From assembly GCA_018830005.1 (NCBI GenBank), contig JAHJTE010000004.1, positions 16,792-80,791 of the forward strand: DNA of 64,000 nucleotides, written 5' to 3'. Of the stretch, positions 1 to 64,000 are shown piece after piece. How positions within the stretch are numbered: position 1 is the first letter of the stretch; every line of letters begins with the position of its first letter. Position numbers and translations under genes: made by a program. Under the pieces are notes generated by a model that saw only the letters and a program-made list of their open reading frames with translations, made no database searches and was not told the origin of the DNA. The DNA comes from Candidatus Omnitrophota bacterium (GTDB lineage: Bacteria > Omnitrophota > Gorgyraeia > JAHJTE01).

Positions 1-247
1 AATAAATCAGCAAAACAACGAATTAATTGTTGCCATTAAAGATATGGGTAAAGGCATCTCAAAAGAATCGCTTCTTCATATCTTTGACCCCTTCTTCACA
101 ACCTCAAGCAAAGGAACAGGTTTAGGTTTATCTATTACTCATGGAATTATTAAAGAGCATGGTGGAAGAATTAAGATTGAAAGTAAACTTGGGATAGGAA
201 GTGAGGTTGAAATAAGGTTAATTATGCAACAGGCAACTCAATTATAA
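1..247 (+). CDS. Sensor histidine kinase, C-terminal HATPase_c fragment (5' end outside window)
   Basis: Translation ...LLHIFDPFFTTSSKGTGLGLSITHGIIKEHGGRIKIES carries the G2 box and ATP lid of the HATPase_c domain. The frame is open from the window edge and stops at 245-247. Confidence 0.7.
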   Translation, partial: INQQNNELIVAIKDMGKGISKESLLHIFDPFFTTSSKGTGLGLSITHGIIKEHGGRIKIESKLGIGSEVEIRLIMQQATQL

Positions 248-2378
248 AAGTTGTACCTTTTTTATATGTAGATTCAACTGAAATCTTACCCTTATGGTTA
301 TTGGTGACGATTTTTTGTATAACAAAAAGCCCTAAGCCAGTGCCTTTTTTTGCTGACGCTTTAGTGGTAAAGAATGGGGTAAAGAGCTTATCAAAATCTT
401 CCTTCTTTACACCCATTCCATTGTCTGATACTTTAATTTGTAATTTGTCATCCTTTTGTTGACCAAGAATATCAATTATTCCTTTATAATCATCTTGCCT
501 TAACTCTTCTTTTCTTTGTTTAATAGCAAAATAGCCGTTATCGATTAAATTAAAAAAGACCTCTTGAAGCTGAGTAAGATTCCCCTTTATTTTAGGTAGA
601 TTCTTACTGTAACTACGCTTGATTTCTATCTCACTTAATTTGACCTTGTATTGTGCCATTTCTAAGGCTGCATCAACAATTGAATCCAAAGAAACTGATT
701 CAAATCCTTGTTCTCCAGGTCTGGAATATTTAAGCAAACCCCTGACAATCTCTCCGCCTTTTTTTACGTTATCTTGTACCTTCTCTAATGCATGCTCGAC
801 CTGATTAAATACTTCTTCTATTTCCGCTGGAATCCTCCTTTTTTTAGTAATTTTTAAAGTATCAATTGTATCTCCTGCGATCATACTTAATGCCTGAAAT
901 CTATTATTTATTTGATGTGACAGACCATCTGCCATAGTTCCAACCGTAGCCATTTTTTCAGCTTGGAAAAGCTGTTCTTGTGTGCGTTGTACCTCTTCGT
1001 AAAATTGAGCATTTTCTATAGCCAGCGCTGCCTGATTAGCCAATGTAGTCAACACATTTAAGTCATCCTGAGTATACATCCTTCCGGTTTTTTTATCTCC
1101 TAAGGTTAAAAAGCCAAGAAGCGCATCTTCGACAAGACACGGAATAATCACTGATGCATTTAAATCTTTCATCACAAGCTCTAAATCGTTCATTTGAGAA
1201 TAAGTAAGATTGAGAAACTTTAATTCTTCATAAACAATTGGACATTGCTCATTACCAAGATACTGGATAAGAGATTCATTGACATCCAGACTTACCCTAT
1301 TCGAACTAATAAAACGAGTTGATTTTAGAGTATATTGATTTAAATTTTGATCAGACAAAAATACTTGAGCGTTGACTGTCTTAAGAGCTTTAGTTATAAA
1401 ATGCACTATAAGACCAAGAAGTTTTCTCAGATTTCTAATTTGGACCATCCCTTGAGACGCTTTAAGTAATAGATTGTGGGCATGTCTCTCATCGGCCAAA
1501 AGTCTATTTAGTGCCTTCTGTTGTAAGTACATAAATAAGTAAGGACCAGTGGTAGCAAACAAAAGCAGAGCCAACATTGGAACCCAAGTCCAACCTTTAC
1601 CAAAAATACTCATTAACCAATTTCTCCCCCAACCCGCTAGGCCAAAAGGAATGCCTAAGACTAAAGTATATACAACTCCAACAATCGCTCCTTTTGCAAC
1701 AGCAACCCTGATATCCATAATGCGATATCTTAAAATAGCATAGGTTGCAATAAGCGGATAGAAGACCATTATAATATTGAAAGGAAAAACTTTTATGCCG
1801 TATGTAGGTAGAAAATGGGAGCAACCACCAATAAATGCTATAAAAATAGGAAAAAGTAAATATTTAAGTTGGTTTTGTCTAGCTCCAGTTGAATTGATAT
1901 ATTCTTTAACTAAAATAGTGAAGGCATACAAAATAGAACTAAACCAAAGCAAGGTCGCGATAACATAAATACTATTAACTGCCCTGACGTAATAAAAAGA
2001 GTTGAACATGAACTCAAGTTTATATCCCATCTTATTTGAAAAATTTAGAAAGATAAAAAATATTGGATCAACAATATAGAAAAAGTATAATATTTTTCTT
2101 TTCTTAATTGCGCATAATTCTAACACCGTATGTAAAAAGGCTATGGAGATAAACATAGCCCAGAAATGGCCAAATTTCCACCAGAAAATCGCCCCATTAA
2201 TATCCAAAGTTTTATTGCCGACAAAAAATAAACTGAGGCCCCAAAATGCATTGGCAATATTAAATAAAACCCAATATTTATGAAGTTTTAGTTTACCAAA
2301 AATTGAAATTATAATGGCGAGAGTAAAGCAAGTAAAAAAGATTAAGCCACCAAATATTGATAATAGGCTTGGACTCAT
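222..2378 (-). CDS. Multi-pass membrane sensor histidine kinase (about 9-10 TM N-terminal domain, GAF-like domain, HisKA, HATPase_c)
   Basis: 718 aa. The hydrophobic N-terminal 290 aa forms many TM helices. The central region is GAF-like. HisKA is ATVGTMADGLSHQINN. The C-terminal DNGMGV...GTGLGLFVIQKIV ATPase motifs are present. It lies 21 nt downstream of the lipid operon. Confidence 0.8.
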   Translation of the reverse strand: MSPSLLSIFGGLIFFTCFTLAIIISIFGKLKLHKYWVLFNIANAFWGLSLFFVGNKTLDINGAIFWWKFGHFWAMFISIAFLHTVLELCAIKKRKILYFFYIVDPIFFIFLNFSNKMGYKLEFMFNSFYYVRAVNSIYVIATLLWFSSILYAFTILVKEYINSTGARQNQLKYLLFPIFIAFIGGCSHFLPTYGIKVFPFNIIMVFYPLIATYAILRYRIMDIRVAVAKGAIVGVVYTLVLGIPFGLAGWGRNWLMSIFGKGWTWVPMLALLLFATTGPYLFMYLQQKALNRLLADERHAHNLLLKASQGMVQIRNLRKLLGLIVHFITKALKTVNAQVFLSDQNLNQYTLKSTRFISSNRVSLDVNESLIQYLGNEQCPIVYEELKFLNLTYSQMNDLELVMKDLNASVIIPCLVEDALLGFLTLGDKKTGRMYTQDDLNVLTTLANQAALAIENAQFYEEVQRTQEQLFQAEKMATVGTMADGLSHQINNRFQALSMIAGDTIDTLKITKKRRIPAEIEEVFNQVEHALEKVQDNVKKGGEIVRGLLKYSRPGEQGFESVSLDSIVDAALEMAQYKVKLSEIEIKRSYSKNLPKIKGNLTQLQEVFFNLIDNGYFAIKQRKEELRQDDYKGIIDILGQQKDDKLQIKVSDNGMGVKKEDFDKLFTPFFTTKASAKKGTGLGLFVIQKIVTNNHKGKISVESTYKKGTTFIIELPVA

Positions 2379-2399
2379 AAGTTTTTAGCTTTTTTAAAT

Positions 2400-3848
2400 C
2401 TAAATTTTAAAAATTTCACCAAGAAGTATTTTTGCAGTTTCAATGCCGCTGTATGCGGCAGGGCTTACTCCGCTACTCCTGTTCAACCAATGCCCAGTTA
2501 AATACAAATTCTTTATTTTTGTTTTTTGTGAGAAATTGGGATCGCAAAATTGCGTTGTTGTATCTGCCCAGCCATACGCAGAACCTTTATAGTTCAACGT
2601 TGATTTAAATAGAGTAAAAGGAGTGGCAATGATTTTTATCTTTATATGCTCTGTAATATCTGGCAGTAATCTCTCAGCTAATTTTATCATTTTTCCACTA
2701 ATTACATTTTTTTTATTTTCATTCCAAAATCTTTCATTTACAAAAGGCATATTAACAAATAGAAATAAAGACTCTTTTGTGCTCCTTTTATCTAAGAAAG
2801 AGTTATTCTTTACAGATGAACTGGTTATTCCAATGTAATCATACTCCTTATTCAATAGATTAGTATAAATTTTCTCAATATTATTATAATTATTATTTAT
2901 AATCCAAATGTGTGATTTTAAATCAGGTAAATTATCCAGATCTTTACTGATTCCCAAATAAACTAAAAAAGCCGACAAAGACGTTTCTCTAGTATGTATT
3001 CTATTAGAAATTGTTTTAGGAACCTTCGTTGCATCGATAAGACTATGGAAAGTTTCATGAAGATCGCAAGCAGCTATAACAACTTTAGAAAAAATAGACT
3101 TTCCGCTTTCTAATATAACACCTCTAGCAATATTGTCTTCGAGTATAATTTTTTTTACCATTGTAGCTAAGGTAACGGTCCCTCCGAATTCAGAAAATTT
3201 ATTTGCTAAAGCATTTGAAAATTTCTGCATACCACCTAATGGGTAATACCCTCCATCAAAAATAAAGTCTCTATAAAGTAAATATGCCGCAAGAGTTGAT
3301 AATCGCGATGGAGGAACACCTGTATAACCTAATAATACAATAGATAATATAGTCTTTAATTCTTCATTAGTAAAATAGAAATCAAGGTTGTTCTTAAAAG
3401 AAGTGTTTCTCATTTTTGAAAGAGAAGTAATAGGAGAGAATAATATTTTTTCAAAAAATTTTTTTATAGCTTTTTCTTGTTTTGGAAAATACCTTTGCAG
3501 TTCCCCAATAGTTTTACCAACGCTACCATATAAGTTGACTTTATAATTTGGGGTTATTACAATATCTCTAATCTCATAATTAATAAATTCTAAATCATTT
3601 TTTAAGTCAAGTTCTTGAATAATTCTTTGCAAGCTACCGTCTTTACCACAACCGCTCAAAGAACAAACACAGGCATCAAAGAAAAAACCCTGTCTAACAA
3701 AAGAAGCACAATATCCTCCCGGACTTATATTTTTTTCCACAATTAAAGTGTTAACCCCTCTTTTTGCCAAATAACAACCACAGATAAGCCCACTAATGCC
3801 TCCACCAATAATCACTACGTCGTAATCACACTTATTAAAATTTTTCAT
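2400..3848 (-). CDS. FAD-dependent oxidoreductase, phytoene desaturase (CrtI)/amine oxidase family
   Basis: N-terminal dinucleotide-binding motif DVVIIGGGISGLICGCYLAKRG...VEKN..PGG. 482 aa. Paralogous to the upstream gene. Confidence 0.75.
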   Translation of the reverse strand: MKNFNKCDYDVVIIGGGISGLICGCYLAKRGVNTLIVEKNISPGGYCASFVRQGFFFDACVCSLSGCGKDGSLQRIIQELDLKNDLEFINYEIRDIVITPNYKVNLYGSVGKTIGELQRYFPKQEKAIKKFFEKILFSPITSLSKMRNTSFKNNLDFYFTNEELKTILSIVLLGYTGVPPSRLSTLAAYLLYRDFIFDGGYYPLGGMQKFSNALANKFSEFGGTVTLATMVKKIILEDNIARGVILESGKSIFSKVVIAACDLHETFHSLIDATKVPKTISNRIHTRETSLSAFLVYLGISKDLDNLPDLKSHIWIINNNYNNIEKIYTNLLNKEYDYIGITSSSVKNNSFLDKRSTKESLFLFVNMPFVNERFWNENKKNVISGKMIKLAERLLPDITEHIKIKIIATPFTLFKSTLNYKGSAYGWADTTTQFCDPNFSQKTKIKNLYLTGHWLNRSSGVSPAAYSGIETAKILLGEIFKI

Positions 3849-3862
3849 TTTATCGTTTTTGC

Positions 3863-5419
3863 TTATAAAGCAACTTTTCCATTCGTTAATTTACCCTTTA
3901 ACACAATATCAGAGAAAGAGGTGGCAGAAATTAGAGCACCCGGAATACCTGCGCCAGGAAAAGTTTTGGCGCCCACTAAAAACAAATTCTCTATAGGTGT
4001 CTTATTATGGAATCTTCTAAGAAGTGTTTGTTGAGGACTAGCTGCAATATCATAAATTGCTCCTTCTGTTGCATTAAGCCATTTTTCAAAAGAAACAGGA
4101 GTTAATACATTGCTAAGCTTTACTTTTTTTATAACCCAAAATTTCCTAATTTCTTTGATTACTAATTGAACGATTTCGCTCTTTAAATCTTCATATTCTT
4201 TCCTTCCATACAAATTTATAAATTTTTTCCATAAAATGTAATTTGCAGGCAGCCAACCAATATTAAAAATATAAATGTTCTCTGAATCAAAGTTATCAAA
4301 ATTGCTTAAGCAATTGATATTTACTGATAACACTGGTTTAGTATACGACTGTGAATTAAATTTAAACAACATCTTTAGTCTTTTTTCTAAATCTATGCGG
4401 AGTGGCAGTACTATCGTCCCAACAGACAAAAAGTCTCGATTTAACTCTGCCTCAGCTATCAAATGGATTTGTATCGCAGAACAAGACATCTTTAATTCTA
4501 CGGCTCTATTAATAAGATTTTGCGGTAAAAATCTTCTCTCGATTAATTCTAAAAATGTTTTTTTACTATCGATATTAGAGGCAATTTTTTTAGCGTAATA
4601 TTCATTATTATTTTTATCTCTAACCCCGTAAGTTACCTTTTTACTATTTAAAAGAATTTTATCAACTTCCGTGTTATACAATATTCTCCCACCTAATTCT
4701 TCAAAATTCGAAGCCAATATAACTGGAATCCTTCCAAACCCCCCTTTTACAAAACAGCTTTTATCTGTATGATATGCCCCTAATAAACATATCATATACA
4801 ACGCTGACACAGCACCTTTTTCTAATCCTAGGTAAAGCCAATAAACAGAAATAATTTCTTTCAACGCAGGGGAACTTATAAACCTATTTAAGAACTTTTC
4901 AAAAGTATAATTTCTGTATTTAAAAAGGTGCGGAAATAAAAATGGATACAAAAACAAAATAGACAAAGATGGATTAGAATAGCTTTTTACCGCTTCATGC
5001 TGCCATATTTTTGTTATTTCATTAAATAATTTTTTAATATTTTTATGCTCGGCAGGAAAATAAAGTTTTAATTCTTCGGCGTATTTACTAAAATCCCCGT
5101 AACAAAATATTGGTTTATTTTGATTTTTAGGTATATAAATAAAAGGTTTTTCTAATTCTAAAAATTCGAACCTTTCATTTATATTTAAATAATCAAAAAT
5201 TCTATTTACAACCGCCCCTTCTCTAATACCACATAAAGAATGGGTTATGTCAATTGGATAACCATCTTTATAGAAAGTAGTTACAGCTCCACCTGGTACC
5301 TGATTTTTTTCTAAAATCAAGACTTTCATGCCATTTTTGGCAAGTATATTACCAGCAGTTAATCCGCCTATACCAGCGCCGATAATTATTACATCATATT
5401 CGTCTTTTTTCATAGTCAA
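3863..5419 (-). CDS. FAD-dependent oxidoreductase, phytoene desaturase (CrtI)/amine oxidase family
   Basis: N-terminus DVIIIGAGIGGLTAGNILAKNGMKVLILEKNQVPGG (Rossmann GxGxxG). 518 aa. Its start overlaps the upstream KS gene by 4 nt. Confidence 0.75.
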   Translation of the reverse strand: MTMKKDEYDVIIIGAGIGGLTAGNILAKNGMKVLILEKNQVPGGAVTTFYKDGYPIDITHSLCGIREGAVVNRIFDYLNINERFEFLELEKPFIYIPKNQNKPIFCYGDFSKYAEELKLYFPAEHKNIKKLFNEITKIWQHEAVKSYSNPSLSILFLYPFLFPHLFKYRNYTFEKFLNRFISSPALKEIISVYWLYLGLEKGAVSALYMICLLGAYHTDKSCFVKGGFGRIPVILASNFEELGGRILYNTEVDKILLNSKKVTYGVRDKNNNEYYAKKIASNIDSKKTFLELIERRFLPQNLINRAVELKMSCSAIQIHLIAEAELNRDFLSVGTIVLPLRIDLEKRLKMLFKFNSQSYTKPVLSVNINCLSNFDNFDSENIYIFNIGWLPANYILWKKFINLYGRKEYEDLKSEIVQLVIKEIRKFWVIKKVKLSNVLTPVSFEKWLNATEGAIYDIAASPQQTLLRRFHNKTPIENLFLVGAKTFPGAGIPGALISATSFSDIVLKGKLTNGKVAL

Positions 5420-6714
5420 TCTATCTTCTTAAACACTGCTGCGGCGTTAAAGCCTGCAAATGCACAGCAGGTTTTCATTATTATATTAAGCTTGCTTTTT
5501 ATTTCTGTTTTTACTAAAGAAATATTAAATTTTGGATCTGGCTTATCATAGTTTAGCGTTGCTGGTACTATGCCATTTTTGAGTGCCAACAAAAGGATCG
5601 CCGCCTCTAATAAAGCACTACCACCTAAATTATGTCCCACATAAGGTTTAAAGGTTGAAATTAAAGGTTTTTTTTGATTTGTTTCAAAAACATCGGTTAT
5701 TGCCTTAGCTTCATAATAATCAATCGGCTGAGATCCTACACCATGCGGACAAAGAAAGTCTATCTTTTCTTTATCAATGCCACTATTTTTTAGTGCTTTT
5801 GAAATTGCTTTTTGATATGAGTTCCCTCCTATTTGGGGAACAGTAATCTTCCAGCCTTCAAGATCAAAACCCCCGCCTAGATATTCGGCGTATATTTGTG
5901 CCTTACGTTTTCTAGCATGTTCTAAATCTTCTATTGCAATGGCTGCACCACCATCGCCAAAAACAAGACCGTTACTATCTTTACAAAATGGCCTAACCAT
6001 TCCGTCAGGAGAATATATTCCTAACTCATGAAACCACAAGTACTTATATATATCAGGATAGTCTGAAGCTGCTATAATAACAGCTTTGGCTTGGTTATTT
6101 CTTATTATTTGACTTGCTGCTTCAATGGCGTATAAACCTGAAGCACAGGCATTATTAATAAATAATGAATAATTATGAATATTAAAGACTCTAGCAATGT
6201 GGAATAAATCTGCGAAGGTTTGAATATCGTATCCGCTTTTCAGGAAAGCGCGATAAAACTTATCAAAAAAAACCTTTTTAGAAATATCCTTTTTTCTTTT
6301 ATTTATTAGCATTTCGTAAGCGAGATCACTTACCTTAAAACCAAATGGCATTAGTCCAAGATTTTCGTGAGCCAATACCAGGCTGATGTTATTATCCTTG
6401 CGATTATACTCTAGCCCGCTGTCATCCAAGGCCAGCTTAATAGCAGCGATAAGATAATTTAAATCAATTATTTCTTCGCCCTCCTTCCATTCTTTAATAT
6501 CATTTAATTTGTCTTTATCTATTCCAAAATCTGAAATATCAAAATTTTCAACTTTATGAAAATAGAATTGATCCCAAATCTCACCATCAAGAGTGCATTT
6601 CTCAAGCTTTAGATTAGTTCTTTGCTGGAGAATGCCCTGCCAAAGTTTATCTTTGCCTATTCCAATAGAGCTTATGGGACCTATACCGGTTATAACAATT
6701 CTCTTATCAGGCAT
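5416..6714 (-). CDS. Beta-ketoacyl-ACP synthase-like condensing enzyme (KAS I/II superfamily, divergent, with insertions)
   Basis: 432 aa with active-site Cys (NNACASG) and two His (CPHGVGS, GHNLGG). The N-terminus has the thiolase-fold opening VITGIGPISSIG. Confidence 0.75.
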   Translation of the reverse strand: MPDKRIVITGIGPISSIGIGKDKLWQGILQQRTNLKLEKCTLDGEIWDQFYFHKVENFDISDFGIDKDKLNDIKEWKEGEEIIDLNYLIAAIKLALDDSGLEYNRKDNNISLVLAHENLGLMPFGFKVSDLAYEMLINKRKKDISKKVFFDKFYRAFLKSGYDIQTFADLFHIARVFNIHNYSLFINNACASGLYAIEAASQIIRNNQAKAVIIAASDYPDIYKYLWFHELGIYSPDGMVRPFCKDSNGLVFGDGGAAIAIEDLEHARKRKAQIYAEYLGGGFDLEGWKITVPQIGGNSYQKAISKALKNSGIDKEKIDFLCPHGVGSQPIDYYEAKAITDVFETNQKKPLISTFKPYVGHNLGGSALLEAAILLLALKNGIVPATLNYDKPDPKFNISLVKTEIKSKLNIIMKTCCAFAGFNAAAVFKKID

Positions 6715-6717
6715 AGC

Positions 6718-6984
6718 TTATACTTTATTTTTTTTCTCTAGAGCTTCTTTTAAGACTTTAAGTGCTTCTGCAATAGTAGTAATTTGAGGAATCTGTTCAT
6801 CTCTGATAGAGACCTTGAACTTCCGCTCAATCGCAACTGAAATCTCGATTGCTTTAATCGAATCAACGCCTAAATCCTTCCAAAAATTTGCATCTGGCTT
6901 TAATTCTTTAGTATCTCTACCAGTGACATTAGCGACTAATTCTATTAATTCTTGTTTAAGCTTATCAAGCATTTCTTCTGGCAT
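6718..6984 (-). CDS. acpP: Acyl carrier protein
   Basis: 88 aa. DLGVDSIKAIE phosphopantetheine-attachment Ser motif. Confidence 0.85.
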   Translation of the reverse strand: MPEEMLDKLKQELIELVANVTGRDTKELKPDANFWKDLGVDSIKAIEISVAIERKFKVSIRDEQIPQITTIAEALKVLKEALEKKNKV

Positions 6985-6991
6985 GTAGACA

Positions 6992-8206
6992 TCATCTCCT
7001 TTTGTATTTCTTTATTGCAAGTGAAGAATTATTGCCACCAAAGGCAAAACCATTATTCAAGGCAACATCTACTCTTTGTTTTCTTGCGGCATTAGGAACG
7101 CAATCGATATCACACTCAGGATCAGGCGTCTCAAAGTTTATTGTCGGAGCAATTACGTTATTTTCTACGCTTAAACAACAGACAATTGCTGAAATTGCAG
7201 AAGCCGCACCCATGGTATGACCCAACATTGACTTTATGGCGCTAACCGCTACCTTTCTGCCGTTGAAAACTTTTTTTATCGCTGCTGACTCTACTCTATC
7301 GTTATGCTTTGTGCCTGTTCCATGAGCACTTATATAATCTACATCATCAGGGGTTAAATCTGACTCTTTTAGTGTATTAATCATACAATCGACTATTCCT
7401 TCAACCTGAGGATTTGTCATATGAAAAGCATCACAGCTTAAACCATAACCTAATATTTCAGCATAAATAAGCGCATTTCTTTTAAGGGCACTCTCTAGGG
7501 TTTCCAATATTAGCATACCTGCCCCCTCACCTACTATCATACCTTTTCTATTCTTATCAAATGGCTGACATTTTTCAGGTGCTACAGCTCGTACTTGATT
7601 AAAGCCAGTAAAGGAAAGATAGGAAAATGCATCTGAGCCACCCACAATAACTAAATCTGCCTTATCCAATTGCAAGAGATCAAAACCATAACCTATGCCA
7701 TAATTACCAGCTGCACAAGCAGTAGTAAAAATGCGATTTATGCCCTTTGTTTTTAATTCAATTGCCATGCTAGAAGAAATATTATTTACAGGATATTGCA
7801 TTATAGACCACTTTTCCACTTTATCGTGTCCATGTTTTGTCCAAATAATATCCATTTCTTCTATTTCCTGGGCCTCGCCACCAGTTGTACCAATGCAGAT
7901 TGCTATACGTAGAGATCCAAGTCTATTAGCATTTAATTTGGCGTCGTCCAAGGCTAATTTTGCCGCAGCAATAGCAAGACGCGAAGCCCTACCCATCAAT
8001 TTTATCTTGTTTTTGCTCATGAATGATTCACAATTAAAGTCTTTAATCTCACCACCAAAATGAGTAAATTGATTCGTGGTATCAAATGACTCAACCAATG
8101 ATATACCGGATTTGCCTTTAATTAAATTGTCCCAAAAGACATCTTTACCGATGCCAATTGATGAAACGACTCCTAGACCTGTTACTACTACCCTTTTCTT
8201 TTTCAT
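6992..8206 (-). CDS. fabF: Beta-ketoacyl-ACP synthase II (FabF-like)
   Basis: 404 aa. Canonical Cys-His-His triad motifs TTACAAGNYGIG, AHGTGTKHND and GHTMGAAS. Confidence 0.85.
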   Translation of the reverse strand: MKKKRVVVTGLGVVSSIGIGKDVFWDNLIKGKSGISLVESFDTTNQFTHFGGEIKDFNCESFMSKNKIKLMGRASRLAIAAAKLALDDAKLNANRLGSLRIAICIGTTGGEAQEIEEMDIIWTKHGHDKVEKWSIMQYPVNNISSSMAIELKTKGINRIFTTACAAGNYGIGYGFDLLQLDKADLVIVGGSDAFSYLSFTGFNQVRAVAPEKCQPFDKNRKGMIVGEGAGMLILETLESALKRNALIYAEILGYGLSCDAFHMTNPQVEGIVDCMINTLKESDLTPDDVDYISAHGTGTKHNDRVESAAIKKVFNGRKVAVSAIKSMLGHTMGAASAISAIVCCLSVENNVIAPTINFETPDPECDIDCVPNAARKQRVDVALNNGFAFGGNNSSLAIKKYKRR

Positions 8207-8640
8207 TTTTTAACTGCAAATACTAACTCAGCCTCTGCTATCTGCTTATCTTTAACAAATGCTTTTGTACTAATAAAAGCGCCCGTTGGCAATAATTTTA
8301 CTGTTTCTGCTTCAAGGCTTAGCTGATCTCCCGGAAAAACAGGATGTATAAAACGAGCCTTTATTGAACCTAAATAATAATTTGGAACATTTACTAGCTC
8401 ATCCTCATATCCGCTGTGATAAAGCACAATGGAAGCCTGGGCCATGGCTTCAACAATTGAGGTGCCGGGCATTATAGGATTTCCAGGAAAATGACCCTGC
8501 AAAAAACTATCATTAATACTTACATTTTTAATCGCCACGACGCGTTTTCCTGGCTCCAACTCTATTACCCTATCAATTAAGAGCATTGGATGTCTATGTG
8601 GCAGAACCTTTTTTATTTGATCTATATCAAGTGTCTTCAT
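8203..8640 (-). CDS. fabZ: 3-hydroxyacyl-ACP dehydratase (FabZ/FabA hot-dog fold)
   Basis: 145 aa. HFPGNPIMPGTSIVEAMAQ catalytic His motif. Its start and stop overlap the neighbouring genes by 4 nt each. Confidence 0.85.
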   Translation of the reverse strand: MKTLDIDQIKKVLPHRHPMLLIDRVIELEPGKRVVAIKNVSINDSFLQGHFPGNPIMPGTSIVEAMAQASIVLYHSGYEDELVNVPNYYLGSIKARFIHPVFPGDQLSLEAETVKLLPTGAFISTKAFVKDKQIAEAELVFAVKK

Positions 8641-9875
8641 TTTAGTTTTCCTATTATTACCACTGTATTTGCCCCGTTAGGGCCAAAGGCATTAATCATT
8701 ATTCTGTTTAATTTATTCTTTCTACTTTTATTTGTTACGTAATTAAGATTGCAATCAGGATCTTTTTCCTGGTAATTTATAGTTGGCGGAATAAGGTCTT
8801 TGTTTAGAGCGCCGATAGCTGCAACTGTAGATAATCCACCTGAGGCACTAAATGTTTCACCTAAGATAGACTTAGGGGCAGTGATGCAAACCTCATCAGC
8901 AAAGTTACCGAAGACATCTTTAATAGCCTTTGTTTCAATTCGATCGGCGTCTTTAGTTGAGTTTGCATTTGCGAAAATGCAATCTATGTCTTCGGGTTTC
9001 AAATTTGCATCCGCTAGCGCCAATTGCATTGCCTTTACCATACCTTCGCCCTTTGGATTGAATCTGTAGAATTTAATCGGGTCAAAGCAAGAACCGATAC
9101 CAAGAACTTGGGCATAAATATTAGCCTTACGCTTTTTTGCAGAATCCAGTTCTTCTAAAATAAGAACAGTTGAGCCTTCAGAAAAAATAATGCCGTTTCT
9201 TCTTTTATCAAAAGGACAAGATAAAGGCTCGGGGTCACCGTTAAGACCAGATAGATAATTGAGCTTATAAAATCCAAGAAAGGTCTGAATGCAAAAATCT
9301 TCTACTGCACCCGTAACAACTGTATTTGTTCTTCCTAGATTTATAAAATCGCGCGCATAATCTAATGCGTCTAGGGCGGCACACATTCCTGTTGAAATTG
9401 TAGAATTAAAGCCTTTGATTTTAAATCTAATACCTATACGGCTTGCAGGAGAATTACCAACAGTGCTCGGGAAGACTGACGGATTAACATATCTGGGACC
9501 TTCCCTTAAAGATTCTTTGTCAAATTCTGAAATACTATGAAGACTCCCAAATGTCGTGCCCACAGAAACTCCAATCTGTTTAGTATTAGTTTCATTTATA
9601 TCTAATTTGGCATCGTCAATAGCAAGTTTTACAGCTGAGCTTAATAGAAGTGTCGCCCTGTCTAAATCCATTATGTTTTGAGTGTTCAATATTTGTTTAG
9701 GATTAAAATTGCTTATTTCGCCGCCAATTTTAACCTTTAGGTCTGAGGTATCAAACAGAGTAATGGGCTTAAATCCGGATTTCCCGTCCATAATGGATTG
9801 CCAGTATTCGTCTTTACCTATTCCAATAGGCGAGATGACGCCAATTCCGGTTATAACAGTTCTGCTCTTTTTCAA
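8637..9875 (-). CDS. Ketosynthase-like protein with degenerate His dyad (chain-length-factor-like / non-decarboxylating KS partner)
   Basis: 412 aa with thiolase fold and a Cys retained (STGMCAALDAL). The HGTGT box reads ANANST and the GH box reads GE, so both catalytic His are missing. Confidence 0.7.
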   Translation of the reverse strand: MKKSRTVITGIGVISPIGIGKDEYWQSIMDGKSGFKPITLFDTSDLKVKIGGEISNFNPKQILNTQNIMDLDRATLLLSSAVKLAIDDAKLDINETNTKQIGVSVGTTFGSLHSISEFDKESLREGPRYVNPSVFPSTVGNSPASRIGIRFKIKGFNSTISTGMCAALDALDYARDFINLGRTNTVVTGAVEDFCIQTFLGFYKLNYLSGLNGDPEPLSCPFDKRRNGIIFSEGSTVLILEELDSAKKRKANIYAQVLGIGSCFDPIKFYRFNPKGEGMVKAMQLALADANLKPEDIDCIFANANSTKDADRIETKAIKDVFGNFADEVCITAPKSILGETFSASGGLSTVAAIGALNKDLIPPTINYQEKDPDCNLNYVTNKSRKNKLNRIMINAFGPNGANTVVIIGKLK

Positions 9876-10615
9876 GTTGCTAGGCCTCCATCAACAATAA
9901 AAGTTTGGCCGGTTATGTAATCAGCTAAATCAGAAATTAAGAATTTGACTACTTTAGCTACCTCTTCAGGATTTCCAAACCTTCCTAAAGGAATTCGTTC
10001 TAGCTCCTTGTCTTTCATGGTTTCATTCAAACTAGACAACATATCCGTTTTGATAAACCCAGGAGCAACTGCATTTACCCTTATGTTGTAAGGTGCCACC
10101 TCTTGAGCCAATGCCTTTGTAAAGCCTAATATAGCAGCCTTAGCAGCCGAATAATTCGTCTGCTTTGCTATACCCCTAATACCGCTCACTGAACTTATAT
10201 TAACTATTACACCAGATTTTCTTTTTAAAAAATCCACTATAATTGAACGAGTAATATTAAAGACTCCTCCTAAATCAACCCTTATTACCTTTTGCCAATC
10301 TTCTTGCTCCATAAACGCCAAGGCCTTATCGTTAATGATACCGGCATTATTAACCAAGATATCTATGGAATCGAAATCTTTTTTAATGTCATCGACCCAT
10401 TTCTTAACACTCTGGAGGTCTTCGATGTTAACTTCGTATCCTTTTACCTTAACCTCATCTGATGATAACTCTATCTCAATCTCTTTAGCCAAATCTCTGC
10501 TTTTTAGATAGTTAAATGCTATGTTAACTCCCTCTCTGGCAAGTTCATTGACTATTGCTCTGCCAATGCCTCTCGTACCTCCAGTAACGATGGCTGTTTT
10601 ATTCTTACCCTTCAT
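9872..10615 (-). CDS. fabG: 3-oxoacyl-ACP reductase (SDR family, FabG-like)
   Basis: 247 aa. TGGTRGIGRAI Rossmann motif, NNAG, and YSAAKAA catalytic Tyr-x3-Lys. Confidence 0.85.
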   Translation of the reverse strand: MKGKNKTAIVTGGTRGIGRAIVNELAREGVNIAFNYLKSRDLAKEIEIELSSDEVKVKGYEVNIEDLQSVKKWVDDIKKDFDSIDILVNNAGIINDKALAFMEQEDWQKVIRVDLGGVFNITRSIIVDFLKRKSGVIVNISSVSGIRGIAKQTNYSAAKAAILGFTKALAQEVAPYNIRVNAVAPGFIKTDMLSSLNETMKDKELERIPLGRFGNPEEVAKVVKFLISDLADYITGQTFIVDGGLAT

Positions 10616-10797
10616 TTTATGACTCCTCGCATTTTTTTGTTAATCCACTCATCAAGAAATCGTTTTGAAAAGCGCCAGTCGCCCCCTAATTTAAATGCCG
10701 GGATTCTACGCTCCCGGGCATACTTCTTTACAGTAAAAGGGTGAAGCTTTAAAATTCTAGCTACTTCCTTTGTGGTTAATATATCACTATCTATCAT
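10612..10797 (-). CDS. Small helix-turn-helix DNA-binding protein (excisionase/MerR-like HTH_17 domain), candidate operon regulator
   Basis: 61 aa. TTKEVARILKLHPFTVKKYARERRIPAFKLGGDWRF matches excisionase-family HTH. The first gene of the operon; its stop overlaps the fabG start (ATGA). Confidence 0.65.
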   Translation of the reverse strand: MIDSDILTTKEVARILKLHPFTVKKYARERRIPAFKLGGDWRFSKRFLDEWINKKMRGVIK

Positions 10798-10834
10798 TTT
10801 GCAATTGATGAAAAAACATGCTAAATATTAACTA

Positions 10835-10906
10835 TTGTCAATCGTTGCTATTCGTTGTTTTACGGAATTATTAATATAGCATTGTTGTTAAATGTTGTCA
10901 AGCGTT
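10835..10906 (-). promoter_or_regulatory. Two direct repeats AACGnTTGACAA (10835-10846 and 10895-10906), candidate operator sites
   Basis: The plus strand reads ttgtcaatcgtt and ttgtcaagcgtt, 60 bp apart. One copy overlaps the predicted -35 and the other sits in the 5' UTR. Confidence 0.45.
10873..10900 (-). promoter_or_regulatory. Sigma70-like promoter TTGACA-17 nt-TATATT reading into the HTH/fab operon
   Basis: Minus-strand sequence cgcTTGACAacatttaacaacaatgcTATATTaat. Its -10 box lies about 75 nt upstream of the HTH ATG at 10797. Confidence 0.5.
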
Positions 10907-11016
10907 ATTTTATGGAGACATAGATAGTCATGGGTAAGATGATATAGATTATCCTAGATTAAGAATTAGAGAGGTCTGAAGGATTGGCAGGAAATTAGAA
11001 GGTTAAAGACGTGGCT

Positions 11017-11250
11017 TTACTCCTTAATCTCAGCAAGGGCATCGCCGACATTAACAGTATCGCCTTCTTGAACTAAGATTTTCGAAAGTGTACCGCTGGC
11101 AGAAGAAGGAACATTAAACGTTGCCTTATCTGTTGCTGCTTCAACTAAGTCCTCTCCTTCTTTAACTGCCTCACCTTCTTTAATATGCCAGAAGGTTACT
11201 ATTGCCTTGGTAATACCTTCACCCAGTTCTGGTAAGATTACTTGTTTCAT
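11017..11250 (-). CDS. Free-standing lipoyl-attachment domain protein (E2-type lipoyl domain)
   Basis: 77 aa. The EDLVEAATDKATFNVPSSASG motif holds the lipoyl-lysine. Its start overlaps the lipB stop region. Confidence 0.7.
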   Translation of the reverse strand: MKQVILPELGEGITKAIVTFWHIKEGEAVKEGEDLVEAATDKATFNVPSSASGTLSKILVQEGDTVNVGDALAEIKE

Positions 11251-11947
11251 TCTTTACTCCTTTATTTCTTTCTGTTTTGATATTTAAATTAAAAACTTTA
11301 CAAAAATTATCCATTAGTTTATGTTTAAATACGTTGAAATCAACACTATATCCTAACTCTTTAGCCACTGAAGTCATTTCAACATCCATTCCACAAGGCC
11401 GAATATAGGAAAATATCTTTAGATTATTATTTACATTAATAGTTAAGCCGTGATATGTAATCCAATGACTAATGCCGATGCCGATAGAGGCAATCTTTTT
11501 ACTTCCAGCCCATACGCCTCTTTTATCCTGCACAACGTGTGCCCTTAGGCTAAATTCCCTAAGCGTATTGAGTATAACATGTTGAAGATTATTTAAAAAA
11601 ACATGGATGTCCTGGTGTTTTCTCATCTTTAAATCAAAAACAGGATATATCGTCAACTGCCCTAATTCATGAGCCGTAATATCTCCCCCGCGATCAATCT
11701 TAAAAAAATCAACGCCCTTTGCATTTAAGCTATTTGGATCACACAAGAGGTTATTGATATTTCCAGATCTTCCAAGGGTAATAACAGGAAAATGTTCACA
11801 GATAATCAAGGCCTCGTTAGATAATCCAAGCTTTAATTCCTCAAGGGACCTTTTTTGTAAATGGTAGGCTTTTTTATAGGAAATCTTTCCAAGATCGATT
11901 ATATCACAGTCAAATGTCATTTTTTCTGTGGCTTGCTTCGAGTGCAC
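11219..11947 (-). CDS. lipB: Octanoyltransferase (lipoyl(octanoyl) transferase LipB)
   Basis: 242 aa with FPVITLGRSG, RGGDITAHELGQL and HGLTINV motifs typical of LipB. Confidence 0.8.
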   Translation of the reverse strand: MHSKQATEKMTFDCDIIDLGKISYKKAYHLQKRSLEELKLGLSNEALIICEHFPVITLGRSGNINNLLCDPNSLNAKGVDFFKIDRGGDITAHELGQLTIYPVFDLKMRKHQDIHVFLNNLQHVILNTLREFSLRAHVVQDKRGVWAGSKKIASIGIGISHWITYHGLTINVNNNLKIFSYIRPCGMDVEMTSVAKELGYSVDFNVFKHKLMDNFCKVFNLNIKTERNKGVKNETSNLTRTG

Positions 11948-12867
11948 TAATGCGGTAATTTTTTGGTAAGCTCCTTGATTGTCTGCGCAGTAAGCCTTAA
12001 TGTTTCCTCTTCTTCTTTATTTAAAGCTAGGGTGATTATTTCCTCGATACCTGATTTTCCTATCTTTGCAGGTACACCCAAACAGATATCAGAGATGCCG
12101 TATTCACCTTTAAGATATGCGGCTGCACAAATAATCTTTTTTTCATCTTTAGCAATTGCTTTAACAATTTCAAATATAGCTGCCGAAGGCGCAAAATAGG
12201 CACTGCCGCTACCATAAAGAGAGACAATCTCTGCGCCTCTTTCAACTGTCAAGTCAGATATTGTTTTAATCTCTTCTTTTGTTGCAGACTCTGCCAAAGA
12301 CACATCTTTAACATAAGTCAACCTATCCAACGGCAGCATACCTCTTCCGTGGCTGGCGATGACCTGGGCATTAATGTCATTAATATTCTTATCAAACTTT
12401 GAAGCTATTAAGTTCGCAAAACGGGCTGAATCCAAACTATTTCCCATTCCGATTAATCGCTTTGAGTCAATCTGGGTGAGTTTTTTAAAATAATAAACCA
12501 TTAAATCCAATGGATTTGTAACTATAATTACGATTGCATCTTTAAGCTTAGATTTTATTTTTGTCGCAATCTCTTTAATTAAATTAGCGTTTTTGGCTAT
12601 CAGGTCTTCCCTGCTCATGCCAGCTCGACGAGGAAAACCTGCGGTAATAACGATAATTTCACTTTTTTCTACTTGATTGATATCAGATGTGGCAATGATT
12701 TTTTGGGGGGATTTGGAAAAATAAAGACTATCGGAAATATCTGCGGCCTTGGCCTTGGCAATATCCTCTTTAATATCAATTAGGGTTACATCTGCCAGGT
12801 GAGAATCTATAATGCGGCTTGCAAGCAGTCCCCCGACATTACCAGCGCCAATTATGCTAACTTTCAT
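11947..12867 (-). CDS. mdh: Malate/L-lactate dehydrogenase (LDH-like MDH family)
   Basis: 306 aa. MKVSIIGAGNVGG N-terminus, ITAGFPRRAGMSR substrate loop, IVTNPLD. Confidence 0.85.
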   Translation of the reverse strand: MKVSIIGAGNVGGLLASRIIDSHLADVTLIDIKEDIAKAKAADISDSLYFSKSPQKIIATSDINQVEKSEIIVITAGFPRRAGMSREDLIAKNANLIKEIATKIKSKLKDAIVIIVTNPLDLMVYYFKKLTQIDSKRLIGMGNSLDSARFANLIASKFDKNINDINAQVIASHGRGMLPLDRLTYVKDVSLAESATKEEIKTISDLTVERGAEIVSLYGSGSAYFAPSAAIFEIVKAIAKDEKKIICAAAYLKGEYGISDICLGVPAKIGKSGIEEIITLALNKEEEETLRLTAQTIKELTKKLPH

Positions 12868-12869
12868 TT

Positions 12870-13952
12870 TTATAATTCCTTGATAATCGCCTCGGCCATC
12901 TCGCTGGTGCCTACTGCAGTGGGATCATTGCGGTCAGGCTTCAAATCATAGGTTACAGACTTACCTTCTTTTACTACCTTGATTAATGCATTCTTTAATC
13001 GTTGACTTGCTTGTTTTTCATTTAGATAATCTAGCATCATTACTGCAGATAGTATTGTTGCCGCAGGATTTACCTTGTTCTTCCCAGTATACTTCGGAGC
13101 TGCGCCGTGAACAGGTTCAAATAACGCTAATTCATCTCCAATATTTGCACCCGGGGCCACCCCTAAACCTCCTACTAAGCCAGCGCAAAGATCAGAGATT
13201 ATATCTCCATAAAGATTAGGCAGTGCCAAGCAATCAAAATTCGTGGGCCGAAGCACAAGCTGCATTGATAAATTATCTACTATGGTCTCCTCAAAATCAA
13301 TTTTCCCTTTGTATTTAGAAGCGATCTGGCGGCCGCATTCCAGAAACAATCCATCAGAATACTTCATAATATTGGCTTTATGAACTGCTGTAATTTTTTT
13401 CCTTTTATGTGCAATTGCATATTCAAAGGCAAAGGTAAATAATCTTTTTGAAGCTGATTCAGAAATTGGCTTTAGAGAAATCGCAGAATCAGACTTTATA
13501 TCCCTGCCAGTTGTCTTTTTCGTAAGATTGATAAGCCCTTTTACCTCTTTTGAGCCTTTCTCAAATTCAATTCCGGCATATAGATCTTCTGTATTCTCCC
13601 TGAATATTAATATATCAATGTCAGGATTAATGCTTCTTATTCCAGGATATGCCTTGGCAGGACGCAGGCAGACAAACAAATCCAGTTTTTGACGCAACTG
13701 AACATTAACAGAACGATATCCGCCTGCAACTGGAGTGATAATCGGCCCTTTAAGGGCAACTTTGTTCTTTCTGATGGAATCTAGAACCTCTTGAGGTAGA
13801 ATCTCGCCCTTCTCTTTTAAGGTAACGCTGCCGGCATTCTTTATTTCCCAATCTATCTTTACACCGGTTGCATCCACGCATTTTCTCGCAGCAGCGGCAA
13901 CTTCAGGTCCAATGCCATCACCAGGAATTAAGGTAACTTTGTGTGTACTCAT
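12870..13952 (-). CDS. leuB: Isopropylmalate/isocitrate/homoisocitrate dehydrogenase family enzyme (LeuB-like)
   Basis: 360 aa. N-terminal IPGDGIGPEV, then NLYGDIISDLCAGLVGGLG. Adjacent to leuD. Confidence 0.75.
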   Translation of the reverse strand: MSTHKVTLIPGDGIGPEVAAAARKCVDATGVKIDWEIKNAGSVTLKEKGEILPQEVLDSIRKNKVALKGPIITPVAGGYRSVNVQLRQKLDLFVCLRPAKAYPGIRSINPDIDILIFRENTEDLYAGIEFEKGSKEVKGLINLTKKTTGRDIKSDSAISLKPISESASKRLFTFAFEYAIAHKRKKITAVHKANIMKYSDGLFLECGRQIASKYKGKIDFEETIVDNLSMQLVLRPTNFDCLALPNLYGDIISDLCAGLVGGLGVAPGANIGDELALFEPVHGAAPKYTGKNKVNPAATILSAVMMLDYLNEKQASQRLKNALIKVVKEGKSVTYDLKPDRNDPTAVGTSEMAEAIIKEL

Positions 13953-14452
13953 TTTAATTTTATTGTCCCGTACTTTTTGAAATGGTTGACTATTCCTCCA
14001 TCTGCAATTAGTCTCTGCATAAATGCAGGAAGAGGCCTAATGTTTATTATAGACTCTGTCTTAATATTGCGAATAACGCCTTTATCAAAGTCCAATTGCA
14101 ACTGATCATTATCCTTAATTGCCGAGGTATCAGCCTCAATTAAAGGCAAGCCAATATTAAAAGAATTTCGATAGAAAATTCTTGCAAAATTCTTAGCAAT
14201 AAGGGCAATAACGCCAGCTTCTTTAATAACTAAAGGGGCCTGTTCCCGAGAAGAGCCCATACCAAAGTTCTCACCCGCAACCAGGATTGTTGAACCTGGG
14301 GTTATCTTATTTATAAAATCAGGATCAAGGTCTTCCATTAAATGCTGTGAAAGTTTCTTTATATCTGTAATTTGAAATTTGTATCTTCCAGATATAATCG
14401 TATCCGTGTTGATATTATCACCTAATTTAATTACTTTTCCGACTAGTTTCAT
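13949..14452 (-). CDS. leuD: 3-isopropylmalate dehydratase small subunit (archaeal-type LeuD / aconitase swivel domain)
   Basis: 167 aa. [12 protein letters not shown], then [14 protein letters not shown]. Confidence 0.8.
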
Positions 14453-14460
14453 CAGAGATA

Positions 14461-15507
14461 TTATAGGCTCTTAAATTCAGCTGGATTTTTTACCTTACTT
14501 AGAGCAACCTCTTCTGTGATCAAACCCTGGGTATATAATTCCTTCAATGATGTTTCCATCAATTTCATTCCGAATTGTTTTCCTGTCTGCATTAATGTCG
14601 GGATCTGCTCAATCTCTTGTTCTCTAATCAGGTTTCGTATTCCAGGTGTGCCGACCATAATCTCAGTTGCTGCTACTCTTCCCTGACCAGTCGCACGCGA
14701 CAGGAGCAGCTGTGAGACAACACCTTGCAAGCAGTCAGCCAACTGCAATTTGACCTGTTGCTGCTGATGTGGAGGAAAAACATCAATGATTCTTTCGATT
14801 GTCTGAGGCGCATCAGGAGTATGCAATGTTGTTAAAACCAAATGACCTGTTTCTGCAGCAGTTAGGGCTGTGGAAATTGTTTCAAGATCCCTCATCTCCC
14901 CTACCACAATAACGTCAGGATCTTGACGCAAGGAGTGCTTTAGCGCCTCTGAGAACGAATGGGTATCAGCAAAGACCTCACGTTGTTTAATAACACTTTT
15001 CTTGTTATGATGTATATATTCAATTGGGTCTTCAATAGAAATTATCATATCCTGCCTTTCTTCGTTTATCAAATCCACCATTGCCGCCAGGGTTGTGGTC
15101 TTACCTACACCCGTAGGGCCAGTAATCAAAACTAGACCGTTTGGCCTTCTTGCTAAGGCAGCAAGTATCTTAGGTAGACCCAATTCTTCCAGCGTGGGAA
15201 TCAATAAAGGTATTCTTCTAAAGGCGGCCTCAACCGCACCCTTTTGAACATGGACATTAACTCGGAAACGATCGATGCCAGGTAAGGATAGAGATAAATC
15301 TAGTTCCCATTGCTTTTCAAATTTTTCTTTTTGTGCATCATTTAAGATGCTGTAGATCATTTTCTTTAATTTCTCTCGGTTTAGTTCTTCACGCTTAGTA
15401 TAGATTAACTTTCCATCAATACGCAAAATTGGAGGCATATTCTCTGTTAAGTGCAAATCAGAGGCCTTGCTTTTGATTGTTAGCATTAGAAGTTCTCTTA
15501 AGTCCAT
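14461..15507 (-). CDS. pilT: Twitching-motility ATPase PilT (type IV pilus retraction, secretion ATPase family)
   Basis: 348 aa. Walker A GPTGVGKTTTLAAM, Asp box, His box. PilT length. Confidence 0.8.
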   Translation of the reverse strand: MDLRELLMLTIKSKASDLHLTENMPPILRIDGKLIYTKREELNREKLKKMIYSILNDAQKEKFEKQWELDLSLSLPGIDRFRVNVHVQKGAVEAAFRRIPLLIPTLEELGLPKILAALARRPNGLVLITGPTGVGKTTTLAAMVDLINEERQDMIISIEDPIEYIHHNKKSVIKQREVFADTHSFSEALKHSLRQDPDVIVVGEMRDLETISTALTAAETGHLVLTTLHTPDAPQTIERIIDVFPPHQQQQVKLQLADCLQGVVSQLLLSRATGQGRVAATEIMVGTPGIRNLIREQEIEQIPTLMQTGKQFGMKLMETSLKELYTQGLITEEVALSKVKNPAEFKSL

Positions 15508-15687
15508 AATCTTCTCCTTTTAATTTTTTAATGACAACTAAATGTATATTATTATACCATTTTTATCTGAAAAACATATTCCCTATCAAGTTTAACAGCG
15601 ATAGCCTTATAGAGAACAAAATCATAAAACAAAAACGCCTTAATCTAATTATCCTTAAAGATGAAGGATTACTTCACTTACAAAAAA

Positions 15688-16125
15688 TTATTTGATAGCT
15701 CTGTTTGCTTGTCTCTTGATCCAATCTTTTACTTCTGCTTTATTTAAATAATAAAAGGAATACATACTCGCTACCATTAAAACTATATTAAATGCTATTG
15801 GACTATTAAAACCTAATGTTGCTGAAATAGTTATTATACTAAGTAGTCCATAAAATATATATGTTACAGACAAAATTAATAGTAATTTTCTTGCCCACTC
15901 TTTAATTCGTAGCAGCCCTCTTGCAGATACTAAAGTAGCAATACTTAAAATTCCCAAAGGTAAAACTCCTGAAATAAAAGCTGTAATCCTATATTGCAAA
16001 TCATGTTTATTGATAATTGTCCAAATGGTCATCGGTAGTGTCAATAGATATAAAATAGCAATTATTGAATAAAAGGTAGAAATAAATGAAATTGCCTTCG
16101 GTATCACTGATTCTTTGTACAACAT
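15688..16125 (-). CDS. Small 4-TM membrane protein, candidate immunity protein for the adjacent RHS toxin
   Basis: 145 aa with four hydrophobic helices. It starts 14 nt after the RHS stop on the same strand. No recognisable family. Confidence 0.45.
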   Translation of the reverse strand: MLYKESVIPKAISFISTFYSIIAILYLLTLPMTIWTIINKHDLQYRITAFISGVLPLGILSIATLVSARGLLRIKEWARKLLLILSVTYIFYGLLSIITISATLGFNSPIAFNIVLMVASMYSFYYLNKAEVKDWIKRQANRAIK

Positions 16126-16139
16126 AAACCCCTCCTTAT

Positions 16140-19100
16140 TTATTTTATTTCAGGATAAAAAGTTGCTTTACCCACGGCTCGTAAATAATCAATTAAATTC
16201 CAGCCCATATAATTCACTGTATGAGCAGAATATTTAATCGTATACACTGTAGATTCTTCGACAGCTGCCTCGGCTAACTTAGCGGTTGCATGTGCGCCAA
16301 GATAAGGACTCTGCGATACTATCTGCCAATATACAAAGTTCTTCGTCATATTATCGCGAAATTCATAGTAGGCATTAGTTAATCCTTGAATATAAAATTT
16401 ATAATGAGGGTAGTTATATTGCCAGTAATAATATGAAAATCTGTCCAGCCATGATCTCTGTCTATAAAATCCAAATGGGTCAATAAAATTTATAGGATTA
16501 TTGGATACGCAAGGATATAAATTTAATGTCTGTGGAGATATCATTATACCACTTACTGGATCCTCCTGTAGGAATCTCCCGATAGCTGCATCATAATACC
16601 TTGCCCGGTAGTAATAGAGTCCACTTTCAAGATCAAGCTCTCTCCCTGTATACGTGTAAGGATTTATCAAAGAGCCAGTCTTAGCCTTGATATTTCCAAA
16701 AGAATCATAAAGATATGTCGGGACCACTATACCTGTACTATCAGTAAGCTCAGTAATTGACCCTAGACCATCTACATGGTACCAATAAACCCCTCCTCCT
16801 CTTTCCACCCTCAAAGGCTCATCAATACCTGGACCATGGAGGTATTTGGCTCGGAGAGTATTGATTCCATCGTATTCTGCAATAATGTCTTCATTATCAT
16901 AGACGTATCTAGTAATAGTGCCATTGACATTCTTCTCGATTCTTCTGCCTAAGCCGTCATAGGTATATTGAGCAGATGTTAGGTTTGGAAAATTTATCCT
17001 AATCAACTGATTTTCAAGGTTGTAAGTATATGTTGTTATCTGTAAGGTAGATTTGTTAGTTTTAGAAGTTAGGTTTCCATTATCATCATAACTATAAGTA
17101 TATTCATCATCTTCTAAGAGTCTGTTGGCATCATCGTAGGTATAATTTGTTGGATTACGGTTGCCTACTGAGTCATAGGCATAGTTTTCAGCTGGATTCT
17201 CAGGTTGAGGATGACTAGCATTAGTTAAGCGATAAATGTCATCATAGGTGTAGTTGTGAGTGCCATCACTATCAGTCATGGTTAATCTATTGCCAGCATT
17301 ATCATAAGTATAAGAGTAAGAATCTAAAGAAACTAACCTACTTGCTAAATCATAGGCGTAGCTGGAGGTTGTTCCATTAGCCAAGTTTAAACCTGTTCTT
17401 CTAGAAAGTTCATCATAGTTAAAATGAGCCAGGTTTTGATCTAAAGCATCAGTGATGTCAATGAGGCGGTTGAGTGAATCATAGACGTATTTTGTAACAA
17501 TGTATTCAGGATCAGTTAAGGTTAAGCGATTGGAATTCTTGTCATAGGTGTAGGATATGATTGTTCCTGGTTGATGACCTAAATCAAGCGTAGTTGATGT
17601 TTCTATTCTTGAGGCCAAGTCATAGATCATGCTTAGTGATGAATCAGGCGTAGTTACTGAGGTAAGGTTGTTTACAGAGTCATAGTCATATGTTACGTTC
17701 AAACCTGATCCAGATTTATTACTAAGGCGATTTATATCATCGTAGCTGAAGGTTATTGTATCAGCATTAAAGTCTGCGGTGGTTTCAAGATTGCGATTTA
17801 AATCATAGGAAAACGTTTTAGTGTTACCAAGGGGATTAGTTATTGTCTTAAGCTGGTTAATTTCATCATAGGTAAAGTTTGTTTCATTTAAATTGGCGTC
17901 AATTATCTTCTTGAGGTTTCCGGCCTCGTCGTATTGGTACTGGGTGATGTTTGTTTCTGGGTCTGTTACCTTGGTTAGGCGGTTTATATCATCATATTCA
18001 AAGGTTGTAGTGTTGTTTTCGGCATCTTGAATAGTAAGGATATTGCCAGCACTATCATAAGTAAAGGTTGTAGTATTGCCCTCTGGGTCAGTGGTAGTCT
18101 TCAAATTGTAAGTATCAGTATAATAGGTAAAGATAGTTTGATTCTCTACTGCAGTACCAAAACCAGAAATAATCTTAGTTACTAATCCCCTACTATTATA
18201 TTCCATCTTAGTAATATTTCCTTGAGCATCCGTAATCTGAATAGGGTTACCATTTTCATCATAATCAATATTTGTAGTGTTGTTTTCTGGGTCTGTGATG
18301 GATGTTATCTGATTAAAGTCTGGCTCATAGCTGAAGGCGGTGGTAGCTGATATGGAGTCTTCAGTTGAAGTCAAGAGATTGCCTTTCCAATCGTAGGTCA
18401 TTATAACAGTGGAACTATTAGGTCTAGTGATCTTTGTGGGATTATCGTTTACATCTCGCGCTATAATTGTAGTTTGATTTAGGGCATCTGTAATCTGGCT
18501 ATATGCGCCGAATTTAGAGGTTTGAGAGGTTGTAGAATAATTTTTGCCGTCAATTATAGTCTCAACTATATCATCAGGCCTTACAACTGGAGCTGGATTA
18601 TCAGGAGTACCTACACCAGGCGCTAGATCATTGATTAGGCCCTGAACATCCGACGGAAAGAATTGAATTATCTCTTGAGGTGTATTTGGGAAAAGCATAC
18701 GCGTTACTCTTCCATAGCTATCATACTCATACTGCGTTGTAAATAAACGTTCATTAGTTTCAGAGGTTAAAAGGTGATTAGTATAACTAAATGTTTTAGT
18801 CGTACTATCAGGGTTAGAAATTTGAACTAAGTCGTTATTTTCATCAATAATAAACTGAGCGATTCTTCCTGCAGGGTCAGTTATGGATTTGAATTTCCCT
18901 TCAGCTGAATAGATAAACTGATAGGTGTCACCTGTAGGAAGAACAATCTTGCTTAATTCCTCCTCTTTACCATCAGAGTTTGCGTCTATGTAGAGATAGG
19001 CCGTACTATTTCCATTGCGGTCAACTATAGAAGTCTGCAAACCATGGGCATTAAAGTTGATTTGGGTACCATCTTTTAATTTACGTCTGTAAGTACCGTC

Positions 19101-22091
19101 GAGATTTTGAGTAATAAATGAGTAGTCACCAAAAGAAACAACATAATCCCGTTTTTCTAGATAATCGCCGTTAAAATTAGCGGCAATTAAGGACGAAGGT
19201 GAAGTGCCTACTTGAACATCCTCTCCAATAGAGAAGGTTCCATTACCATTATTATTAAGTAGTATAGAGAGATTGTTGTCAGCGAAACTACCTACAGCGA
19301 GGTCGGGAAGTGTATCTCCATTGAAATCAGCAGTGACTATCGCCCCAGGATTGGTTCCTACAATAATATCAGTTTGGGCAGAGAAAGTCGTGCCATCACT
19401 GTCGTTAAGTAGTATAGAAACGTTATTATCATTCGCATTAACTACAGCGAGGTCGGGAAGTGTATCTCCATTGAAATCAGCAGTAGCTATCGCCCAAGGA
19501 CCCCCACCTACAAGAGTAGGATATGGGTAGGTTGAAAATGTACCATTACCATTTCCAAACAAAATAGAAACAGCATTATAGCTATACAAGTCGCGAGTGA
19601 TCGCAAGATCTGGAATAGCATCTCTATTAAAATCAGCTGAAGCTATTGAATAAGGATATAGACTAAAAGTTCCTATGTTCGAAAATGTACCATCGCCGTT
19701 ACTTAAAAAGGTACGTAGGTAATCCCCAGTGACTTCGGCAATGTCAAAAAGATTATCTCTATCAAAATCAGCTGTGGTTATTCCTCGAGCGCTATTTCCT
19801 ATGAATATATCAGGCTGTACTAAGAAGGTACCGTCTCCGTTACCAAGAAGAATAGAAGTATGGTTGTCGTTTACATTACCTACAGCGAGGTCGGGAAGGC
19901 TATCGCCATTGAAATCAGCAGTAGCCATTAAGATGGGGCTGACCCCTACGGGAACATCAGGCTGAACTGAGAATGTGCCATCGTCATTACCTAGAAAAAT
20001 AGAAAGATCATCATCGATGTAATTAGCCACAACAAGATCAGGAATAGTGTCTATATTAAAATCAGCAGTGGCTACTACCCGAGGTTGATTCCCCACAGTA
20101 ACATTAGGCTGAGCTAAGAAAGTACCGTCTCCATTACCAAAGAGAATAGAAATATTATCGTCATATGTATTAGCTACAGCGAGGTCTAAAATAGGACTCT
20201 GTTGAAAATTAAACACCATACTTGAACCATTGCCTTCAGTTAAAAGAATTGAACCATCAGCGTCAAAATGAAGTCTTTGTAAACCTTGTAAACTCCATCC
20301 AGCACCAAAAGGAGAATTTTGCTGATTGTTGACAATCAATTTTTCCTTGACTTCTTCGCTTAAAGGCACTGGCTCTATGGTAGGAACGCCTGTATCAGAA
20401 ATTGGATCTCCGGCAAAACGGTCTGTTGTCCAATAAGTTACATTAGTGTAATCATTAGAAACTTCTATAATATAAGGATAACTTCCCGTAGAAAGAGTCT
20501 GTCCTTGCGAATCTTTAGCATCCAAGAGATAAGCGTATCTAACTTCTCCCTCTACTCCTTGATAGGTTGCCTGGATTTGCCTATCGGCAATTTTTACTTT
20601 AAAGGTAGTAGTATCCGGGATATTAGTGGCCACTGGATCGAGGTCAGTTTCAATACAGATTAAACTTGAGGGTTGAGCAGTAAGTGAGTTATAGATTAGT
20701 TTTAGACTATCTTTCTTTCCTAATCTTATAATGCCAGCTAAGTCATGTTCAGTAGTAAAACTACCTGATTTCACCCCCACCCCTGGATCCCTAGCTTCTT
20801 CAAACTGTTTATCTATATCTTGAGTTCTATTTGCGATTAGTCTTGGACTTTTGTCTTTTGGTGGTGGCGGAGCTGGAAAATTCAAATCCCATGGAGAAAA
20901 ATGGTCAATTTCAAATTCAAGCCACTGACCATCACTTGAGACAGAACCCATAAGACCTGTATCTTCCCACTGGTGCGTTTCTTCATTGTAAACTCCTCCC
21001 GGAATTGGTGTTCCAGGAGCAAAACCTAAAGTGTTAGCCACTTTCATAGTAACTGGCTGCTGAAACGTAGTAACTTTCCTTCTGGTAGTTGTGGATTCAG
21101 CTTCTAGATTAAGGGCGTAGGTAAAGAAACTAGTTTCTGGTAATTCATCGGGCAATGCCTTTCCTTTCTGATATTTAGTAGAGTTTACATCTGCTGCTTC
21201 TGTTACTGCACCAGCTGGAAAAACAAGCTCTATTTCTCCAGTAGAATTAACATGTGTTCCGCCTTCAGGAAGAATAGTAGTTACTACTGGGTCTAACGGT
21301 GTGAGATAAACAGAGGTTACAGCTGAATGTCTGCTGGCTACTACTTCCACTGTTCTCTGAGCAGAGGTAAAGTCACCTTTACTAACATCAATGGTAACAG
21401 TCAGCTTACCTGATTCTGGGAAAAGTGACTGAAAAGAAAAGGAGAATTTTCCATCTATATCAGAGGTAGTACTTCCAACAAAGTCGGGTGAGGTAACTAC
21501 AGCATTAGCAAGAGGAGTTTCAGTATCTGCAGCATAGACTATACCGCTAATAAAGCTTGTAGGCTCTACAATCTCTATACTCTCTGTATCACTCCAACCA
21601 GTAGCAGCAATCGTATCGCAAGTTGTACCAGCATAAGCTTGATTTGCAGAAAAACGCTGTCTCAGCCAAGCAAATATCTTCTGTAAAAAGTCCGCTCCTT
21701 TAGTTATGCCCTGTGTAGCAGGAAGAGCAGCTTTGACGCGGTAATAATAAGTGCCGACAGTTCCTTTGTTAACAAAGAGTTGAGAAACATTCAAAGTATA
21801 GCTAACAGGGTTGCTAAACTGGGGGTTATCTGCTTCTTCTAGCTTATAGGCTTCAGCACAGTCTACATCAGTCCAATCTACTAGATAAGCTGCATCAAAA
21901 TTAGGATCTATGGGCTTGTTTAAATGAGGTGGTTGAGGCGTTGTTTCTGGAGGTAATTCTGGAATATCTTCAGTGGGAGGGGCATCTCCGCAAAAAGCAG
22001 GCTTAGTAAACAAGAAGCCGTGAGAAACAAAAAAGCCTAAAATCAAAATAACGACCAATAATGACTTAAAAACACAACTCTTCATTCTCAT
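16140..22091 (-). CDS. Giant secreted RHS/YD-repeat polymorphic toxin with N-terminal signal peptide, CarboxypepD_reg-like domain, FG-GAP/VCBS repeats and variable C-terminal toxin tip
   Basis: 1983 aa. Hydrophobic N-terminus. About 7 FG-GAP-like repeats of the form TADFNGDxLPDLAV...GNGDGTF. Dozens of YD repeats (YDxxGNL, YTYDxxNRL), then the RHS core ending GRFLQEDP...NPINFIDPFGF, followed by a unique tail of about 110 aa. Confidence 0.85.
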   Translation of the reverse strand: MRMKSCVFKSLLVVILILGFFVSHGFLFTKPAFCGDAPPTEDIPELPPETTPQPPHLNKPIDPNFDAAYLVDWTDVDCAEAYKLEEADNPQFSNPVSYTLNVSQLFVNKGTVGTYYYRVKAALPATQGITKGADFLQKIFAWLRQRFSANQAYAGTTCDTIAATGWSDTESIEIVEPTSFISGIVYAADTETPLANAVVTSPDFVGSTTSDIDGKFSFSFQSLFPESGKLTVTIDVSKGDFTSAQRTVEVVASRHSAVTSVYLTPLDPVVTTILPEGGTHVNSTGEIELVFPAGAVTEAADVNSTKYQKGKALPDELPETSFFTYALNLEAESTTTRRKVTTFQQPVTMKVANTLGFAPGTPIPGGVYNEETHQWEDTGLMGSVSSDGQWLEFEIDHFSPWDLNFPAPPPPKDKSPRLIANRTQDIDKQFEEARDPGVGVKSGSFTTEHDLAGIIRLGKKDSLKLIYNSLTAQPSSLICIETDLDPVATNIPDTTTFKVKIADRQIQATYQGVEGEVRYAYLLDAKDSQGQTLSTGSYPYIIEVSNDYTNVTYWTTDRFAGDPISDTGVPTIEPVPLSEEVKEKLIVNNQQNSPFGAGWSLQGLQRLHFDADGSILLTEGNGSSMVFNFQQSPILDLAVANTYDDNISILFGNGDGTFLAQPNVTVGNQPRVVATADFNIDTIPDLVVANYIDDDLSIFLGNDDGTFSVQPDVPVGVSPILMATADFNGDSLPDLAVGNVNDNHTSILLGNGDGTFLVQPDIFIGNSARGITTADFDRDNLFDIAEVTGDYLRTFLSNGDGTFSNIGTFSLYPYSIASADFNRDAIPDLAITRDLYSYNAVSILFGNGNGTFSTYPYPTLVGGGPWAIATADFNGDTLPDLAVVNANDNNVSILLNDSDGTTFSAQTDIIVGTNPGAIVTADFNGDTLPDLAVGSFADNNLSILLNNNGNGTFSIGEDVQVGTSPSSLIAANFNGDYLEKRDYVVSFGDYSFITQNLDGTYRRKLKDGTQINFNAHGLQTSIVDRNGNSTAYLYIDANSDGKEEELSKIVLPTGDTYQFIYSAEGKFKSITDPAGRIAQFIIDENNDLVQISNPDSTTKTFSYTNHLLTSETNERLFTTQYEYDSYGRVTRMLFPNTPQEIIQFFPSDVQGLINDLAPGVGTPDNPAPVVRPDDIVETIIDGKNYSTTSQTSKFGAYSQITDALNQTTIIARDVNDNPTKITRPNSSTVIMTYDWKGNLLTSTEDSISATTAFSYEPDFNQITSITDPENNTTNIDYDENGNPIQITDAQGNITKMEYNSRGLVTKIISGFGTAVENQTIFTYYTDTYNLKTTTDPEGNTTTFTYDSAGNILTIQDAENNTTTFEYDDINRLTKVTDPETNITQYQYDEAGNLKKIIDANLNETNFTYDEINQLKTITNPLGNTKTFSYDLNRNLETTADFNADTITFSYDDINRLSNKSGSGLNVTYDYDSVNNLTSVTTPDSSLSMIYDLASRIETSTTLDLGHQPGTIISYTYDKNSNRLTLTDPEYIVTKYVYDSLNRLIDITDALDQNLAHFNYDELSRRTGLNLANGTTSSYAYDLASRLVSLDSYSYTYDNAGNRLTMTDSDGTHNYTYDDIYRLTNASHPQPENPAENYAYDSVGNRNPTNYTYDDANRLLEDDEYTYSYDDNGNLTSKTNKSTLQITTYTYNLENQLIRINFPNLTSAQYTYDGLGRRIEKNVNGTITRYVYDNEDIIAEYDGINTLRAKYLHGPGIDEPLRVERGGGVYWYHVDGLGSITELTDSTGIVVPTYLYDSFGNIKAKTGSLINPYTYTGRELDLESGLYYYRARYYDAAIGRFLQEDPVSGIMISPQTLNLYPCVSNNPINFIDPFGFYRQRSWLDRFSYYYWQYNYPHYKFYIQGLTNAYYEFRDNMTKNFVYWQIVSQSPYLGAHATAKLAEAAVEESTVYTIKYSAHTVNYMGWNLIDYLRAVGKATFYPEIK
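19140..20230 (-). repeat. Intragenic tandem repeats of about 150 bp encoding the FG-GAP units, two of them near-identical at nucleotide level
   Basis: The 43-mer ctacagcgaggtcgggaagtgtatctccattgaaatcagcagt occurs at 19292-19334 and 19442-19484, exactly 150 bp apart. Diverged copies sit at about 19880 and 20174. Confidence 0.8.
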
Positions 22092-22116
22092 GCCTCCTTT
22101 AGAAAAACATAAAGGA

Positions 22117-23382
22117 TTATTTCAAAAACTTCCTTGGATCAGTTATTTTCCCTTCAATTACACTGGCTGCCACAGTTGCTGGCGAGGCAAGGTAAATATT
22201 GGCATTGGGATTACCCATCCTGCCTTTAAAATTACGGTTTGCTGTTGAAATAACGTTTTCCCCATCAGCAGGAACGCCATTGTGCGTTCCTACGCAGGGT
22301 CCACAACCAGCAGCAACGACAACAGCGCCAGCCTTAATAAATGTTTCAATCAGCCCTAATTTGAGTGCTTCCAGGTAAATACTGCTGCTTGCAGGCGCAA
22401 TGATAAATTTTACGCCTTTTGCTACAGATTTACCTTTTAGAATTTTTGCAGCAATTTTTAAATCGCTAAGTCTTCCGTTGGTACACGTACCAAGATAGCC
22501 TTCCTGAATTTGCTCGCCCTCTACTTCCTCAACCGATTTTGCATTATCTGGACTATGAGGCGTTGAAACTATAGGCGTTAGCCCTAATAAGTCTATCTCT
22601 TTTTCATCCACATAATGAGCATCTTTATCTGCAGTCTGTGGCTCTAATCTTTGCCTTGTTCGCCCCTTCAACCATTTATTAGTTACCTTATCAACTGGTA
22701 AAAACCCACATTTAGCACCTACCTCAACTGCCATATTTGCGATTGTGAATCTACCGTCCATATCTATCTTTGCCAGGGGCAAGCCGTAAAACTCAAGGGC
22801 TTTATATGTGGCACCATTTGCTCCTAACAAACCAGTTATATACAAAATTACGTCTTTAGCAAAGACACCTTTTGGAATTTTCCCTTTTAGGGTAATTTTA
22901 ATCGTCTCCGGAACCTTAAACCAATTCAAACCGCTGGCTAAAGTGACTGCTAAATCAGTCGAGCCAACTCCAGTTGCGAATACACCCAAGGCGCCGTATG
23001 TACAGGTATGCGAATCTGCACCAATCACAAGATTCCCAGGAAGAATCTTACCTTGTTCTGGAATAATCTGATGGCATACACCACAGCCTATTTCAAATAA
23101 AGTAACATTCTTTTCCTTAGCAAACGCTCGCATCCTGCTATGAACAGCTGAAACTCCAAGATTTGGAGCAGGGCTATTATGATCAATTACCATGCAGAAT
23201 TTTTCTTTGTCAAAGACCTCTTCTCTGCCAAGCTGTTTGAATCTATCAATGATTATACTGCTTGTTCCATCCTGGCCAAAACAAAAATCTACATTAGCCA
23301 GGACAAAATCACCAGCACAACAATCTTGGGAACTATGTTTAGAAAAAATCTTCTCAGCGATAGTCTTGGCTGTCTTACTCAT
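22117..23382 (-). CDS. leuC: 3-isopropylmalate dehydratase large subunit (archaeal-type LeuC, aconitase family)
   Basis: 421 aa. Aconitase-family Fe-S ligand motifs (CHQI, GADSHT, GCGPCVG). Separated from leuD by the RHS locus. Confidence 0.8.
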   Translation of the reverse strand: MSKTAKTIAEKIFSKHSSQDCCAGDFVLANVDFCFGQDGTSSIIIDRFKQLGREEVFDKEKFCMVIDHNSPAPNLGVSAVHSRMRAFAKEKNVTLFEIGCGVCHQIIPEQGKILPGNLVIGADSHTCTYGALGVFATGVGSTDLAVTLASGLNWFKVPETIKITLKGKIPKGVFAKDVILYITGLLGANGATYKALEFYGLPLAKIDMDGRFTIANMAVEVGAKCGFLPVDKVTNKWLKGRTRQRLEPQTADKDAHYVDEKEIDLLGLTPIVSTPHSPDNAKSVEEVEGEQIQEGYLGTCTNGRLSDLKIAAKILKGKSVAKGVKFIIAPASSSIYLEALKLGLIETFIKAGAVVVAAGCGPCVGTHNGVPADGENVISTANRNFKGRMGNPNANIYLASPATVAASVIEGKITDPRKFLK

Positions 23383-24547
23383 GGGAAAGTGACTCGATGA
23401 ATTTCTTTATTCGCCTGCAACCTTCTATTATTTCATCGTTATTCGTGGCAAAGCTTAAACGCACATGAGACTTTGATCCAAAACTCTCCGCCGGAATACA
23501 AGCAACAAACTCCTCATCAAGTAGCCTACTGGCAAATTCCATAGGTGCAATTTTTAAGCCTGAGATATTGACGAAGACATAAAAAGCACCCGCTGGCTTA
23601 AAGAAAGAAATCCCGGGGATCTCTCCCAGTTTTTGTGTCAGGCAATCTCTTCTTTTCGAAAATTCATTGATAAAAGGTAGGATTTCGCTATCTTTCATGG
23701 CCAAGGCAGAAACTGCTGCCTTTTGGCTTATTGAGGCAGGATTACTCGTAGAATGACTCTGCAGACTAGCAACGGCTGCTGCTATTTCCTTGGGTGCGCC
23801 TAAAAATCCAATTCTCCAGCCTGTCATCGAATAGGTCTTGGAGACGCCATTTATAGTAATCGTTTGTTTGTAGATTTCGTTATTTAATGAAGCAATTGAT
23901 GTGTGTTTTTGCCCGTCAAAAATTAATTTTTCATATATTTCATCACTCAATATGAAAGTCTTGTTTTTAGCTACAATTTCAGCAATCTGCATTAGCTCAG
24001 CCTCCGAATAAACAACTCCTGTTGGATTCGAAGGGCTATTTATGATTAAGGCCTTTGTCTTTTTATTGATTAATGACTCCAGTGCCTTTTGATCTATTTT
24101 AAAGCCTTGTTTTTGCTTTGTTTCGAGAACGACGGGTTTGCCACCGGCTAGCTTTATCATTTCAGGATAGCTCAACCAGTAGGGAGAGATAATTATGACT
24201 TCATCATGGGGATTAACAATTGCCTGTAGACTGTTGTAAAGGGAATGTTTTGCTCCTGAAGAAATGATAATTTCATCTAGGGAATATTCGAGATTGTTAT
24301 CTCTTTTGAATTTTTCTTGAACTGCTTTTTTTAGTTCTGGGGTACCGCTGGCAGGGGTATATTTTGTGAAACCGTCACGTATTGCCTGAATTGCAGCTTC
24401 TTTTATTTGTTCGGGTGTATCGAAGTCGGGTTCGCCGGCAGCAAAGTTGATTATGGGCCTGCCTTGCTTTTTTAGAAGCTTGGCTTTCGCAGTGATGGCT
24501 AAAGTCGAGGAGGGTTTAATTTCATTTAGCCTCTTGGCCTTTTCCAT
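23375..24547 (-). CDS. Class I/II pyridoxal-phosphate aminotransferase (aspartate/aromatic aminotransferase-like)
   Basis: 390 aa. NFAAGEPDFDTP, SKTYSMTGWRIGF PLP-lysine region. Confidence 0.8.
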   Translation of the reverse strand: MEKAKRLNEIKPSSTLAITAKAKLLKKQGRPIINFAAGEPDFDTPEQIKEAAIQAIRDGFTKYTPASGTPELKKAVQEKFKRDNNLEYSLDEIIISSGAKHSLYNSLQAIVNPHDEVIIISPYWLSYPEMIKLAGGKPVVLETKQKQGFKIDQKALESLINKKTKALIINSPSNPTGVVYSEAELMQIAEIVAKNKTFILSDEIYEKLIFDGQKHTSIASLNNEIYKQTITINGVSKTYSMTGWRIGFLGAPKEIAAAVASLQSHSTSNPASISQKAAVSALAMKDSEILPFINEFSKRRDCLTQKLGEIPGISFFKPAGAFYVFVNISGLKIAPMEFASRLLDEEFVACIPAESFGSKSHVRLSFATNNDEIIEGCRRIKKFIESLSHE

Positions 24548-24553
24548 AAGATT

Positions 24554-25156
24554 CTAAGGTTCTTGTTTTCGCCTGAAGATTTTACCTATACCACCAAAAA
24601 ACTTACCACCTTTCTTTTTATCTTTTGGTAGTTCTTTTACAGCTGGTGTTGGCTTCTGCTTTAGGGGTTTCTCCTCTTTTGCTGTTGGTGGTGCTTTTGG
24701 CTTTTCTTTTGGCGGCGTAACTTGTTTTGGGGCCTGCACCTTCTCTTGTGTTACTGCCTTTTCTTCTTTTTTTGCTTTGGGAGGTGATTTCTTTTCTGGC
24801 AAGCGCTTTATTAATTCAAAGATAACAAGATTAGCATTATCGCCTCTGCGTCTTGAAAGACGCAAGATACGCGTGTATCCACCATTTCTCTCTTTGAATA
24901 AAGGAGCGAATTCAATGAATAATTTCTTAACCAAAGCGTGGTCTTTTAATTTCTGAAAAACCCTCCTTCTGTTAGTCAAATTATCAACCCTAGCTAGAGA
25001 AATAATGCGTTCAACAGCAGGAGCGACAACCTTGGCCCTGGAATATGTCGTGGTTATTCGCTGATACTTAAAAATGGAGCGGCATTGATTAAGGATGAGT
25101 GATTTTCTCTCACCTTCAGTAAGGTTTAATCTTGTTCTCTTTTTGGCATGGCGCAT
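24554..25156 (-). CDS. rplQ: 50S ribosomal protein L17 with 80-aa Lys/Pro/Glu-rich C-terminal extension
   Basis: The N-terminal 115 aa match L17 (MRHAKKRTRLN...YTRILRL). The tail is PKAKKEEK...PKEKPKAPP... Confidence 0.9.
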   Translation of the reverse strand: MRHAKKRTRLNLTEGERKSLILNQCRSIFKYQRITTTYSRAKVVAPAVERIISLARVDNLTNRRRVFQKLKDHALVKKLFIEFAPLFKERNGGYTRILRLSRRRGDNANLVIFELIKRLPEKKSPPKAKKEEKAVTQEKVQAPKQVTPPKEKPKAPPTAKEEKPLKQKPTPAVKELPKDKKKGGKFFGGIGKIFRRKQEP

Positions 25157-25160
25157 AATC

Positions 25161-26150
25161 TTATCCTTCCTTTTTCAATTTCTTGACATCGAACTGTATT
25201 CCAAAAGAAAGGCCCATGTCTTTGAGTATAGCTGATATTTCATTCAACGACTTTTTACCAAAATTTCTAAATGCGAGCATTTCTTGTTCAGTGCGTTTAA
25301 CAAGATCAGCAATTGTACCAATCTTAGCTTCTCGTAGACAGTTAGAGCTTCTTACCGAAAGCTCAAGCTCGGAAACAGGAAGTTTTAATTTATCATAAAG
25401 CGTTCTTTCTTCCTCTGTCATAGCCTCTTCCTCTTCTTCTTCAGGAAGCTGGCCAAAGTTTACAAAGACATCAAGATGCCTCTGCATAATATTTGCAGTG
25501 TAAAGAAGGGCATCTTTAGGTGAGACACTACCATTAGTCCAAATCTCTAGAACTAGTCGGTCATAGTCTGTTCTTTGGCCAACGCGAGTATTTTCAGCCC
25601 TGAAATTCACTTCCTTAACTGGCGTAAATATGGAATCAATAGCTATAACGCCAATGGTAGCACCTTCTTTCTTATTCTGTTCTGCTGGAACAAATCCCCT
25701 GCCACGGCCTACCTCTATCTCCATATTGAATTTGGTAGGTGCGGTTAATGTGACAATATGCTGTTCCGGATTTAAGACCTCAACAGTTTCGTCGGTAATT
25801 ATATCCTTTGCCTTAATATCGCCTTTTTTTGTAGCCTTGATATGAATAGTTTTTGATGTCTTTGAATGTGATCTCAGGATTAATGTTTTGATGTTTAGGA
25901 CTATCTCGGTTACATCTTCCTGGACGTGTGGAATTGTAGAGAACTCATGCATAACATTATTAATCTTAATGGAGGTAGCAGCGCTGCCTTCAATTGAGGA
26001 TAATAAAATTCTACGCAGGGCATTTCCCAGGGTTACTCCATAGCCTCGCTCAAATGGTTCAGCGACAAATTTTCCATATGTCGGTGTATAAGTGGCCTCG
26101 TCGCAATCAAGTCTCTTTGGCATCTGGAAATCTTTCCATTTACTTCCCAT
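25161..26150 (-). CDS. rpoA: DNA-directed RNA polymerase alpha subunit
   Basis: 329 aa with alpha NTD and CTD (LSVRSSNCLREAKIGTIADL). Confidence 0.92.
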   Translation of the reverse strand: MGSKWKDFQMPKRLDCDEATYTPTYGKFVAEPFERGYGVTLGNALRRILLSSIEGSAATSIKINNVMHEFSTIPHVQEDVTEIVLNIKTLILRSHSKTSKTIHIKATKKGDIKAKDIITDETVEVLNPEQHIVTLTAPTKFNMEIEVGRGRGFVPAEQNKKEGATIGVIAIDSIFTPVKEVNFRAENTRVGQRTDYDRLVLEIWTNGSVSPKDALLYTANIMQRHLDVFVNFGQLPEEEEEEAMTEEERTLYDKLKLPVSELELSVRSSNCLREAKIGTIADLVKRTEQEMLAFRNFGKKSLNEISAILKDMGLSFGIQFDVKKLKKEG

Positions 26151-26177
26151 TGTTCCTCCTTAAATGAAAAAGCTATA

Positions 26178-26813
26178 TTATTTTGAATACAACTCAACAA
26201 TTAGCTGTTCAGAAATTGGAAACTGGACATCGGACCTTTCGGGTAATTTTAAAATTTCTAAAGTCAACTTTTCATGATCTGCGCGCATCCATGCCGGAAC
26301 AGCACGCTCTTTGTTTGCCTCTAAGTTTTCCTTAATTAGGTTTGCGAGTTTACCCTTTGGTTTTATTGTGATCTTTGAATCAGGCTTAACAAGAAACGAT
26401 GGAATGGTTACTTTGCGACCATTTATTGAAATAAAGGCATGGCGAACAAACTGCCGGGCTTGATTTCGACTAGCAGCAATACAGGAGCGAAAGATAACGT
26501 TATCTATTCTTCTCTCCAATAACTGCAGCAGAACCTCACCTGTAGCACCGCTCTTTTTTGAAGCAATAACAAAATAGCGCCTGAACTGCTTTTCTAAAAT
26601 TCCGTAAATCCTTTTTACTTTCTGTTTTTCTCGTAACTGCATGCCGTAATTCGATAGCTTACTACGACTACGACGGCCTTGACCATGTTCACCCGGAGAA
26701 TAGCTCCTACGGGTAAATGCACACTTATCAGTAAGACAGCGCGAACCTTTTAAGAATAATTTTGTGCCTTCTCTTCTGCAAAGTCTGCACTTTGAACCAG
26801 TGTAACGCGCCAT
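26178..26813 (-). CDS. rpsD: 30S ribosomal protein S4
   Basis: MARYTGSKCRLCRREG zinc-ribbon start. 211 aa. Confidence 0.92.
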   Translation of the reverse strand: MARYTGSKCRLCRREGTKLFLKGSRCLTDKCAFTRRSYSPGEHGQGRRSRSKLSNYGMQLREKQKVKRIYGILEKQFRRYFVIASKKSGATGEVLLQLLERRIDNVIFRSCIAASRNQARQFVRHAFISINGRKVTIPSFLVKPDSKITIKPKGKLANLIKENLEANKERAVPAWMRADHEKLTLEILKLPERSDVQFPISEQLIVELYSK

Positions 26814-26815
26814 AT

Positions 26816-27208
26816 CTATACTCTCCTTCGCTTTTTAGGGCGACATCCATTATGGGGAATAGGAGTTATATCTCGGATTGCCGTAACTGTCAGGCCTGTA
26901 GCTTGCAATGCCCTAATTGCTGATTCCCTACCAGAACCTGCGCCTCTAACGCAAACAACAACCTCTCTAAGCCCTAATTCCTTTGCCTTCTTGGCTGCAT
27001 CTTGAGCAGCGATCTGAGCTGCAAATGGCGTTGATTTTTTGGAACCACTGAAACCAACAACGCCGGGCGAAGACCAGGAAATCACATTTCCGCTCTTGTC
27101 AGTAATGGAAATAAGCGTGTTATTGAATGTTGCCTGAATAAATACCAAACCGCTGGTCACACCTAATAATTTCTTCTTTTTACCTTTTTCCTTTTTTATT
27201 GCCATCAT
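26816..27208 (-). CDS. rpsK: 30S ribosomal protein S11
   Basis: 130 aa. ...[18 protein letters not shown]. Confidence 0.92.
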
Positions 27209-27225
27209 CTTCTCCTAGAAAGTAT

Positions 27226-27624
27226 TTATTCCTTAGTTGGCTTTTCCTTTGCTGCCGGGGCTCGCATAAGAGCAACGTTTTTACGTGGACCTTTTCGTGT
27301 ACGGGCATTGGTCTTTGTACGTTGGCCTCTTACTGGCAGGCTTCTTCTATGACGTAAGCCGCGATAAGTAGAGATATCCACAAGACGTTTTATATTTTGC
27401 GAGATCTCTCTTTTTAAATCGCCTTCGACCTTAAACTCTTTCTGAATTACGTGGTTTATTTTCGAAACCTCTTCGTCACTAAGGTCCTTTGCTTTTTTAT
27501 GAGGGTCTACCCCGGCCTTATCTAATATTGCCAATGAATTAACCGGGCCGACTCCAAAAAGATAACGAAGCGAAATATTAATCTTTTTTTCTTTTGGTAG
27601 ATCTACACCTAATATTCTGGGCAA
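27226..27624 (-). CDS. rpsM: 30S ribosomal protein S13
   Basis: [15 protein letters not shown]... 132 aa. Confidence 0.92.
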
Positions 27625-27666
27625 TCTAAAACCTCCTTTAATGACCCCTAGACTTAAAGGGTTAAC

Positions 27667-27780
27667 TTACCCTTGTCTCTGCTTATGCTGGGGGTTAGAG
27701 CAAATAACTCTAACTACTCCACGTCTTTTGATGACCTTGCAATTAAAGCAAAGTCTTTTAACTGCTGTTCTTACTTTCAT
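27667..27780 (-). CDS. rpmJ: 50S ribosomal protein L36 (not in supplied ORF track; found by manual translation)
   Basis: The reverse complement translates to [37 protein letters not shown]. Its ATG overlaps the infA stop (ATGA). Confidence 0.85.
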
Positions 27781-27995
27781 TTTGTCCTATAAGTAATCCT
27801 ACCCCGGTTTAGATCATATGGAGAAAGTTCTAATTTTACACGATCGCCTGGTAGGATGCGGATAAAATGCATCCTAATTTTACCTGAAATATGCGCAAGC
27901 ACTATATGGTCGTTTTCTAACTTTACGCGAAACATAGCGTTTGGTAAAGATTCAACAACAACACCTTCTACCTCAATTGCTTCTTCTTTAGCCAT
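27777..27995 (-). CDS. infA: Translation initiation factor IF-1
   Basis: 72 aa S1-like OB fold. [13 protein letters not shown]... Confidence 0.92.
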
Positions 27996-27998
27996 AAG

Positions 27999-28751
27999 TT
28001 ATCTTGTTAAAATAGCGTTTCCTCTTTCAGTTATTAATACGCAGTGTTCGAAATGAGCAGATGGAAACCTGTCTTTAGTTACTGCTGTCCAGCCATCTGA
28101 GAGAATCTCAACAGGATGTGCGCCCATATTGACCATCGGTTCAATCGCCAGGACCATCCCGGCCTTTAATTGTTCTCCCATATGAGGTTTTCCGAAATTC
28201 GGTATCTGCGGGTCCTCGTGTAATTTCTTGCCTATGCCGTGACCAACAAATTCCCGAACTACTGAAAACCCCCTTGAAGCCACAAAGCTTTCTACGGCAT
28301 TAGATATATCTGAGACAAAATTTCCCGGCCGGGCCTTATCAATTGCCTTTGCTAGAGCCTTTTTAGTAACTCTAACTAAATCTACGATTCGGCGATCAAC
28401 ACGCCCAACCAGACAGGTGATTGCAGCATCAGCAAAATAGCCTTGATATTTAACGCCCACATCAATGCTTACAATATCACCTTCTTTTAAAACTCGCCCA
28501 GATGGAATAGCGTGAACTACCTCTTCATTAACACTTGTGCAGATATTAGCAGGATATCCCTCATAGCCTTTAAATGCTGAAACAGCGCCACATTCTTCAA
28601 TTATCGCTAATGCGTAATTCTCTAATGCGACCGTTGTAATCCCAGGGCTGACCTTCCTTCCGATGCCTTTTAGCAGACTTGCCACAATCTTTCCGGCTCT
28701 GCGCATCAGCTCTATTTCTTCAGCAGTTTTTATAGTAATCATTTCAAACAA
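27999..28751 (-). CDS. map: Methionine aminopeptidase type I
   Basis: 250 aa with metal ligands in DIVSIDVG, HGIGK and EPM. Confidence 0.9.
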   Translation of the reverse strand: MFEMITIKTAEEIELMRRAGKIVASLLKGIGRKVSPGITTVALENYALAIIEECGAVSAFKGYEGYPANICTSVNEEVVHAIPSGRVLKEGDIVSIDVGVKYQGYFADAAITCLVGRVDRRIVDLVRVTKKALAKAIDKARPGNFVSDISNAVESFVASRGFSVVREFVGHGIGKKLHEDPQIPNFGKPHMGEQLKAGMVLAIEPMVNMGAHPVEILSDGWTAVTKDRFPSAHFEHCVLITERGNAILTR

Positions 28752-29389
28752 CTAAAAAACTTTTCTAACTGAGTAAGTGCATCCTCTGCACTTAAATCCC
28801 CGGAAACCTCTTTAAGTTTTTCTTTTTTTTGGTAGTATTCTACTAAATCTTTAGTCTGCTGTTCGTAAGTCTTTATTCTGTTCTTAATGGTTGAGAGCTT
28901 ATCATCGTCACGCTGAATGAGCCTTCCACCGCAATTATCACAGATGCCCTCATTTTTAGGCGGTAAATTCTTTATATGGAAATTGACACCGCAATCCTTA
29001 CATACCCTGCGACCAGAAAGTCTCTGTATTATTGTCTCTTCTGATGCCTTTAAATATATCACCCAGTCAATAACTGTTGAAAGTTTCTTCAATATTGCAT
29101 CGACTGCTATTGCCTGTTGGATGTTCCTGGGAAAACCATCCAATATAAAGCCTTTTCCAGCATCAATAGCTTCAAGCTTGTTTTCAACCAGCAACGTTAC
29201 TAAATTATCAGGGACCAATACGCCTCTGTCTATATAAGATTTGGCCTCTTTTCCTAAAGAGGTCTCATTGCGCACTGCCTGCCTTAATAAATCCCCTGTT
29301 GAGATATGCGGTATATTGAATTTCTTGCTTAAAAGCACTGCTTGCGTGCCCTTTCCTGCGCCTGGAGAGCCAAGAAGAATTATCCTCAT
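28739..29389 (-). CDS. adk: Adenylate kinase with Zn-ribbon lid
   Basis: GSPGAGKGTQA P-loop. CKDCG...CDNCGG lid. Confidence 0.92.
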   Translation of the reverse strand: MRIILLGSPGAGKGTQAVLLSKKFNIPHISTGDLLRQAVRNETSLGKEAKSYIDRGVLVPDNLVTLLVENKLEAIDAGKGFILDGFPRNIQQAIAVDAILKKLSTVIDWVIYLKASEETIIQRLSGRRVCKDCGVNFHIKNLPPKNEGICDNCGGRLIQRDDDKLSTIKNRIKTYEQQTKDLVEYYQKKEKLKEVSGDLSAEDALTQLEKFFSCLK

Positions 29390-30738
29390 CGCGTCCGCCC
29401 TCTAATCTGACCGGATTTCATAAAGCCTTCGTAATTACGCATTAGAAGTTGAGATTCGATCTGCTTAGCAGTATCAAGTAAAACACCGACTACAATTAAG
29501 ATCCCTGTTCCTCCAAAAAAGGAAGCAATCAAGTAAGGAATCTCAAGCCAGGCCATTATTAAATCAGGAAATACAGCAATAAAGACAATAAACATTGCAC
29601 CCGCTAAGGTAATTCGAGTCATAACAAAGTCAAGATAATCTGATGTTGGCTTTCCCGGTCTTATCCCAGGAATAAAGCCTCCATATTTTTTCATGTTATC
29701 TGAAATGTCAATAGGGTTGAATACAATGGCTGTGTAAAAATAGCAGAAAAACATAATTAAACCTGCATATACCAAGGTATAGAGAAAATGTCCCCTAACT
29801 AAACTTTGCGCCAAACGTTGAAAGGCAGGATTAGGTATAAAAGAAGCTAAGGTCGCAGGAAACAGGATTATTGATTGCGCGAATATAATAGCTATTACTC
29901 CTGACATATCAACTCGTAAGGGCAAGTAAGTACTTTGACCTCCATAAATTTTTCTGCCCACAACCCTGCGCGCATACTGAACAGGTATTTTGCGCTGGCC
30001 CTGAGTAATAAAGGCAACAGCAAATATTACTCCAAATAATATAAAAGGTAAGATTAAAAGCTTAGCCGGATTACCAATTACTGCCTGTGCAGCCGCCCCT
30101 GGATTAACTAAAAGATACAACTGATACAAGGCCGAGGGAATTCTAGAAATTATGCCTACAGTAATAATCAATGAGATTCCGTTTCCGATTCCCCTTTCCT
30201 GTATTTGCTCCCCTAACCACATAACAAAAAGCGTTCCTGCAGTCAGGGTAATTACAGTAACAAAGCGAAAGATCAATCCTGGATTTGAAACGATCTGTAG
30301 GTCTTGAAAGCGTGCAGGATTTTCCAACCATAGCGCAATGAAGAATCCTTGAACTACAGCCAACAAGACTGTTCCGTAGCGCGTAAGCTGGGTTATCTTC
30401 TTTTGACCCTCTCTACCTTCCTTTGCAATTCGCTCCAAGGCAGGGATTACTGCTGTTAAGAGCTGTAGAATAATTGAAGACGAAATATAAGGCATGATCC
30501 CGAGAGCAAAGATTGTCAATCTGCTTATCGCACCACCTGAGAACATATTCATTATGCCAAAGAGCGTACCGCCTTGAGTCTGGCTCATCCTTTCAAAAAA
30601 TTGTGCTAAGGCCGAGCTATTAATTCCAGGCGTCGGTATAAAAGAGCCAATTCTATAAACAAAGATAATCCCCAGAGTAAAGAGGATTTTCTTTTTTAAA
30701 TCGGGTATTTTAAAACAGTTGGCAAAGGAAGAAAGCAT
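29386..30738 (-). CDS. secY: Preprotein translocase subunit SecY
   Basis: 450 aa, 10 TM. Confidence 0.92.
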   Translation of the reverse strand: MLSSFANCFKIPDLKKKILFTLGIIFVYRIGSFIPTPGINSSALAQFFERMSQTQGGTLFGIMNMFSGGAISRLTIFALGIMPYISSSIILQLLTAVIPALERIAKEGREGQKKITQLTRYGTVLLAVVQGFFIALWLENPARFQDLQIVSNPGLIFRFVTVITLTAGTLFVMWLGEQIQERGIGNGISLIITVGIISRIPSALYQLYLLVNPGAAAQAVIGNPAKLLILPFILFGVIFAVAFITQGQRKIPVQYARRVVGRKIYGGQSTYLPLRVDMSGVIAIIFAQSIILFPATLASFIPNPAFQRLAQSLVRGHFLYTLVYAGLIMFFCYFYTAIVFNPIDISDNMKKYGGFIPGIRPGKPTSDYLDFVMTRITLAGAMFIVFIAVFPDLIMAWLEIPYLIASFFGGTGILIVVGVLLDTAKQIESQLLMRNYEGFMKSGQIRGRTR

Positions 30739-30743
30739 TCTAT

Positions 30744-31184
30744 TTATTTAACTATCTTACCACCGGCTTCTTCAACTTTTTTGATTGCGTTAGCTGAGAA
30801 CTTGCATCCTTTAAAGACAAAAGAGCGCGACAACTTACCATCGCTTAATATCTTGACTGGTTTCTTATCAGACTTAATAAGACCTGCCTCTTTTAAGAAA
30901 CTAGGTGTAATCTCTTCAATTTCTTTTTTAATATTTTTACTAATAGCCTCCAAGCTTACTATCTGGTAAATATGCTTCTTATATACATTAAAACCAACCT
31001 TTGGCAGCTTCCTCATAAGCCGCGTCTGTCCACCAGCAAAACCAAGATAGGTTGTTCTGCCTGTTCTTGCCTTATGTCCTTTATGCCCCCGAGTTGATGT
31101 TTTACCATGGCCAGAAGAACTGCCGCGACCAACCCTCTTTTTTCTCTTTTGCCTAATCCTTGGTCTCAATTGATTAATTAACAT
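30744..31184 (-). CDS. rplO: 50S ribosomal protein L15
   Basis: 146 aa. RVGRGSSSGHGKTS. Confidence 0.92.
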   Translation of the reverse strand: MLINQLRPRIRQKRKKRVGRGSSSGHGKTSTRGHKGHKARTGRTTYLGFAGGQTRLMRKLPKVGFNVYKKHIYQIVSLEAISKNIKKEIEEITPSFLKEAGLIKSDKKPVKILSDGKLSRSFVFKGCKFSANAIKKVEEAGGKIVK

Positions 31185-31185
31185 T

Positions 31186-31656
31186 TTAAACCTTTGCAGC
31201 CTTCAGCTTTAAAAAGCCAGTGATGGTGGCCTTAGTAACATTAATCGGGTTATTTGACGTTAGACACTTAGTTAAGATATCCCTAATCCCCGCAGCCTCA
31301 CAAACCGCTCTTACGCAACCAGCGGCAATAACACCGGTTCCGGGCCTTGCAGGCTTGAGCAATACTCTTGCAGCACCGTATCGACCTATAATTGTATGAG
31401 TAATAGTCTTCTCAACCATCGGTACAGTTATCATTGCATTTTTTGCCTTACTAATAGATTTACGAATCGCGCTTGCTACTTCGTTCGCCTTCTCTAGCCC
31501 AAGACCAACGTGGCCCTTTCCATCACCCACAACAACCAGGGCGTTAAAATTAAGCTTTTTACCGCCTTTGGTTACCTTGGTTACGCGATTAATGCTTATA
31601 ACTTTTTCAATAAGTGCTTCTTGGCTTTGAGTTTCTTGTTTTTTAGCTTCTGTCAT
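31186..31656 (-). CDS. rpsE: 30S ribosomal protein S5
   Basis: 156 aa. Directly abuts rplO, so no L30 gene lies between them. Confidence 0.92.
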
Positions 31657-31657
31657 T

Positions 31658-32017
31658 TTAGAATTCCAACCCTGCCTTTCTTGCGGCCTCTGCTAAGGCC
31701 TTTATTCTTCCGTGATAAGGTCGATCTCTTCTATCAAAAACAACCTTGCTGATGCCTTTTTCTTTTGCTCGTTGAGCCAGAATCCCACCAAGCATATCTG
31801 CTGCTTTAGTGTTGCCGCCATATACATTAGCACCCTTTAATTTTTTATCTAAAGTAGAGGCGCTAAGCAAGGTACTATGATTTTCATCATCAACGAGCTG
31901 AACGAATATGTTTGATAATGTTCTAATGACGGCGAGTCGCGGCCTCTGTTTCGTGCCGCATATCTTAACCCTTGTTCTAATCTGTCTTTTAAGTCGCCTT
32001 GTCTTTTTATCTCTCAT
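31658..32017 (-). CDS. rplR: 50S ribosomal protein L18
   Basis: 119 aa. Confidence 0.9.
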
Positions 32018-32025
32018 AGCTTGAT

Positions 32026-32565
32026 TTATTTAGATACAACCTTACCTACTTTTCTACGAACCTTTTCGTCAGTATAACGGATGCCCTTACCTTTATAAGG
32101 CTCAGGAGGAAAAATATGTCTAATCTCTGCTGCTATCTGGCCGACACGTGCCTTATCCATACCCTCAATAGTAATTTTATTCTGTTTACCAACCTGAACC
32201 TTAATGTCATCAGGAATCGGAAAATTTACCGGGTGTGAAAAACCCAATTGCATATTGAGCACCTTACCCTGCACCTGAGCACGAAAACCAACACCAACAA
32301 TTTCTAGCTCTTTAACAAAACCTTTCTCTACGCCTGCAATCAAATTAAAAGCCAGGCTTCTTGCCAGGCCATGTAGAGATTTACTGCTTTTGGTATCATT
32401 GGGTCGAGACAAAATTAATCTATCTTTATCGACCTTGGCAGTAATTGGCAAAGGAATGTTAAGAGCTTGCTTTCCTTTTGCGCCGCTGGCAGTTATGACC
32501 TGCTTAGAAATTTCGACTTTTACTTCTTTTGGAATAGCTATTGGTTTTTCGCCTACTCGTGACAT
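32026..32565 (-). CDS. rplF: 50S ribosomal protein L6
   Basis: 179 aa. Confidence 0.92.
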   Translation of the reverse strand: MSRVGEKPIAIPKEVKVEISKQVITASGAKGKQALNIPLPITAKVDKDRLILSRPNDTKSSKSLHGLARSLAFNLIAGVEKGFVKELEIVGVGFRAQVQGKVLNMQLGFSHPVNFPIPDDIKVQVGKQNKITIEGMDKARVGQIAAEIRHIFPPEPYKGKGIRYTDEKVRRKVGKVVSK

Positions 32566-32585
32566 CTTTCTGTCCTATTGTTAAC

Positions 32586-32981
32586 TCACCAGACGGATAG
32601 AATAATCTCACCGCCTATTTTCATCTCTCTGGCTTCTTTATTGGTTACAACACCTTTAGAGGTAGTGAGAATTGCCAAACCCAGTCCATTTAATACCTTG
32701 GGTATTCTCTTAGCATGAACATATCTTCTCAAGCTAGACTTAGAAACACGCTCTAATCCGATAATGGCTGATTTTCCTTCGGAATCATACTTTAAATAAA
32801 CGCGAATTAACTTCGGAGTTTGACCTTCTAAGACCTTAAGGTTACTAATATAATTTTCACGCTTTAATATCTCTAAGATTGACAATATAAGATTATTCTT
32901 AATTACATCGACAGTTTCTTTTTTGATCATATAAGCGTTGCGGATTACTGTCAGTGTATCAGCGACTAAATCTGTCCTCAT
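32586..32981 (-). CDS. rpsH: 30S ribosomal protein S8
   Basis: 131 aa. Confidence 0.92.
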   Translation of the reverse strand: MRTDLVADTLTVIRNAYMIKKETVDVIKNNLILSILEILKRENYISNLKVLEGQTPKLIRVYLKYDSEGKSAIIGLERVSKSSLRRYVHAKRIPKVLNGLGLAILTTSKGVVTNKEAREMKIGGEIILSVW

Positions 32982-33034
32982 TGATTCTCCTCATAATAAA
33001 CAACTAGTGTACTTTAGAGCAAAACCCTTTCATC

Positions 33035-33220
33035 TTACCAACTTGCCTTTTTTACTCCGGGAATTTGACCTTTCCAGGCGAGTTCACGGAAACAAATTCT
33101 ACATAAATTAAATCTACGCAAATATCCGCGTCTCCTGCCGCAAATGCGACAACGATTATATTTTCGTGTGCTAAATTTTGCTGTCTTACTCCATCTTTCA
33201 ATTTGTGATTTTTTTGCCAT
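33035..33220 (-). CDS. rpsZ: 30S ribosomal protein S14 type Z (zinc-binding)
   Basis: 61 aa. [20 protein letters not shown]. Confidence 0.92.
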
Positions 33221-33781
33221 TTAGCTTGCCTTACCTTGTGTTTGAAAGGGCATTCCAAATAATCTCAACAATTCTCTGGCCTCTTCCTTTGCCTTGGCAG
33301 TTATGCAGATAGTTACGTTCATTCCTTGCGAAAATTCAATCTTATCATATTCAATTTCAGGAAAGATTAGCTGTTCTGCAATGCCAAATGAATAGTTACC
33401 AGCCTCATCGAAGGAATTCTGCGAGAGGCCGCGAAAATCCCTAATACGAGGAAGCGCAATATTGATTAGTCGGTCGAGAAATTCATACATCCTGGCTCGA
33501 CGCAAAGTCACCTTTAACCCCACAGGATGACCTTGCTTTATTTTAAAATTAGATACCGCCTTTTTAGCGCGTCTTTTAATTGGCTTCTGACCGGTTATAG
33601 TAGCAAGATCAGCCATGGCCACATCAAGAAGCTTAATATCATCTACAGCCTCACCCACCCCCATGTTGACGACAATCTTGCTAATATGCGGCACAGACAT
33701 AGAATTCTTATAACCGAATTTTGACTGTAACTGCGGGACTATTTCTTTTGTGTATTTTTCTTTTAATCTAGGTTTATTCAT
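33221..33781 (-). CDS. rplE: 50S ribosomal protein L5
   Basis: 186 aa. Confidence 0.92.
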
Positions 33782-33785
33782 GAAT

Positions 33786-34097
33786 TTATATTGTATTGTT
33801 GCATTTAATGCATAGTCGAGTTTTTGACTTATCCTTTAAAGTTCCGATTTTAACACGTACAGGCTTATTACATTGCCTGCAGAGGATCATGAGATTTGAT
33901 AGGCTAACTGGATTCTCCTTTTCTATAATGCCGCCCTTTTGATTTTCTTGAGTCCGACGCATATGCTTCTTAAAGAAATTAATCTTTTCTACGATCGCCT
34001 TCTGGTTTTGTGAAAAGACCCTTAAGACCTTTCCCGTCTTTCCCCTATCTTTACCGGAGATTACCTTTACTATATCGCCTTTTTTTATCTTATCCAT
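33786..34097 (-). CDS. rplX: 50S ribosomal protein L24
   Basis: 103 aa. KOW motif [20 protein letters not shown]. Confidence 0.9.
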
Positions 34098-34118
34098 TAC
34101 TGCACCGTTGGAGGAATT

Positions 34119-34487
34119 TTATATAACCTCAGGGGCCAAAGAAATTATTTTCATAAAGTTTTTATCACGTAATTCTCTGGCTACCGGCCCAAAAACCCTA
34201 GTACCCCTTGGATTCAATTGGGCATCTATTATTACAACTGCATTCCTATCAAATGTGACATAGCTACCATCGTTGCGGCAAATCTTCTTTTTCGTTCTAA
34301 CCACAACTGCTGTAACAACCTCTCCCTTTTTTACGGCAGCATCTGCAATCGATTCCTTTATATTGACTTTGATAATATCACCAATGAATGCAAATTTTTT
34401 GCCCCTGCGCCCTAATACACCAATACAAGAAGCAATTTTTGCCCCTGTATTATCGGCGACATCAAGTCTTGAACGTAGTTGAATCAT
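34119..34487 (-). CDS. rplN: 50S ribosomal protein L14
   Basis: 122 aa. Confidence 0.92.
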
Positions 34488-34518
34488 AACTTTTAATAAA
34501 TTTAATTACTAGCTATTG

Positions 34519-34770
34519 TTATTTAATAATTTCTACCAGGCGCCATCGCTTATCTTTAGAAAGCGGACGCGTCTCCATAATCCTGACAGTATCCCCAACA
34601 TTGGCCTCATTCTTTTCGTCATGGACCTTGAATTTTTTATTCTGGCCTACGAGACGTTTATAGCGAGCATGGAACTGCACAGTTGAAACACGCACCACTG
34701 CTGTCTTATTCATCTTATTGCCTATTACAACACCGGATAATACTTTTCTGCTATGTCTTTTTTTGTCCAC
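34519..34770 (-). CDS. rpsQ: 30S ribosomal protein S17
   Basis: 83 aa. Overlaps rpmC by 20 nt. Confidence 0.9.
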
Positions 34771-34963
34771 TTTCTTCTTGCTCCTGCTCTTTTAATAACG
34801 TTTGAATTCTGGCAACGTCTTTTTTTAGCAACTTGAATCTATGAGGCTTTTCAACACGGCCGATCTTTCTCTGGTAATTCAGCTTAAAGATTTCCTCTTT
34901 AAGCTGAGTCTCCTTTGTGAGCAATTCGTCTTTATTTAAATTACGTAATTCTTCAATCTTCAT
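34751..34963 (-). CDS. rpmC: 50S ribosomal protein L29
   Basis: 70 aa. Confidence 0.88.
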
Positions 34964-34967
34964 GGTA

Positions 34968-35381
34968 TTAATGCATTCTTGTTAAAAATTTAGTTCGAAT
35001 CGGTAGTTTGTGGGCAGCAAGACTTAGGGCCTGTCTGGCAAATTCCTTTGGGACTCCACCTAACTCAAATAATACCCTGCCCCTTCTTATAACAGCAACC
35101 CAGTGGTCTAATTCTCCCTTACCCTTACCCTGTCTGGTTTCAGCTGGTTTCTTGGTTACGGATTTATCCGGAAATACCCTAATCCAGAGTTTACCGCCGC
35201 CTCTTAGCTGTTTGGTCAAAGTAACCCTTGCCGATTCCAGTTGATTATTTTTTAGATAACCATTCTCCAATGCCTTTAGTCCAAATTCACCAAAATTAAT
35301 TGACGTTCCGCGGGCAGCCTCTCCCCGGCGAGAACCCCTTTGGGCCTTACGATATTTAACTCTTTTAGGCATAAGAACCAT
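34968..35381 (-). CDS. rplP: 50S ribosomal protein L16
   Basis: 137 aa. Confidence 0.92.
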   Translation of the reverse strand: MVLMPKRVKYRKAQRGSRRGEAARGTSINFGEFGLKALENGYLKNNQLESARVTLTKQLRGGGKLWIRVFPDKSVTKKPAETRQGKGKGELDHWVAVIRRGRVLFELGGVPKEFARQALSLAAHKLPIRTKFLTRMH

Positions 35382-35398
35382 GGTGGAACCTCTAAATC

Positions 35399-36073
35399 TT
35401 ACTGTTTAGCGCTTTCTGGTTTACCTTCGGATACCTTGCCAACGCCAGGAATAATATCACCTTTATAAACCCACACCTTTATACCAATCAAACCATATGT
35501 TGTAAGTGCTTCAGTAAATCCATAGTTGATGTCTGCACGAAAGGTCTGTAAGGGAATCTTGCCTTCTTTGTAAGTCTCTCTTCTTGCAATTTCAGCTCCT
35601 CCCAGCCTTCCGGCACAACTAATTTTTATGCCTTTTGCACCACTATTTATTGCCTGATCAATAGCCCTTTTAATTGCCCGCTTGAAAGCAATTCTTTTAA
35701 CTAGCTGAAAGGATATATTTTCGGCGATCAATTGTGCATCAGCTGCCGCGTTTTTAATCTCCCCAATTTCAATATTGAACTCCTTCTTGACAATATTACC
35801 GAGTTCGTTACGTAGCCTCTCAATCTCAGAGCCATGACGACCAATTATGACTCCGGGTCTTGCTGTATTGATTCTGATATTTAACTTATCGGACATTCTT
35901 TTAATTTCAATGCTCGAGACCGCTGCCTGAGAAGTGCGTTTTTTTATGAATTTCCTTATCTGATAGTCTTCTTGAATAAATTTTGGATAATCCTTCTTAT
36001 TGGCATACCAAGGAGATATCCAATCCTTTATTATACCGATCCTTAAAATCAACGGATGTACTTTTTGACCCAA
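35399..36073 (-). CDS. rpsC: 30S ribosomal protein S3
   Basis: 224 aa with KH domain. Confidence 0.92.
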   Translation of the reverse strand: MGQKVHPLILRIGIIKDWISPWYANKKDYPKFIQEDYQIRKFIKKRTSQAAVSSIEIKRMSDKLNIRINTARPGVIIGRHGSEIERLRNELGNIVKKEFNIEIGEIKNAAADAQLIAENISFQLVKRIAFKRAIKRAIDQAINSGAKGIKISCAGRLGGAEIARRETYKEGKIPLQTFRADINYGFTEALTTYGLIGIKVWVYKGDIIPGVGKVSEGKPESAKQ

Positions 36074-36081
36074 AACTCCTC

Positions 36082-36414
36082 CTATTTAATTACGTCTAAT
36101 TCCAAATTAATATGGCTCGTCCTCTTTCTAATCCTCATTGCCCGACCGAAAGAAGCAGCCCTGTATCTCTTCCAGGTTGATGCCCCATCAACAACGAATT
36201 TTGAAATAAATAGCTGTTGGGCAGTCAAGCCTTTTACCTTTGCATTGGCAATAGCAGAATTAACTAATTTAATAATTGGTTCCTTAGAACCACGCGATAT
36301 GCTCTGCAAGATTGCAAGGACTTCAATTACAGGTTTTCCTCGAAGCAGATTAACAACCTCACGTACCTTACGTGGTGCAATTCGAACAAATTTTAATGAC
36401 GCCTTTGCGACCAT
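36082..36414 (-). CDS. rplV: 50S ribosomal protein L22
   Basis: 110 aa. Confidence 0.92.
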   Translation of the reverse strand: MVAKASLKFVRIAPRKVREVVNLLRGKPVIEVLAILQSISRGSKEPIIKLVNSAIANAKVKGLTAQQLFISKFVVDGASTWKRYRAASFGRAMRIRKRTSHINLELDVIK

Positions 36415-36439
36415 GATAAACTTCCATCCTTAAGTCTGT

Positions 36440-36727
36440 TTATGTCTTTTCAGGTCCTTTCTTTGCCTTTACGCCGCCATGTTTACGGAATGTACGCGTT
36501 GGTGCGAATTCTCCTAACTTATGCCCAACCATATTCTCGGTAATAAAAACTGGAATGTGCTTCCTGCCATCATGGACAGCAATTGTAAGGCCTACAAAAT
36601 CTGGAGTTATGGTTGAACGACGACTCCATGTCTTTATTGGTTGCCTGGAGCCCATCCTTCTAGCCTTCTCAACCTTTTTCTCCAATTTCTCGTCAACAAA
36701 CGGACCTTTTTTAATAGATCTAGACAT
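36440..36727 (-). CDS. rpsS: 30S ribosomal protein S19
   Basis: 95 aa. Confidence 0.92.
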
Positions 36728-36736
36728 TTTTATTAG

Positions 36737-37570
36737 TTAGTTAATTCGTTTTATAATGAATTTATCTGAATATTTCGTCTTTTTTCTTGTCTTAAAACCT
36801 TTCGTTGGTTTTCCCCAAGGGGTTACAGGATGAGGATTACCTTGTCCTGCCTTACCTTCGCCTCCACCATGAGGATGATCAATGGGGTTCATTGCCACTC
36901 CACGAACCGAAGGTCTTATGCCAAGCCAGCGCCGTCTACCTGCCTTTCCATACATTAAAGAACTATGTTCACTATTACTTACATTTCCAATCGTCGCCAT
37001 ACAATCTAGACCAACGAGCCTTAATTCTCCCGAAGGCAATTTAACTTGAGCGAATTTCCCCTCCTTAGCAGTAATCACAGCTGATGAACCTGCACTGCGA
37101 ACAATTATGCCTCCAAGGCCACGTCTTAGCTCAATATTATGTATGGGCGTACCAGGTGGTATCAACTTTAGTGATAAGCAATTGCCTATCTTAATTTCAG
37201 TATTTGGATTCTCGCTTGCCAGGACTTGATTTCCTTCAACTAAACCAGTCGGCGCAATAATATAGCGTTTCTCGCCATCTTCATATTTAAGTAATGCGAT
37301 TCTTGCGCTTCGATTCGGATCATACTCAATAGCAATAACTATTGCAGGCATATCTCTTTTATCGCGCTTAAAATCAATAATGCGATATTGACGCTTACGG
37401 CCGCCGCCTCGATGCCTAACAGTAATGCGGCCAAGACTATTCCTGCCACCACTTTTTCTAAGGTCTGTGCAGAGGCTTTTCTCTCTCTTTTTCTTGGTTA
37501 ACCCATCAAAGCCTGAAGTTATAGTCCATCTGAGAGCAGGTGTTACTGGTTTATATTTTTTTATAGCCAT
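36737..37570 (-). CDS. rplB: 50S ribosomal protein L2
   Basis: 277 aa. Confidence 0.92.
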
Positions 37571-37583
37571 AATAAATTATAAG

Positions 37584-37865
37584 TTAAGTGGTCTCTATTT
37601 TTTGACCCTCTACTAAAGTTACGGTTGCCCTTTTCCAATCAGGGGTTTTTCCATACTGATAACGCACTTTCTTCAATTTACCAGGACAAATTTGAGTATT
37701 TATCTTTTTTACTTTAACTTTATAAATTTGCTCAACTGCCTTTTTTATTTGCAGTTTGTTGGCATATTTTGCAACCCAAAATAGATATTTGCCATATGGC
37801 TCTAAGTAAGACGTGCCTTTTTCTGTACGTACAAGACTCTTGATTATGTCAAATCTAGTTATCAT
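37584..37865 (-). CDS. rplW: 50S ribosomal protein L23
   Basis: 93 aa. Confidence 0.9.
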   Translation of the reverse strand: MITRFDIIKSLVRTEKGTSYLEPYGKYLFWVAKYANKLQIKKAVEQIYKVKVKKINTQICPGKLKKVRYQYGKTPDWKRATVTLVEGQKIETT

Positions 37866-38506
37866 TTTATTCTATCCACTATTTTTTGCAAAGCTGCCTT
37901 TGTAAGGACAAGCCTCTTAGATTTCAGAACGTCGTAGGCGTTAACATTAGAAGCCAATTTTACTTCTAAAAAGGGAATATTCCTTGCTGCAAACAGTATA
38001 TTCTCATCAGATTCTGACAAAAGTAATAATACCTTATTTTTGATATTAAGCGTAGTTAAAATAGAAAATAAAAGTTTGGTTTTTGGTTTTTCGATTTTTA
38101 ATTTGTCTAAGATGGTTATTGCCTTTTCATTAAACCTATCAATTATTGAATGCCTTAGAGCTTCTCGCTTTAACCTTTTGGGAATGCTGTAATGGCTGTT
38201 GCGCGGTATGGGGCCAAAGGCAACGCCACCGCCTTTCCATATTGGATTTCTATTGGAACCTACCCTGGCCCTGCCAGTTCCTTTCTGACGCCAAGGCTTA
38301 GCACCACCACCAGAAACATCACCCCTATTTTTAGTAGCTGCCAATTTGCATTTTTCATTGTTTTGATACATTGAAACTGCCCTATGCAACAAGAAGGGCT
38401 TAACGTCTACATCCGAAAATATCTTCGGCAGCTTAATCTTGTCTATTTCTTTTCCGCTAATATCCTGTAGCGCTATTTCTTTTGCTAAAACCTTATTTTG
38501 TTTCAT
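37862..38506 (-). CDS. rplD: 50S ribosomal protein L4
   Basis: 214 aa. Confidence 0.92.
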   Translation of the reverse strand: MKQNKVLAKEIALQDISGKEIDKIKLPKIFSDVDVKPFLLHRAVSMYQNNEKCKLAATKNRGDVSGGGAKPWRQKGTGRARVGSNRNPIWKGGGVAFGPIPRNSHYSIPKRLKREALRHSIIDRFNEKAITILDKLKIEKPKTKLLFSILTTLNIKNKVLLLLSESDENILFAARNIPFLEVKLASNVNAYDVLKSKRLVLTKAALQKIVDRIK

Positions 38507-39161
38507 TGTCTTTTATTTGTCCATGCTTCTTTATTGCCTTTTGAATTACAAGCAGGTTATTCTTATGTCCTACCACAGCGCCTTTCACAACCAATAGATT
38601 ATCTCCCGCCACCACTTCTATAACCTTAATATTTTGTGTGGTTACTTTTCTGTTGCCCATATGTCCGGGCATATGATGGCCTTTAACAACGCGAGATGGA
38701 TAGGCACTTGCACCTATTGAACCAACACGACGATGGCTAGTTGAACCATGCGTTTTGAATCCACCCGCCCAATGCCAGCGCTTCATACCTCCTTGAAAAC
38801 CTTTCCCAATAGAGGTCCCTCTTATGTCAACATAGTCACCTTTTTTAAAAATATCGGCGGTGATTTCGGAGCCAATTGCCGGCACTTCTTTAGAAGAAAA
38901 TTTTACTTCTTTGATAATCCTTTTAGGTGCAACCTTTATTTTTCGAAATTGCCCTAATTGTGGCTTCTTGATGCGGTTTTCTTTAGAAGTCTTTTTTACA
39001 TCCTCAAATCCCAACTGAAGCTTAAAAATATCACCCTTTGAATAGCTTTTAAGTACTACGCAGGGACCGGCCTCAATCAGGGTTACAGCAATGCATGTTC
39101 CATTCTCATCGAAAACCTGCGTCATGCCAAGCTTTCTTCCTAAAATGCCACAAGTTTGCAT
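38493..39161 (-). CDS. rplC: 50S ribosomal protein L3
   Basis: 222 aa. Confidence 0.92.
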   Translation of the reverse strand: MQTCGILGRKLGMTQVFDENGTCIAVTLIEAGPCVVLKSYSKGDIFKLQLGFEDVKKTSKENRIKKPQLGQFRKIKVAPKRIIKEVKFSSKEVPAIGSEITADIFKKGDYVDIRGTSIGKGFQGGMKRWHWAGGFKTHGSTSHRRVGSIGASAYPSRVVKGHHMPGHMGNRKVTTQNIKVIEVVAGDNLLVVKGAVVGHKNNLLVIQKAIKKHGQIKDNETK

Positions 39162-39164
39162 ATC

Positions 39165-39464
39165 TTATTTGATCTCCACATCAACACCAGAAGGAAGGTT
39201 GAGCTTCCTTAAGGCATCCACTGTTTTTGCTGTAGGCTCTATTAGCTCAATTAAACGCTTATGCGTGGCCAGTTGAAATTGTTCTCTGGCTTTCTTGTCA
39301 ATCACCGGAGACTTTAGAACAGTATAGAGCTCTTTTTTGGTAGGCAAGGGAATCGGACCTGAAACCTTTGCCCCCGTTCTTTTTGCTGCCTCAACAATTT
39401 CAATTGTTGATTGATCCAGCAATCGGTGATCAAATGCCTTAAGACGTATCCTTATCTTTTGCAT
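39165..39464 (-). CDS. rpsJ: 30S ribosomal protein S10
   Basis: 99 aa. Confidence 0.92.
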
Positions 39465-39514
39465 TAAAATCTTCCTTCTTACACTGATTCAGAAAAATCA
39501 GCGCTAATCTAACC

Positions 39515-40714
39515 TTATGCTATAATTTCGCTAACCACGCCTGCACCAACCGTATGTCCACCTTCACGGATTGCAAAGCGAGTCTCTTTCTCAACGGCAA
39601 CAGGTATAATCAACTCTACCTCTAGTTCAATATTATCACCTGGCATAACCATCTCTACGCCTTGTGGTAGTTTGACTGAACCTGTAACATCAGTCGTGCG
39701 GAAATAAAATTGTGGCCTGTAACCAGCAAAGAACGGTGTGTGCCTTCCGCCTTCTTCTTTGTTGAGTATATACACTTGAGATTTAAATTTTGTATGAGGG
39801 GTTATTGAACCTGGTTTTGCCAAAACCATCCCTTTTTCTAAATCATTTTTTTCTACGCCGCGTAAAAGCAATCCTACGTTATCTCCAGCTTGACCTTCAT
39901 CAAGAAGTTTACGAAACATTTCAATTCCCGTAACAACAGTCTTGTGGATTTCTGGTCTCAAACCTACGATATCAACTTCCTCATTAATCTTGACAATGCC
40001 TCTTTCGATCCTTCCTGTGCCAACAGTTCCACGGCCAGAAATTGAAAAGACGTCTTCAATAGCCATCAAAAACGGCTTATCTGTTTCTCTTTTCGGAGCA
40101 GGAATGAATTCATCTACAGCCTTCATCAGCTCTAATATAGGTTTCACGGCTTCATTATTGGGATCTCCGCCTGCTTCCATAGCTTTAAGGGCACTTCCCT
40201 TTATGATCGGAGTTTTATCCCCAGGAAACTTATATTTATTAAGCAAATCACGGATTTCTAGCTCCACCAAATCCAGCAGCTCTTTATCTTCTACCTGATC
40301 AACCTTATTCAAGAAGACTACCAAGGATGGAACATTAACCTGACGCGCAAGAAGAATGTGCTCTCGAGTTTGAGGCATTGCGCCATCTGCAGCTGAAACA
40401 ACAAGGATAGCGCCATCCATCTGAGCCGCGCCGGTAATCATATTCTTAATATAATCAGCGTGTCCAGGACAGTCGATATGCGCATAATGTCGCTTTTCTG
40501 TCTGGTATTCTACATGAGAGATATTGATTGTCAAACCTCTCTCTTTTTCCTCTGGTGCGTTATCAATCTGTTCGTAGCTTTTTGCCTCTGCAAAACCAGC
40601 CTTGCTCAAAGCAAGCGTGATAGCAGAAGTAAGAGTTGTCTTCCCATGATCAACGTGGCCAATAGTGCCGATGTTAATATGGGGTTTAGTTCTTACAAAT
40701 TTTTCCTTAGCCAT
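39515..40714 (-). CDS. tuf: Elongation factor Tu
   Basis: 399 aa with [15 protein letters not shown] and NKVD GTPase motifs. A GAGGAGG RBS lies upstream. Confidence 0.95.
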
Positions 40715-40754
40715 AAAAATACCTCCTCATTTTCTTCGTCTACTCTCCTTGAAA

Positions 40755-42839
40755 TTAAGCACCTGTCGATGTTGCGTACATTATTTTCTCTTTTATATGT
40801 GAAGGCACCTCTGAATAATAAGAGGGCTCCATAGTATAGGATGCACGACCTTGGGTTAAAGAACGCAAGGCATTAGCATAATCAAAAAGTTCTGCCAACG
40901 GTACATCAGCGCGTACAGTGCGTACATTTACACGTTGACCTAACGCTATTACGCGCCCCCGCCTCCCGTTTAAATCACTAATAACCTGGCCTAAAAATTC
41001 AAAAGGAGTAACAACCTCAACATCCATTATCGGTTCAAGTAAGACAGCATTCGCCTTTCTCATACCGTCACGAAAGGCAATCGCTGCGGCCATCTTAAAA
41101 GCAATCTCAGAAGAATCTACTTCGTGGAATGAACCATCAACTAGCTCTACATCAATATCAGTTACTGCAAAGCCGGCAATTGCCCCACTCTTAGCAGACT
41201 CTAATATACCTTTTTTAACAGATGGGATAAATTCTCTGGGTATTGCGCCGGATTTAATTCTATCAGTAAAGGTAACGCCACTACCTTTGGCCTCTGAAGG
41301 TGCCATCGTAATAACCACGTGTCCATATTGGCCGTGCCCACCAGTTTGCTTGACAAACTTTCCCACAGAATTCACCTTTTTTGTAATTGTTTCGTTATAA
41401 GCCACCTGCGGCCTGCCTACGTTTGCTTCAACATTGAATTCACGAAGTAACCTATTTACAGCAATCTCTAAATGCAGCTGACCCATGCCTGAAATTACAG
41501 TCTGACCAGTCTCAGAATTATACGTGACACGAAAAGAAGGATCTTCCTCTTCAAGTTTTTTAAGCGACATACCTAATTTATCCTGATCAATTTTAGTCTT
41601 GGGCTCAATTGCCAATGAGATTACTGGTTTAGGAAAATGCATTGATTCCAAAAGGATTGGATAAGATTCATCTGTTAAGGTATCACCTGATCTTACTTCT
41701 TTTAATCCCACAACTGCTCCGATATCACCTGTTGAAAGCTCATCAACAATTTGCTGTTTATTAGCATGCATCTGAACGATTTTGCTCACCCGCTCTCGAC
41801 AACGTTGCATAGCATTATATATGTAACTGCCAGACTTTAATACCCCAGAATAAACCCTGACATAATTTAGTCTACCGACATACGGATCGGTTATAATCTT
41901 AAAGCATAGGCTACACATTGGAGCATGATCAGAGGCTATCCTTTCTTCATATTCGCCGCTCTTTGGCTCTATGCCTTTAATCGGCGGCAAATCTAAAGGC
42001 GAAGGCAAATAGTCGCATACTGCCTCAAGTAAAAGCTGAACTCCTTTATTCTTAAAAGAAGAGCCACATAATATCGGAACAAATTTATTATTTATAACCG
42101 CCTCTCTTATTGCTTGCTTGATCTCCTCTGTAGTCACCTCTTCGCTATGAACGAATTTATTCATAATATGATCATCAACCTCAGCAAGCTTTTCTATTAA
42201 GTTGTTACGGTGTTGAGAAAAAAACGATTGCAAATCATCAGGGATAGGCAAATAATCTAATTTTATGCCTAAATCATCCTGAGATTTAACGAATTTGCCT
42301 GAGATCAAGTCAATAATTCCTTCGAAGCTTTCTTCCTTTCCAACTGGCAACTGTATTGGAGCAACATGTTTATTCAAGCGTTCCTTTACCTCATTGACTA
42401 CATTGAAGAAATCAGCTCCCATTCTATCCATCTTATTTATAAATGCAATCCTGGGAACCTTATAATGGTCTGCTTGCCGCCATACTGTCTCGCTCTGAGA
42501 TTCAACTCCTCCAACAGCACAAAAGATAACAACACAGCCATCTAAAATTTTAAGCGAACGTTCGACTTCAATCGTAAAGTCGACATGGCCAGGCGTATCA
42601 ATAATATTGATTCTTTTGGTCTTCCAAAGAATCGTTGTTGCCGCAGCCGTAATAGTTATGCCCCTTTCCTGCTCCTGAGGCATCCAATCCATAGTCGCCG
42701 TACCTGAATCTACCTCGCCAATTTTATAAATCTTCCCCGAATAAAAAAGCATACGCTCGGTAGTTGTAGTCTTTCCTGCGTCAATATGGGCGATGATCCC
42801 AATATTTCTTATATTGCCTAAATCGTTCTCTTTTGACAT
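40755..42839 (-). CDS. fusA: Elongation factor G (the longest ORF extends to 42914; the start at the M26 ATG is more likely)
   Basis: AHIDAGKTTTTE, DTPGHVDF and NKMD motifs. Starting at 42839 leaves a 20-nt gap after the rpsG stop. Confidence 0.9.
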   Translation of the reverse strand: MSKENDLGNIRNIGIIAHIDAGKTTTTERMLFYSGKIYKIGEVDSGTATMDWMPQEQERGITITAAATTILWKTKRINIIDTPGHVDFTIEVERSLKILDGCVVIFCAVGGVESQSETVWRQADHYKVPRIAFINKMDRMGADFFNVVNEVKERLNKHVAPIQLPVGKEESFEGIIDLISGKFVKSQDDLGIKLDYLPIPDDLQSFFSQHRNNLIEKLAEVDDHIMNKFVHSEEVTTEEIKQAIREAVINNKFVPILCGSSFKNKGVQLLLEAVCDYLPSPLDLPPIKGIEPKSGEYEERIASDHAPMCSLCFKIITDPYVGRLNYVRVYSGVLKSGSYIYNAMQRCRERVSKIVQMHANKQQIVDELSTGDIGAVVGLKEVRSGDTLTDESYPILLESMHFPKPVISLAIEPKTKIDQDKLGMSLKKLEEEDPSFRVTYNSETGQTVISGMGQLHLEIAVNRLLREFNVEANVGRPQVAYNETITKKVNSVGKFVKQTGGHGQYGHVVITMAPSEAKGSGVTFTDRIKSGAIPREFIPSVKKGILESAKSGAIAGFAVTDIDVELVDGSFHEVDSSEIAFKMAAAIAFRDGMRKANAVLLEPIMDVEVVTPFEFLGQVISDLNGRRGRVIALGQRVNVRTVRADVPLAELFDYANALRSLTQGRASYTMEPSYYSEVPSHIKEKIMYATSTGA

Positions 42840-42858
42840 CTCTTTTAATAAGTTCAAA

Positions 42859-43326
42859 TTACCATCTAAAGTGAGCGAAGGCTTTGTTTGCCTCTGCCAT
42901 TTTGTGAGTGTCATCTCTTTTCTTTATTGTTGCGCCTTCCCCTTTATAAGCAGAGAAGAGTTCCTCAGCCAATCGCAACTGCATTGTCCTGCCCTTTTTA
43001 GAGCGTGCGAAATCTCGTATCCATCGCAAGGCCAAGGCCGTACCCCTAGCCTGATTCACCTCTATAGGTACCTGATAGGTTGCGCCGCCAACACGTCGAG
43101 GCTTAACCTCAAGACGCGGCCGAGCATTTTCAATAGATTTATTTAACGCCTTTATTGCATCTTCGTTTGTCTTTTTCTGTAAAATCTCCAACGAACCGTA
43201 AAGAATCCTCTCTGCGACAGATTTCTTGCCTTCATGCATTAGCATATTTATAAATTTAGTTACAACCCGACTTTTGTATTTTGGATCAGGTAATAATTCT
43301 TTTTTAGATTTTGATTTCCTTCTCAT
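42859..43326 (-). CDS. rpsG: 30S ribosomal protein S7
   Basis: 155 aa. Confidence 0.92.
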
Positions 43327-43697
43327 TGTTTAGGCCTTTTTGCTCCATATTTGGAACGCGATTTCTTTCTATTTGCAACTCCCAGAGTATCCAGCGAACC
43401 ACGCACTATATGATATCTAACACCTGGTAAATCCTTAACCCTGCCGCCGCGAACTAATACAATTGAGTGTTCCTGAAGATTATGCCCTTCGCCTGGTATA
43501 TAGGCTGATACCTCACTAGTAGTAGTCAACCTGACACGGGCAATCTTACGCAAAGCCGAATTTGGTTTTTTAGGTGTCATTGTTCGTACCTGCAGACATA
43601 CGCCTCTTCTTTGCGGACATCCCATTAACGCAGGTGATTTTGTCTTCTTTTTTTTGGCTACCCTTCGTTTTCTAATTAATTGGGAAATTGTTGGCAT
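43323..43697 (-). CDS. rpsL: 30S ribosomal protein S12
   Basis: 124 aa. Confidence 0.95.
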
Positions 43698-43701
43698 ATA
43701 A

Positions 43702-46700
43702 TTATTCCTTAGATGCTACTAAAGCTTCCAAGTCTTTCTTTTCCTTATCAACTTCTTGGGAAGCGCCTAATTTTTCCAAAATAACCTCGTTATCATTCAC
43801 AGCAGCTGTTCCAGCAGGAATCAGGTGGCCAACAATAACGTTTTCCTTCAACCCGTAAAGAAAATCAACCTTTCCTGAAGCAGCCGCCTCTGTTAATACT
43901 CGCGTTGTCTCCTGAAAGCTTGCTGCAGAAATAAAACTTTCTGTTGTCAATGATGCCTTTGTTATTCCTAAAAGCAAGGGAGTCGCTGATGCTGGTCTGC
44001 CACCTTTCTTCATTACTTTTTCATTTTCCTGCTTGAATCTCCATTTGTCTACGTGTTGGCCGGTTAAAAATTCTGTATCACCCGCATTTTCGATGCGCAC
44101 TTTTTTCAACATCTGCCTGATTATAAGTTCGATGTGCTTATCATTAATTTGTACACCCTGCAAGCGATATACCTCCTGGACTTCATTAACCAGATATTCT
44201 TGCAAAACCTTATCGCCGCAAACCTGCAATATGTCCTGCGGTACGACTGGACCATCAGTCAGCTGTTGACCTGCAACAACACGGTCGCTCTTGTAGACGT
44301 TTGGATGTTTGCCAGCCGGAATAGCATATTCGCATTTCATGCCTGTAGGAGAACGAACGACTATCATTCTTTGGCCTTTTTTGGTTTCTCCAAATTCAAC
44401 AAATCCATCGATTTCTGTTATGATTGCAGGGTCTTTAGGCTTGCGTGCCTCAAAAAGCTCTGCTACCCTGGGAAGGCCTCCAGTAATATCTCTAGTTTTG
44501 ATAATCGTGCGCGGAATCTTCGCGAGTAGGTCGCCAGCCTCAACGTTTTCTCCATCCTTAGCAAGGATATGTGCCCCAGCCGGAATAGGATATATACCTA
44601 AAACCTCTTTTTTGTTATTCAGGATTATTATTTGCGGATGATACTCTGCCTTATGCTCAACAACAATGAACTCAACAGCCCCTGTTACCACATTTAGTTC
44701 TTTTCTTATGGTTACGTCTTCCTCAATCTCTTCATATTTTACTGTACCTGAAACTTCAGTTAAAATAGGTGATGTGTAAGGATCCCAACGAATATAGGCA
44801 ACGCCTTTTTCTATCTGCTGTTCATCTTTGAACGAAAGAAATGCCCCTTGTACAACAGCATAACGTTCTAATTCCCTTCCTTGAGCGTCATTAATGCTTA
44901 CGAAACCATTGCGATTAAGAACAACGAATTCCTTCTTCTTGCTAACAGTGCGCAGATTATGATATTTAATAATGCCTTTATTGCGACTTTTAACGGCTGA
45001 TTGCTCAACAATGCGAGAGGCAGTACCACCAATATGAAATGTGCGCATCGTAAGCTGCGTTCCCGGCTCACCAATAGACTGAGCAGCAATAACGCCAACT
45101 GCCTCACCCAGTTCTACAAGACGATCAGTAGCTAAATTAGTACCATAACATTTTACGCATACGCCGCGCTCTGATTCACAAGTCAAAACGCTTCTAATGC
45201 GAATTTTTTCAATTCCAAGTCGCTCGATGATTTCAGCCTTTTCAACAACAATCTCCTCACCTGAGGTAATAATCGTCTCATCAGTAATAACATCAACTAC
45301 ATTATCCAAGGCAACCCTACCTACAATTCTTTCCTTCAAAGAAACAACCACTTCATTACCTTCGATAATAGCAGAAACTGTGATGCCGTTTAATGTTCCG
45401 CAATCTAATCCATTAACAATAACCTCTTGTGCGACATCGACCAAACGTCGAGTTAAATAACCTGCATCAGCTGTCTTTAGAGCAGTATCTGCTAGGCCTT
45501 TGCGCGCTCCGTGTGTAGATATAAAATACTCCAAAACAGTCAAGCCCTCTCTAAAATTAGCAGTGATCGGACTTTCGATAATTTCCCCTGAAGGCTTAGC
45601 CATCAAGCCACGCATACCAGCCAGCTGACGAATCTGCAACTTCGAACCTCGCGCTCCAGAATCTGCCATCATAAATATCGGATTAAATGGACTAAAGTCC
45701 TCAAAAAGTAAATCAGAAATTTCATCTGTAGTATGGGTCCAGATGTCAATAATCTTATTGTGGCGCTCACCTTTGGTAATAATACCGCGCCGATACTGTT
45801 CCTCAACCCTGCGCGTCTCCTCTTTTGCTTTATCAAGACAGGTCTCTTTGCCTTTGGGAATCGTCAAATCATCGATACTAATCGAAAGACCTGCTAATGT
45901 TGCATATTCAAAACCAAGCTGCTTAAGCTTATCTAATAATTGTACTGTTTCTGTACGATGAAAACGCTTATAGCATTCAGAAACAATATTTCCGATCTTG
46001 CTCTTATTCAGGGTCGTATTAACAAAACCAAAGTCTTTAGGTAAAACCTGATTGAATATGATTCTACCTACTGTAGTCTCAATGATGACACTATTTGCCG
46101 ATAGATTTTTAATTTGATTGAAATCATTGTATATATCTAAAATCTTATTTTTTTTCAAATCCAGTCTTACTTTAATACGTGAATGCAATTCAATACAATT
46201 ATCATTAAAGGCAATAACAGCCTCGTCAGGCGTGGAAAAAACCTTGGCCTCTCCTTTTGACTTCGGTTTTATTTTCGTCATAAAATAGCAGCCAATAATA
46301 ATATCCTGCGTTGGCGTTGCTATTGGCCTTCCATCAGCAGGAGAAAAGATATTATTAATTGAGAGCATAATAAGCTTGGCCTCAAGCTGAGCCTCAGTAG
46401 AGAGTGGAACATGAACTGCCATTTGATCTCCGTCAAAATCAGCATTAAAAGCTGCGCAGACTAAAGGGTGAATCCTTATGGCCTTGCCTTCGGTCAAAAC
46501 AGGTTGAAAGGCTTGGACGCTTAACTTATGCAACGTGGGAGCACGATTAAGTAATACAGGGTGGTCCTTAATTACTTCATCTAAAATATCCCAGACTTCA
46601 GTTTTGGCGCGTTCAACCAGCCTCTTGGCACCTTTAATCGTATGAACTATATCTCTTTCACGCAGTTTTCTTATAATAAAGGGCTCGAATAACTCTAATG

Positions 46701-47790
46701 CCATATATTTAGGTATACCGCATTCATGCAATTTGAGTTCAGGGCCAACAACAATGACAGAACGACCAGAATAATCAACGCGCTTACCTAGTAAATTCTG
46801 CCTAAATCTACCTTGTTTTCCTTTAAGCATATCAGACAGAGACTTCAAGGGACGATTATTCGAACCTAAAACAGGCCTGCCATGCCTGCCGTTATCCAAA
46901 AGGGCATCAACAGCTTCCTGTAGCATTCGCTTCTCATTACGAATAATAATATCAGGCGCGTTCAAATCCAGCAATTTCTTTAGACGATTATTGCGATTTA
47001 TTACTCTTCTGTAGAGATCATTTAAATCACTGGTGGCAAATCTACCCCCATCAAGCGGTACAAGCGGTCTTAAATCAGGCGGAATAACAGGCAAGACAGA
47101 AAGAACCATCCACTCTGGCTTATTGCCTGATTTACGAAAATCATCAATGATTTTAAGAGTTTTAACAAGCCGCTGTGCACTGGCGCCGCCTTTTGAATCC
47201 TCTATCTGCTTTCGCAGTTTCCTACAGCTATTATCCAGATCAAGATCTTTAAGCAAGGCTAATAACGCTTCGCCTCCAATCTTAGCATCAAATCCCTGGT
47301 CATACTTTTCAAGACACTGCTGATATTTATCCTCAGAGAGAAGTTCTCTTTTCTTCAGAGGCGTGTCTTTCGGATCAATGACAACATATTCTTCATAATA
47401 AATAATCTTTTCTAAATCCCGCAACGATAGATCAAGCATCGCCGAAAGTCTTGATGGAACAGCCTTAAAAAACCAGATATGCGATACGGGCGTTGCCAAT
47501 TCAATACTACCCATTCTTACACGTCTTGTGCTTGAACGATCAATACTCACGCCGCAACGGTCGCAGGTAATTCCTTTAAATTTGATACCCTTATATTTTC
47601 CGCAGTTACATTCCCAGTCACGCACAGGACCAAATATCTTTTCGCAAAAGAGTCCGTCCTTTTCAGGTTTTAGCGTTCTGTAATTTATGGTCTCGGCCTT
47701 TTTTACCTCTCCAGAAGACCAGGAAAAAATCGCACTGGGAGATGCAATTTTTATTGCTATGTTGTCAAATTGAACATTATCTTGTTGCAT
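43702..47790 (-). CDS. rpoC: DNA-directed RNA polymerase beta-prime subunit
   Basis: 1362 aa. Zn-binding CNCGKYKG...C..C, NADFDGD catalytic loop. Confidence 0.95.
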
Positions 47791-47812
47791 TTCAGCTCCA
47801 ATTTATATTCGT

Positions 47813-50800
47813 TTAATTATTTGCCTTGGACTTTCCCACAGTTACATCCAAACCAAGACCCTGAAGTTCTTTAATTAGAACATTGAACGACTCAGGAATG
47901 CCTGGCTTAAGACGTTGTTCACCTTTAACAATTGCCTCATAAATCCTAGTCCTTCCAGTAACATCATCACTTTTCACTGTTAGCATTTCCTGCAAGGTGT
48001 ATGCTGCTCCATATGCCTCAAGCGCCCAAACCTCCATTTCACCAAAGCGCTGGCCGCCGAATTGTGCCTTCCCCCCTAAGGGCTGCTGTGTAACTAATGA
48101 ATAAGGACCAATGGAACGAGCATGAATCTTTTCCTCAACAAGATGAATAAGCTTCATCATATAGATATATCCCACAGTCACCTTCTGATGGAATGGTTCT
48201 CCTGTATGGCCGTCATAAAGAGTAATCTTTCCATCTTCTGGTAAACCAGCTTCAGACAACATCTGTTTAATCTCTGCCTCAGTGGTGCCATCGAAAATCG
48301 GACTGGTGACCTTTAATCCTAAGGCTTGAGCTGCCCAGCCTAAATGTGTCTCTAAAATCTGACCCACATTCATACGACTCGGCACTCCTAAAGGATTTAA
48401 TACCAAATCTATTGGCGTGCCATCTTCTGTAAAAGGCATGTCCTCTTCTGGTAAAATCTTAGCTACAACCCCTTTATTTCCATGCCTACCAGCAACCTTA
48501 TCTCCTGCAGACAACCTCCTCTTCATGGCAATATAAACTACAACTCTTTTTAGTACGCCTGCAGGTAATTCATCTCCGCGTTTTACCTTTTCGATCTCCT
48601 GTTCTTGTTCTGCAATCAAGACTTTGACCTGTTCATCGAAAATTTCAGCAACAGCCTGAGCGCGATCATGAGAGCTTAAGTCAATCTTAAGCAGTTTCTT
48701 CTTATCAACTCCTAAAATGCGACAAAGTTTTTTTATTTTTTCTTGCTCAATATAGGAGATCTCCTGTCCATAGTAATCTTTGATCTGGCGCATCTTGGCC
48801 AATTCCTTTCTTTTGCCCTCTTTAGATTTGCGGCCGCGTTCTTTACGAGCAAAAATCTGAACATCAACTACAACGCCTGAAATTCCCGGAGACGCATTTA
48901 GGGAAGTATCCCTGACATCTCCTGCCTTCTCTCCGAATATGGCTCGCAATAGCCTCTCTTCAGGTGAAAGTTCAGACTCTGTCTTGGGGGTAACCTTGCC
49001 TACCAGAATATCATCTGGCCTAACTTCAGCGCCAACACGGACAATGCCATTTTCATCTAGATTCCTGCGAGACTCCTCACTAACATTGGGAATATCCGCA
49101 GTTATCTCTTCGTTACCAAGCCGAGTTTCCCTTGCTTCCACTTCGAAACGCTCAATGTGAACTGAAGTAAAGAGATCATTCTTAAGCACATTCTCACTCA
49201 TCAGAATAGCGTCTTCAAAGTTAAAACCACGCCATGGCATAAAGGCTACAAGTACATTTTTTCCCAAGGCTAACTGACCATCGCTTGTTGCCATACTATC
49301 AGCAATAACCTCGCCGGCTTCAACATTTTGGCCTAATTTAACAATCGGACGTTGACGCAAGCAGGTATTGGCATTAGAACGAATGAATTTATTTAAATTG
49401 TACGTTTCTCGACCAATCGTAATGCGCTCTGAATCAACAGAACTTACCCGGCCACTATTTTTTGCGACTACTACAGCTCCTGAATCAACAGCTACACGGC
49501 CTTCCATTTCAGTACCAACAAGAGGGATGTCAGCAAACAGCAAAGGCACTGCTTGTCGCTGCATGTTCGAACCCATTAAAGCTCGGTTTGCATCATCGTG
49601 TTCAAGAAAAGGAATTAATGAAGTAGCAACTGAAAATAACTGTCGCGGCGAAACATCCATATATTGGATCTTTTTTGGTTCGACCTTTGGGAAATCTCCT
49701 TTACATCTACAAGAGACGGCTTTCTCAACAAAGGTATTATCTTTATCAATCCTTGCATTTGCCTGAGCAATAATCTTATCCTCATCAACATCAGCTGTCA
49801 GATATTCGATTTTCCGCGTTACCTTGCCTGCTTCTACTCTACGGTAAGGTGTTTCAATTAAGCCTATTTCATTGATACGCGCATATATAGTGAGTGAAGA
49901 AATTAAACCGATGTTTGGTCCTTCTGGCGTCTCAATAGGACATACGCGTCCGTAATGAGAAGAGTGGATATCTCTTACCTCAAAGCCTGCACGCTCACGT
50001 GATAATCCACCTGGACCTAATGCGCTAAGTCTCCTTTTATGCGTTAATTCGGATAAAGGATTAACTTGATCCATAAATTGGGAAAGTTGACTTCTACCGA
50101 AGAAATCTCTTATCTGACTGGAAAGTAGTTTGGAATTAATCAGATGGTGCACTGATAGATTCTCAATATCACCTAATATTGCAATCCTCTCCCGCACCAG
50201 ACGCTCCAGACGCGCCAGGCCAATACGAACCTGGTTTTGAACTAATTCCCCTACTGTTTTCACGCGGCGATTACCAAGATGGTCAATGTCATCTATGCTA
50301 CCTTTTCCTGATTTCAACCCAATTAAATAATTAATTACCGAGATAATTGTTTCCTTATCCAGCATCCGTTTGGATAATGAAACATTCAGGTTTAATTTGC
50401 GATTGAGAATAAATCGTCCTGCCTTTTCCAAATCATAACGTTTGTTATCTTGGAATAGACGAGTAAAGAGCGCCTCAGCCGCTTCTTGCGTAACCGGCTC
50501 AGTAGGACGCAATTTACGGTAAAAGTCCATGAGGGCTTCTTCGCGTGTTTTTGTAAAATCTTTTTCTAATGTGTTTTTTATTAATTCTGAGGTGGGACTG
50601 GGAAAGGCCTTCTTTATTTCTTCATCAGTTGCATATCCGAATATTCTCAAAATTTGCGTTGCCGGAAAATTACGTTTTCTATCCACATAGGCAATTATCG
50701 TATCTGAAAGATCTGCTTTAAATTCAAGCCAGGCGCCTCGATAGGGAATTATTCTACCAAAGAATAGACTTTTTCCCGTTGGATGTTCTTCGCTTTCAAA

Positions 50801-51229
50801 GGATACCCCGGGAGACCTCTGAATCTGGCTAACGATTACTCTTTCGTCTCCGTTTATAATAAAAGTGGCGTTTTCAGTCATCAGGGGTATATCACCAAAA
50901 TATACCTCTTGTTCCTTTGTCTCTTTAGGAGAAATGAGCCTCAATTTAACTTTAAGTACGCCAGCATAGCTCACTGACCTTCGCCTGCACTCTTCAACGC
51001 AATACTTGGGCTTTCCTATTGTGTAGCATATAAACTCTAACTGATATTTATTGTCGTAGCTTTGAATTGGAAAAATTTCCTCAAAGACTTCCTGTAGTCC
51101 TACTGAATTTCTTTTGCGAGGGTTTACCTCCATCTGGAGAAAGTTATTATAGGCCTCAAGCTGTACATCCAACAAATTAGGAATAGGAAAAATCTCTTTT
51201 AGCTTTCCGAAACTTTTCGTTTTTTTCAT
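47813..51229 (-). CDS. rpoB: DNA-directed RNA polymerase beta subunit
   Basis: 1138 aa. Confidence 0.95.
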
Positions 51230-51281
51230 AGTTTAGAAATTGATTACAGTAAAATTTTGTTTTTGTTAAACCAGAGAAATC

Positions 51282-51656
51282 TTACTTTAATTCTACTTTA
51301 GCCCCTACTGCCTCGAGCTTCTTCTTGATTTCGTTAGCCTCATCCTTAGGGACATTTTCTTTAACCGGCTTAGGAGCTGAATCCACAAGGTCCTTGGCCT
51401 CTTTAAGCCCCAGGGTTGTTAAGACGCGAACTTCTTTAATGACCTGAATTTTGTTTGCACCAACCTCTGTTAGGACAACGTTAAACGTCGTTTTCTCTTC
51501 TTCTTCCTCAGCAGCTGCTCCCGCAGCAGCCCCGGCTATGGCCATCGCAGGCATTGCCGCAACACCAAACTTATCCTCTAATGCCTTTACCAGGTCTGAA
51601 AGCTCAAGAACGCTTAAGCCTTCAATAGTTTTGATAACGTCTTCAACTTTAGCCAT
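51282..51656 (-). CDS. rplL: 50S ribosomal protein L7/L12
   Basis: 124 aa with Ala/Glu-rich hinge. Confidence 0.92.
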
Positions 51657-51683
51657 CTTTCGTCCTCCTTGAATAATTAACCG

Positions 51684-52277
51684 TTACTGTCTATCTTCTT
51701 TTTTATCTTGTACTTCAACCTTTTTATCTTTTACTTGCTTTTGTTCCTTTGCAGAAATCAGGCAAAGTAATAGCTTTCTCGTAAGTTGCTCTAAAACTGC
51801 CCTAAACTTTATTAAGGGAAACTTCATTGCAATAACCCCTTTTGCAATTAGCCCAACCCTTCCAGGAAGTTTTGCAATATCCGCAAGCTCCGCACTTGAG
51901 ATATCTTTATCATCTAAGATACCGGCCAATAACTTAAATTCCGTATGCTCCTTGACAAATTCTGCCAGCGCCTTTGTAGTAGCAACGATATCATCGCCGA
52001 CAAATACCAGGCCTGCGCAAGTGCAAGACTCATCAAGCAATTTTTCCTTCTTTATCCCCTTAAGAAATCTCTTAAAAAGCGATAACTTGGTTATTAATAA
52101 TGTGGAGGCCTTATCATTTAAGCTCTTGCGCAATTGAATTAAATCCCGCGTGTTTACTTTATTGAGATTTACAGCAATTAAACTTGAATGCGATTCGTAA
52201 GCAGCATTTAATTTGTTTACAATCGCGTCTCGATAAATATAACCTACTCTAGTTGGTTTTTCAGCTACCTTTAACAT
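51684..52277 (-). CDS. rplJ: 50S ribosomal protein L10 with charged Lys-rich C-terminal tail
   Basis: 197 aa. L10 core plus KEQKQVKDKKVEVQDKKEDRQ. Only 1 nt separates it from rplA. Confidence 0.88.
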   Translation of the reverse strand: MLKVAEKPTRVGYIYRDAIVNKLNAAYESHSSLIAVNLNKVNTRDLIQLRKSLNDKASTLLITKLSLFKRFLKGIKKEKLLDESCTCAGLVFVGDDIVATTKALAEFVKEHTEFKLLAGILDDKDISSAELADIAKLPGRVGLIAKGVIAMKFPLIKFRAVLEQLTRKLLLCLISAKEQKQVKDKKVEVQDKKEDRQ

Positions 52278-52278
52278 A

Positions 52279-52977
52279 TTATACTTTTAGCCTAAATCCA
52301 GGCCCCATAGAGGTTGAAATGAATAAGGATTTAATAAATTGCCCTTTGAGTGTATTCGGTCTAGCCTGATTGAGGGCATCAAAAAATACCTTGAAATTAT
52401 TTTCTAAAGAGCTTTCAGGAAATGAGGCCTTGCCAATGGTTACATGCAAACCACCTTGTTTATTTACGCGAAATTCAATTTTTCCAGCCTTCAATTCTTT
52501 AATTATGCCCTTAATATCATTAGTCACTGTGCCTGTCTTTGGACTAGGCATTAAACCGCGCGGACCAAGAACCCTCCCAAGCCGACTTACATCCTTCATC
52601 ATTTCGGGTGTAGCGACTACGCAATCAAAATCCAGAAAACCCTTAGCCACCTTTTCTATAAGCTCGGCAGCACCGACCAAATCTGCACCTGCCTCTTTAG
52701 CAGCGGCCTCGGCTTCTCCTTTGCAGAACACTAACACGCGCCTTTTCTTTCCAGTGCCATGCGGAAGCACCACCGTACCCCTAACTAACTGATCAGTTTT
52801 CTTAGGATCAATACTTAAACTTATTGCCAAATCAAGGCTCTCATCAAACTTTACCTTTGGCAGCTTTTTTATCTTCAAGATGGCTTCTGAAATTGAATAG
52901 GTTTTGCCTTTTTCAATTTCCTTATGAGCCTCTTTTAACCTCTTGCTTATTTTTTTCATCTTAAGCCTTGCTATCAA
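52279..52977 (-). CDS. rplA: 50S ribosomal protein L1
   Basis: 232 aa. Confidence 0.92.
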
Positions 52978-53416
52978 TAGCTATGCCCATGCTACGTGCC
53001 GTGCCTTCGATAATCTTCATTGCTGTGTCAATATCACTTGTATTTAAATCCTTTAGCTTCTGCTTGGCGATATCCCTAATTTCTTTTTTGGAGATTGTGG
53101 CGATCTTTTCCTTTCCCGCTGTTCCTGAAGCCTTTGCCAAATTACAGGCCCTTTTAAGTAAAATCGATGAAGGCGGGCTTTTGATAATAAAGTCAAATGT
53201 CCTATCCTCATAGAGACTGATCACTACCGGTAAAATCAAACCCTCTCTATCCTTGGTAATATCGTTAAAAGACTTGCAGAACTGCATTATATTTATACCA
53301 TGTTGACCTAAGGCCGGACCTACTGGAGGCGCAGGATTAGCTGCTCCTGCCGGAACATGTAACTTAACCTGGGCAATAATCTTTTTCTTAATCTTTCTCT
53401 TTTTAACTGCCATCAC
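52961..53416 (-). CDS. rplK: 50S ribosomal protein L11
   Basis: 151 aa. Confidence 0.92.
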
Positions 53417-53447
53417 TTATTCCAATCCAATTAATACTATTCCTACG

Positions 53448-53975
53448 TTAAACTTTCTCTACCTGCCAATATTCAAGTTCAACAGGTGTTGCGCGACCAA
53501 AAATTGACACACTTGCCTTGAGTTTTCCTTTTTCAGGCTGTACCTCATCAATAGTGCCGTTAAAATTAATAAACGGGCCGTCAACAATCCTTACAGCTTC
53601 ACCTGCTTCAAAAATTACCTTAAGACTAGGCTTAACCTCAGAATCGCGAGAGCGCGACAGTATTGACTCAACCTCTTTTTCCTTAAGGGCTGAAGGCCTT
53701 CTGCCCATTCCGATGAAACTTGTAATGCCAGGAGTGTTTTTAATCAAAAACCAGGTATTGTCGTTTAATTCCATATGCACCAAGAGATAACCTGGAAAGA
53801 ACTTCCTTTGCGAAACACGTCTTTTACCAGCGCGGATTTCAGAGATTTGCTCAGTGGGGATAAGAACTTCGGAAATTAAATCAGTAAGTCCTGCAGTTTT
53901 TATCTTATTCACTAGGCTTTTCTTGGCCTTCTCTTCCGAACCTGTCTGCGTATGGATAATATACCACTTCTTCAT
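53448..53975 (-). CDS. nusG: Transcription termination/antitermination factor NusG
   Basis: 175 aa, NGN plus KOW. Confidence 0.9.
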   Translation of the reverse strand: MKKWYIIHTQTGSEEKAKKSLVNKIKTAGLTDLISEVLIPTEQISEIRAGKRRVSQRKFFPGYLLVHMELNDNTWFLIKNTPGITSFIGMGRRPSALKEKEVESILSRSRDSEVKPSLKVIFEAGEAVRIVDGPFINFNGTIDEVQPEKGKLKASVSIFGRATPVELEYWQVEKV

Positions 53976-54007
53976 AATCTCACTTCAAAAACCGATATCT
54001 AGGGTCG

Positions 54008-54271
54008 TCATTTTAGGAAAATGCTCAAAATTTTTGATAACGCCAAATCAACTGAACCTACATAAGCTGTCAAAAATCCAGTCAATACAAGGATTATTAC
54101 TGTTGCAGCCATAACCTCTTTTCGCGTCGGCCAGGAAACCTTGACCAACTCGGTGCGCACCTGAAGAAGAAACTTTGCTACCTTTGCGAAGTTTTTTATA
54201 ACAAAAAAAAGTAAGACACCGCCAGCAATGCCAAAGAAAATTTTAGAAAAATTCGCAAATATAAAATCCAT
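54008..54271 (-). CDS. secE: Preprotein translocase subunit SecE
   Basis: 87 aa, single C-terminal TM. Position between tRNA-Trp and nusG. Confidence 0.8.
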   Translation of the reverse strand: MDFIFANFSKIFFGIAGGVLLFFVIKNFAKVAKFLLQVRTELVKVSWPTRKEVMAATVIILVLTGFLTAYVGSVDLALSKILSIFLK

Positions 54272-54290
54272 AATGAATGATTTTAATTAA

Positions 54291-54363
54291 CGGGGGCGGC
54301 AGGACTCGAACCTACAGTTCGGGTTTTGGAGACCCGCCGTTTAGCCAGTTAACGGACGCCCCC
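54291..54363 (-). tRNA. tRNA-Trp (anticodon CCA)
   Basis: Reverse complement GGGGGCGTCCGTTAACTGGCTAAACGGCGGGTCTCCAAAACCCGAACTGTAGGTTCGAGTCCTGCCGCCCCCG. 7-bp acceptor stem, anticodon loop CUCCAAA, T-loop GGTTCGAGTCC. Confidence 0.85.
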
Positions 54364-54390
54364 AGTTTCGTTGGGGCATAAAAATTGCAA

Positions 54391-54540
54391 TTACTTTATT
54401 TCCTTGTGTTGAGTATGTTTACGACAAAAATTACAATATTTTTTCAGCGCTAATTTTTCTGTATGAAGCCTTTTATTTTTTGTCGATGTATAGTTTTTCC
54501 GTCGACATTCACTACATTGTAATGTAATATTTTCACGCAT
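54391..54540 (-). CDS. rpmG: 50S ribosomal protein L33 (not in ORF track; found by manual translation)
   Basis: The reverse complement translates to [49 protein letters not shown] (Zn-ribbon L33). Confidence 0.85.
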
Positions 54541-54563
54541 AAAATTTATATTGCCGCACTTAT

Positions 54564-54636
54564 AGCCCCCGACCGGAATTGAACCGGTGACCCCGTCCTT
54601 ACCAAGGACGTACTCTACCTACTGAGCTACAGGGGC
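54564..54636 (-). tRNA. tRNA-Thr (anticodon GGU)
   Basis: Reverse complement GCCCCTGTAGCTCAGTAGGTAGAGTACGTCCTTGGTAAGGACGGGGTCACCGGTTCAATTCCGGTCGGGGGC. Anticodon loop UUGGUAA. Confidence 0.85.
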
Positions 54637-54710
54637 AGATTACACAAAGTCCTTATTGTACACAGACTTATAGATTCTGTCAAGGAGAAATTTATCTTTT
54701 TTTGGGAAAG

Positions 54711-55085
54711 CTAAATGGTGAGAATTTTGCGTTCAACTTCTAAGGAATGAGCATACCTAATTAAGTAGAAGCAATCTGTACCGCAGGCATAGAAAGCACC
54801 TTTAAGCAGGCAGTTGAATTTCTGCATATGCTTCCTGCTATCTCGCTGTTTATTGATAAAGACGTGTGTTTGGAAATTCTTCTTATAAGAATGCTTGATT
54901 TTCTTGACGAGATAGATATATTTTCTCCTGGTCGTGGTGATATAGTCCTTGCCCTGGTTTATAACGCAACTTGAAAATAGCTTGCGTCTCTTGTCTATTG
55001 ATGAAATGTTTTTAAGAAGAACTTCTTTCATTGTTCTTGCCTCTAGGTATTTAGGAAACTTTTTTAAAGTCTTTATTAAGTACAT
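54711..55085 (-). CDS. Hypothetical small basic (K/R-rich, Cys-containing) protein
   Basis: 124-aa ORF with no recognisable family. It may start at the internal Met (MKEVLL...). Confidence 0.3.
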   Translation of the reverse strand: MYLIKTLKKFPKYLEARTMKEVLLKNISSIDKRRKLFSSCVINQGKDYITTTRRKYIYLVKKIKHSYKKNFQTHVFINKQRDSRKHMQKFNCLLKGAFYACGTDCFYLIRYAHSLEVERKILTI

Positions 55086-55129
55086 AAAAAAATATCTTAT
55101 TCTAAGTATAACACATAAAGAGGGTTACG

Positions 55130-55762
55130 TCAACGTCTCAACCAAGGCAATTTTGCCCTACCCTCCTTTTTACCTAACAGCCTATAAATATTAGACTTAT
55201 GGCTAATTATTGCAAAAAAGGCAACAATGAGAGAAAAAGTAAATATTTCTCTTGAATCTACTAGGAAAAATGTTGCTACTGGAAGTACTATGGCGCTAGA
55301 AATAGATGCCAAAGAGACAAAACCAGTTGATAGAAAAATAACAGTCCAAACACAGACGCTAATAAGTAAAACAAGCCTTAAATCACTGATCGAAAGCATA
55401 AGCCCCAAAAGCACTCCTAAGGTTGTAGCAATCCCCTTTCCTCCTTTAAAGCTCAAAAATACCGGCCAGATATGGCCGATGATCACAATCATCCCAAGAA
55501 TTATCCTCCAGACATCCCTGCTTATGACTAAAGGGTAGACGCCAGAAGCTAAAACAGCTGAAGCAAAGAACCCCTTAAACACATCAAAAAACAATACAGT
55601 AATACCTATTGATTTGCCAAGAACCCTAAATGCATTTGTTGCCCCAATATTGCCAGAGCCAAGCTTGCGAATATCAACGCCTTTTAGAACCACACCCAAC
55701 AAATAAGCAGTAGGTATAGAACCTAATAAATAACTACTTATGATTAGTAATATTATCATCAT
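55130..55762 (-). CDS. plsY: Glycerol-3-phosphate acyltransferase PlsY
   Basis: 210 aa multi-TM. GSGNIGATN motif. Confidence 0.9.
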   Translation of the reverse strand: MMIILLIISSYLLGSIPTAYLLGVVLKGVDIRKLGSGNIGATNAFRVLGKSIGITVLFFDVFKGFFASAVLASGVYPLVISRDVWRIILGMIVIIGHIWPVFLSFKGGKGIATTLGVLLGLMLSISDLRLVLLISVCVWTVIFLSTGFVSLASISSAIVLPVATFFLVDSREIFTFSLIVAFFAIISHKSNIYRLLGKKEGRAKLPWLRR

Positions 55763-56303
55763 TTAAAGTAAATAGATTGAATCCTCTACGGATATAATCA
55801 ATGCCGGAAATAACAGTAAATAGAATAGCCAAATTCCATAAGAAATGTGAATATTTAAACTCAAGCAGTATGACTACAATTGTGGACATCTGAAAAAAAG
55901 TAGTTAATTTACCCCAGGAGGTCGGGATGATTTTTATATCTTGGCGTACAAGAAAAATCAAAAATGTTCCCAGGAGTATAATTGCATCGCGGCTGATCAC
56001 AACTAACACAACTGAAAGCGGCAATTTAACCAAAAAAAACTCCCTTCTGGCAAATAAAAATATATAAGCACTCATTAGCAGCAATTTATCCGCCAGAGGA
56101 TCAAGAATAGGCCCTAATTTTGTCTTTTCTTTATATATACGAGCCACGAGACCATCAAGGACATCAGAGACAATTGCTAGGAAAAAAATAACAAGCGCAA
56201 TTACCCTTAAATAGTCTTTTTGCGGAGTGTAATAAAGAATAGTAGCGACTAAAAATGGTATAGTAAGAATTCTAAATGCAGATATCTTATTTGCATATCT
56301 CAT
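55734..56303 (-). CDS. pgsA: CDP-alcohol phosphatidyltransferase (PgsA-like phosphatidylglycerophosphate synthase)
   Basis: 189 aa. DVLDGLVAR...GPILDPLADK motif. Confidence 0.85.
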   Translation of the reverse strand: MRYANKISAFRILTIPFLVATILYYTPQKDYLRVIALVIFFLAIVSDVLDGLVARIYKEKTKLGPILDPLADKLLLMSAYIFLFARREFFLVKLPLSVVLVVISRDAIILLGTFLIFLVRQDIKIIPTSWGKLTTFFQMSTIVVILLEFKYSHFLWNLAILFTVISGIDYIRRGFNLFTLNDDNITNHK

Positions 56304-56992
56304 TATCTGATTATCCTCATACGATTAAGTGGCCAATAAATCAAAAATGCCTTTCCAGTTAAGAATCTTTCATTAACAAACCCCCAATAACGGCTATCGC
56401 GCGAAGAGCTACTATTGTCACCTAGACAATAATAAGAATTATCAGGGATATCAACTATTCGATCCGCCCCTCCATAGGGCCCTTCATTGAAATATGTGTT
56501 GGCCCTTATCCTGCTATTCTCAACAAGTTCATCATTGATATAAATATCGCCGTTTTTAATCTGGACAGCCTCGCCCGGCAAACCAATCAGCCGCTTGATA
56601 TAACTTTTACTTCGCGTATCCTTAAAAAATGATAGCATCCGTCTATAGAGAAGTCCTGAAGTTTCATCATTTAGGTATTGCTTAAATGATTCAAAATTAC
56701 GCTTACCTGCACTGGGCGGATAGATAAAAACGATTACTTCCCCCCTTTTTAACTCTTTTAACCTCGGAAGTCTTGCTCCTAAAAAAGGTATCTTGGGACC
56801 ATAAAATAGCTTGTTAACCAAAATCCTGTCACCTGGCCTTAACGTTGGTATCATTGAACCACTGGGAATCTTAAATGCCTGTAAAAGAAAGGTACGAATA
56901 ATCAATGCCAAGATAAACGCAATAATAATTGCCTCTATCCACTCTCTTCTTGCAGATTTAACCGAATTTTTCCTCGTCTTTTTTTTCGCCAT
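56303..56992 (-). CDS. lepB: Signal peptidase I
   Basis: 229 aa. PSGSMIPTL catalytic Ser box, GDNSSSSRDSR box E. Confidence 0.88.
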   Translation of the reverse strand: MAKKKTRKNSVKSARREWIEAIIIAFILALIIRTFLLQAFKIPSGSMIPTLRPGDRILVNKLFYGPKIPFLGARLPRLKELKRGEVIVFIYPPSAGKRNFESFKQYLNDETSGLLYRRMLSFFKDTRSKSYIKRLIGLPGEAVQIKNGDIYINDELVENSRIRANTYFNEGPYGGADRIVDIPDNSYYCLGDNSSSSRDSRYWGFVNERFLTGKAFLIYWPLNRMRIIR

Positions 56993-57043
56993 TGCTCAAC
57001 CTCGTAGTTAGATTATTAGTAATTTATACTCTCTAAGATCTGC

Positions 57044-58840
57044 TTAACGTATCTTTATTGCTGCCAAAAATGCCTCTTGCGGTATTTGAATTTTTCCGAA
57101 TTGTTTAAGGCGTTTCTTTCCCTGCTTTTGCTTTTCCCAAAGTTTGCGTTTACGGGTAATATCACCACCGTAACATTTACTAGTTACATTTTTTCCCAAA
57201 GGGCTCAGTCTTTCTGAGGCAACAATATGGGAACCAATAGCAGCCTGCACCCTGATCTCAAAAAGTTGTCTGGGAATAAACTCCTTAAGCTTCATTACCA
57301 GTTTCTTTCCGAGCTGACTAGCCTTATCCTTATGCACGATCTGTGAAAAACTATCAAAGGCCTGGCCGTTAATCATGACATCTAACTTTTCTAATCTTCC
57401 AGGGCGATATCCGATAAAATCATAATCAATAGAACCATATCCTTTAGTAACTGATTTAACCTGGTCGTAAAAATCAACTATCACTTCAGCTAACGGCATT
57501 TCAAAAATCAATTCCAATCTCTCTTCGCCTAAATATTCGCTCGACTTGTAAATCCCTCTTCTGGTCTTAGCGAGTTCATATATTTTATCCATAAATTTCT
57601 TGGGAGATACTATGAGCATTCTGATAAATGGCTCTTCAACTCTCTCTCTCATTTGTGGCTCTGGTAATTTAGATATATTATCAACAATTACCAACTCTTT
57701 ATTTTTAGTAAAACAGCGAAAAACAACATTAGGGGCAGTTAAGATCAAATCCAGGTTATATTCTCTTTCTAGCCTCTCTTGAACTATCTCCATATGAAGA
57801 AGACCGAGAAAGCCGCAACGAAAACCAAAGCCGCAGCTAGATGAATTCTCTGGCTCATAAACAAATGAGGCATCATTAAGATGGAGCTTTTCTAAGGCCT
57901 GACGCAAGAGACCAAAGTCTTTGGCATTAACCGGATATATACCGCAGAAAACAAGTGGTTTTATCTTTCTGTATCCGGCCAAGGGCTCTTTTGCTTTTTT
58001 TTCAAGGCAAGTTATTGTATCGCCTACAGTAATATCCTTTGCCTGACGTATATTTGCAGTCAAAGAACCAACTTCGCCCACAGAAAGCGAATCAACTTCT
58101 AATGAGTCAGGTGTAGAAATCTCAAGGCTTTCTACTTCATATTCTTTTTGTTCATGCATTAATATAATTTTGTCTTTAGGCTTTAGTGAGCCGTTTACAA
58201 TCTTAACATATACAACAACGCCTTTAAAAGTATCATAAAAAGAGTCAAAAATCAATGCCTGAGTCGGCTCATCTGCATTACCCTGAGGTGCCGGAACGTC
58301 CTTAACAATTCTATCTAGAATTTCTTTAACACCAGTGCCTTCTTTTGCTGAAGCTAAAATTATCTCCTCTTCCTTAAAGCCTAGAATATCTACCATTTGA
58401 GAAAGAACTAGGTCTAAATCTATATTTACAATGTCTATCTTATTTATGACCGGGATAATCTTAACGTTTCGCTCTCTGGCTATGTGAAAATTAGCCAATG
58501 TCTGTGCCTCAACGCCTTGAGTTGCATCAACAACTAAAACAGCTCCCTCACAGGCATGAATAGATTTAGAAACCTCGTACGTAAAATCAACGTGGCCAGG
58601 GGTATCTATAAGGTTGAGGATATAATCAGCACCATCATTACCTTTATAATTAAGGCGCACTGCTGATGATTTAATTGTAATGCCGCGCTCTCGCTCCAAT
58701 TCCATATCATCCAATACCTGATCAGTACTATGCCCTATATCAATCGCATTAGTTATTTCTAGTATTCTATCTGCCAGGGTTGATTTTCCGTGGTCAATAT
58801 GAGCAATAATGGAAAAATTTCTGATTAGTTTTTTATCCAT
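57044..58840 (-). CDS. lepA: Elongation factor 4 (LepA)
   Basis: 598 aa. AHIDHGKSTL, DTPGHVDF, NKID, and the LepA C-terminal domain. Confidence 0.92.
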   Translation of the reverse strand: MDKKLIRNFSIIAHIDHGKSTLADRILEITNAIDIGHSTDQVLDDMELERERGITIKSSAVRLNYKGNDGADYILNLIDTPGHVDFTYEVSKSIHACEGAVLVVDATQGVEAQTLANFHIARERNVKIIPVINKIDIVNIDLDLVLSQMVDILGFKEEEIILASAKEGTGVKEILDRIVKDVPAPQGNADEPTQALIFDSFYDTFKGVVVYVKIVNGSLKPKDKIILMHEQKEYEVESLEISTPDSLEVDSLSVGEVGSLTANIRQAKDITVGDTITCLEKKAKEPLAGYRKIKPLVFCGIYPVNAKDFGLLRQALEKLHLNDASFVYEPENSSSCGFGFRCGFLGLLHMEIVQERLEREYNLDLILTAPNVVFRCFTKNKELVIVDNISKLPEPQMRERVEEPFIRMLIVSPKKFMDKIYELAKTRRGIYKSSEYLGEERLELIFEMPLAEVIVDFYDQVKSVTKGYGSIDYDFIGYRPGRLEKLDVMINGQAFDSFSQIVHKDKASQLGKKLVMKLKEFIPRQLFEIRVQAAIGSHIVASERLSPLGKNVTSKCYGGDITRKRKLWEKQKQGKKRLKQFGKIQIPQEAFLAAIKIR

Positions 58841-58870
58841 AATCTAATGGCGTCGTATAAGAATAAAACT

Positions 58871-59632
58871 TCAAGAATATTTTTTTGTTTTTTTGTTTTT
58901 CTTTTTTTTGCTACAAGACTGTTTCTTTAAAACCTTTTCCTGCAACCTGGCCACCACTTGGCTAATGCTAAGCCTTGTAGTATCAACATAAATAGCATCA
59001 TGCGCTCTTTTTAAAGGACCGCAACTTCGAGTTAAATCGTTTCTATCTCTACATTGAATGGATTTTTTAACATCTTGACACGAAACTGAGGGGTCTCTCA
59101 TCTTCAGTTCTTTAAACCTGCGTTTGCCTCGCACGCCTAAAGAGGCATCAAGGTAAAACTTTACAAACGCATCGGGAAAAATTACTGTGCCGATATCTCT
59201 ACCTTCCACTACACAATTTTGCTTCTGGCCCATAGCACGCTGTGATTTACCCATAATCTGCCTGATTGCTCCTATGGAGGCAATAAAAGAAACTAAGGAA
59301 CTAACCAAAGGGCTTCTTATCTGTCTATTAATAAGCTTGCCATCTAGATATACATCTAAACTAAAACGAGCGCCTTTCACAAGCTGGATACGAGCCTTAC
59401 GGGCAACACGTATAAGTGCCTTCTTTTCCAGAAAATTGACCTTTTGCCGTAAGCCTGCCAGGGTTAGAGCCCGATACATTGCCCCTGTATCCAAATAAAG
59501 ATAGCCTAACCTTTTCGCTAAAAGTTTAGCTACTGTGCTTTTTCCAGCACCAGCAGGACCATCAATGGTGATAATTTTAACCTTGAGATTGGGTTTTCTG
59601 GGGCGGGTTTTGTTCAATTTAGAGATTGTCAC
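58871..59632 (-). CDS. cmk: Cytidylate kinase with Lys-rich C-terminal tail
   Basis: P-loop IITIDGPAGAGKST, LDTGAMYR, tail SKKKKNKKTKKYS. Confidence 0.88.
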   Translation of the reverse strand: MTISKLNKTRPRKPNLKVKIITIDGPAGAGKSTVAKLLAKRLGYLYLDTGAMYRALTLAGLRQKVNFLEKKALIRVARKARIQLVKGARFSLDVYLDGKLINRQIRSPLVSSLVSFIASIGAIRQIMGKSQRAMGQKQNCVVEGRDIGTVIFPDAFVKFYLDASLGVRGKRRFKELKMRDPSVSCQDVKKSIQCRDRNDLTRSCGPLKRAHDAIYVDTTRLSISQVVARLQEKVLKKQSCSKKKKNKKTKKYS

Positions 59633-60491
59633 GTCTTTTTTTTGCTTTTTTAAAATATGCTTGAAGAAGACGAGACCTTCCTGTTTTTAGCAACCTTGCA
59701 AGAAGAGAAAGTGATTCTTTAAACCTTTTAATGGCGCCTAATATTTCGCTTTTATTGCTTAAGCATATATCCCGCCAGATCTTTTCGCTAGAAGATGCGA
59801 GTCGCGTACAATCTCTGAGGCCATTCCCAGAAAAAGATAAATCCCGATAAGACAGGCAATTCATTAAAGCAAAGGAAATCATGTGGGGTAGATGGCTCGT
59901 CATTGATACTATTCGGTCATGGTTACGACTATCTGTAATAATAATCTTGGCGCCGAGAGACTGCCAGATCTTTTTCACCTTTCCTAAAGCTGCCTTATTC
60001 GTCTTTCTAGTTGGAGTAAGAAAACAAATCGAATCTTTAAACATATCTGCCTTTGCAAACGATAGGCCGCTTTTATCCGAGCCAGCCAATGGATGCGCAC
60101 CAACAAAAAAGATGCTTTTTTTTGAAAGGAGCCTGCTACTTAAATCCACAATCTCCTTCTTAGTGCTGCCTACATCCATCAAGATTGCACCTGGCTTGGC
60201 AAAATTTATAATCCTGGCTAAGCTTTCCTTTATAACCCCGACTGGAGTCGCCAGTACAATAAGATCTGCTTCATACACAGCCTGCTTAAAACTAAACGCA
60301 GCAGCATCTACTATCTTTAATTTCCTGGCATTTCTTGCTGATCTTTGTTTGCGAAAAAACCCAATGACCTCAGAAGTCAATTTTCTCTTTTTCAAAGCAA
60401 GGGCAATGGAGCCGCCGATAAGACCAACGCCAATGATTGCCACCTTTTTAAACTTAATCTTCTTCTTTGACATTTTAAATTTGCCTACCAA
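59619..60491 (-). CDS. tyrA: Prephenate/arogenate dehydrogenase
   Basis: 290 aa. N-terminal Rossmann VAIIGVGLIGGSIALAL, then the PDH domain. Confidence 0.8.
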   Translation of the reverse strand: MVGKFKMSKKKIKFKKVAIIGVGLIGGSIALALKKRKLTSEVIGFFRKQRSARNARKLKIVDAAAFSFKQAVYEADLIVLATPVGVIKESLARIINFAKPGAILMDVGSTKKEIVDLSSRLLSKKSIFFVGAHPLAGSDKSGLSFAKADMFKDSICFLTPTRKTNKAALGKVKKIWQSLGAKIIITDSRNHDRIVSMTSHLPHMISFALMNCLSYRDLSFSGNGLRDCTRLASSSEKIWRDICLSNKSEILGAIKRFKESLSLLARLLKTGRSRLLQAYFKKAKKRRDNL

Positions 60492-61491
60492 TTGCCTTTG
60501 CTACAGCCCTCATTCTAGGCATTAGTTCGTTAAATCTTCCCGGTAATAAAGATTGTGCACCATCAGAAAGGGCCTCTTCAGGATTAGTGTGCACTTCAAT
60601 CAAAACACCATCAGCACCTGCAGCGATTCCAGCTAAGGCAAGTGCAGGCACAATGCCCCATTTACCGCTTGCATGCGAAGGATCAACGACAATGGGCAAA
60701 TGCGATAGGTCTTTAATTACAGCAATACAGGAAACGTCCAAGGTGTTGCGCGTATAGTCCTCAAAGGTCCTAATTCCCCGCTCGCAAAGTATGACGTTAA
60801 AATTTCCACCCGCAAGAATATATTCAGCTGACATCAGGAATTCCTTAATCGTAGACATCATACCTCTTTTTAAAATTACGGGTTTGCGAGTTGCACCCAC
60901 CTCTTTCAAAAGGTTAAAATTTTGCATATTTCTTGCGCCGATCTGCAATACATCTGCATAATTAGCCACAAGAGAAACATCACGAGGATCCATGACCTCG
61001 GTAACAGTTACTAAATCAAACTCTTCCCCTACCTCTTTTAGTAATTTCAAGCCATCTTCACCTAGACCCTGAAAGCTATAAGGTGAAGTGCGTGGCTTAA
61101 AAGCACCGCCGCGCAAAGCCTTTGCGCCGGAAGCCTTAATTTCCTTAGCAATTGCCTTTAACACATCTCTGCTTTCAATAGCACAAGGTCCAGCTATAGG
61201 TATAATTTGCTTTGTTCCGATCTTAACGCCTTTTCCTAAGTCAATTACTGAAGATTCGGGTTTAAATTCTCGCGACACCAATTTATAAGGAGCAAGAATA
61301 GTAAGGACCTTCTCTACCCCTGGAAACACCTCTAAGGGCGTAACCCTTAATACATCTTCAGGCCCGATTACACCAATAATCGTACGCTGTGTTCCCTTAG
61401 AGACCATTGGCGTCAAACCCAGCTTTTTAATACGCTGCTGGATATGTTCAATCTGTTCATTTGTAGCGTCTGGCTTTAGGACAATTATCAT
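60475..61491 (-). CDS. aroF: 3-deoxy-7-phosphoheptulonate (DAHP) synthase, AroA(I-beta)/KDO8PS-like, with N-terminal ferredoxin-like regulatory domain
   Basis: 338 aa. Core GPCAIESRD...ALRGGAFKPRTSPYSFQGLG, preceded by a regulatory domain of about 75 aa. Confidence 0.85.
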   Translation of the reverse strand: MIIVLKPDATNEQIEHIQQRIKKLGLTPMVSKGTQRTIIGVIGPEDVLRVTPLEVFPGVEKVLTILAPYKLVSREFKPESSVIDLGKGVKIGTKQIIPIAGPCAIESRDVLKAIAKEIKASGAKALRGGAFKPRTSPYSFQGLGEDGLKLLKEVGEEFDLVTVTEVMDPRDVSLVANYADVLQIGARNMQNFNLLKEVGATRKPVILKRGMMSTIKEFLMSAEYILAGGNFNVILCERGIRTFEDYTRNTLDVSCIAVIKDLSHLPIVVDPSHASGKWGIVPALALAGIAAGADGVLIEVHTNPEEALSDGAQSLLPGRFNELMPRMRAVAKAIGRQI

Positions 61492-62579
61492 CTCATCCTC
61501 ATATGTTTTAATTCATTTATAAATCTTAAATTTTGCGCATGTGTACCAATTGTCACCCGGATAGAATCATATAAACCATAACCTGCCATGCTTCTTAAGA
61601 TTATTCCCTTCTCAAGCAAATATCTACAAATTCTCCTGGCTCCTTTACCTATGTCAATCAAAATAAAATTAGCCACTGAAGGTATATAGTCAATCTGCAT
61701 CTGTTTGAAATTGCTATACAAAAATCTCTTCTCCTTCAATACTAACCTTCTTGTCTTAGCCAAAAACGCCTTATCATCAATAGCTGCAGTCGCAGCCACT
61801 TGCGCTAAAGAATTTACATTAAAAGGCTGTCTGACCTTATTCATAATATTGATGAGAGATGATTTTCCCAGGGCAAATCCAACTCTTAACCCTGCCAAGC
61901 CATAGCTCTTAGAAAAAGTACGTAGTATGATAATATTATTGTTACCGATAAGCTTTAAGGTCTTAGGAAAATCTCCTACGTCGATGAATTCATTATAGGC
62001 CTCATCAAACACCACTACAATTCGCTTGGGAACTTTTTTAATGAAATCTTTGACCTCCTGGGCATTCACATAAGTCCCGGTCGGATTATTGGGATTGGCT
62101 ATAAATATTAATCTGGTTTTACTAGTTATAGCAGCAAGTATTGCCTTCAAATCATAGCAATAATCTTTTAATTTGATGGCCTTAAACTTACGGCCATTTA
62201 TTTTGCTAATTATCTCATATTCCAAAAAGGTAATTTTTGCTGAAATTACCTCATCACCAACCCTGCTAAAGGCCTTAATAACACAGTCTATCAATTCATC
62301 GCTGCCATTACCAACTACAACTGAATTAATGTTAAGCTTGAATTTCGACGCTAATTTCCTTCTCAGGAAATAGTAGTGCATATCAGGATAGCGGTTGATA
62401 TCCTTAAGCTTGCGCCTTATTGCAGCCTTGGCCTTTGGTGAAGAACCCAGCGGATTCTCATTTGATGCAAGCTTCACTATGCGTTTAGCATCAAGGCCTG
62501 ATTCGCGGCTTAATTCCTCTATGGATTTTCCTGCGACATAGGACTTTACGCCCTTTATATTTGGATTAACAAAACTCAT
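61488..62579 (-). CDS. hisC: Histidinol-phosphate/aromatic aminotransferase (class II PLP)
   Basis: 363 aa. LASNENPLG start. FSKSYGLAGLRVGF PLP-lysine region. Confidence 0.8.
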   Translation of the reverse strand: MSFVNPNIKGVKSYVAGKSIEELSRESGLDAKRIVKLASNENPLGSSPKAKAAIRRKLKDINRYPDMHYYFLRRKLASKFKLNINSVVVGNGSDELIDCVIKAFSRVGDEVISAKITFLEYEIISKINGRKFKAIKLKDYCYDLKAILAAITSKTRLIFIANPNNPTGTYVNAQEVKDFIKKVPKRIVVVFDEAYNEFIDVGDFPKTLKLIGNNNIIILRTFSKSYGLAGLRVGFALGKSSLINIMNKVRQPFNVNSLAQVAATAAIDDKAFLAKTRRLVLKEKRFLYSNFKQMQIDYIPSVANFILIDIGKGARRICRYLLEKGIILRSMAGYGLYDSIRVTIGTHAQNLRFINELKHMRMR

Positions 62580-62612
62580 GTTTATTTTTTGTTTATTTAC
62601 CTAGTCTTTATT

Positions 62613-63677
62613 CTAGACCGGGTATGAACCAAGAACCTTTAAATATTTACACTTTTTAGCTAGTGCATTCAAGGCCTTCTTTACCTTAGCTTGATCGCGA
62701 TGACCCTCCAAATCAAGAAAGAAATAATAATCCCAGGCCTTTCTCTTGGAAGGCCTAGATTCTATTTTCGTAAGATTGAGCTTATTTTCTTTGAACGGAA
62801 CCAACATATCGCATAAAGCCCCGACCTTGTCTTGAATGGAGAAAACAACAGATGTCTTATCGTTGCCTGTTGGAGAAACATCGTTTTTACCTATTACCAA
62901 GAATCTGGTCATATTATGAGGGCTATCTTCGATTGCCTTAGAGACTATCTTCAAATTGTAAATTTTTGCTGCCAAGGTTGAAGCAATGCATGCAGCATTT
63001 TTTTCCTTAGAAACAATCTGAGCCGCCTTTGAACTACTTGAAACCTCCATAAGCTCTGCTTTGGAAAGATTAGTCTGTAGCCAGATACGGCATTGTCCGA
63101 ACACTTGAGGATTAGAATAGATGCGCTTGATCTTTGAGTTAGGATATTTCATAAGCAAATTATGGGAGATCTCCAATAGGGCCTGAGAGCAGATTTTCAA
63201 ATCCGTTTCTGTCAACATATCCATGGTATGGGAAACAGCTCCCTCAATGGAATTCTCGATCGGCACTACTCCATAATCTGCCTCAGCCTTATCCACTAAA
63301 GCAAAGCAGTTACCTATAGAACTTGCACCGATATAATCCACCTGAGAGCCGAACTTTTTAATTGCTGCCAAATGAGTAAAACTTGCCTCTGGTCCTAAAT
63401 ATGCAATCTTAATAGGCTTCTCTAAAGCAAGCATACTAGACATTACTTCACGATAAATAGCCTCAAGAGCGCTCTTAGTCATAGGGCCTTTATTCATTAA
63501 AGACAGCCTCTTCAGGATTTCCCTTTCTCTATCCGCAGCATAGATACTCGTGCCTTTATGGATTTTGACCTTTCCAATTTTTAAACTCATGTTGGCCCTT
63601 TTATTCAAAAGCTGTAAGATATTTTTATCTATAGAGTCAATAGTTTTTCTTAAATTTTTAATGCTCATCTTATCCAT
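62613..63677 (-). CDS. pheA: Bifunctional chorismate mutase / prephenate dehydratase (P-protein)
   Basis: 354 aa. N-terminal CM_2 helix region, PDT domain (ESRPSK), C-terminal ACT. Confidence 0.85.
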   Translation of the reverse strand: MDKMSIKNLRKTIDSIDKNILQLLNKRANMSLKIGKVKIHKGTSIYAADREREILKRLSLMNKGPMTKSALEAIYREVMSSMLALEKPIKIAYLGPEASFTHLAAIKKFGSQVDYIGASSIGNCFALVDKAEADYGVVPIENSIEGAVSHTMDMLTETDLKICSQALLEISHNLLMKYPNSKIKRIYSNPQVFGQCRIWLQTNLSKAELMEVSSSSKAAQIVSKEKNAACIASTLAAKIYNLKIVSKAIEDSPHNMTRFLVIGKNDVSPTGNDKTSVVFSIQDKVGALCDMLVPFKENKLNLTKIESRPSKRKAWDYYFFLDLEGHRDQAKVKKALNALAKKCKYLKVLGSYPV

Positions 63678-63731
63678 AATTATCCTCTTCTAACAAGCCT
63701 GCTAAAAAACTTTAGCAAAGCGGGGAAAATT

Positions 63732-64000
63732 TTAGCCTTCATCAGCAACTGGCTCCTGGCTGATAGGCTTACTTTCTCCTTCTTCTTTAACTTCTAAATC
63801 TTTCAATGTCTCTTCTACGTTTTGTGGCTGTGGATTCATAGTAGCGAATTCTTCGATGGGTGGCAAATCCTGTAAAGACTTAAGACCAAAATACTCAAGA
63901 AATCCACTCGTGGTTGCATAAAGAAAAGGCCGGCCCAGACAATCCTTCCTTCCTGCAGTACGAATTAAGCCTTTCTCCAGGAGTGTCCTTACTACACCAT
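63732..64000 (-). CDS. scpB: Segregation and condensation protein B, C-terminal part (5' end outside window)
   Basis: The reverse-complement translation ends ...[26 protein letters not shown]... with an acidic tail, and stops at 63732-63734. Confidence 0.7.

Follow-up and report, generated by a model that had tools for sequence, protein, structure and literature searches.

The window, as the whole 64,000-nt stretch analysed here is called, belongs to a MAG of an uncultured Candidatus Omnitrophota bacterium and contains ten co-directional genes at positions 222-10797 of the minus strand (Table 1). A preliminary description had reported ten genes on one strand with 4-nt overlaps and gaps of at most 21 nt, and recomputation of the open reading frames and junctions bore this out. 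All ten reading frames were found in place. In operon order the junctions were −4, −4, −4, −4, +7, +3, −4, +14 and +21 nt, which amounts to five 4-nt overlaps and remaining gaps of 3-21 nt. With the ATG of the public gene call instead of TTG as the start of PDH_A, its junction becomes +2 and not −4 nt. Pfam domains were recovered for all ten products and upheld the gene content first proposed.

The operon had also been described as lacking FabD, FabH and an enoyl reductase, with which the domain scan agreed. Neither FabD, FabH, a known enoyl reductase, a radical SAM enzyme (rSAM) nor a response regulator was encoded within the cluster, and the same five were not found in the examined parts of the window and 10 kb past its right end, apart from a distal B12-binding radical SAM gene in the latter. 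The additional 10 kb were read from another assembly, whose organism is the same or nearly identical and has the same PheA, and approximately 74 kb were examined altogether. The neighbourhood consists of housekeeping genes, with PlsY on the same contig. LipB and a free-standing lipoyl-domain protein of 77 aa are encoded directly upstream of the operon on the same strand.

Table 1. Genes and candidate regulatory sites of the operon, with positions in the window.
Feature	Position	Strand	Remarks
HTH_17 protein (excisionase/MerR-like), 61 aa, operon gene 1	10612-10797	-	Pfam PF12728, 6e-15; TIGR01764 above cut-off
FabG-type 3-oxoacyl-ACP reductase (KR)	9872-10615	-	Pfam adh_short/KR
Dead KS partner (KSmut, CLF-like), 412 aa	8637-9875	-	Ortholog of anammox amxFabFmut
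FabZ dehydratase, amxFabZ type	8203-8640	-	FabA-like domain
Active KS (KS404), 404 aa, Cys/His/His	6992-8206	-	Ortholog of anammox amxFabF2
Dedicated ACP	6718-6984	-	PP-binding domain
Third KS (KS3), 432 aa, Cys/His/His intact	5416-6714	-	KS; inserts remodel cap and dimer-interface region
PDH_A, CrtI-superfamily FAD protein	3863-5419	-	Pfam Amino_oxidase/NAD_binding_8
PDH_B, CrtI-fold FAD protein, conserved partner	2400-3848	-	Amino_oxidase/NAD_binding_8; homolog of Cluster I PDH (kuste3607 type)
7TM-GAF histidine kinase, last gene	222-2378	-	GAF and HATPase_c
Convergent second histidine kinase, 3′ end	1-247	+	Cut by window and contig edge
Sigma-70-like promoter, TTGACA-17-TATATT, extended TG	10873-10901	-	11/12 matches; consensus match only
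19-nt direct repeat, two copies, 84% identical, 60 nt apart	10828-10846, 10888-10906	-	Candidate operator, putative function

KSmut had been taken for a non-catalytic KS partner, and its triad confirmed this: Met, Asn and Glu occupy the Cys/His/His positions, and a neighbouring Cys that could pass as catalytic is not conserved in the orthologs. The changes of His to Asn and His to Glu are the same as in kuste3606, and the CLF-side F-x-x-T-V tunnel motif is kept. A PDB search with KSmut matched 9s5h_C with 382 bits and without gaps, the next match reaching 278 bits. KSmut was 47% identical to the FabFmut of Brocadia and Scalindua (amxFabFmut), the anammox comparison proteins being taken from loci L010 and L011. 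KS404 matched 9s5h_B with 491 bits compared to 332 bits for the best FabF; it was 54% identical to Scalindua FabF2 (amxFabF2) and 42% to Synechocystis FabF, and most of the named tunnel and metal-site residues of the crystal structure are kept. The active KS, the dead KS, KS3 and canonical FabF formed separate clades in a neighbour-joining tree. With 422, 368 and 202 bits, all three KS scored below the cut-off of the FabF equivalog TIGR03150 (493.75), while KS404 passed the looser subfamily model PRK07314 (418.7 versus 387). The anammox KS pair has been reported to be active only together, to decarboxylate malonyl-ACP to acetoacetyl-ACP and to prefer C6-C8 probes, and elongation past acetoacetyl-ACP was not seen in vitro (preprint 10.64898/2026.05.19.726425).

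FabZ has Ile where the canonical tunnel residue is Gly (EAMAQASIVL, Ile69-type), a substitution described as an anammox-specific feature of amxFabZ (PMC10139942). At amxFabZ positions 96 and 115 it has the non-basic residues Ile and Leu, and the basic ACP-patch residues are lost. The numbering is that of Scalindua amxFabZ, with E. coli FabZ as the guide sequence. FabZ was 40-42% identical to amxFabZ and passed the NF000582 cut-off. FabG scored 2 bits under TIGR01830 (295.9 versus 297.75) and above NF009466 (264 versus 222), and its orthologs in loci L012, L013 and L014 were 56-61% identical. The ACP was below all NCBIfam AcpP cut-offs (TIGR00517, 49.8 versus 70.45; NF002148, 56.3 versus 71). 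Its top PDB match was amxACP 7auf with 49 bits, tied with ordinary ACPs, and it was 39-44% identical to amxACP. Homologs of KS3 formed more than 120 clusters at 62-78% identity, all named ones from Omnitrophota, and the KS3 gene was always followed by genes for a PDH_B-type protein and the kinase. In this analysis the KS3 clade was seen in Omnitrophota alone.

The two flavoproteins had been called CrtI-like, a label that holds at the level of the fold, the CrtI-type three-domain FAD fold being confirmed for PDH_B, and fails at the crtI_fam threshold (TIGR02734, 238.1 bits), under which both PDH_A (143.4) and PDH_B (146.8) score. PDH_B was 32-33% identical to the Cluster I PDH over the full length with 255-261 bits, compared to 66-85 bits for CrtI and CrtD. 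PDH_A was 48-54% identical to the proteins of L012 and L013 and 26-27% to the anammox PDH. The presumed desaturase pair was not retained: PDH_B alone is the conserved partner, and PDH_A is a separate paralog that just some Omnitrophota possess, and its homologs bear the KEGG-based names retinol saturase (retinol 13,14-reductase) or prolycopene isomerase. Given this restricted occurrence and these names, desaturation, isomerisation and reduction are all possible for the PDHs. The scanned flanks contained no crtB- or crtE-type domains, and the neighbours are of the FAS type.

An own promoter and operator had been proposed for the operon, in line with the strong consensus site and the repeat pair found upstream of the HTH gene, both at the level of consensus evidence. 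The promoter-like site is the best in positions 1-11400; it falls within the 219 nt that precede the HTH gene, 76 nt before the start codon. One copy of the 19-nt direct repeat overlaps the −35 hexamer, and from its sequence the pair could be an operator. The HTH_17 gene is also first in the cluster in L009 and L012. Residues 1-245 of the kinase contain approximately seven hydrophobic segments, and its H-box (His488) is intact, as are its N, G1, F and G2 motifs. Its orthologs, annotated HisKA_7TM, were 35-51% identical and occupied the same position in six loci. The cassette of L014 likewise has a sensor kinase gene after it, one of a different architecture. The window contains no response regulator, as first observed. 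An orphan kinase is nevertheless doubtful: response regulators directly adjoin the kinase in the orthologous clusters of L007, L012 and L013. A 215-aa fragment of the convergent kinase, from L001, was 56% identical to the HisKA_7TM kinase of L008, which has a response regulator upstream. As the window begins inside this convergent kinase, the missing regulator is probably an edge effect. A regulatory link between the kinase and the cluster is suggested by synteny.

The preliminary description had raised the conservation of gene order in related genomes, and six further Omnitrophota loci were found to carry the arrangement. The order was identical in L012 and closely similar in L002, L008, L009 and L013, and the ACP-KS3-PDH-kinase core was present in all Omnitrophota loci, including L007, in which the ACP-KS3-PDH module adjoins a block of oxidative-stress genes. 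In L009 a lipoyl-domain gene again lies directly upstream of the HTH gene. Some Omnitrophota clusters contain two KS/CLF sets, and in three genomes toxin-antitoxin modules sit inside the cluster. An acyl-ACP reductase-like gene was added in two clusters, which indicates a channelled, specialised product. The KS/CLF-FabZ-ACP-PDH cassette was also detected in Poribacteria and two other lineages, and L014 displayed a minimal cassette of FabG, dead KS, FabZ, KS, ACP and PDH. All seven Omnitrophota loci lacked an rSAM, and tblastn searches of the window for it gave hits with E > 0.4 only.

Based on these sequence comparisons, the operon core is a homolog of the anammox Cluster I (kuste3603-3608), its closest known relatives, without the rSAM of the latter. 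What had been proposed as a ladderane-type analogy therefore proved to be real homology, the KS pair, FabZ, one flavoprotein and probably the ACP being much closer to Cluster I than to the enzymes of canonical FAS, of Ape systems, of aromatic type II PKS or of carotenoid pathways. The proposed aryl-polyene or flexirubin affiliation was not borne out: in the KSmut search the Ape-type (7f27, 165 bits) and actinorhodin KS reached 162-166 bits versus 382 for amxFabFmut, and FlxB scored 262.8 against a cut-off of 340. The exact gene content had not been recognised as a described pathway, but the cluster type was described in 2009 for anammox bacteria and Desulfotalea (PMC2649909), and antiSMASH surveys of Omnitrophota MAGs have already listed 'ladderane' clusters (PMC9902471). 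When kuste3603-3608 were expressed in E. coli, no change was detectable (PMC4790861), and no cassette of this type, those of anammox bacteria among them, has been linked experimentally to a product.

We consider it probable, with moderate confidence, that the operon is an Omnitrophota version of the Cluster I-type cassette, that is, a dedicated FabH-independent acyl-ACP line with flavin-dependent double-bond chemistry, and not a carotenoid, aryl-polyene or canonical FAS system. The sequences themselves show the gene content, the Cluster I orthology, the inactive triad of KSmut, the signature of FabZ, the fold of the flavoprotein and the synteny across genomes. By analogy with the anammox biochemistry, KS404 and KSmut would form a KS/chain-length-factor-like heterodimer that decarboxylates malonyl-ACP to acetoacetyl-ACP and then extends short chains; FabH would not be needed, since the pair would make acetoacetyl-ACP itself. 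FabG would reduce the 3-keto group and the narrow-tunnel FabZ would then dehydrate. KS3, with its intact triad and remodelled cap, may take different, probably longer or unsaturated, intermediates. PDH_B, and in this lineage PDH_A likewise, would act without O2 on C=C or allylic positions of the chain, preferably by isomerisation or desaturation to an unsaturated chain, with enoyl reduction as a close second. The product may be a specialised acyl chain for a membrane lipid, and the HTH protein could adjust its output, together with the 7TM-GAF kinase in the membrane and a response regulator encoded close by. The closeness of FabG, FabZ and KS404 to canonical HMM thresholds, the phylum-wide conservation and the housekeeping surroundings stand against this explanation, as do the unchanged E. 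coli expressing kuste3603-3608 and the failure of the anammox pair to elongate past acetoacetyl-ACP in vitro.

More tentatively, and with clearly less confidence, the operon may be a self-sufficient FAS without FabH or FabI and ancestral to Cluster I. Priming would be by KS/CLF, the CrtI-fold flavoprotein would perform enoyl reduction or an O2-independent cis-unsaturation elongated by KS3, and control would be exerted by the membrane-sensing 7TM kinase. If the cassette is ancestral to Cluster I, ladderane synthesis would be the cassette pathway plus a B12 radical-SAM enzyme. The operon differs from canonical fatty-acid synthesis, and as the rSAM-free relative the cassette is a natural comparator for the unsolved ladderane cluster of anammox bacteria.

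It seems rather unlikely that the operon is simply the primary housekeeping FAS in non-canonical form, with KS/CLF in place of FabH, KS3 for long-chain elongation, the CrtI-fold flavoprotein in place of FabI/K/L/V, and FabD and ACC elsewhere. If PDH is a reductase, the minimal cassette of L014 has one protein for each FAS step, and relatives of PDH_A are named retinol 13,14-reductase, saturases occurring in the family. A CrtI-family enoyl-ACP reductase is not known, however. As no other fab genes were found in the approximately 74 kb, the operon could be the main, if unusual, FAS. The housekeeping neighbourhood with PlsY, the near-canonical scores of FabZ (NF000582), KS404 (PRK07314) and FabG (TIGR01830), and the wide occurrence of KS3 (over 120 clusters of homologs with at least 62% identity, the named ones all from Omnitrophota) also favour this, and the capacity for fatty acid synthesis has been ascribed to Omnitrophota MAGs (PMC8542988). 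An ACP that fails all AcpP thresholds is difficult to reconcile with it, as is the bulky tunnel Ile of FabZ, which in amxFabZ is associated with slow conversion of chains beyond C8 (PMC10139942), and anammox bacteria hold a full canonical FASII besides the cassette (PMC2649909). The acyl-ACP reductase-like gene or two KS/CLF sets of some Omnitrophota clusters and the toxin-antitoxin modules count against it too, and a kinase and an HTH protein of the operon's own make expression under particular conditions likely.

A highly reducing type II PKS for a conjugated polyene or polyunsaturated acyl chain, in which KS/CLF, KR and DH iterate unreduced and the flavoproteins extend or isomerise the conjugation, is an improbable reading. 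CrtI-type enzymes do dehydrogenate allylic positions beside double bonds, and the L007 module lies beside oxidative-stress genes, polyenes being known antioxidants. The KS proteins are nevertheless distant from those of Ape and aromatic PKS, and the domain scan found no aryl-starter, export or lipid-anchoring genes of the Ape/flexirubin type in the cluster. A FabZ with a narrow tunnel and homologs that prefer C6-C8 ill suit long rigid polyenes, kuste3607 and kuste3336 showed no desaturase action in the sole test, on phytoene, and a pigment would be without obvious use to dark-living anaerobic fermenters such as the hosts. The preliminary description had preferred this reading, which is also the hypothesis of Rattray 2009.

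A short-chain (C8) acyl-ACP factory for lipoate synthesis, as in mitochondrial FAS, is very doubtful. LipB and the lipoyl-domain protein immediately upstream, the lipoyl-domain gene in L009 and the C6-C8 preference of the anammox homologs are consistent with it, but such adjacency occurs in only two of the seven loci. An operon of ten genes, three of them for KS, two for flavoproteins and one for a kinase, would be excessive for octanoate, and KS3 and the PDHs would have no role unless PDH is a reductase. Least credible is the production of ladderane lipids implied by the antiSMASH class label. Since no cobalamin radical-SAM enzyme is encoded in or near the cluster in the seven Omnitrophota loci, the operon very probably makes no ladderanes. 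It does contain members of five of the six protein families of Cluster I, and a B12-binding radical SAM gene lies approximately 6 kb beyond the right window end, but the product of this gene shares just 24-25% identity with the Cluster I enzyme, the gene is situated among housekeeping genes, and ladderanes are known only from anammox bacteria.

Compared with known systems, the operon resembles canonical type II FAS (FabD/H/G/Z/I/F, AcpP) in that FabG, FabZ and KS404 are at or near NCBIfam thresholds, and differs in its dead KS, in an ACP below AcpP, in KS that are all below the FabF equivalog and in the lack of FabD, FabH and ER. With the highly reducing type II PKS (ApeO/ApeC/ApeR; Iga11/Iga12 of ishigamide) it shares a KS/CLF with KR, DH and ACP and no ER, and an extra stand-alone KS as with ApeR. 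Its sequence affinity is instead to FAS and anammox proteins, and CrtI-fold flavoproteins are not in those systems. Relative to the CrtI/CrtD/CrtISO/RetSat family, PDH_A and PDH_B are below crtI_fam, occur without isoprenoid genes and presumably act on acyl-ACP; their anammox homologs do not replace CrtI. In Bacillus, DesK-DesR controls a fatty-acid desaturase, coupling a multi-pass membrane histidine kinase to an acyl-saturation enzyme. The Omnitrophota kinase is likewise encoded beside putative acyl-chain-modifying enzymes, but it has 7TM and GAF parts and its link is by synteny.

The closest likeness is to Cluster I, which comprises amxACP, amxFabZ, amxFabF2, amxFabFmut, a phytoene-dehydrogenase homolog and a B12 radical SAM enzyme, all except the last being represented in the operon. 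Both have an active and a dead KS, a tunnel-Ile FabZ with a non-basic ACP patch, a non-canonical ACP and an adjacent CrtI-fold flavoprotein. The order ACP-FabZ-KS-KSmut of Cluster I is KSmut-FabZ-KS-ACP in Omnitrophota, the dead KS has Met at the Cys position where Cluster I has Val or Thr, and the host is not an anammox bacterium. Beyond Cluster I, the Omnitrophota operon contains FabG, a third KS clade, a second flavoprotein, the HTH protein and the 7TM-GAF kinase.

All ten open reading frames of the proposed operon were found on the same strand and, as the preliminary description had held, they were tightly packed, the junctions in operon order being -4, -4, -4, -4, +7, +3, -4, +14 and +21 nt. 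Their Pfam domains were HTH_17, adh_short/KR, three pairs of ketoacyl-synthase N and C domains, a FabA-like hot-dog domain, PP-binding, Amino_oxidase/NAD_binding_8 in two proteins, and GAF with HATPase_c. The best sigma-70-like site of the first 11.4 kb, a consensus match (TTGACA-17-TATATT with an extended TG), is a candidate promoter located upstream of the HTH gene in a gap of 219 nt. This gap also contained a 19-nt direct repeat, likewise a consensus-level match, with one copy over the -35 hexamer. The stated lack of FabD, FabH and enoyl reductase genes in the operon was borne out, the search covering the known enoyl reductases; none of these, nor a response regulator, was detected in the operon, the scanned flanking genes or the 10 kb past the right end of the window.

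The window is chromosomal DNA carrying a ribosomal-protein and rpoBC region, leuBCD-type genes, plsY and aromatic amino-acid genes. PlsY is encoded together with a CDP-alcohol phosphatidyltransferase; the organism thus makes ester phospholipids from acyl-phosphate derived from acyl-ACP. Immediately upstream of the operon are genes for a free-standing 77-aa lipoyl domain (motif ATDKAT) and the octanoyltransferase LipB; a lipoyl-domain gene adjoins the HTH gene in the Omnitrophota locus L009 as well. The leuD-like and leuC-like genes are separated by an insertion of a large RHS-repeat gene and its neighbour. An Rfam search found no RNA element within or close to the operon, only two distant tRNAs.

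Coordinates of the operon and of further features in the window and in the compared loci
Sequence	Position	Strand	Feature
Window	222-10797	-	Ten-gene operon
Window	10901-10873		Candidate promoter
Window	11017-11947	-	Lipoyl domain, LipB
Window	16140-22091	-	RHS-repeat/FG-GAP protein (1983 aa), PilT-like ATPase
Window	54291-56303	-	Two tRNA genes (54.3-54.6 kb), PlsY (acyl-phosphate:glycerol-3-phosphate acyltransferase), CDP-alcohol phosphatidyltransferase
L007 (Omnitrophota)	1-9581		Oxidative-stress block
L008 (Omnitrophota)	1244-6697		Second KS/dead-KS set
L008	3840-4554		Toxin-antitoxin or abortive-infection module
L009 (Omnitrophota)	5046-6065		Acyl-ACP reductase-like gene
L009	11382-12825		Toxin-antitoxin or abortive-infection module
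L012 (Omnitrophota)	3794-4789		Acyl-ACP reductase-like gene
L012	15657-19452		HD_5 phosphohydrolase, MGDG-synthase-like glycosyltransferase, lipid A-type acyltransferase
L013 (Omnitrophota)	7224-8481		Toxin-antitoxin or abortive-infection module
L016 (Firmicutes-like)	8755-21242		Cassette with additional KS, radical-SAM and dehydratase genes
L017 (past the right end of the window)	3759-5156		B12-binding radical SAM protein (465 aa)

Comparison with solved structures was decisive for the identity of the proteins. The active 404-aa ketosynthase (KS404) matched chain B of PDB 9s5h, an anammox protein, with 491 bits against 332 for the best FabF, and its 412-aa partner (KSmut) matched chain C in a gap-free alignment with 382 bits, the next match reaching 278. 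The anammox Cluster I (kuste3603-3608) was represented by one Brocadiaceae and one Scalindua genome, and homologs of six operon proteins, among them both CrtI-fold flavoproteins (PDH_A and PDH_B), were compared.

Similarity of the operon proteins to their anammox Cluster I homologs
Protein	Identity	Bits	Reference (bits)
KSmut	47%	367-373	Synechocystis FabF (269)
KS404	54%	456	Synechocystis FabF (313)
FabZ	40-42%	121-123
ACP	39-44%	43-45
PDH_B	32-33%, full length	255-261	CrtI/CrtD structures (66-85)
PDH_A	26-27%	162-164

KSmut was confirmed as a non-catalytic partner by its Met/Asn/Glu triad, which is Val/Asn/Glu in kuste3606, while KS404 and the third ketosynthase (KS3) have Cys/His/His. In the FabZ of the operon, the tunnel Gly is replaced by Ile, a substitution singled out as anammox-specific by Dietl et al. 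(PMC10139942), and both ACP-patch positions are non-basic. A neighbour-joining tree resolved four KS clades, namely KS3, the FabF2 type, canonical FabF and the dead KS type, and the window and anammox proteins grouped together in the FabF2-type and dead KS clades. KS3 had inserts in the region capping the substrate tunnel; its best 120 homolog clusters shared 62-78% identity, and every named one was from Omnitrophota. Its sequence agreed to 100% with a protein from a 94.6-kb contig of a Candidatus Omnitrophica MAG. PDH_A and PDH_B both fell well under the NCBIfam crtI_fam threshold. An affiliation with aryl-polyene and flexirubin enzymes was not supported, as these families, along with the carotenoid and cispentacin families, failed on HMM thresholds. 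The flavoaffinin polyene cluster of Clostridium thermocellum was also discarded as a characterised relative, being a type I/II hybrid without the genes of the operon.

A scan of the genome collection with exact peptide patterns from KS3 returned five loci. The same ten genes in identical order were present in L012, from a contig of 1.87 Mb, where the HTH gene is followed by one further gene and the kinase directly by a response regulator. L013, L009, L008 and L002 were close variants, and L007 contained ACP-KS3-PDH-kinase-regulator only, preceded by a dense block with hybrid-cluster protein, rubrerythrins, rubredoxin, flavodiiron protein, glutaredoxin and a thioredoxin-reductase-like gene. The block ACP-KS3-PDH_B-kinase was common to every Omnitrophota locus compared. 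The kinase has no response regulator in the window, but regulators accompany its orthologs in L012 and L007, so that it is probably no orphan. The window opens inside a convergent second kinase, whose L008 ortholog has a regulator upstream of it. The recurrence of a membrane sensor kinase suggests, by analogy with DesK, that the membrane exerts feedback.

The extra gene of L012, also present in L009 and absent from the window, is located between the HTH gene and FabG and encodes 331-339 aa related to the cyanobacterial long-chain acyl-ACP reductase (PDB 6jzq, E 4e-10) and to the N-terminal domain of PigE (4ppm, 4e-16). It suggests that these lineages release the product as an aldehyde. Downstream of the kinase and regulator, the cluster of L012 adjoins membrane-lipid genes. 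In L008, the main cluster is immediately preceded by a second set (dead KS with Tyr/Cys/Glu, FabG, ACP, FabZ and active KS). In three Omnitrophota genomes, the lipid cluster is interrupted by toxin-antitoxin or abortive-infection modules (HEPN/NTase, AbiEi/AbiEii).

Outside Omnitrophota, a KSmut search of 1.84 billion representative proteins yielded dozens of clusters whose dead triads were of the x-x-Glu form, and the anammox and Omnitrophota proteins had their nearest representatives in common. The search also yielded proteins of about 800 aa (P0243, P0247-P0249 and about 40 others) in which an active KS (Cys/His/His) and a dead KS are fused into covalent KS-CLF-like didomains, relatives of the KS pair in the window. 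The locus L014 displayed FabG-deadKS-FabZ-KS-ACP-PDH followed by a membrane sensor kinase of a different type, and the same cassette was found in L015 (Poribacteria). In L016, called Firmicutes-like as a guess from its GC (0.36) and its SLH and SpoIIT neighbours, KS/deadKS-ACP-FabZ-PDH was accompanied by two additional KS, a pair of B12 radical-SAM genes and a 2-hydroxyacyl-CoA-dehydratase-like set, which consists of a BcrAD/BadFG-type activator and two HGD-D subunits. The cassette appears to occur in at least three other lineages, with different tailoring genes, and the tunnel Ile of FabZ was kept in nearly all of these clusters. Sequence, structure comparison and synteny together demonstrate that the active KS, its dead partner, the narrow-tunnel dehydratase, a dedicated ACP and the CrtI-fold FAD protein make up one unit.

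A KS/chain-length-factor-like heterodimer is made up of the Cluster I FabF homologs kuste3605 and kuste3606 (9s5h/9s5i); inactive singly, they jointly decarboxylate malonyl-ACP and produce acetoacetyl-ACP, and the pair favours C6-C8 probes (preprint 10.64898/2026.05.19.726425). Extrapolating from this biochemistry, KS404 and KSmut would form a heterodimer that primes from malonyl-ACP, which would explain the absence of FabH, and would handle short chains. From the anatomy of the operon, FabG and FabZ would finish the keto-to-enoyl steps, KS3 may elongate another set of intermediates, and the PDH proteins probably work on the double bond or the allylic carbons. The PDH family has precedents for desaturation, for redox-neutral cis/trans isomerisation (CrtISO) and for saturation (RetSat); by KEGG-based names, the relatives of PDH_A were of the isomerase and saturase kinds. 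An unsaturated product is favoured, with enoyl reduction a close second.

The main alternative is that the operon is a non-canonical primary FAS, in favour of which are its conservation across the phylum, the near-canonical scores of FabG, FabZ and KS404 and a minimal cassette resembling one enzyme per step. Against this, the operon ACP is under the AcpP thresholds, FabZ has the tunnel signature, the clusters have lineage-specific add-ons, and anammox bacteria retain a canonical FASII next to the cassette (PMC2649909). If the operon were the main FAS of the phylum, it would represent a new route to fatty acids that needs neither FabH nor a known enoyl reductase. The supplement of the Omnitrophota paper PMC8542988 contained no fab gene names. 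A polyene or PUFA product, a further rival, agrees with the architecture, but the sequence affinities disagree. Supply of octanoyl-ACP is a minor possibility, in which the C6-C8 preference of the anammox homologs may link the operon to the adjacent LipB and lipoyl-domain genes. Ladderane synthesis by the operon itself is very unlikely.

Unusual FAS clusters of Kuenenia, syntenic in Desulfotalea, were previously described and an anaerobic PUFA route was proposed (Rattray et al. 2009, PMC2649909), and antiSMASH-based surveys have listed 'ladderane' clusters, without analysis, in Omnitrophota (PMC9902471) and other non-anammox phyla. This kind of cluster is therefore known and was already flagged in Omnitrophota. 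Structural papers describe the ladderane candidate cluster as confined to ladderane producers. Within the literature searched, the gene-by-gene evidence that 'anammox-specific' features are shared, the Omnitrophota layout with KS3, a second PDH, an HTH protein and a 7TM-GAF kinase, and a natural version of the cluster without a radical-SAM enzyme appear to be new. No new lipid appeared when kuste3603-3608 were expressed in E. coli, and the two Kuenenia PDH proteins failed to replace CrtI (PMC4790861). With its own FabG, the Omnitrophota operon may be a more tractable construct, which may reveal the product of the shared cassette and the action of a CrtI-family enzyme on acyl-ACP.

The interest of the cluster is that it bears on ladderane biosynthesis, an open question for more than 20 years and a pathway still listed as unknown in a 2026 review. 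Compared with Cluster I, the Omnitrophota operon adds FabG, KS3, PDH_A, the HTH protein and the 7TM-GAF kinase, and the sixth gene, the cobalamin radical-SAM enzyme, is missing from the window as well as from each of the six other Omnitrophota loci. A B12-binding radical SAM protein, encoded some 6 kb outside the window beyond its right end, was set aside as a candidate for the missing cyclase, given its 24-25% identity to the Cluster I enzyme and its surroundings of housekeeping genes (ruvABC, lexA and rpoD). In radical-SAM content, L016 is closer to the anammox cluster than the Omnitrophota cluster is. In Omnitrophota, a non-anammox phylum, a compact and conserved operon without the radical-SAM enzyme unites the hallmarks of Cluster I, namely the KS/dead-KS pair, the Ile-tunnel FabZ and an adjacent CrtI-fold flavoprotein, and the cassette is also present in other lineages; these features are thus not ladderane-specific, and the ladderane-specific step is narrowed to the radical-SAM enzyme.

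Follow-up and report, generated by a model that had tools for sequence, protein, structure and literature searches.

A putative teneurin-like RHS toxin and its linked four-helix membrane protein in a housekeeping gene array of an Omnitrophota bacterium

Between leuC and pilT, on a contig of a Candidatus Omnitrophota bacterium (assembly GCA_018830005.1, contig JAHJTE010000004.1), a gene for a roughly 220-kDa RHS protein is closely followed by one for a small membrane protein, both within the stretch of DNA analysed (64,000 nucleotides, hereafter the window). The two genes quite probably form an RHS/YD-repeat teneurin-like polymorphic toxin system inserted in an Omnitrophota housekeeping array, and the narrower claim, that the C-terminal tip of the RHS protein and the 145-aa membrane protein are toxin and immunity partners, is very likely from architecture and linkage. 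Systems of this kind are well known, and the scaffold architecture was already described in 2012 and in 2026; the 108-residue tip and the four-helix protein would be a rare toxin–immunity cassette not described before.

The RHS gene is a 1983-aa open reading frame (16140..22091, - strand, like all the features located below unless stated). Its real start is probably the second ATG, at 22085, giving 1981 aa, since that ATG stands 7 nt past a Shine-Dalgarno sequence (the first, at 22091, stands 1 nt past it) and a near-identical protein in the NCBI annotation has 1981 aa and begins MKSCVF. Its best relatives in the PDB are Rhs proteins (8h8a, E 4e-53), with the bacterial teneurin-like protein 9pt5 at E 1e-38 and Tse5 (8cp6) at E 5.5e-31. 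An earlier note, made from the DNA alone, had called the 1983-aa protein secreted and had seen in it FG-GAP/VCBS repeats, a YD-repeat shell and an RHS core ending in DPFGF, all of which is borne out by the features and Pfam/NCBIfam matches that follow, except probably the length.

A predicted Sec-type signal peptide occupies residues 1 to about 34 (21990..22091), where a basic N-terminus precedes a hydrophobic core (Kyte-Doolittle peak 2.4) and cleavage would fall after AFC; homologues keep this N-terminus, with AFC or AFS and then a Pro-rich linker. The transthyretin/carboxypeptidase-regulatory-like domain (residues 181-258, 21318..21551) has a Pfam CarboxypepD_reg match (E 3.5e-5) under the gathering score, and the same family is precomputed for the orthologue P0007. 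Residues 265-406 (20874..21299) form a ZU5-like domain that corresponds to the domain called "TIP" in bacterial teneurin-like proteins. Four of five aligned homologues match Pfam ZU5 here (best E 4e-8), the window protein's own segment (member 1) has no Pfam ZU5 match, and the profile of the region matches residues 522-635 of BiTLP (PDB 9ifo/9pt5) at E 1.7e-9, both sharing the motif HFSxPWDxNxP, with HFS at residues 397-399. The pre-propeller region (residues about 407-624, 20221..20873) is conserved in all five homologues; its sole family match is a weak one to DUF6531 (E 1.5e-3), a profile search of the PDB returned no match, and from its position it is presumed to be the N-terminal plug of the shell. 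Behind it, the FG-GAP (VCBS) beta-propeller (residues about 625-1005, 19077..20220) matches Pfam FG-GAP_3 (formerly VCBS) in seven stretches, at E 1.8e-36, as well as FG-GAP (E 1.3e-15). This propeller is a swappable module: DNA homology to a paralogue in the same genome is absent over exactly this interval, and P0003, P0005 and P0006 have a YNCE/lactonase-type propeller in its place. The YD/RHS-repeat shell (residues about 1006-1794, 16710..19076; Pfam RHS_repeat E 1.5e-74, TIGR01643 YD repeat E 5e-51) is 86% identical to the paralogue's shell at the DNA level over 19076-16559. Finally, the Rhs-associated core or C-terminal plug (16467..16709; TIGR03696 at residues 1795-1874, E 3e-21) bears an aspartyl-protease motif, D1844 and D1871-P-F-G-F1875, with self-cleavage predicted after F1875. 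In Tse5 and BiTLP the two catalytic Asp belong to a bipartite motif, DPxG-X18-20-DPxG (PMC10684867, PMC13018210), from which the window motif, DPVS-X23-DPFG, departs in its first Asp motif and in its 23-residue spacer.

By sequence, then, the scaffold, with its TTR-like domain, ZU5/TIP domain, propeller and shell, resembles that of teneurins. Like BiTLP of Bacillus inaquosorum (PDB 9ifo/9pt5; PMC13018210, 2026), the window protein has a Sec signal peptide, a TTR-like domain followed by a TIP domain, a beta-propeller ahead of the YD shell, an Rhs core cleavage motif and a small polymorphic C-terminal tip (about 13-15 kDa) with an immunity gene, putative in the window, directly downstream. In contrast to BiTLP, its propeller is FG-GAP (YNCE-type in sister proteins) and not NHL, which is one of three HMMs defining TLPs, and an FN-plug is undetectable by sequence; moreover, Omnitrophota lie outside the six phyla reported for bacterial TLPs, and no tip assayed in that study (PMC13018210) is related to the tip or immunity family of the window pair. 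Domain order and adjacent immunity gene also recall the Sec-dependent ZU5-autopeptidase RHS toxins of Zhang et al. 2012 (PMC3482391), who listed signal peptide, ZU5, beta-propeller, RHS and variable toxin among Sec-dependent polymorphic toxins, and so do orphan cassettes, here present in relatives; unlike in those toxins, an SpvB or TcdB/TcaC partner was not found. Their catalogue lists >150 toxin and >90 immunity families (PMC3482391); the searches of the window pair covered Pfam, NCBIfam and the PDB, where it is unmatched.

The variable C-terminal tip is the putative toxin. Placed by the earlier note at 16143-16465 with about 110 aa, it measures 108 aa (residues 1876-1983, 16143..16466), with a mass of 13.1 kDa, a pI of 9.0 and 24% aromatic residues, 17 of them Tyr. 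No family in Pfam or NCBIfam matches it, and PDB profile matches appear only at E>0.2. AF2 models built on a three-sequence alignment place helices at 6-50 and 54-103 of the tip (best-model pLDDT 90.2; the five models range from 65 to 90, three of them from 65 to 76), and Foldseek of the model against the PDB gave nothing below E=1. The predicted fold of the tip is thus a long hairpin of helices, rich in Tyr and without a structural relative. Among 108-residue segments taken from the six RHS proteins, its interfacial hydrophobicity ranks in the lowest 0.7%, which speaks for a site at the membrane. Its sequence does not point to a pore-former like Tse5 or the colicins, because the tip is hydrophilic overall (GRAVY -0.53), a search for a transmembrane-grade segment in it found none, and the homologue P0066 shares neither its abundance of aromatic residues nor its interfacial propensity.

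The second gene (15688..16125) encodes the 145-aa four-helix membrane protein, a putative cognate immunity protein from its linkage and hydrophobic segments. Its ATG follows the RHS stop codon by exactly 14 nt, as had been stated before, and a strong Shine-Dalgarno sequence (AAGGAGG) lies 6 nt upstream. The four transmembrane segments called earlier reappear as four hydrophobic segments and as four predicted helices (7-39, 43-70, 76-103 and 109-144, in a low-confidence structure prediction) with only tiny extramembrane loops; since Lys and Arg concentrate in loop 2 and at the C-terminus, the sequence suggests an N-in/C-in topology. It was also said to belong to no known family, and searches of Pfam, NCBIfam, PHROGs, PADLOC and the PDB gave no significant match (sub-threshold Pfam matches at E 0.027 and 0.15) and no defence family.

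From these parts, a mechanism can be proposed. The RHS protein would be exported by Sec, given its signal-peptide-like N-terminus; its TTR-like, ZU5/TIP and FG-GAP propeller modules may serve surface display or target binding; the YD repeats would form a closed shell around the 13-kDa tip, by homology to the solved Rhs, Tse5 and BiTLP cages; and the aspartyl protease of the Rhs core (D1844, D1871), as its motif suggests, would cut after DPFGF and free the 108-residue tip inside the shell. The tip would be the toxic cargo, of a new and very rare family predicted to be a Tyr/Trp-rich helical hairpin without enzyme-like features, and the 145-aa four-helix protein of the inner membrane would be the immunity protein specific to it. 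Since the latter is polytopic with tiny extramembrane loops, the most likely site at which the tip may act, or be neutralised, is in or at the cytoplasmic membrane, by perturbation/depolarisation or by binding a membrane component, a proposal with about even prospects of being right. Bacterial teneurin-like proteins end in polymorphic toxic tips of roughly 15 kDa, an immunity gene lying downstream, and one such tip, of 92 aa, makes membranes permeable if directed to the periplasm (PMC13018210). The action proposed would resemble that of Tse5-CT/Tsi5, of pore-forming colicins and of the membrane-active BiTLP tip. Tse5 (RhsP1) of Pseudomonas aeruginosa, whose Rhs cage delivers a tip that forms pores (PMC10684867) and cleaves itself at an aspartyl protease motif to release that tip, shares with the window protein the cage, the motif and a small non-enzymatic tip (PMC10684867, PMC9637101), and from likeness to Tse5/Tsi5 a membrane-embedded immunity protein is expected. 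Yet Tse5 has a PAAR-like N-terminus and is T6SS-fired, whereas the window protein starts with a predicted signal peptide and no T6SS genes lie near its own; and Tse5-CT, an integral-membrane toxin, enters lipid layers spontaneously, whereas the window tip is hydrophilic and aromatic-rich. Pore-forming colicins have a small 3-4-TM inner-membrane immunity protein (Cai/Cei) encoded beside the toxin, and they are like the window pair in this small polytopic neighbour, which would neutralise within the membrane. In colicins the pore is made by a domain of roughly 200 aa, a bundle of ten helices that includes a hydrophobic hairpin; PDB profile search and Foldseek found no similarity of the tip to it.

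The same toxin–immunity pair could also work on a soluble cytoplasmic target, the tip being for instance a stoichiometric inhibitor whose entry through the inner membrane is blocked by the 4-TM protein. The hydrophilic character of the tip would suit this, and its invariant polar residues (R9, N18, H21, Q48, N85, D93) and conserved motif NY(M/L)GW(N/S)xID resemble a binding surface; however, a two-helix hairpin is without known enzymatic toxin precedent in the PDB, and polymorphic toxins that act in the cytoplasm normally have soluble, toxin-binding immunity proteins (PMC3482391, PMC13018210), which leaves this variant unlikely.

In either case, the pairing of tip and membrane protein is supported by their association outside RHS proteins. 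An exhaustive search of 1.84 billion protein cluster representatives turned up only two further homologues of the tail, each on a non-RHS protein (P0066, E 1e-22; P0067, E 2e-6 and 48.6 bits, where shuffles reached at most 9.5), so the tail, first described as unique, is nearly so: it is rare, with two remote homologues. A 4-TM ORF lies 23-28 nt downstream of each. That of locus L005 and the window ORF share 36% identity over 134 aa (pairwise E 3e-18); that of L006, whose contig is an orphan-tip array, scores 14.5 bits against the joint HMM, a score reached by 0/2000 full and 0/2000 block shuffles. Tail and 4-TM gene are linked in three of three cases, the family having only three known members. 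The earlier note would have taken a 4-TM ORF absent or unlinked in relatives as speaking against the pair, to the point of refuting it; because both non-RHS tail homologues adjoin a homologous 4-TM ORF, tail and 4-TM gene are, judging from these sequences, a portable cassette. This bears on the very improbable reading of the 4-TM ORF as a holin-like or export accessory for the RHS protein, or as an unrelated membrane protein, and not as an immunity gene. In favour of that reading, the protein is small, has four TM helices and ends in a highly basic tail, as a holin might; holins aid the release of Tc and clostridial toxins, and a Sec-exported cage must leave the cell somehow. However, the ORF co-varies with the tip and not with the scaffold, since the ORFs downstream of RHS homologues that share its trunk and shell differ and mostly do not encode membrane proteins; its homologues adjoin the tail domain on non-RHS proteins, and no PHROG holin matches it.

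The N-terminal trunk and the shell are common to the paralogue and orthologues (P0003-P0007, five close homologues), with identities over the aligned region of 58-85% for P0003-P0006 and 43% for P0007. Where the earlier note would have been refuted by a tail conserved as a structural part in all orthologues, the five homologues are unrelated right after DPxG, four having tails and one ending three residues later. A tip-less cage appears to be tolerated, because the paralogue's stop codon comes three codons past the cleavage motif; DNA homology to this paralogue ends at window position 16559, about 30 codons before the motif. In each of the four relatives examined, the RHS gene has a small, unrelated ORF of its own directly downstream and, beyond it, orphan fragments of the RHS core accompanied by more small ORFs; an IS200-type transposase occurs in one of these loci, and the remote tails have no match in Pfam. 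The orphan tip/immunity cassettes sought at the suggestion of the earlier note are thus present in all four relatives' loci, with none in the window. That the protein is a teneurin-like adhesin or cell-cell recognition molecule of episymbiotic or predatory Omnitrophota, its tip a non-toxic structural or signalling peptide, is scarcely credible: the teneurin-like architecture with adhesion-type N-terminal modules, a dockerin in one orthologue and the tip-less paralogue would fit, but hypervariable tips, together with downstream genes specific to each tip and arrays of orphan tips, mark a conflict system and not an adhesin, and the aspartyl protease motif lost in metazoan teneurins (PMC13018210) is kept here.

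The pair had been assigned to contact-dependent interbacterial competition, of which the toxin–immunity part is supported by the variable tips and linked 4-TM ORF; contact-dependent delivery machinery was not found, there being no PAAR, VgrG, TPS or LXG domains in the RHS protein and no T5SS, T6SS or T7SS genes within the window. No delivery machinery accounts for a Sec-exported cage crossing the outer layers of its producer or entering a target.

The RHS and 4-TM genes lie in a segment of about 6.5 kb (15508..22116, no strand assigned), bordered upstream by a leuC-type aconitase large subunit gene (22117..23382; Pfam Aconitase E 7e-102) and downstream by a PilT-family ATPase gene (14461..15507; TIGR01420 E 1e-141). 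About 27 Omnitrophota species representatives have the order L17-aminotransferase-leuC-pilT-leuD-leuB, leuC and pilT standing 15-235 nt apart, and none of 80 related loci has RHS sequence at this site. Because about 27 other Omnitrophota species have the leuC-pilT-leuD order without RHS, the pair is, on gene order, a lineage-specific insertion; pilT, on the same footing, is ancestral at the site and outside the cassette. A 10-nt direct repeat, TATGTTTTTC (- strand), at 22102-22111 and 15569-15578 is weak evidence of the insertion and could be chance. GC content drops at the core/tip junction, being about 0.30-0.31 at the 5' end of the tip, 0.39-0.41 in the middle of the tail and 0.24-0.32, its minimum, through the 4-TM gene.

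The gene pair probably encodes a Sec-exported, teneurin-like RHS polymorphic toxin, which is an already known kind of system. Its main gene is a 1983-aa open reading frame (ORF) on the minus strand (16140..22091), and the combination of FG-GAP/VCBS repeats, YD repeats and an RHS core ending in DPFGF, which the earlier note had recognized, was borne out by Pfam and TIGR matches and by sequence reading. The shell-forming YD/RHS array (Pfam RHS_repeat, E 1.5e-74; YD repeat TIGR01643, E 5e-51) is accompanied by matches to FG-GAP_3, the former VCBS family (E 1.8e-36), and FG-GAP (E 1.3e-15, both Pfam), and the Rhs-associated core lies at residues 1795-1874 (TIGR03696, E 3e-21), with DPFGF at residues 1871-1875. 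The core carries NPINFIDPFGF, whose D1871 forms together with the upstream D1844 both Asp of the Rhs aspartyl protease motif; the spacer between the two Asp motifs is 23 residues long as compared with the usual 18-20, and the tip would be released by a cut predicted after F1875. When the whole protein is compared with the PDB, it matches Rhs cages (8h8a, E 4e-53), the bacterial teneurin-like protein (TLP) of Bacillus inaquosorum, BiTLP (9pt5, E 1e-38), and the Pseudomonas aeruginosa Rhs toxin Tse5 (E 5.5e-31). The N-terminus resembles a Sec signal peptide. The gene probably starts at 22085, since the Shine-Dalgarno sequence lies 7 nt from this second ATG and only 1 nt from the first (22091), and a near-identical protein is annotated at NCBI as 1981 aa.

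The sequence after DPFGF comprises 108 residues (16143..16466, minus strand), in agreement with the tail of about 110 aa at 16143-16465 that had been claimed. A full-length search retrieved the same protein from another assembly (P0002), a paralogue in the same metagenome-assembled genome (MAG) that is 85% identical over the shell (P0003), and four orthologues with 43-66% identity (P0004-P0007). The signal peptide, a ~630-aa N-terminal trunk and the shell are common to the paralogue and the orthologues, and directly after DPxG all five diverge completely from the window protein: four have unrelated tails of 98-165 aa, and the paralogue ends 3 residues past its DPFGL. In DNA sequence, the window gene and the paralogue are homologous over 22100-20220 and 19076-16559; the homology ends ~30 codons ahead of the cleavage motif, and the GC content, ~0.39-0.41 in the flanks, falls to ~0.30 at the junction, recovers briefly in mid-tail and is 0.24-0.32 over the downstream membrane-protein gene. 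The divergence after DPxG, the break in DNA homology and the drop in GC together argue that the tail is a swapped-in module and not a conserved structural part, so that its variability among orthologues, as previously proposed, holds. In the paralogue, an in-frame TAG stands 3 codons after DPFGL and the frame runs on for ~100 codons (13551-13871 of its locus, L001), where a separate 96-aa ORF is called; this tip could be nonsense-inactivated, encoded by a split gene or reached by read-through. Judging from this paralogue, the absence of a tip from the cage seems to be tolerated.

Directly downstream lies the putative immunity gene, an ORF of 145 aa with four hydrophobic helices (15688..16125, minus strand), whose ATG, preceded by AAGGAGG, is located exactly 14 nt past the RHS stop, as had been noted. 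Searches of Pfam, NCBIfam, PHROGs, PADLOC and PDB gave no significant match for it, which agrees with the claim that it belongs to no known family; its structure could be modelled from the single sequence only with low confidence. A word-index search with this ORF returned only itself, as an identical hypothetical protein from a Candidatus Omnitrophica MAG, the same search with the tail returned nothing, and neither did scans of metagenome and genome collections with back-translated patterns from the tail alignment. Exhaustive phmmer against 1.84 billion cluster representatives yielded only two true homologues of the tail: P0066, a protein of 508 aa with the tail domain at residues 405-501 (46% identity, E 1e-22), and P0067, a protein of 131 aa (E 2e-6), neither of which contains RHS repeats. 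A third match, P0068, is a 9-fold repeat protein and was discarded as spurious. On both contigs (L005 and L006, respectively), an ORF for a four-helix membrane protein follows 23-28 nt downstream of the tail homologue. Over 134 aa, the L005 ORF shares 36% identity with that of the window (pairwise E 3e-18), and the L006 ORF scores 14.5 bits against a joint HMM of these two, a value reached by 0 of 2000 full and 0 of 2000 block shuffles. In all three known instances, on three different scaffolds, the 4-TM gene therefore accompanies the tail domain, and an RHS scaffold with another tip has another downstream gene. Such co-travel of tail and 4-TM gene, with the partner of the scaffold varying with the tip, is the behaviour that would be expected of a toxin-immunity cassette, and together with the variability of the tail it speaks for the toxin-immunity arrangement and the tail linkage of the 4-TM ORF suggested in the earlier note. 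A role of the 4-TM ORF as a holin is rejected, and one in scaffold-specific export is argued against, given that the ORF co-varies with the tail rather than with the scaffold and matches no PHROG or Pfam holin; nor is there an endolysin or spanin gene near it.

The two distant contigs also show in what company the pair can be found. L006 is an orphan array in which the preceding truncated gene has KALLPQARSSDEVM in common with the start of P0067 and is accompanied by a small membrane ORF of its own; a Y1 transposase comes next. At L005 (1-2531), the 3' end of a tyrosine-recombinase-like gene immediately precedes P0066 and its 4-TM partner, and this cassette may ride on an integrative element. 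As for the relatives' RHS loci (L001-L004), located at four separate genomic sites, the RHS gene is directly followed in all four by a small ORF of its own (96, 120, 169 and 214 aa), unrelated to the others and to the window 4-TM ORF; next come orphan RHS-core fragments with more small ORFs, and an IS200-type transposase stands beside one. This is the classical RHS arrangement of main gene, immunity gene and orphan cassettes. The window locus, with no second copy of core, tail or immunity gene within the 64 kb, is a minimal form of that layout. The Omnitrophota tips do not match Pfam toxin families, which makes the phylum a so far unexploited source of effector domains. The tip of P0007 (L004, 8001-14099) is hydrophobic and glycine-zipper-like, reminiscent of Tse5-type pore formers as far as its sequence goes.

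The scaffold itself closely parallels the TLPs described by Raoelijaona et al. 2026 (PMC13018210), and Zhang et al. 2012 (PMC3482391) had already included the combination of signal peptide, ZU5, beta-propeller, RHS and variable toxin in their list of Sec-dependent polymorphic toxins. The trunk of the window protein contains a weakly matching carboxypeptidase-regulatory/transthyretin-like (TTR) domain and a ZU5-like region (residues 265-406; 20874-21299, minus strand): Pfam ZU5 is matched by four of the five aligned homologues (best E 4e-8) and not by the segment of the window protein itself, and a profile of the region matches residues 522-635 of BiTLP (9ifo/9pt5, E 1.7e-9). The motif HFSxPWDxNxP is common to the RHS protein and BiTLP; its HFS, at residues 397-399, is kept in five of six proteins and is replaced by SFS in the paralogue. 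HFS is the autoproteolysis site of PIDD/Nup98-type ZU5 domains. From these sequence matches, what is called the TIP domain in bacterial teneurin-like proteins seems to be ZU5-like and to bear the HFS motif. In BiTLP, the TIP domain follows the TTR domain and precedes the FN-plug; the 2026 paper makes no mention of ZU5, places the N-terminal cut elsewhere (G723/S724) and reports no cleavage at the HFS site (PMC13018210). At the position of the FN-plug, the homologues conserve a region of ~220 aa with a weak DUF6531 match and no PDB relative by profile search. Altogether, the TLP features present are the TIP domain between TTR and the presumed plug, the YD shell, a polymorphic 13.1-kDa C-terminal domain and a putative immunity gene downstream. 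However, the NHL propeller, one of three TLP-defining HMMs, was not found in the RHS protein and is replaced by FG-GAP/VCBS, and Omnitrophota lie outside the phyla reported for TLPs (PMC13018210); more distant homologues (P0009, P0010 and P0019) do have NHL. The propeller is of the FG-GAP type in the window protein, P0004 and P0007, and of the YNCE/lactonase type in P0003, P0005 and P0006, and the DNA homology with the paralogue breaks exactly at its borders (19077-20220, minus strand, from Pfam and the DNA comparison). Because its type differs among close homologues and the DNA homology is interrupted exactly there, the propeller represents a second swappable module, and close relatives thus swap the propeller, the tip and the partner gene of the tip independently. 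In the orthologue P0006 (L003, 8001-13565), dockerin repeats replace the first ~170 residues, which suggests cohesin-type surface anchoring.

With regard to its possible mode of action, the tip (13.1 kDa, pI 9.0) is 24% aromatic, with 17 Tyr, and has only 4 Gly, a GRAVY of -0.53 and no hydrophobic segment above the threshold for a TM helix. It lacks the features of Tse5-CT-type pore-forming tips, which in contrast are hydrophobic, glycine-zipper-rich and membrane-spanning. No family match was obtained in Pfam or NCBIfam, and nothing significant in sequence or profile searches of the PDB. From the three-sequence alignment, AF2 predicts a hairpin of two long helices (residues 6-50 and 54-103), with a best pLDDT of 90.2 and three of the five models at 65-76; Foldseek with the tail model against the PDB gave nothing below E=1. 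Conserved positions in this alignment include R9, N18, H21 and Q48 and the motif NY(M/L)GW(N/S)xID. A HEPN-like Rx4-6H motif was ruled out by inspecting the alignment, and nothing suggests that the tip is enzymatic. The 4-TM protein has its Lys and Arg mainly in loop 2 and at the C-terminus, and both loops that are putatively external are very short; since the putative immunity protein is polytopic with such tiny external loops, neutralization would most plausibly take place in or at the membrane. A membrane-associated action of the tip is favoured, with confidence evenly balanced. The tail falls within the lowest 0.7% of equal-length windows from six RHS proteins in interfacial hydrophobicity, which lends little weight to membrane action, because the homologue P0066 is not unusual in that respect. 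Analogues for such an action would be Tse5-CT, pore-forming colicins and the BiTLP tip (PMC10684867, PMC13018210), of which the latter, with 92 aa, permeabilizes E. coli only if targeted to the periplasm (PMC13018210).

Concerning delivery, for which contact dependence is an assumption, the RHS protein has no PAAR or VgrG match (Pfam, NCBIfam), the hallmarks of contact-dependent inhibition (CDI; TPS secretion domain, FHA repeats, CdiB partner) have no Pfam or NCBIfam match in this protein or its neighbours, and a scan covering 1-25 kb and 54-64 kb of the window revealed no T5SS, T6SS or T7SS genes. Some Omnitrophota are predators, either confirmed or suspected, and have T2SS-like loci beside giant surface proteins (bioRxiv 10.1101/2023.11.21.568195); an anti-host or anti-prey role is on account of this lifestyle as plausible as kin competition. 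On the other hand, possession of a putative immunity gene implies sensitivity of the producer itself. It is conceivable, if rather doubtful, that the Tyr/Trp-rich hairpin represents a new class of small non-enzymatic toxins that act at the cytoplasmic membrane, and are countered within it by a dedicated 4-TM protein, and that an ultra-small Omnitrophota cell, perhaps predatory or episymbiotic, deploys them from a Sec-exported teneurin-like cage with no injection apparatus. If so, the cage, by means of trunk and propeller, would itself need to mediate target binding and cargo release, and would provide a simple model for the opening of surface-displayed RHS/teneurin-like cages. The general view of how polymorphic toxins work is unchanged by the finding; what is new is a very rare tip family, modelled as a helical hairpin, with a putative cognate 4-TM immunity family (three instances in 1.84 billion clusters), the extension of Sec-exported teneurin-like RHS toxins to Omnitrophota, a candidate phylum with suspected predators or parasites of other microbes among its members, modular propeller swapping among close relatives, and an insertion with sharp borders in the conserved leuC-pilT-leuD array.

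Finally, the genes flanking the RHS pair encode a leuC-type aconitase large subunit on one side and, on the other, a PilT ATPase, beyond which come leuD and leuB. Among 80 loci around LeuC homologues sampled from species-representative genomes, none has RHS sequence between leuC and pilT, and the order L17-aminotransferase-leuC-pilT-leuD-leuB is found in ~27 Omnitrophota species, with a leuC-pilT gap of 15-235 nt; in other phyla from the same search, leuC adjoins leuD. Given that pilT lies between leuC and leuD in ~27 RHS-less Omnitrophota genomes, it is ancestral at the site and outside the system, and PilT is thereby dismissed as a component of it. Since the relatives' leuC-pilT site is devoid of RHS, the RHS gene and the 145-aa ORF constitute a lineage-specific insertion of ~6.5 kb, and its clean placement in a strongly conserved leuC-pilT-leuD array gives the exact borders of the mobile unit. 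A 10-nt direct repeat, TATGTTTTTC (minus strand), flanks the insertion in intergenic sequence at 22102-22111 and 15569-15578; it may be a target-site duplication, or may have arisen by chance in AT-rich sequence, and the relatives' leuC-pilT spacers have diverged too far for the original insertion site to be reconstructed. Promoter and terminator sites in the locus are no more frequent than in shuffled sequence. The residence of pilT in a leuC-leuD array by the ribosomal operon (12870-25156; loci L007-L055) is odd for a pilus retraction ATPase. The remaining scanned window is housekeeping in nature (an aminotransferase, leuC/leuD/leuB, fatty-acid-type synthases, signal peptidase I and aromatic amino-acid genes), and includes ORFs that by size and order fit the ribosomal-protein and rpoB/rpoC operons, with L17 as the one gene checked in Pfam. 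At 2400-10615, three to four ketoacyl-synthase genes are grouped with a FabA-like dehydratase, a ketoreductase and two amine-oxidase/phytoene-desaturase-like flavoproteins, a cluster that may specify an unusual lipid or polyene pathway.
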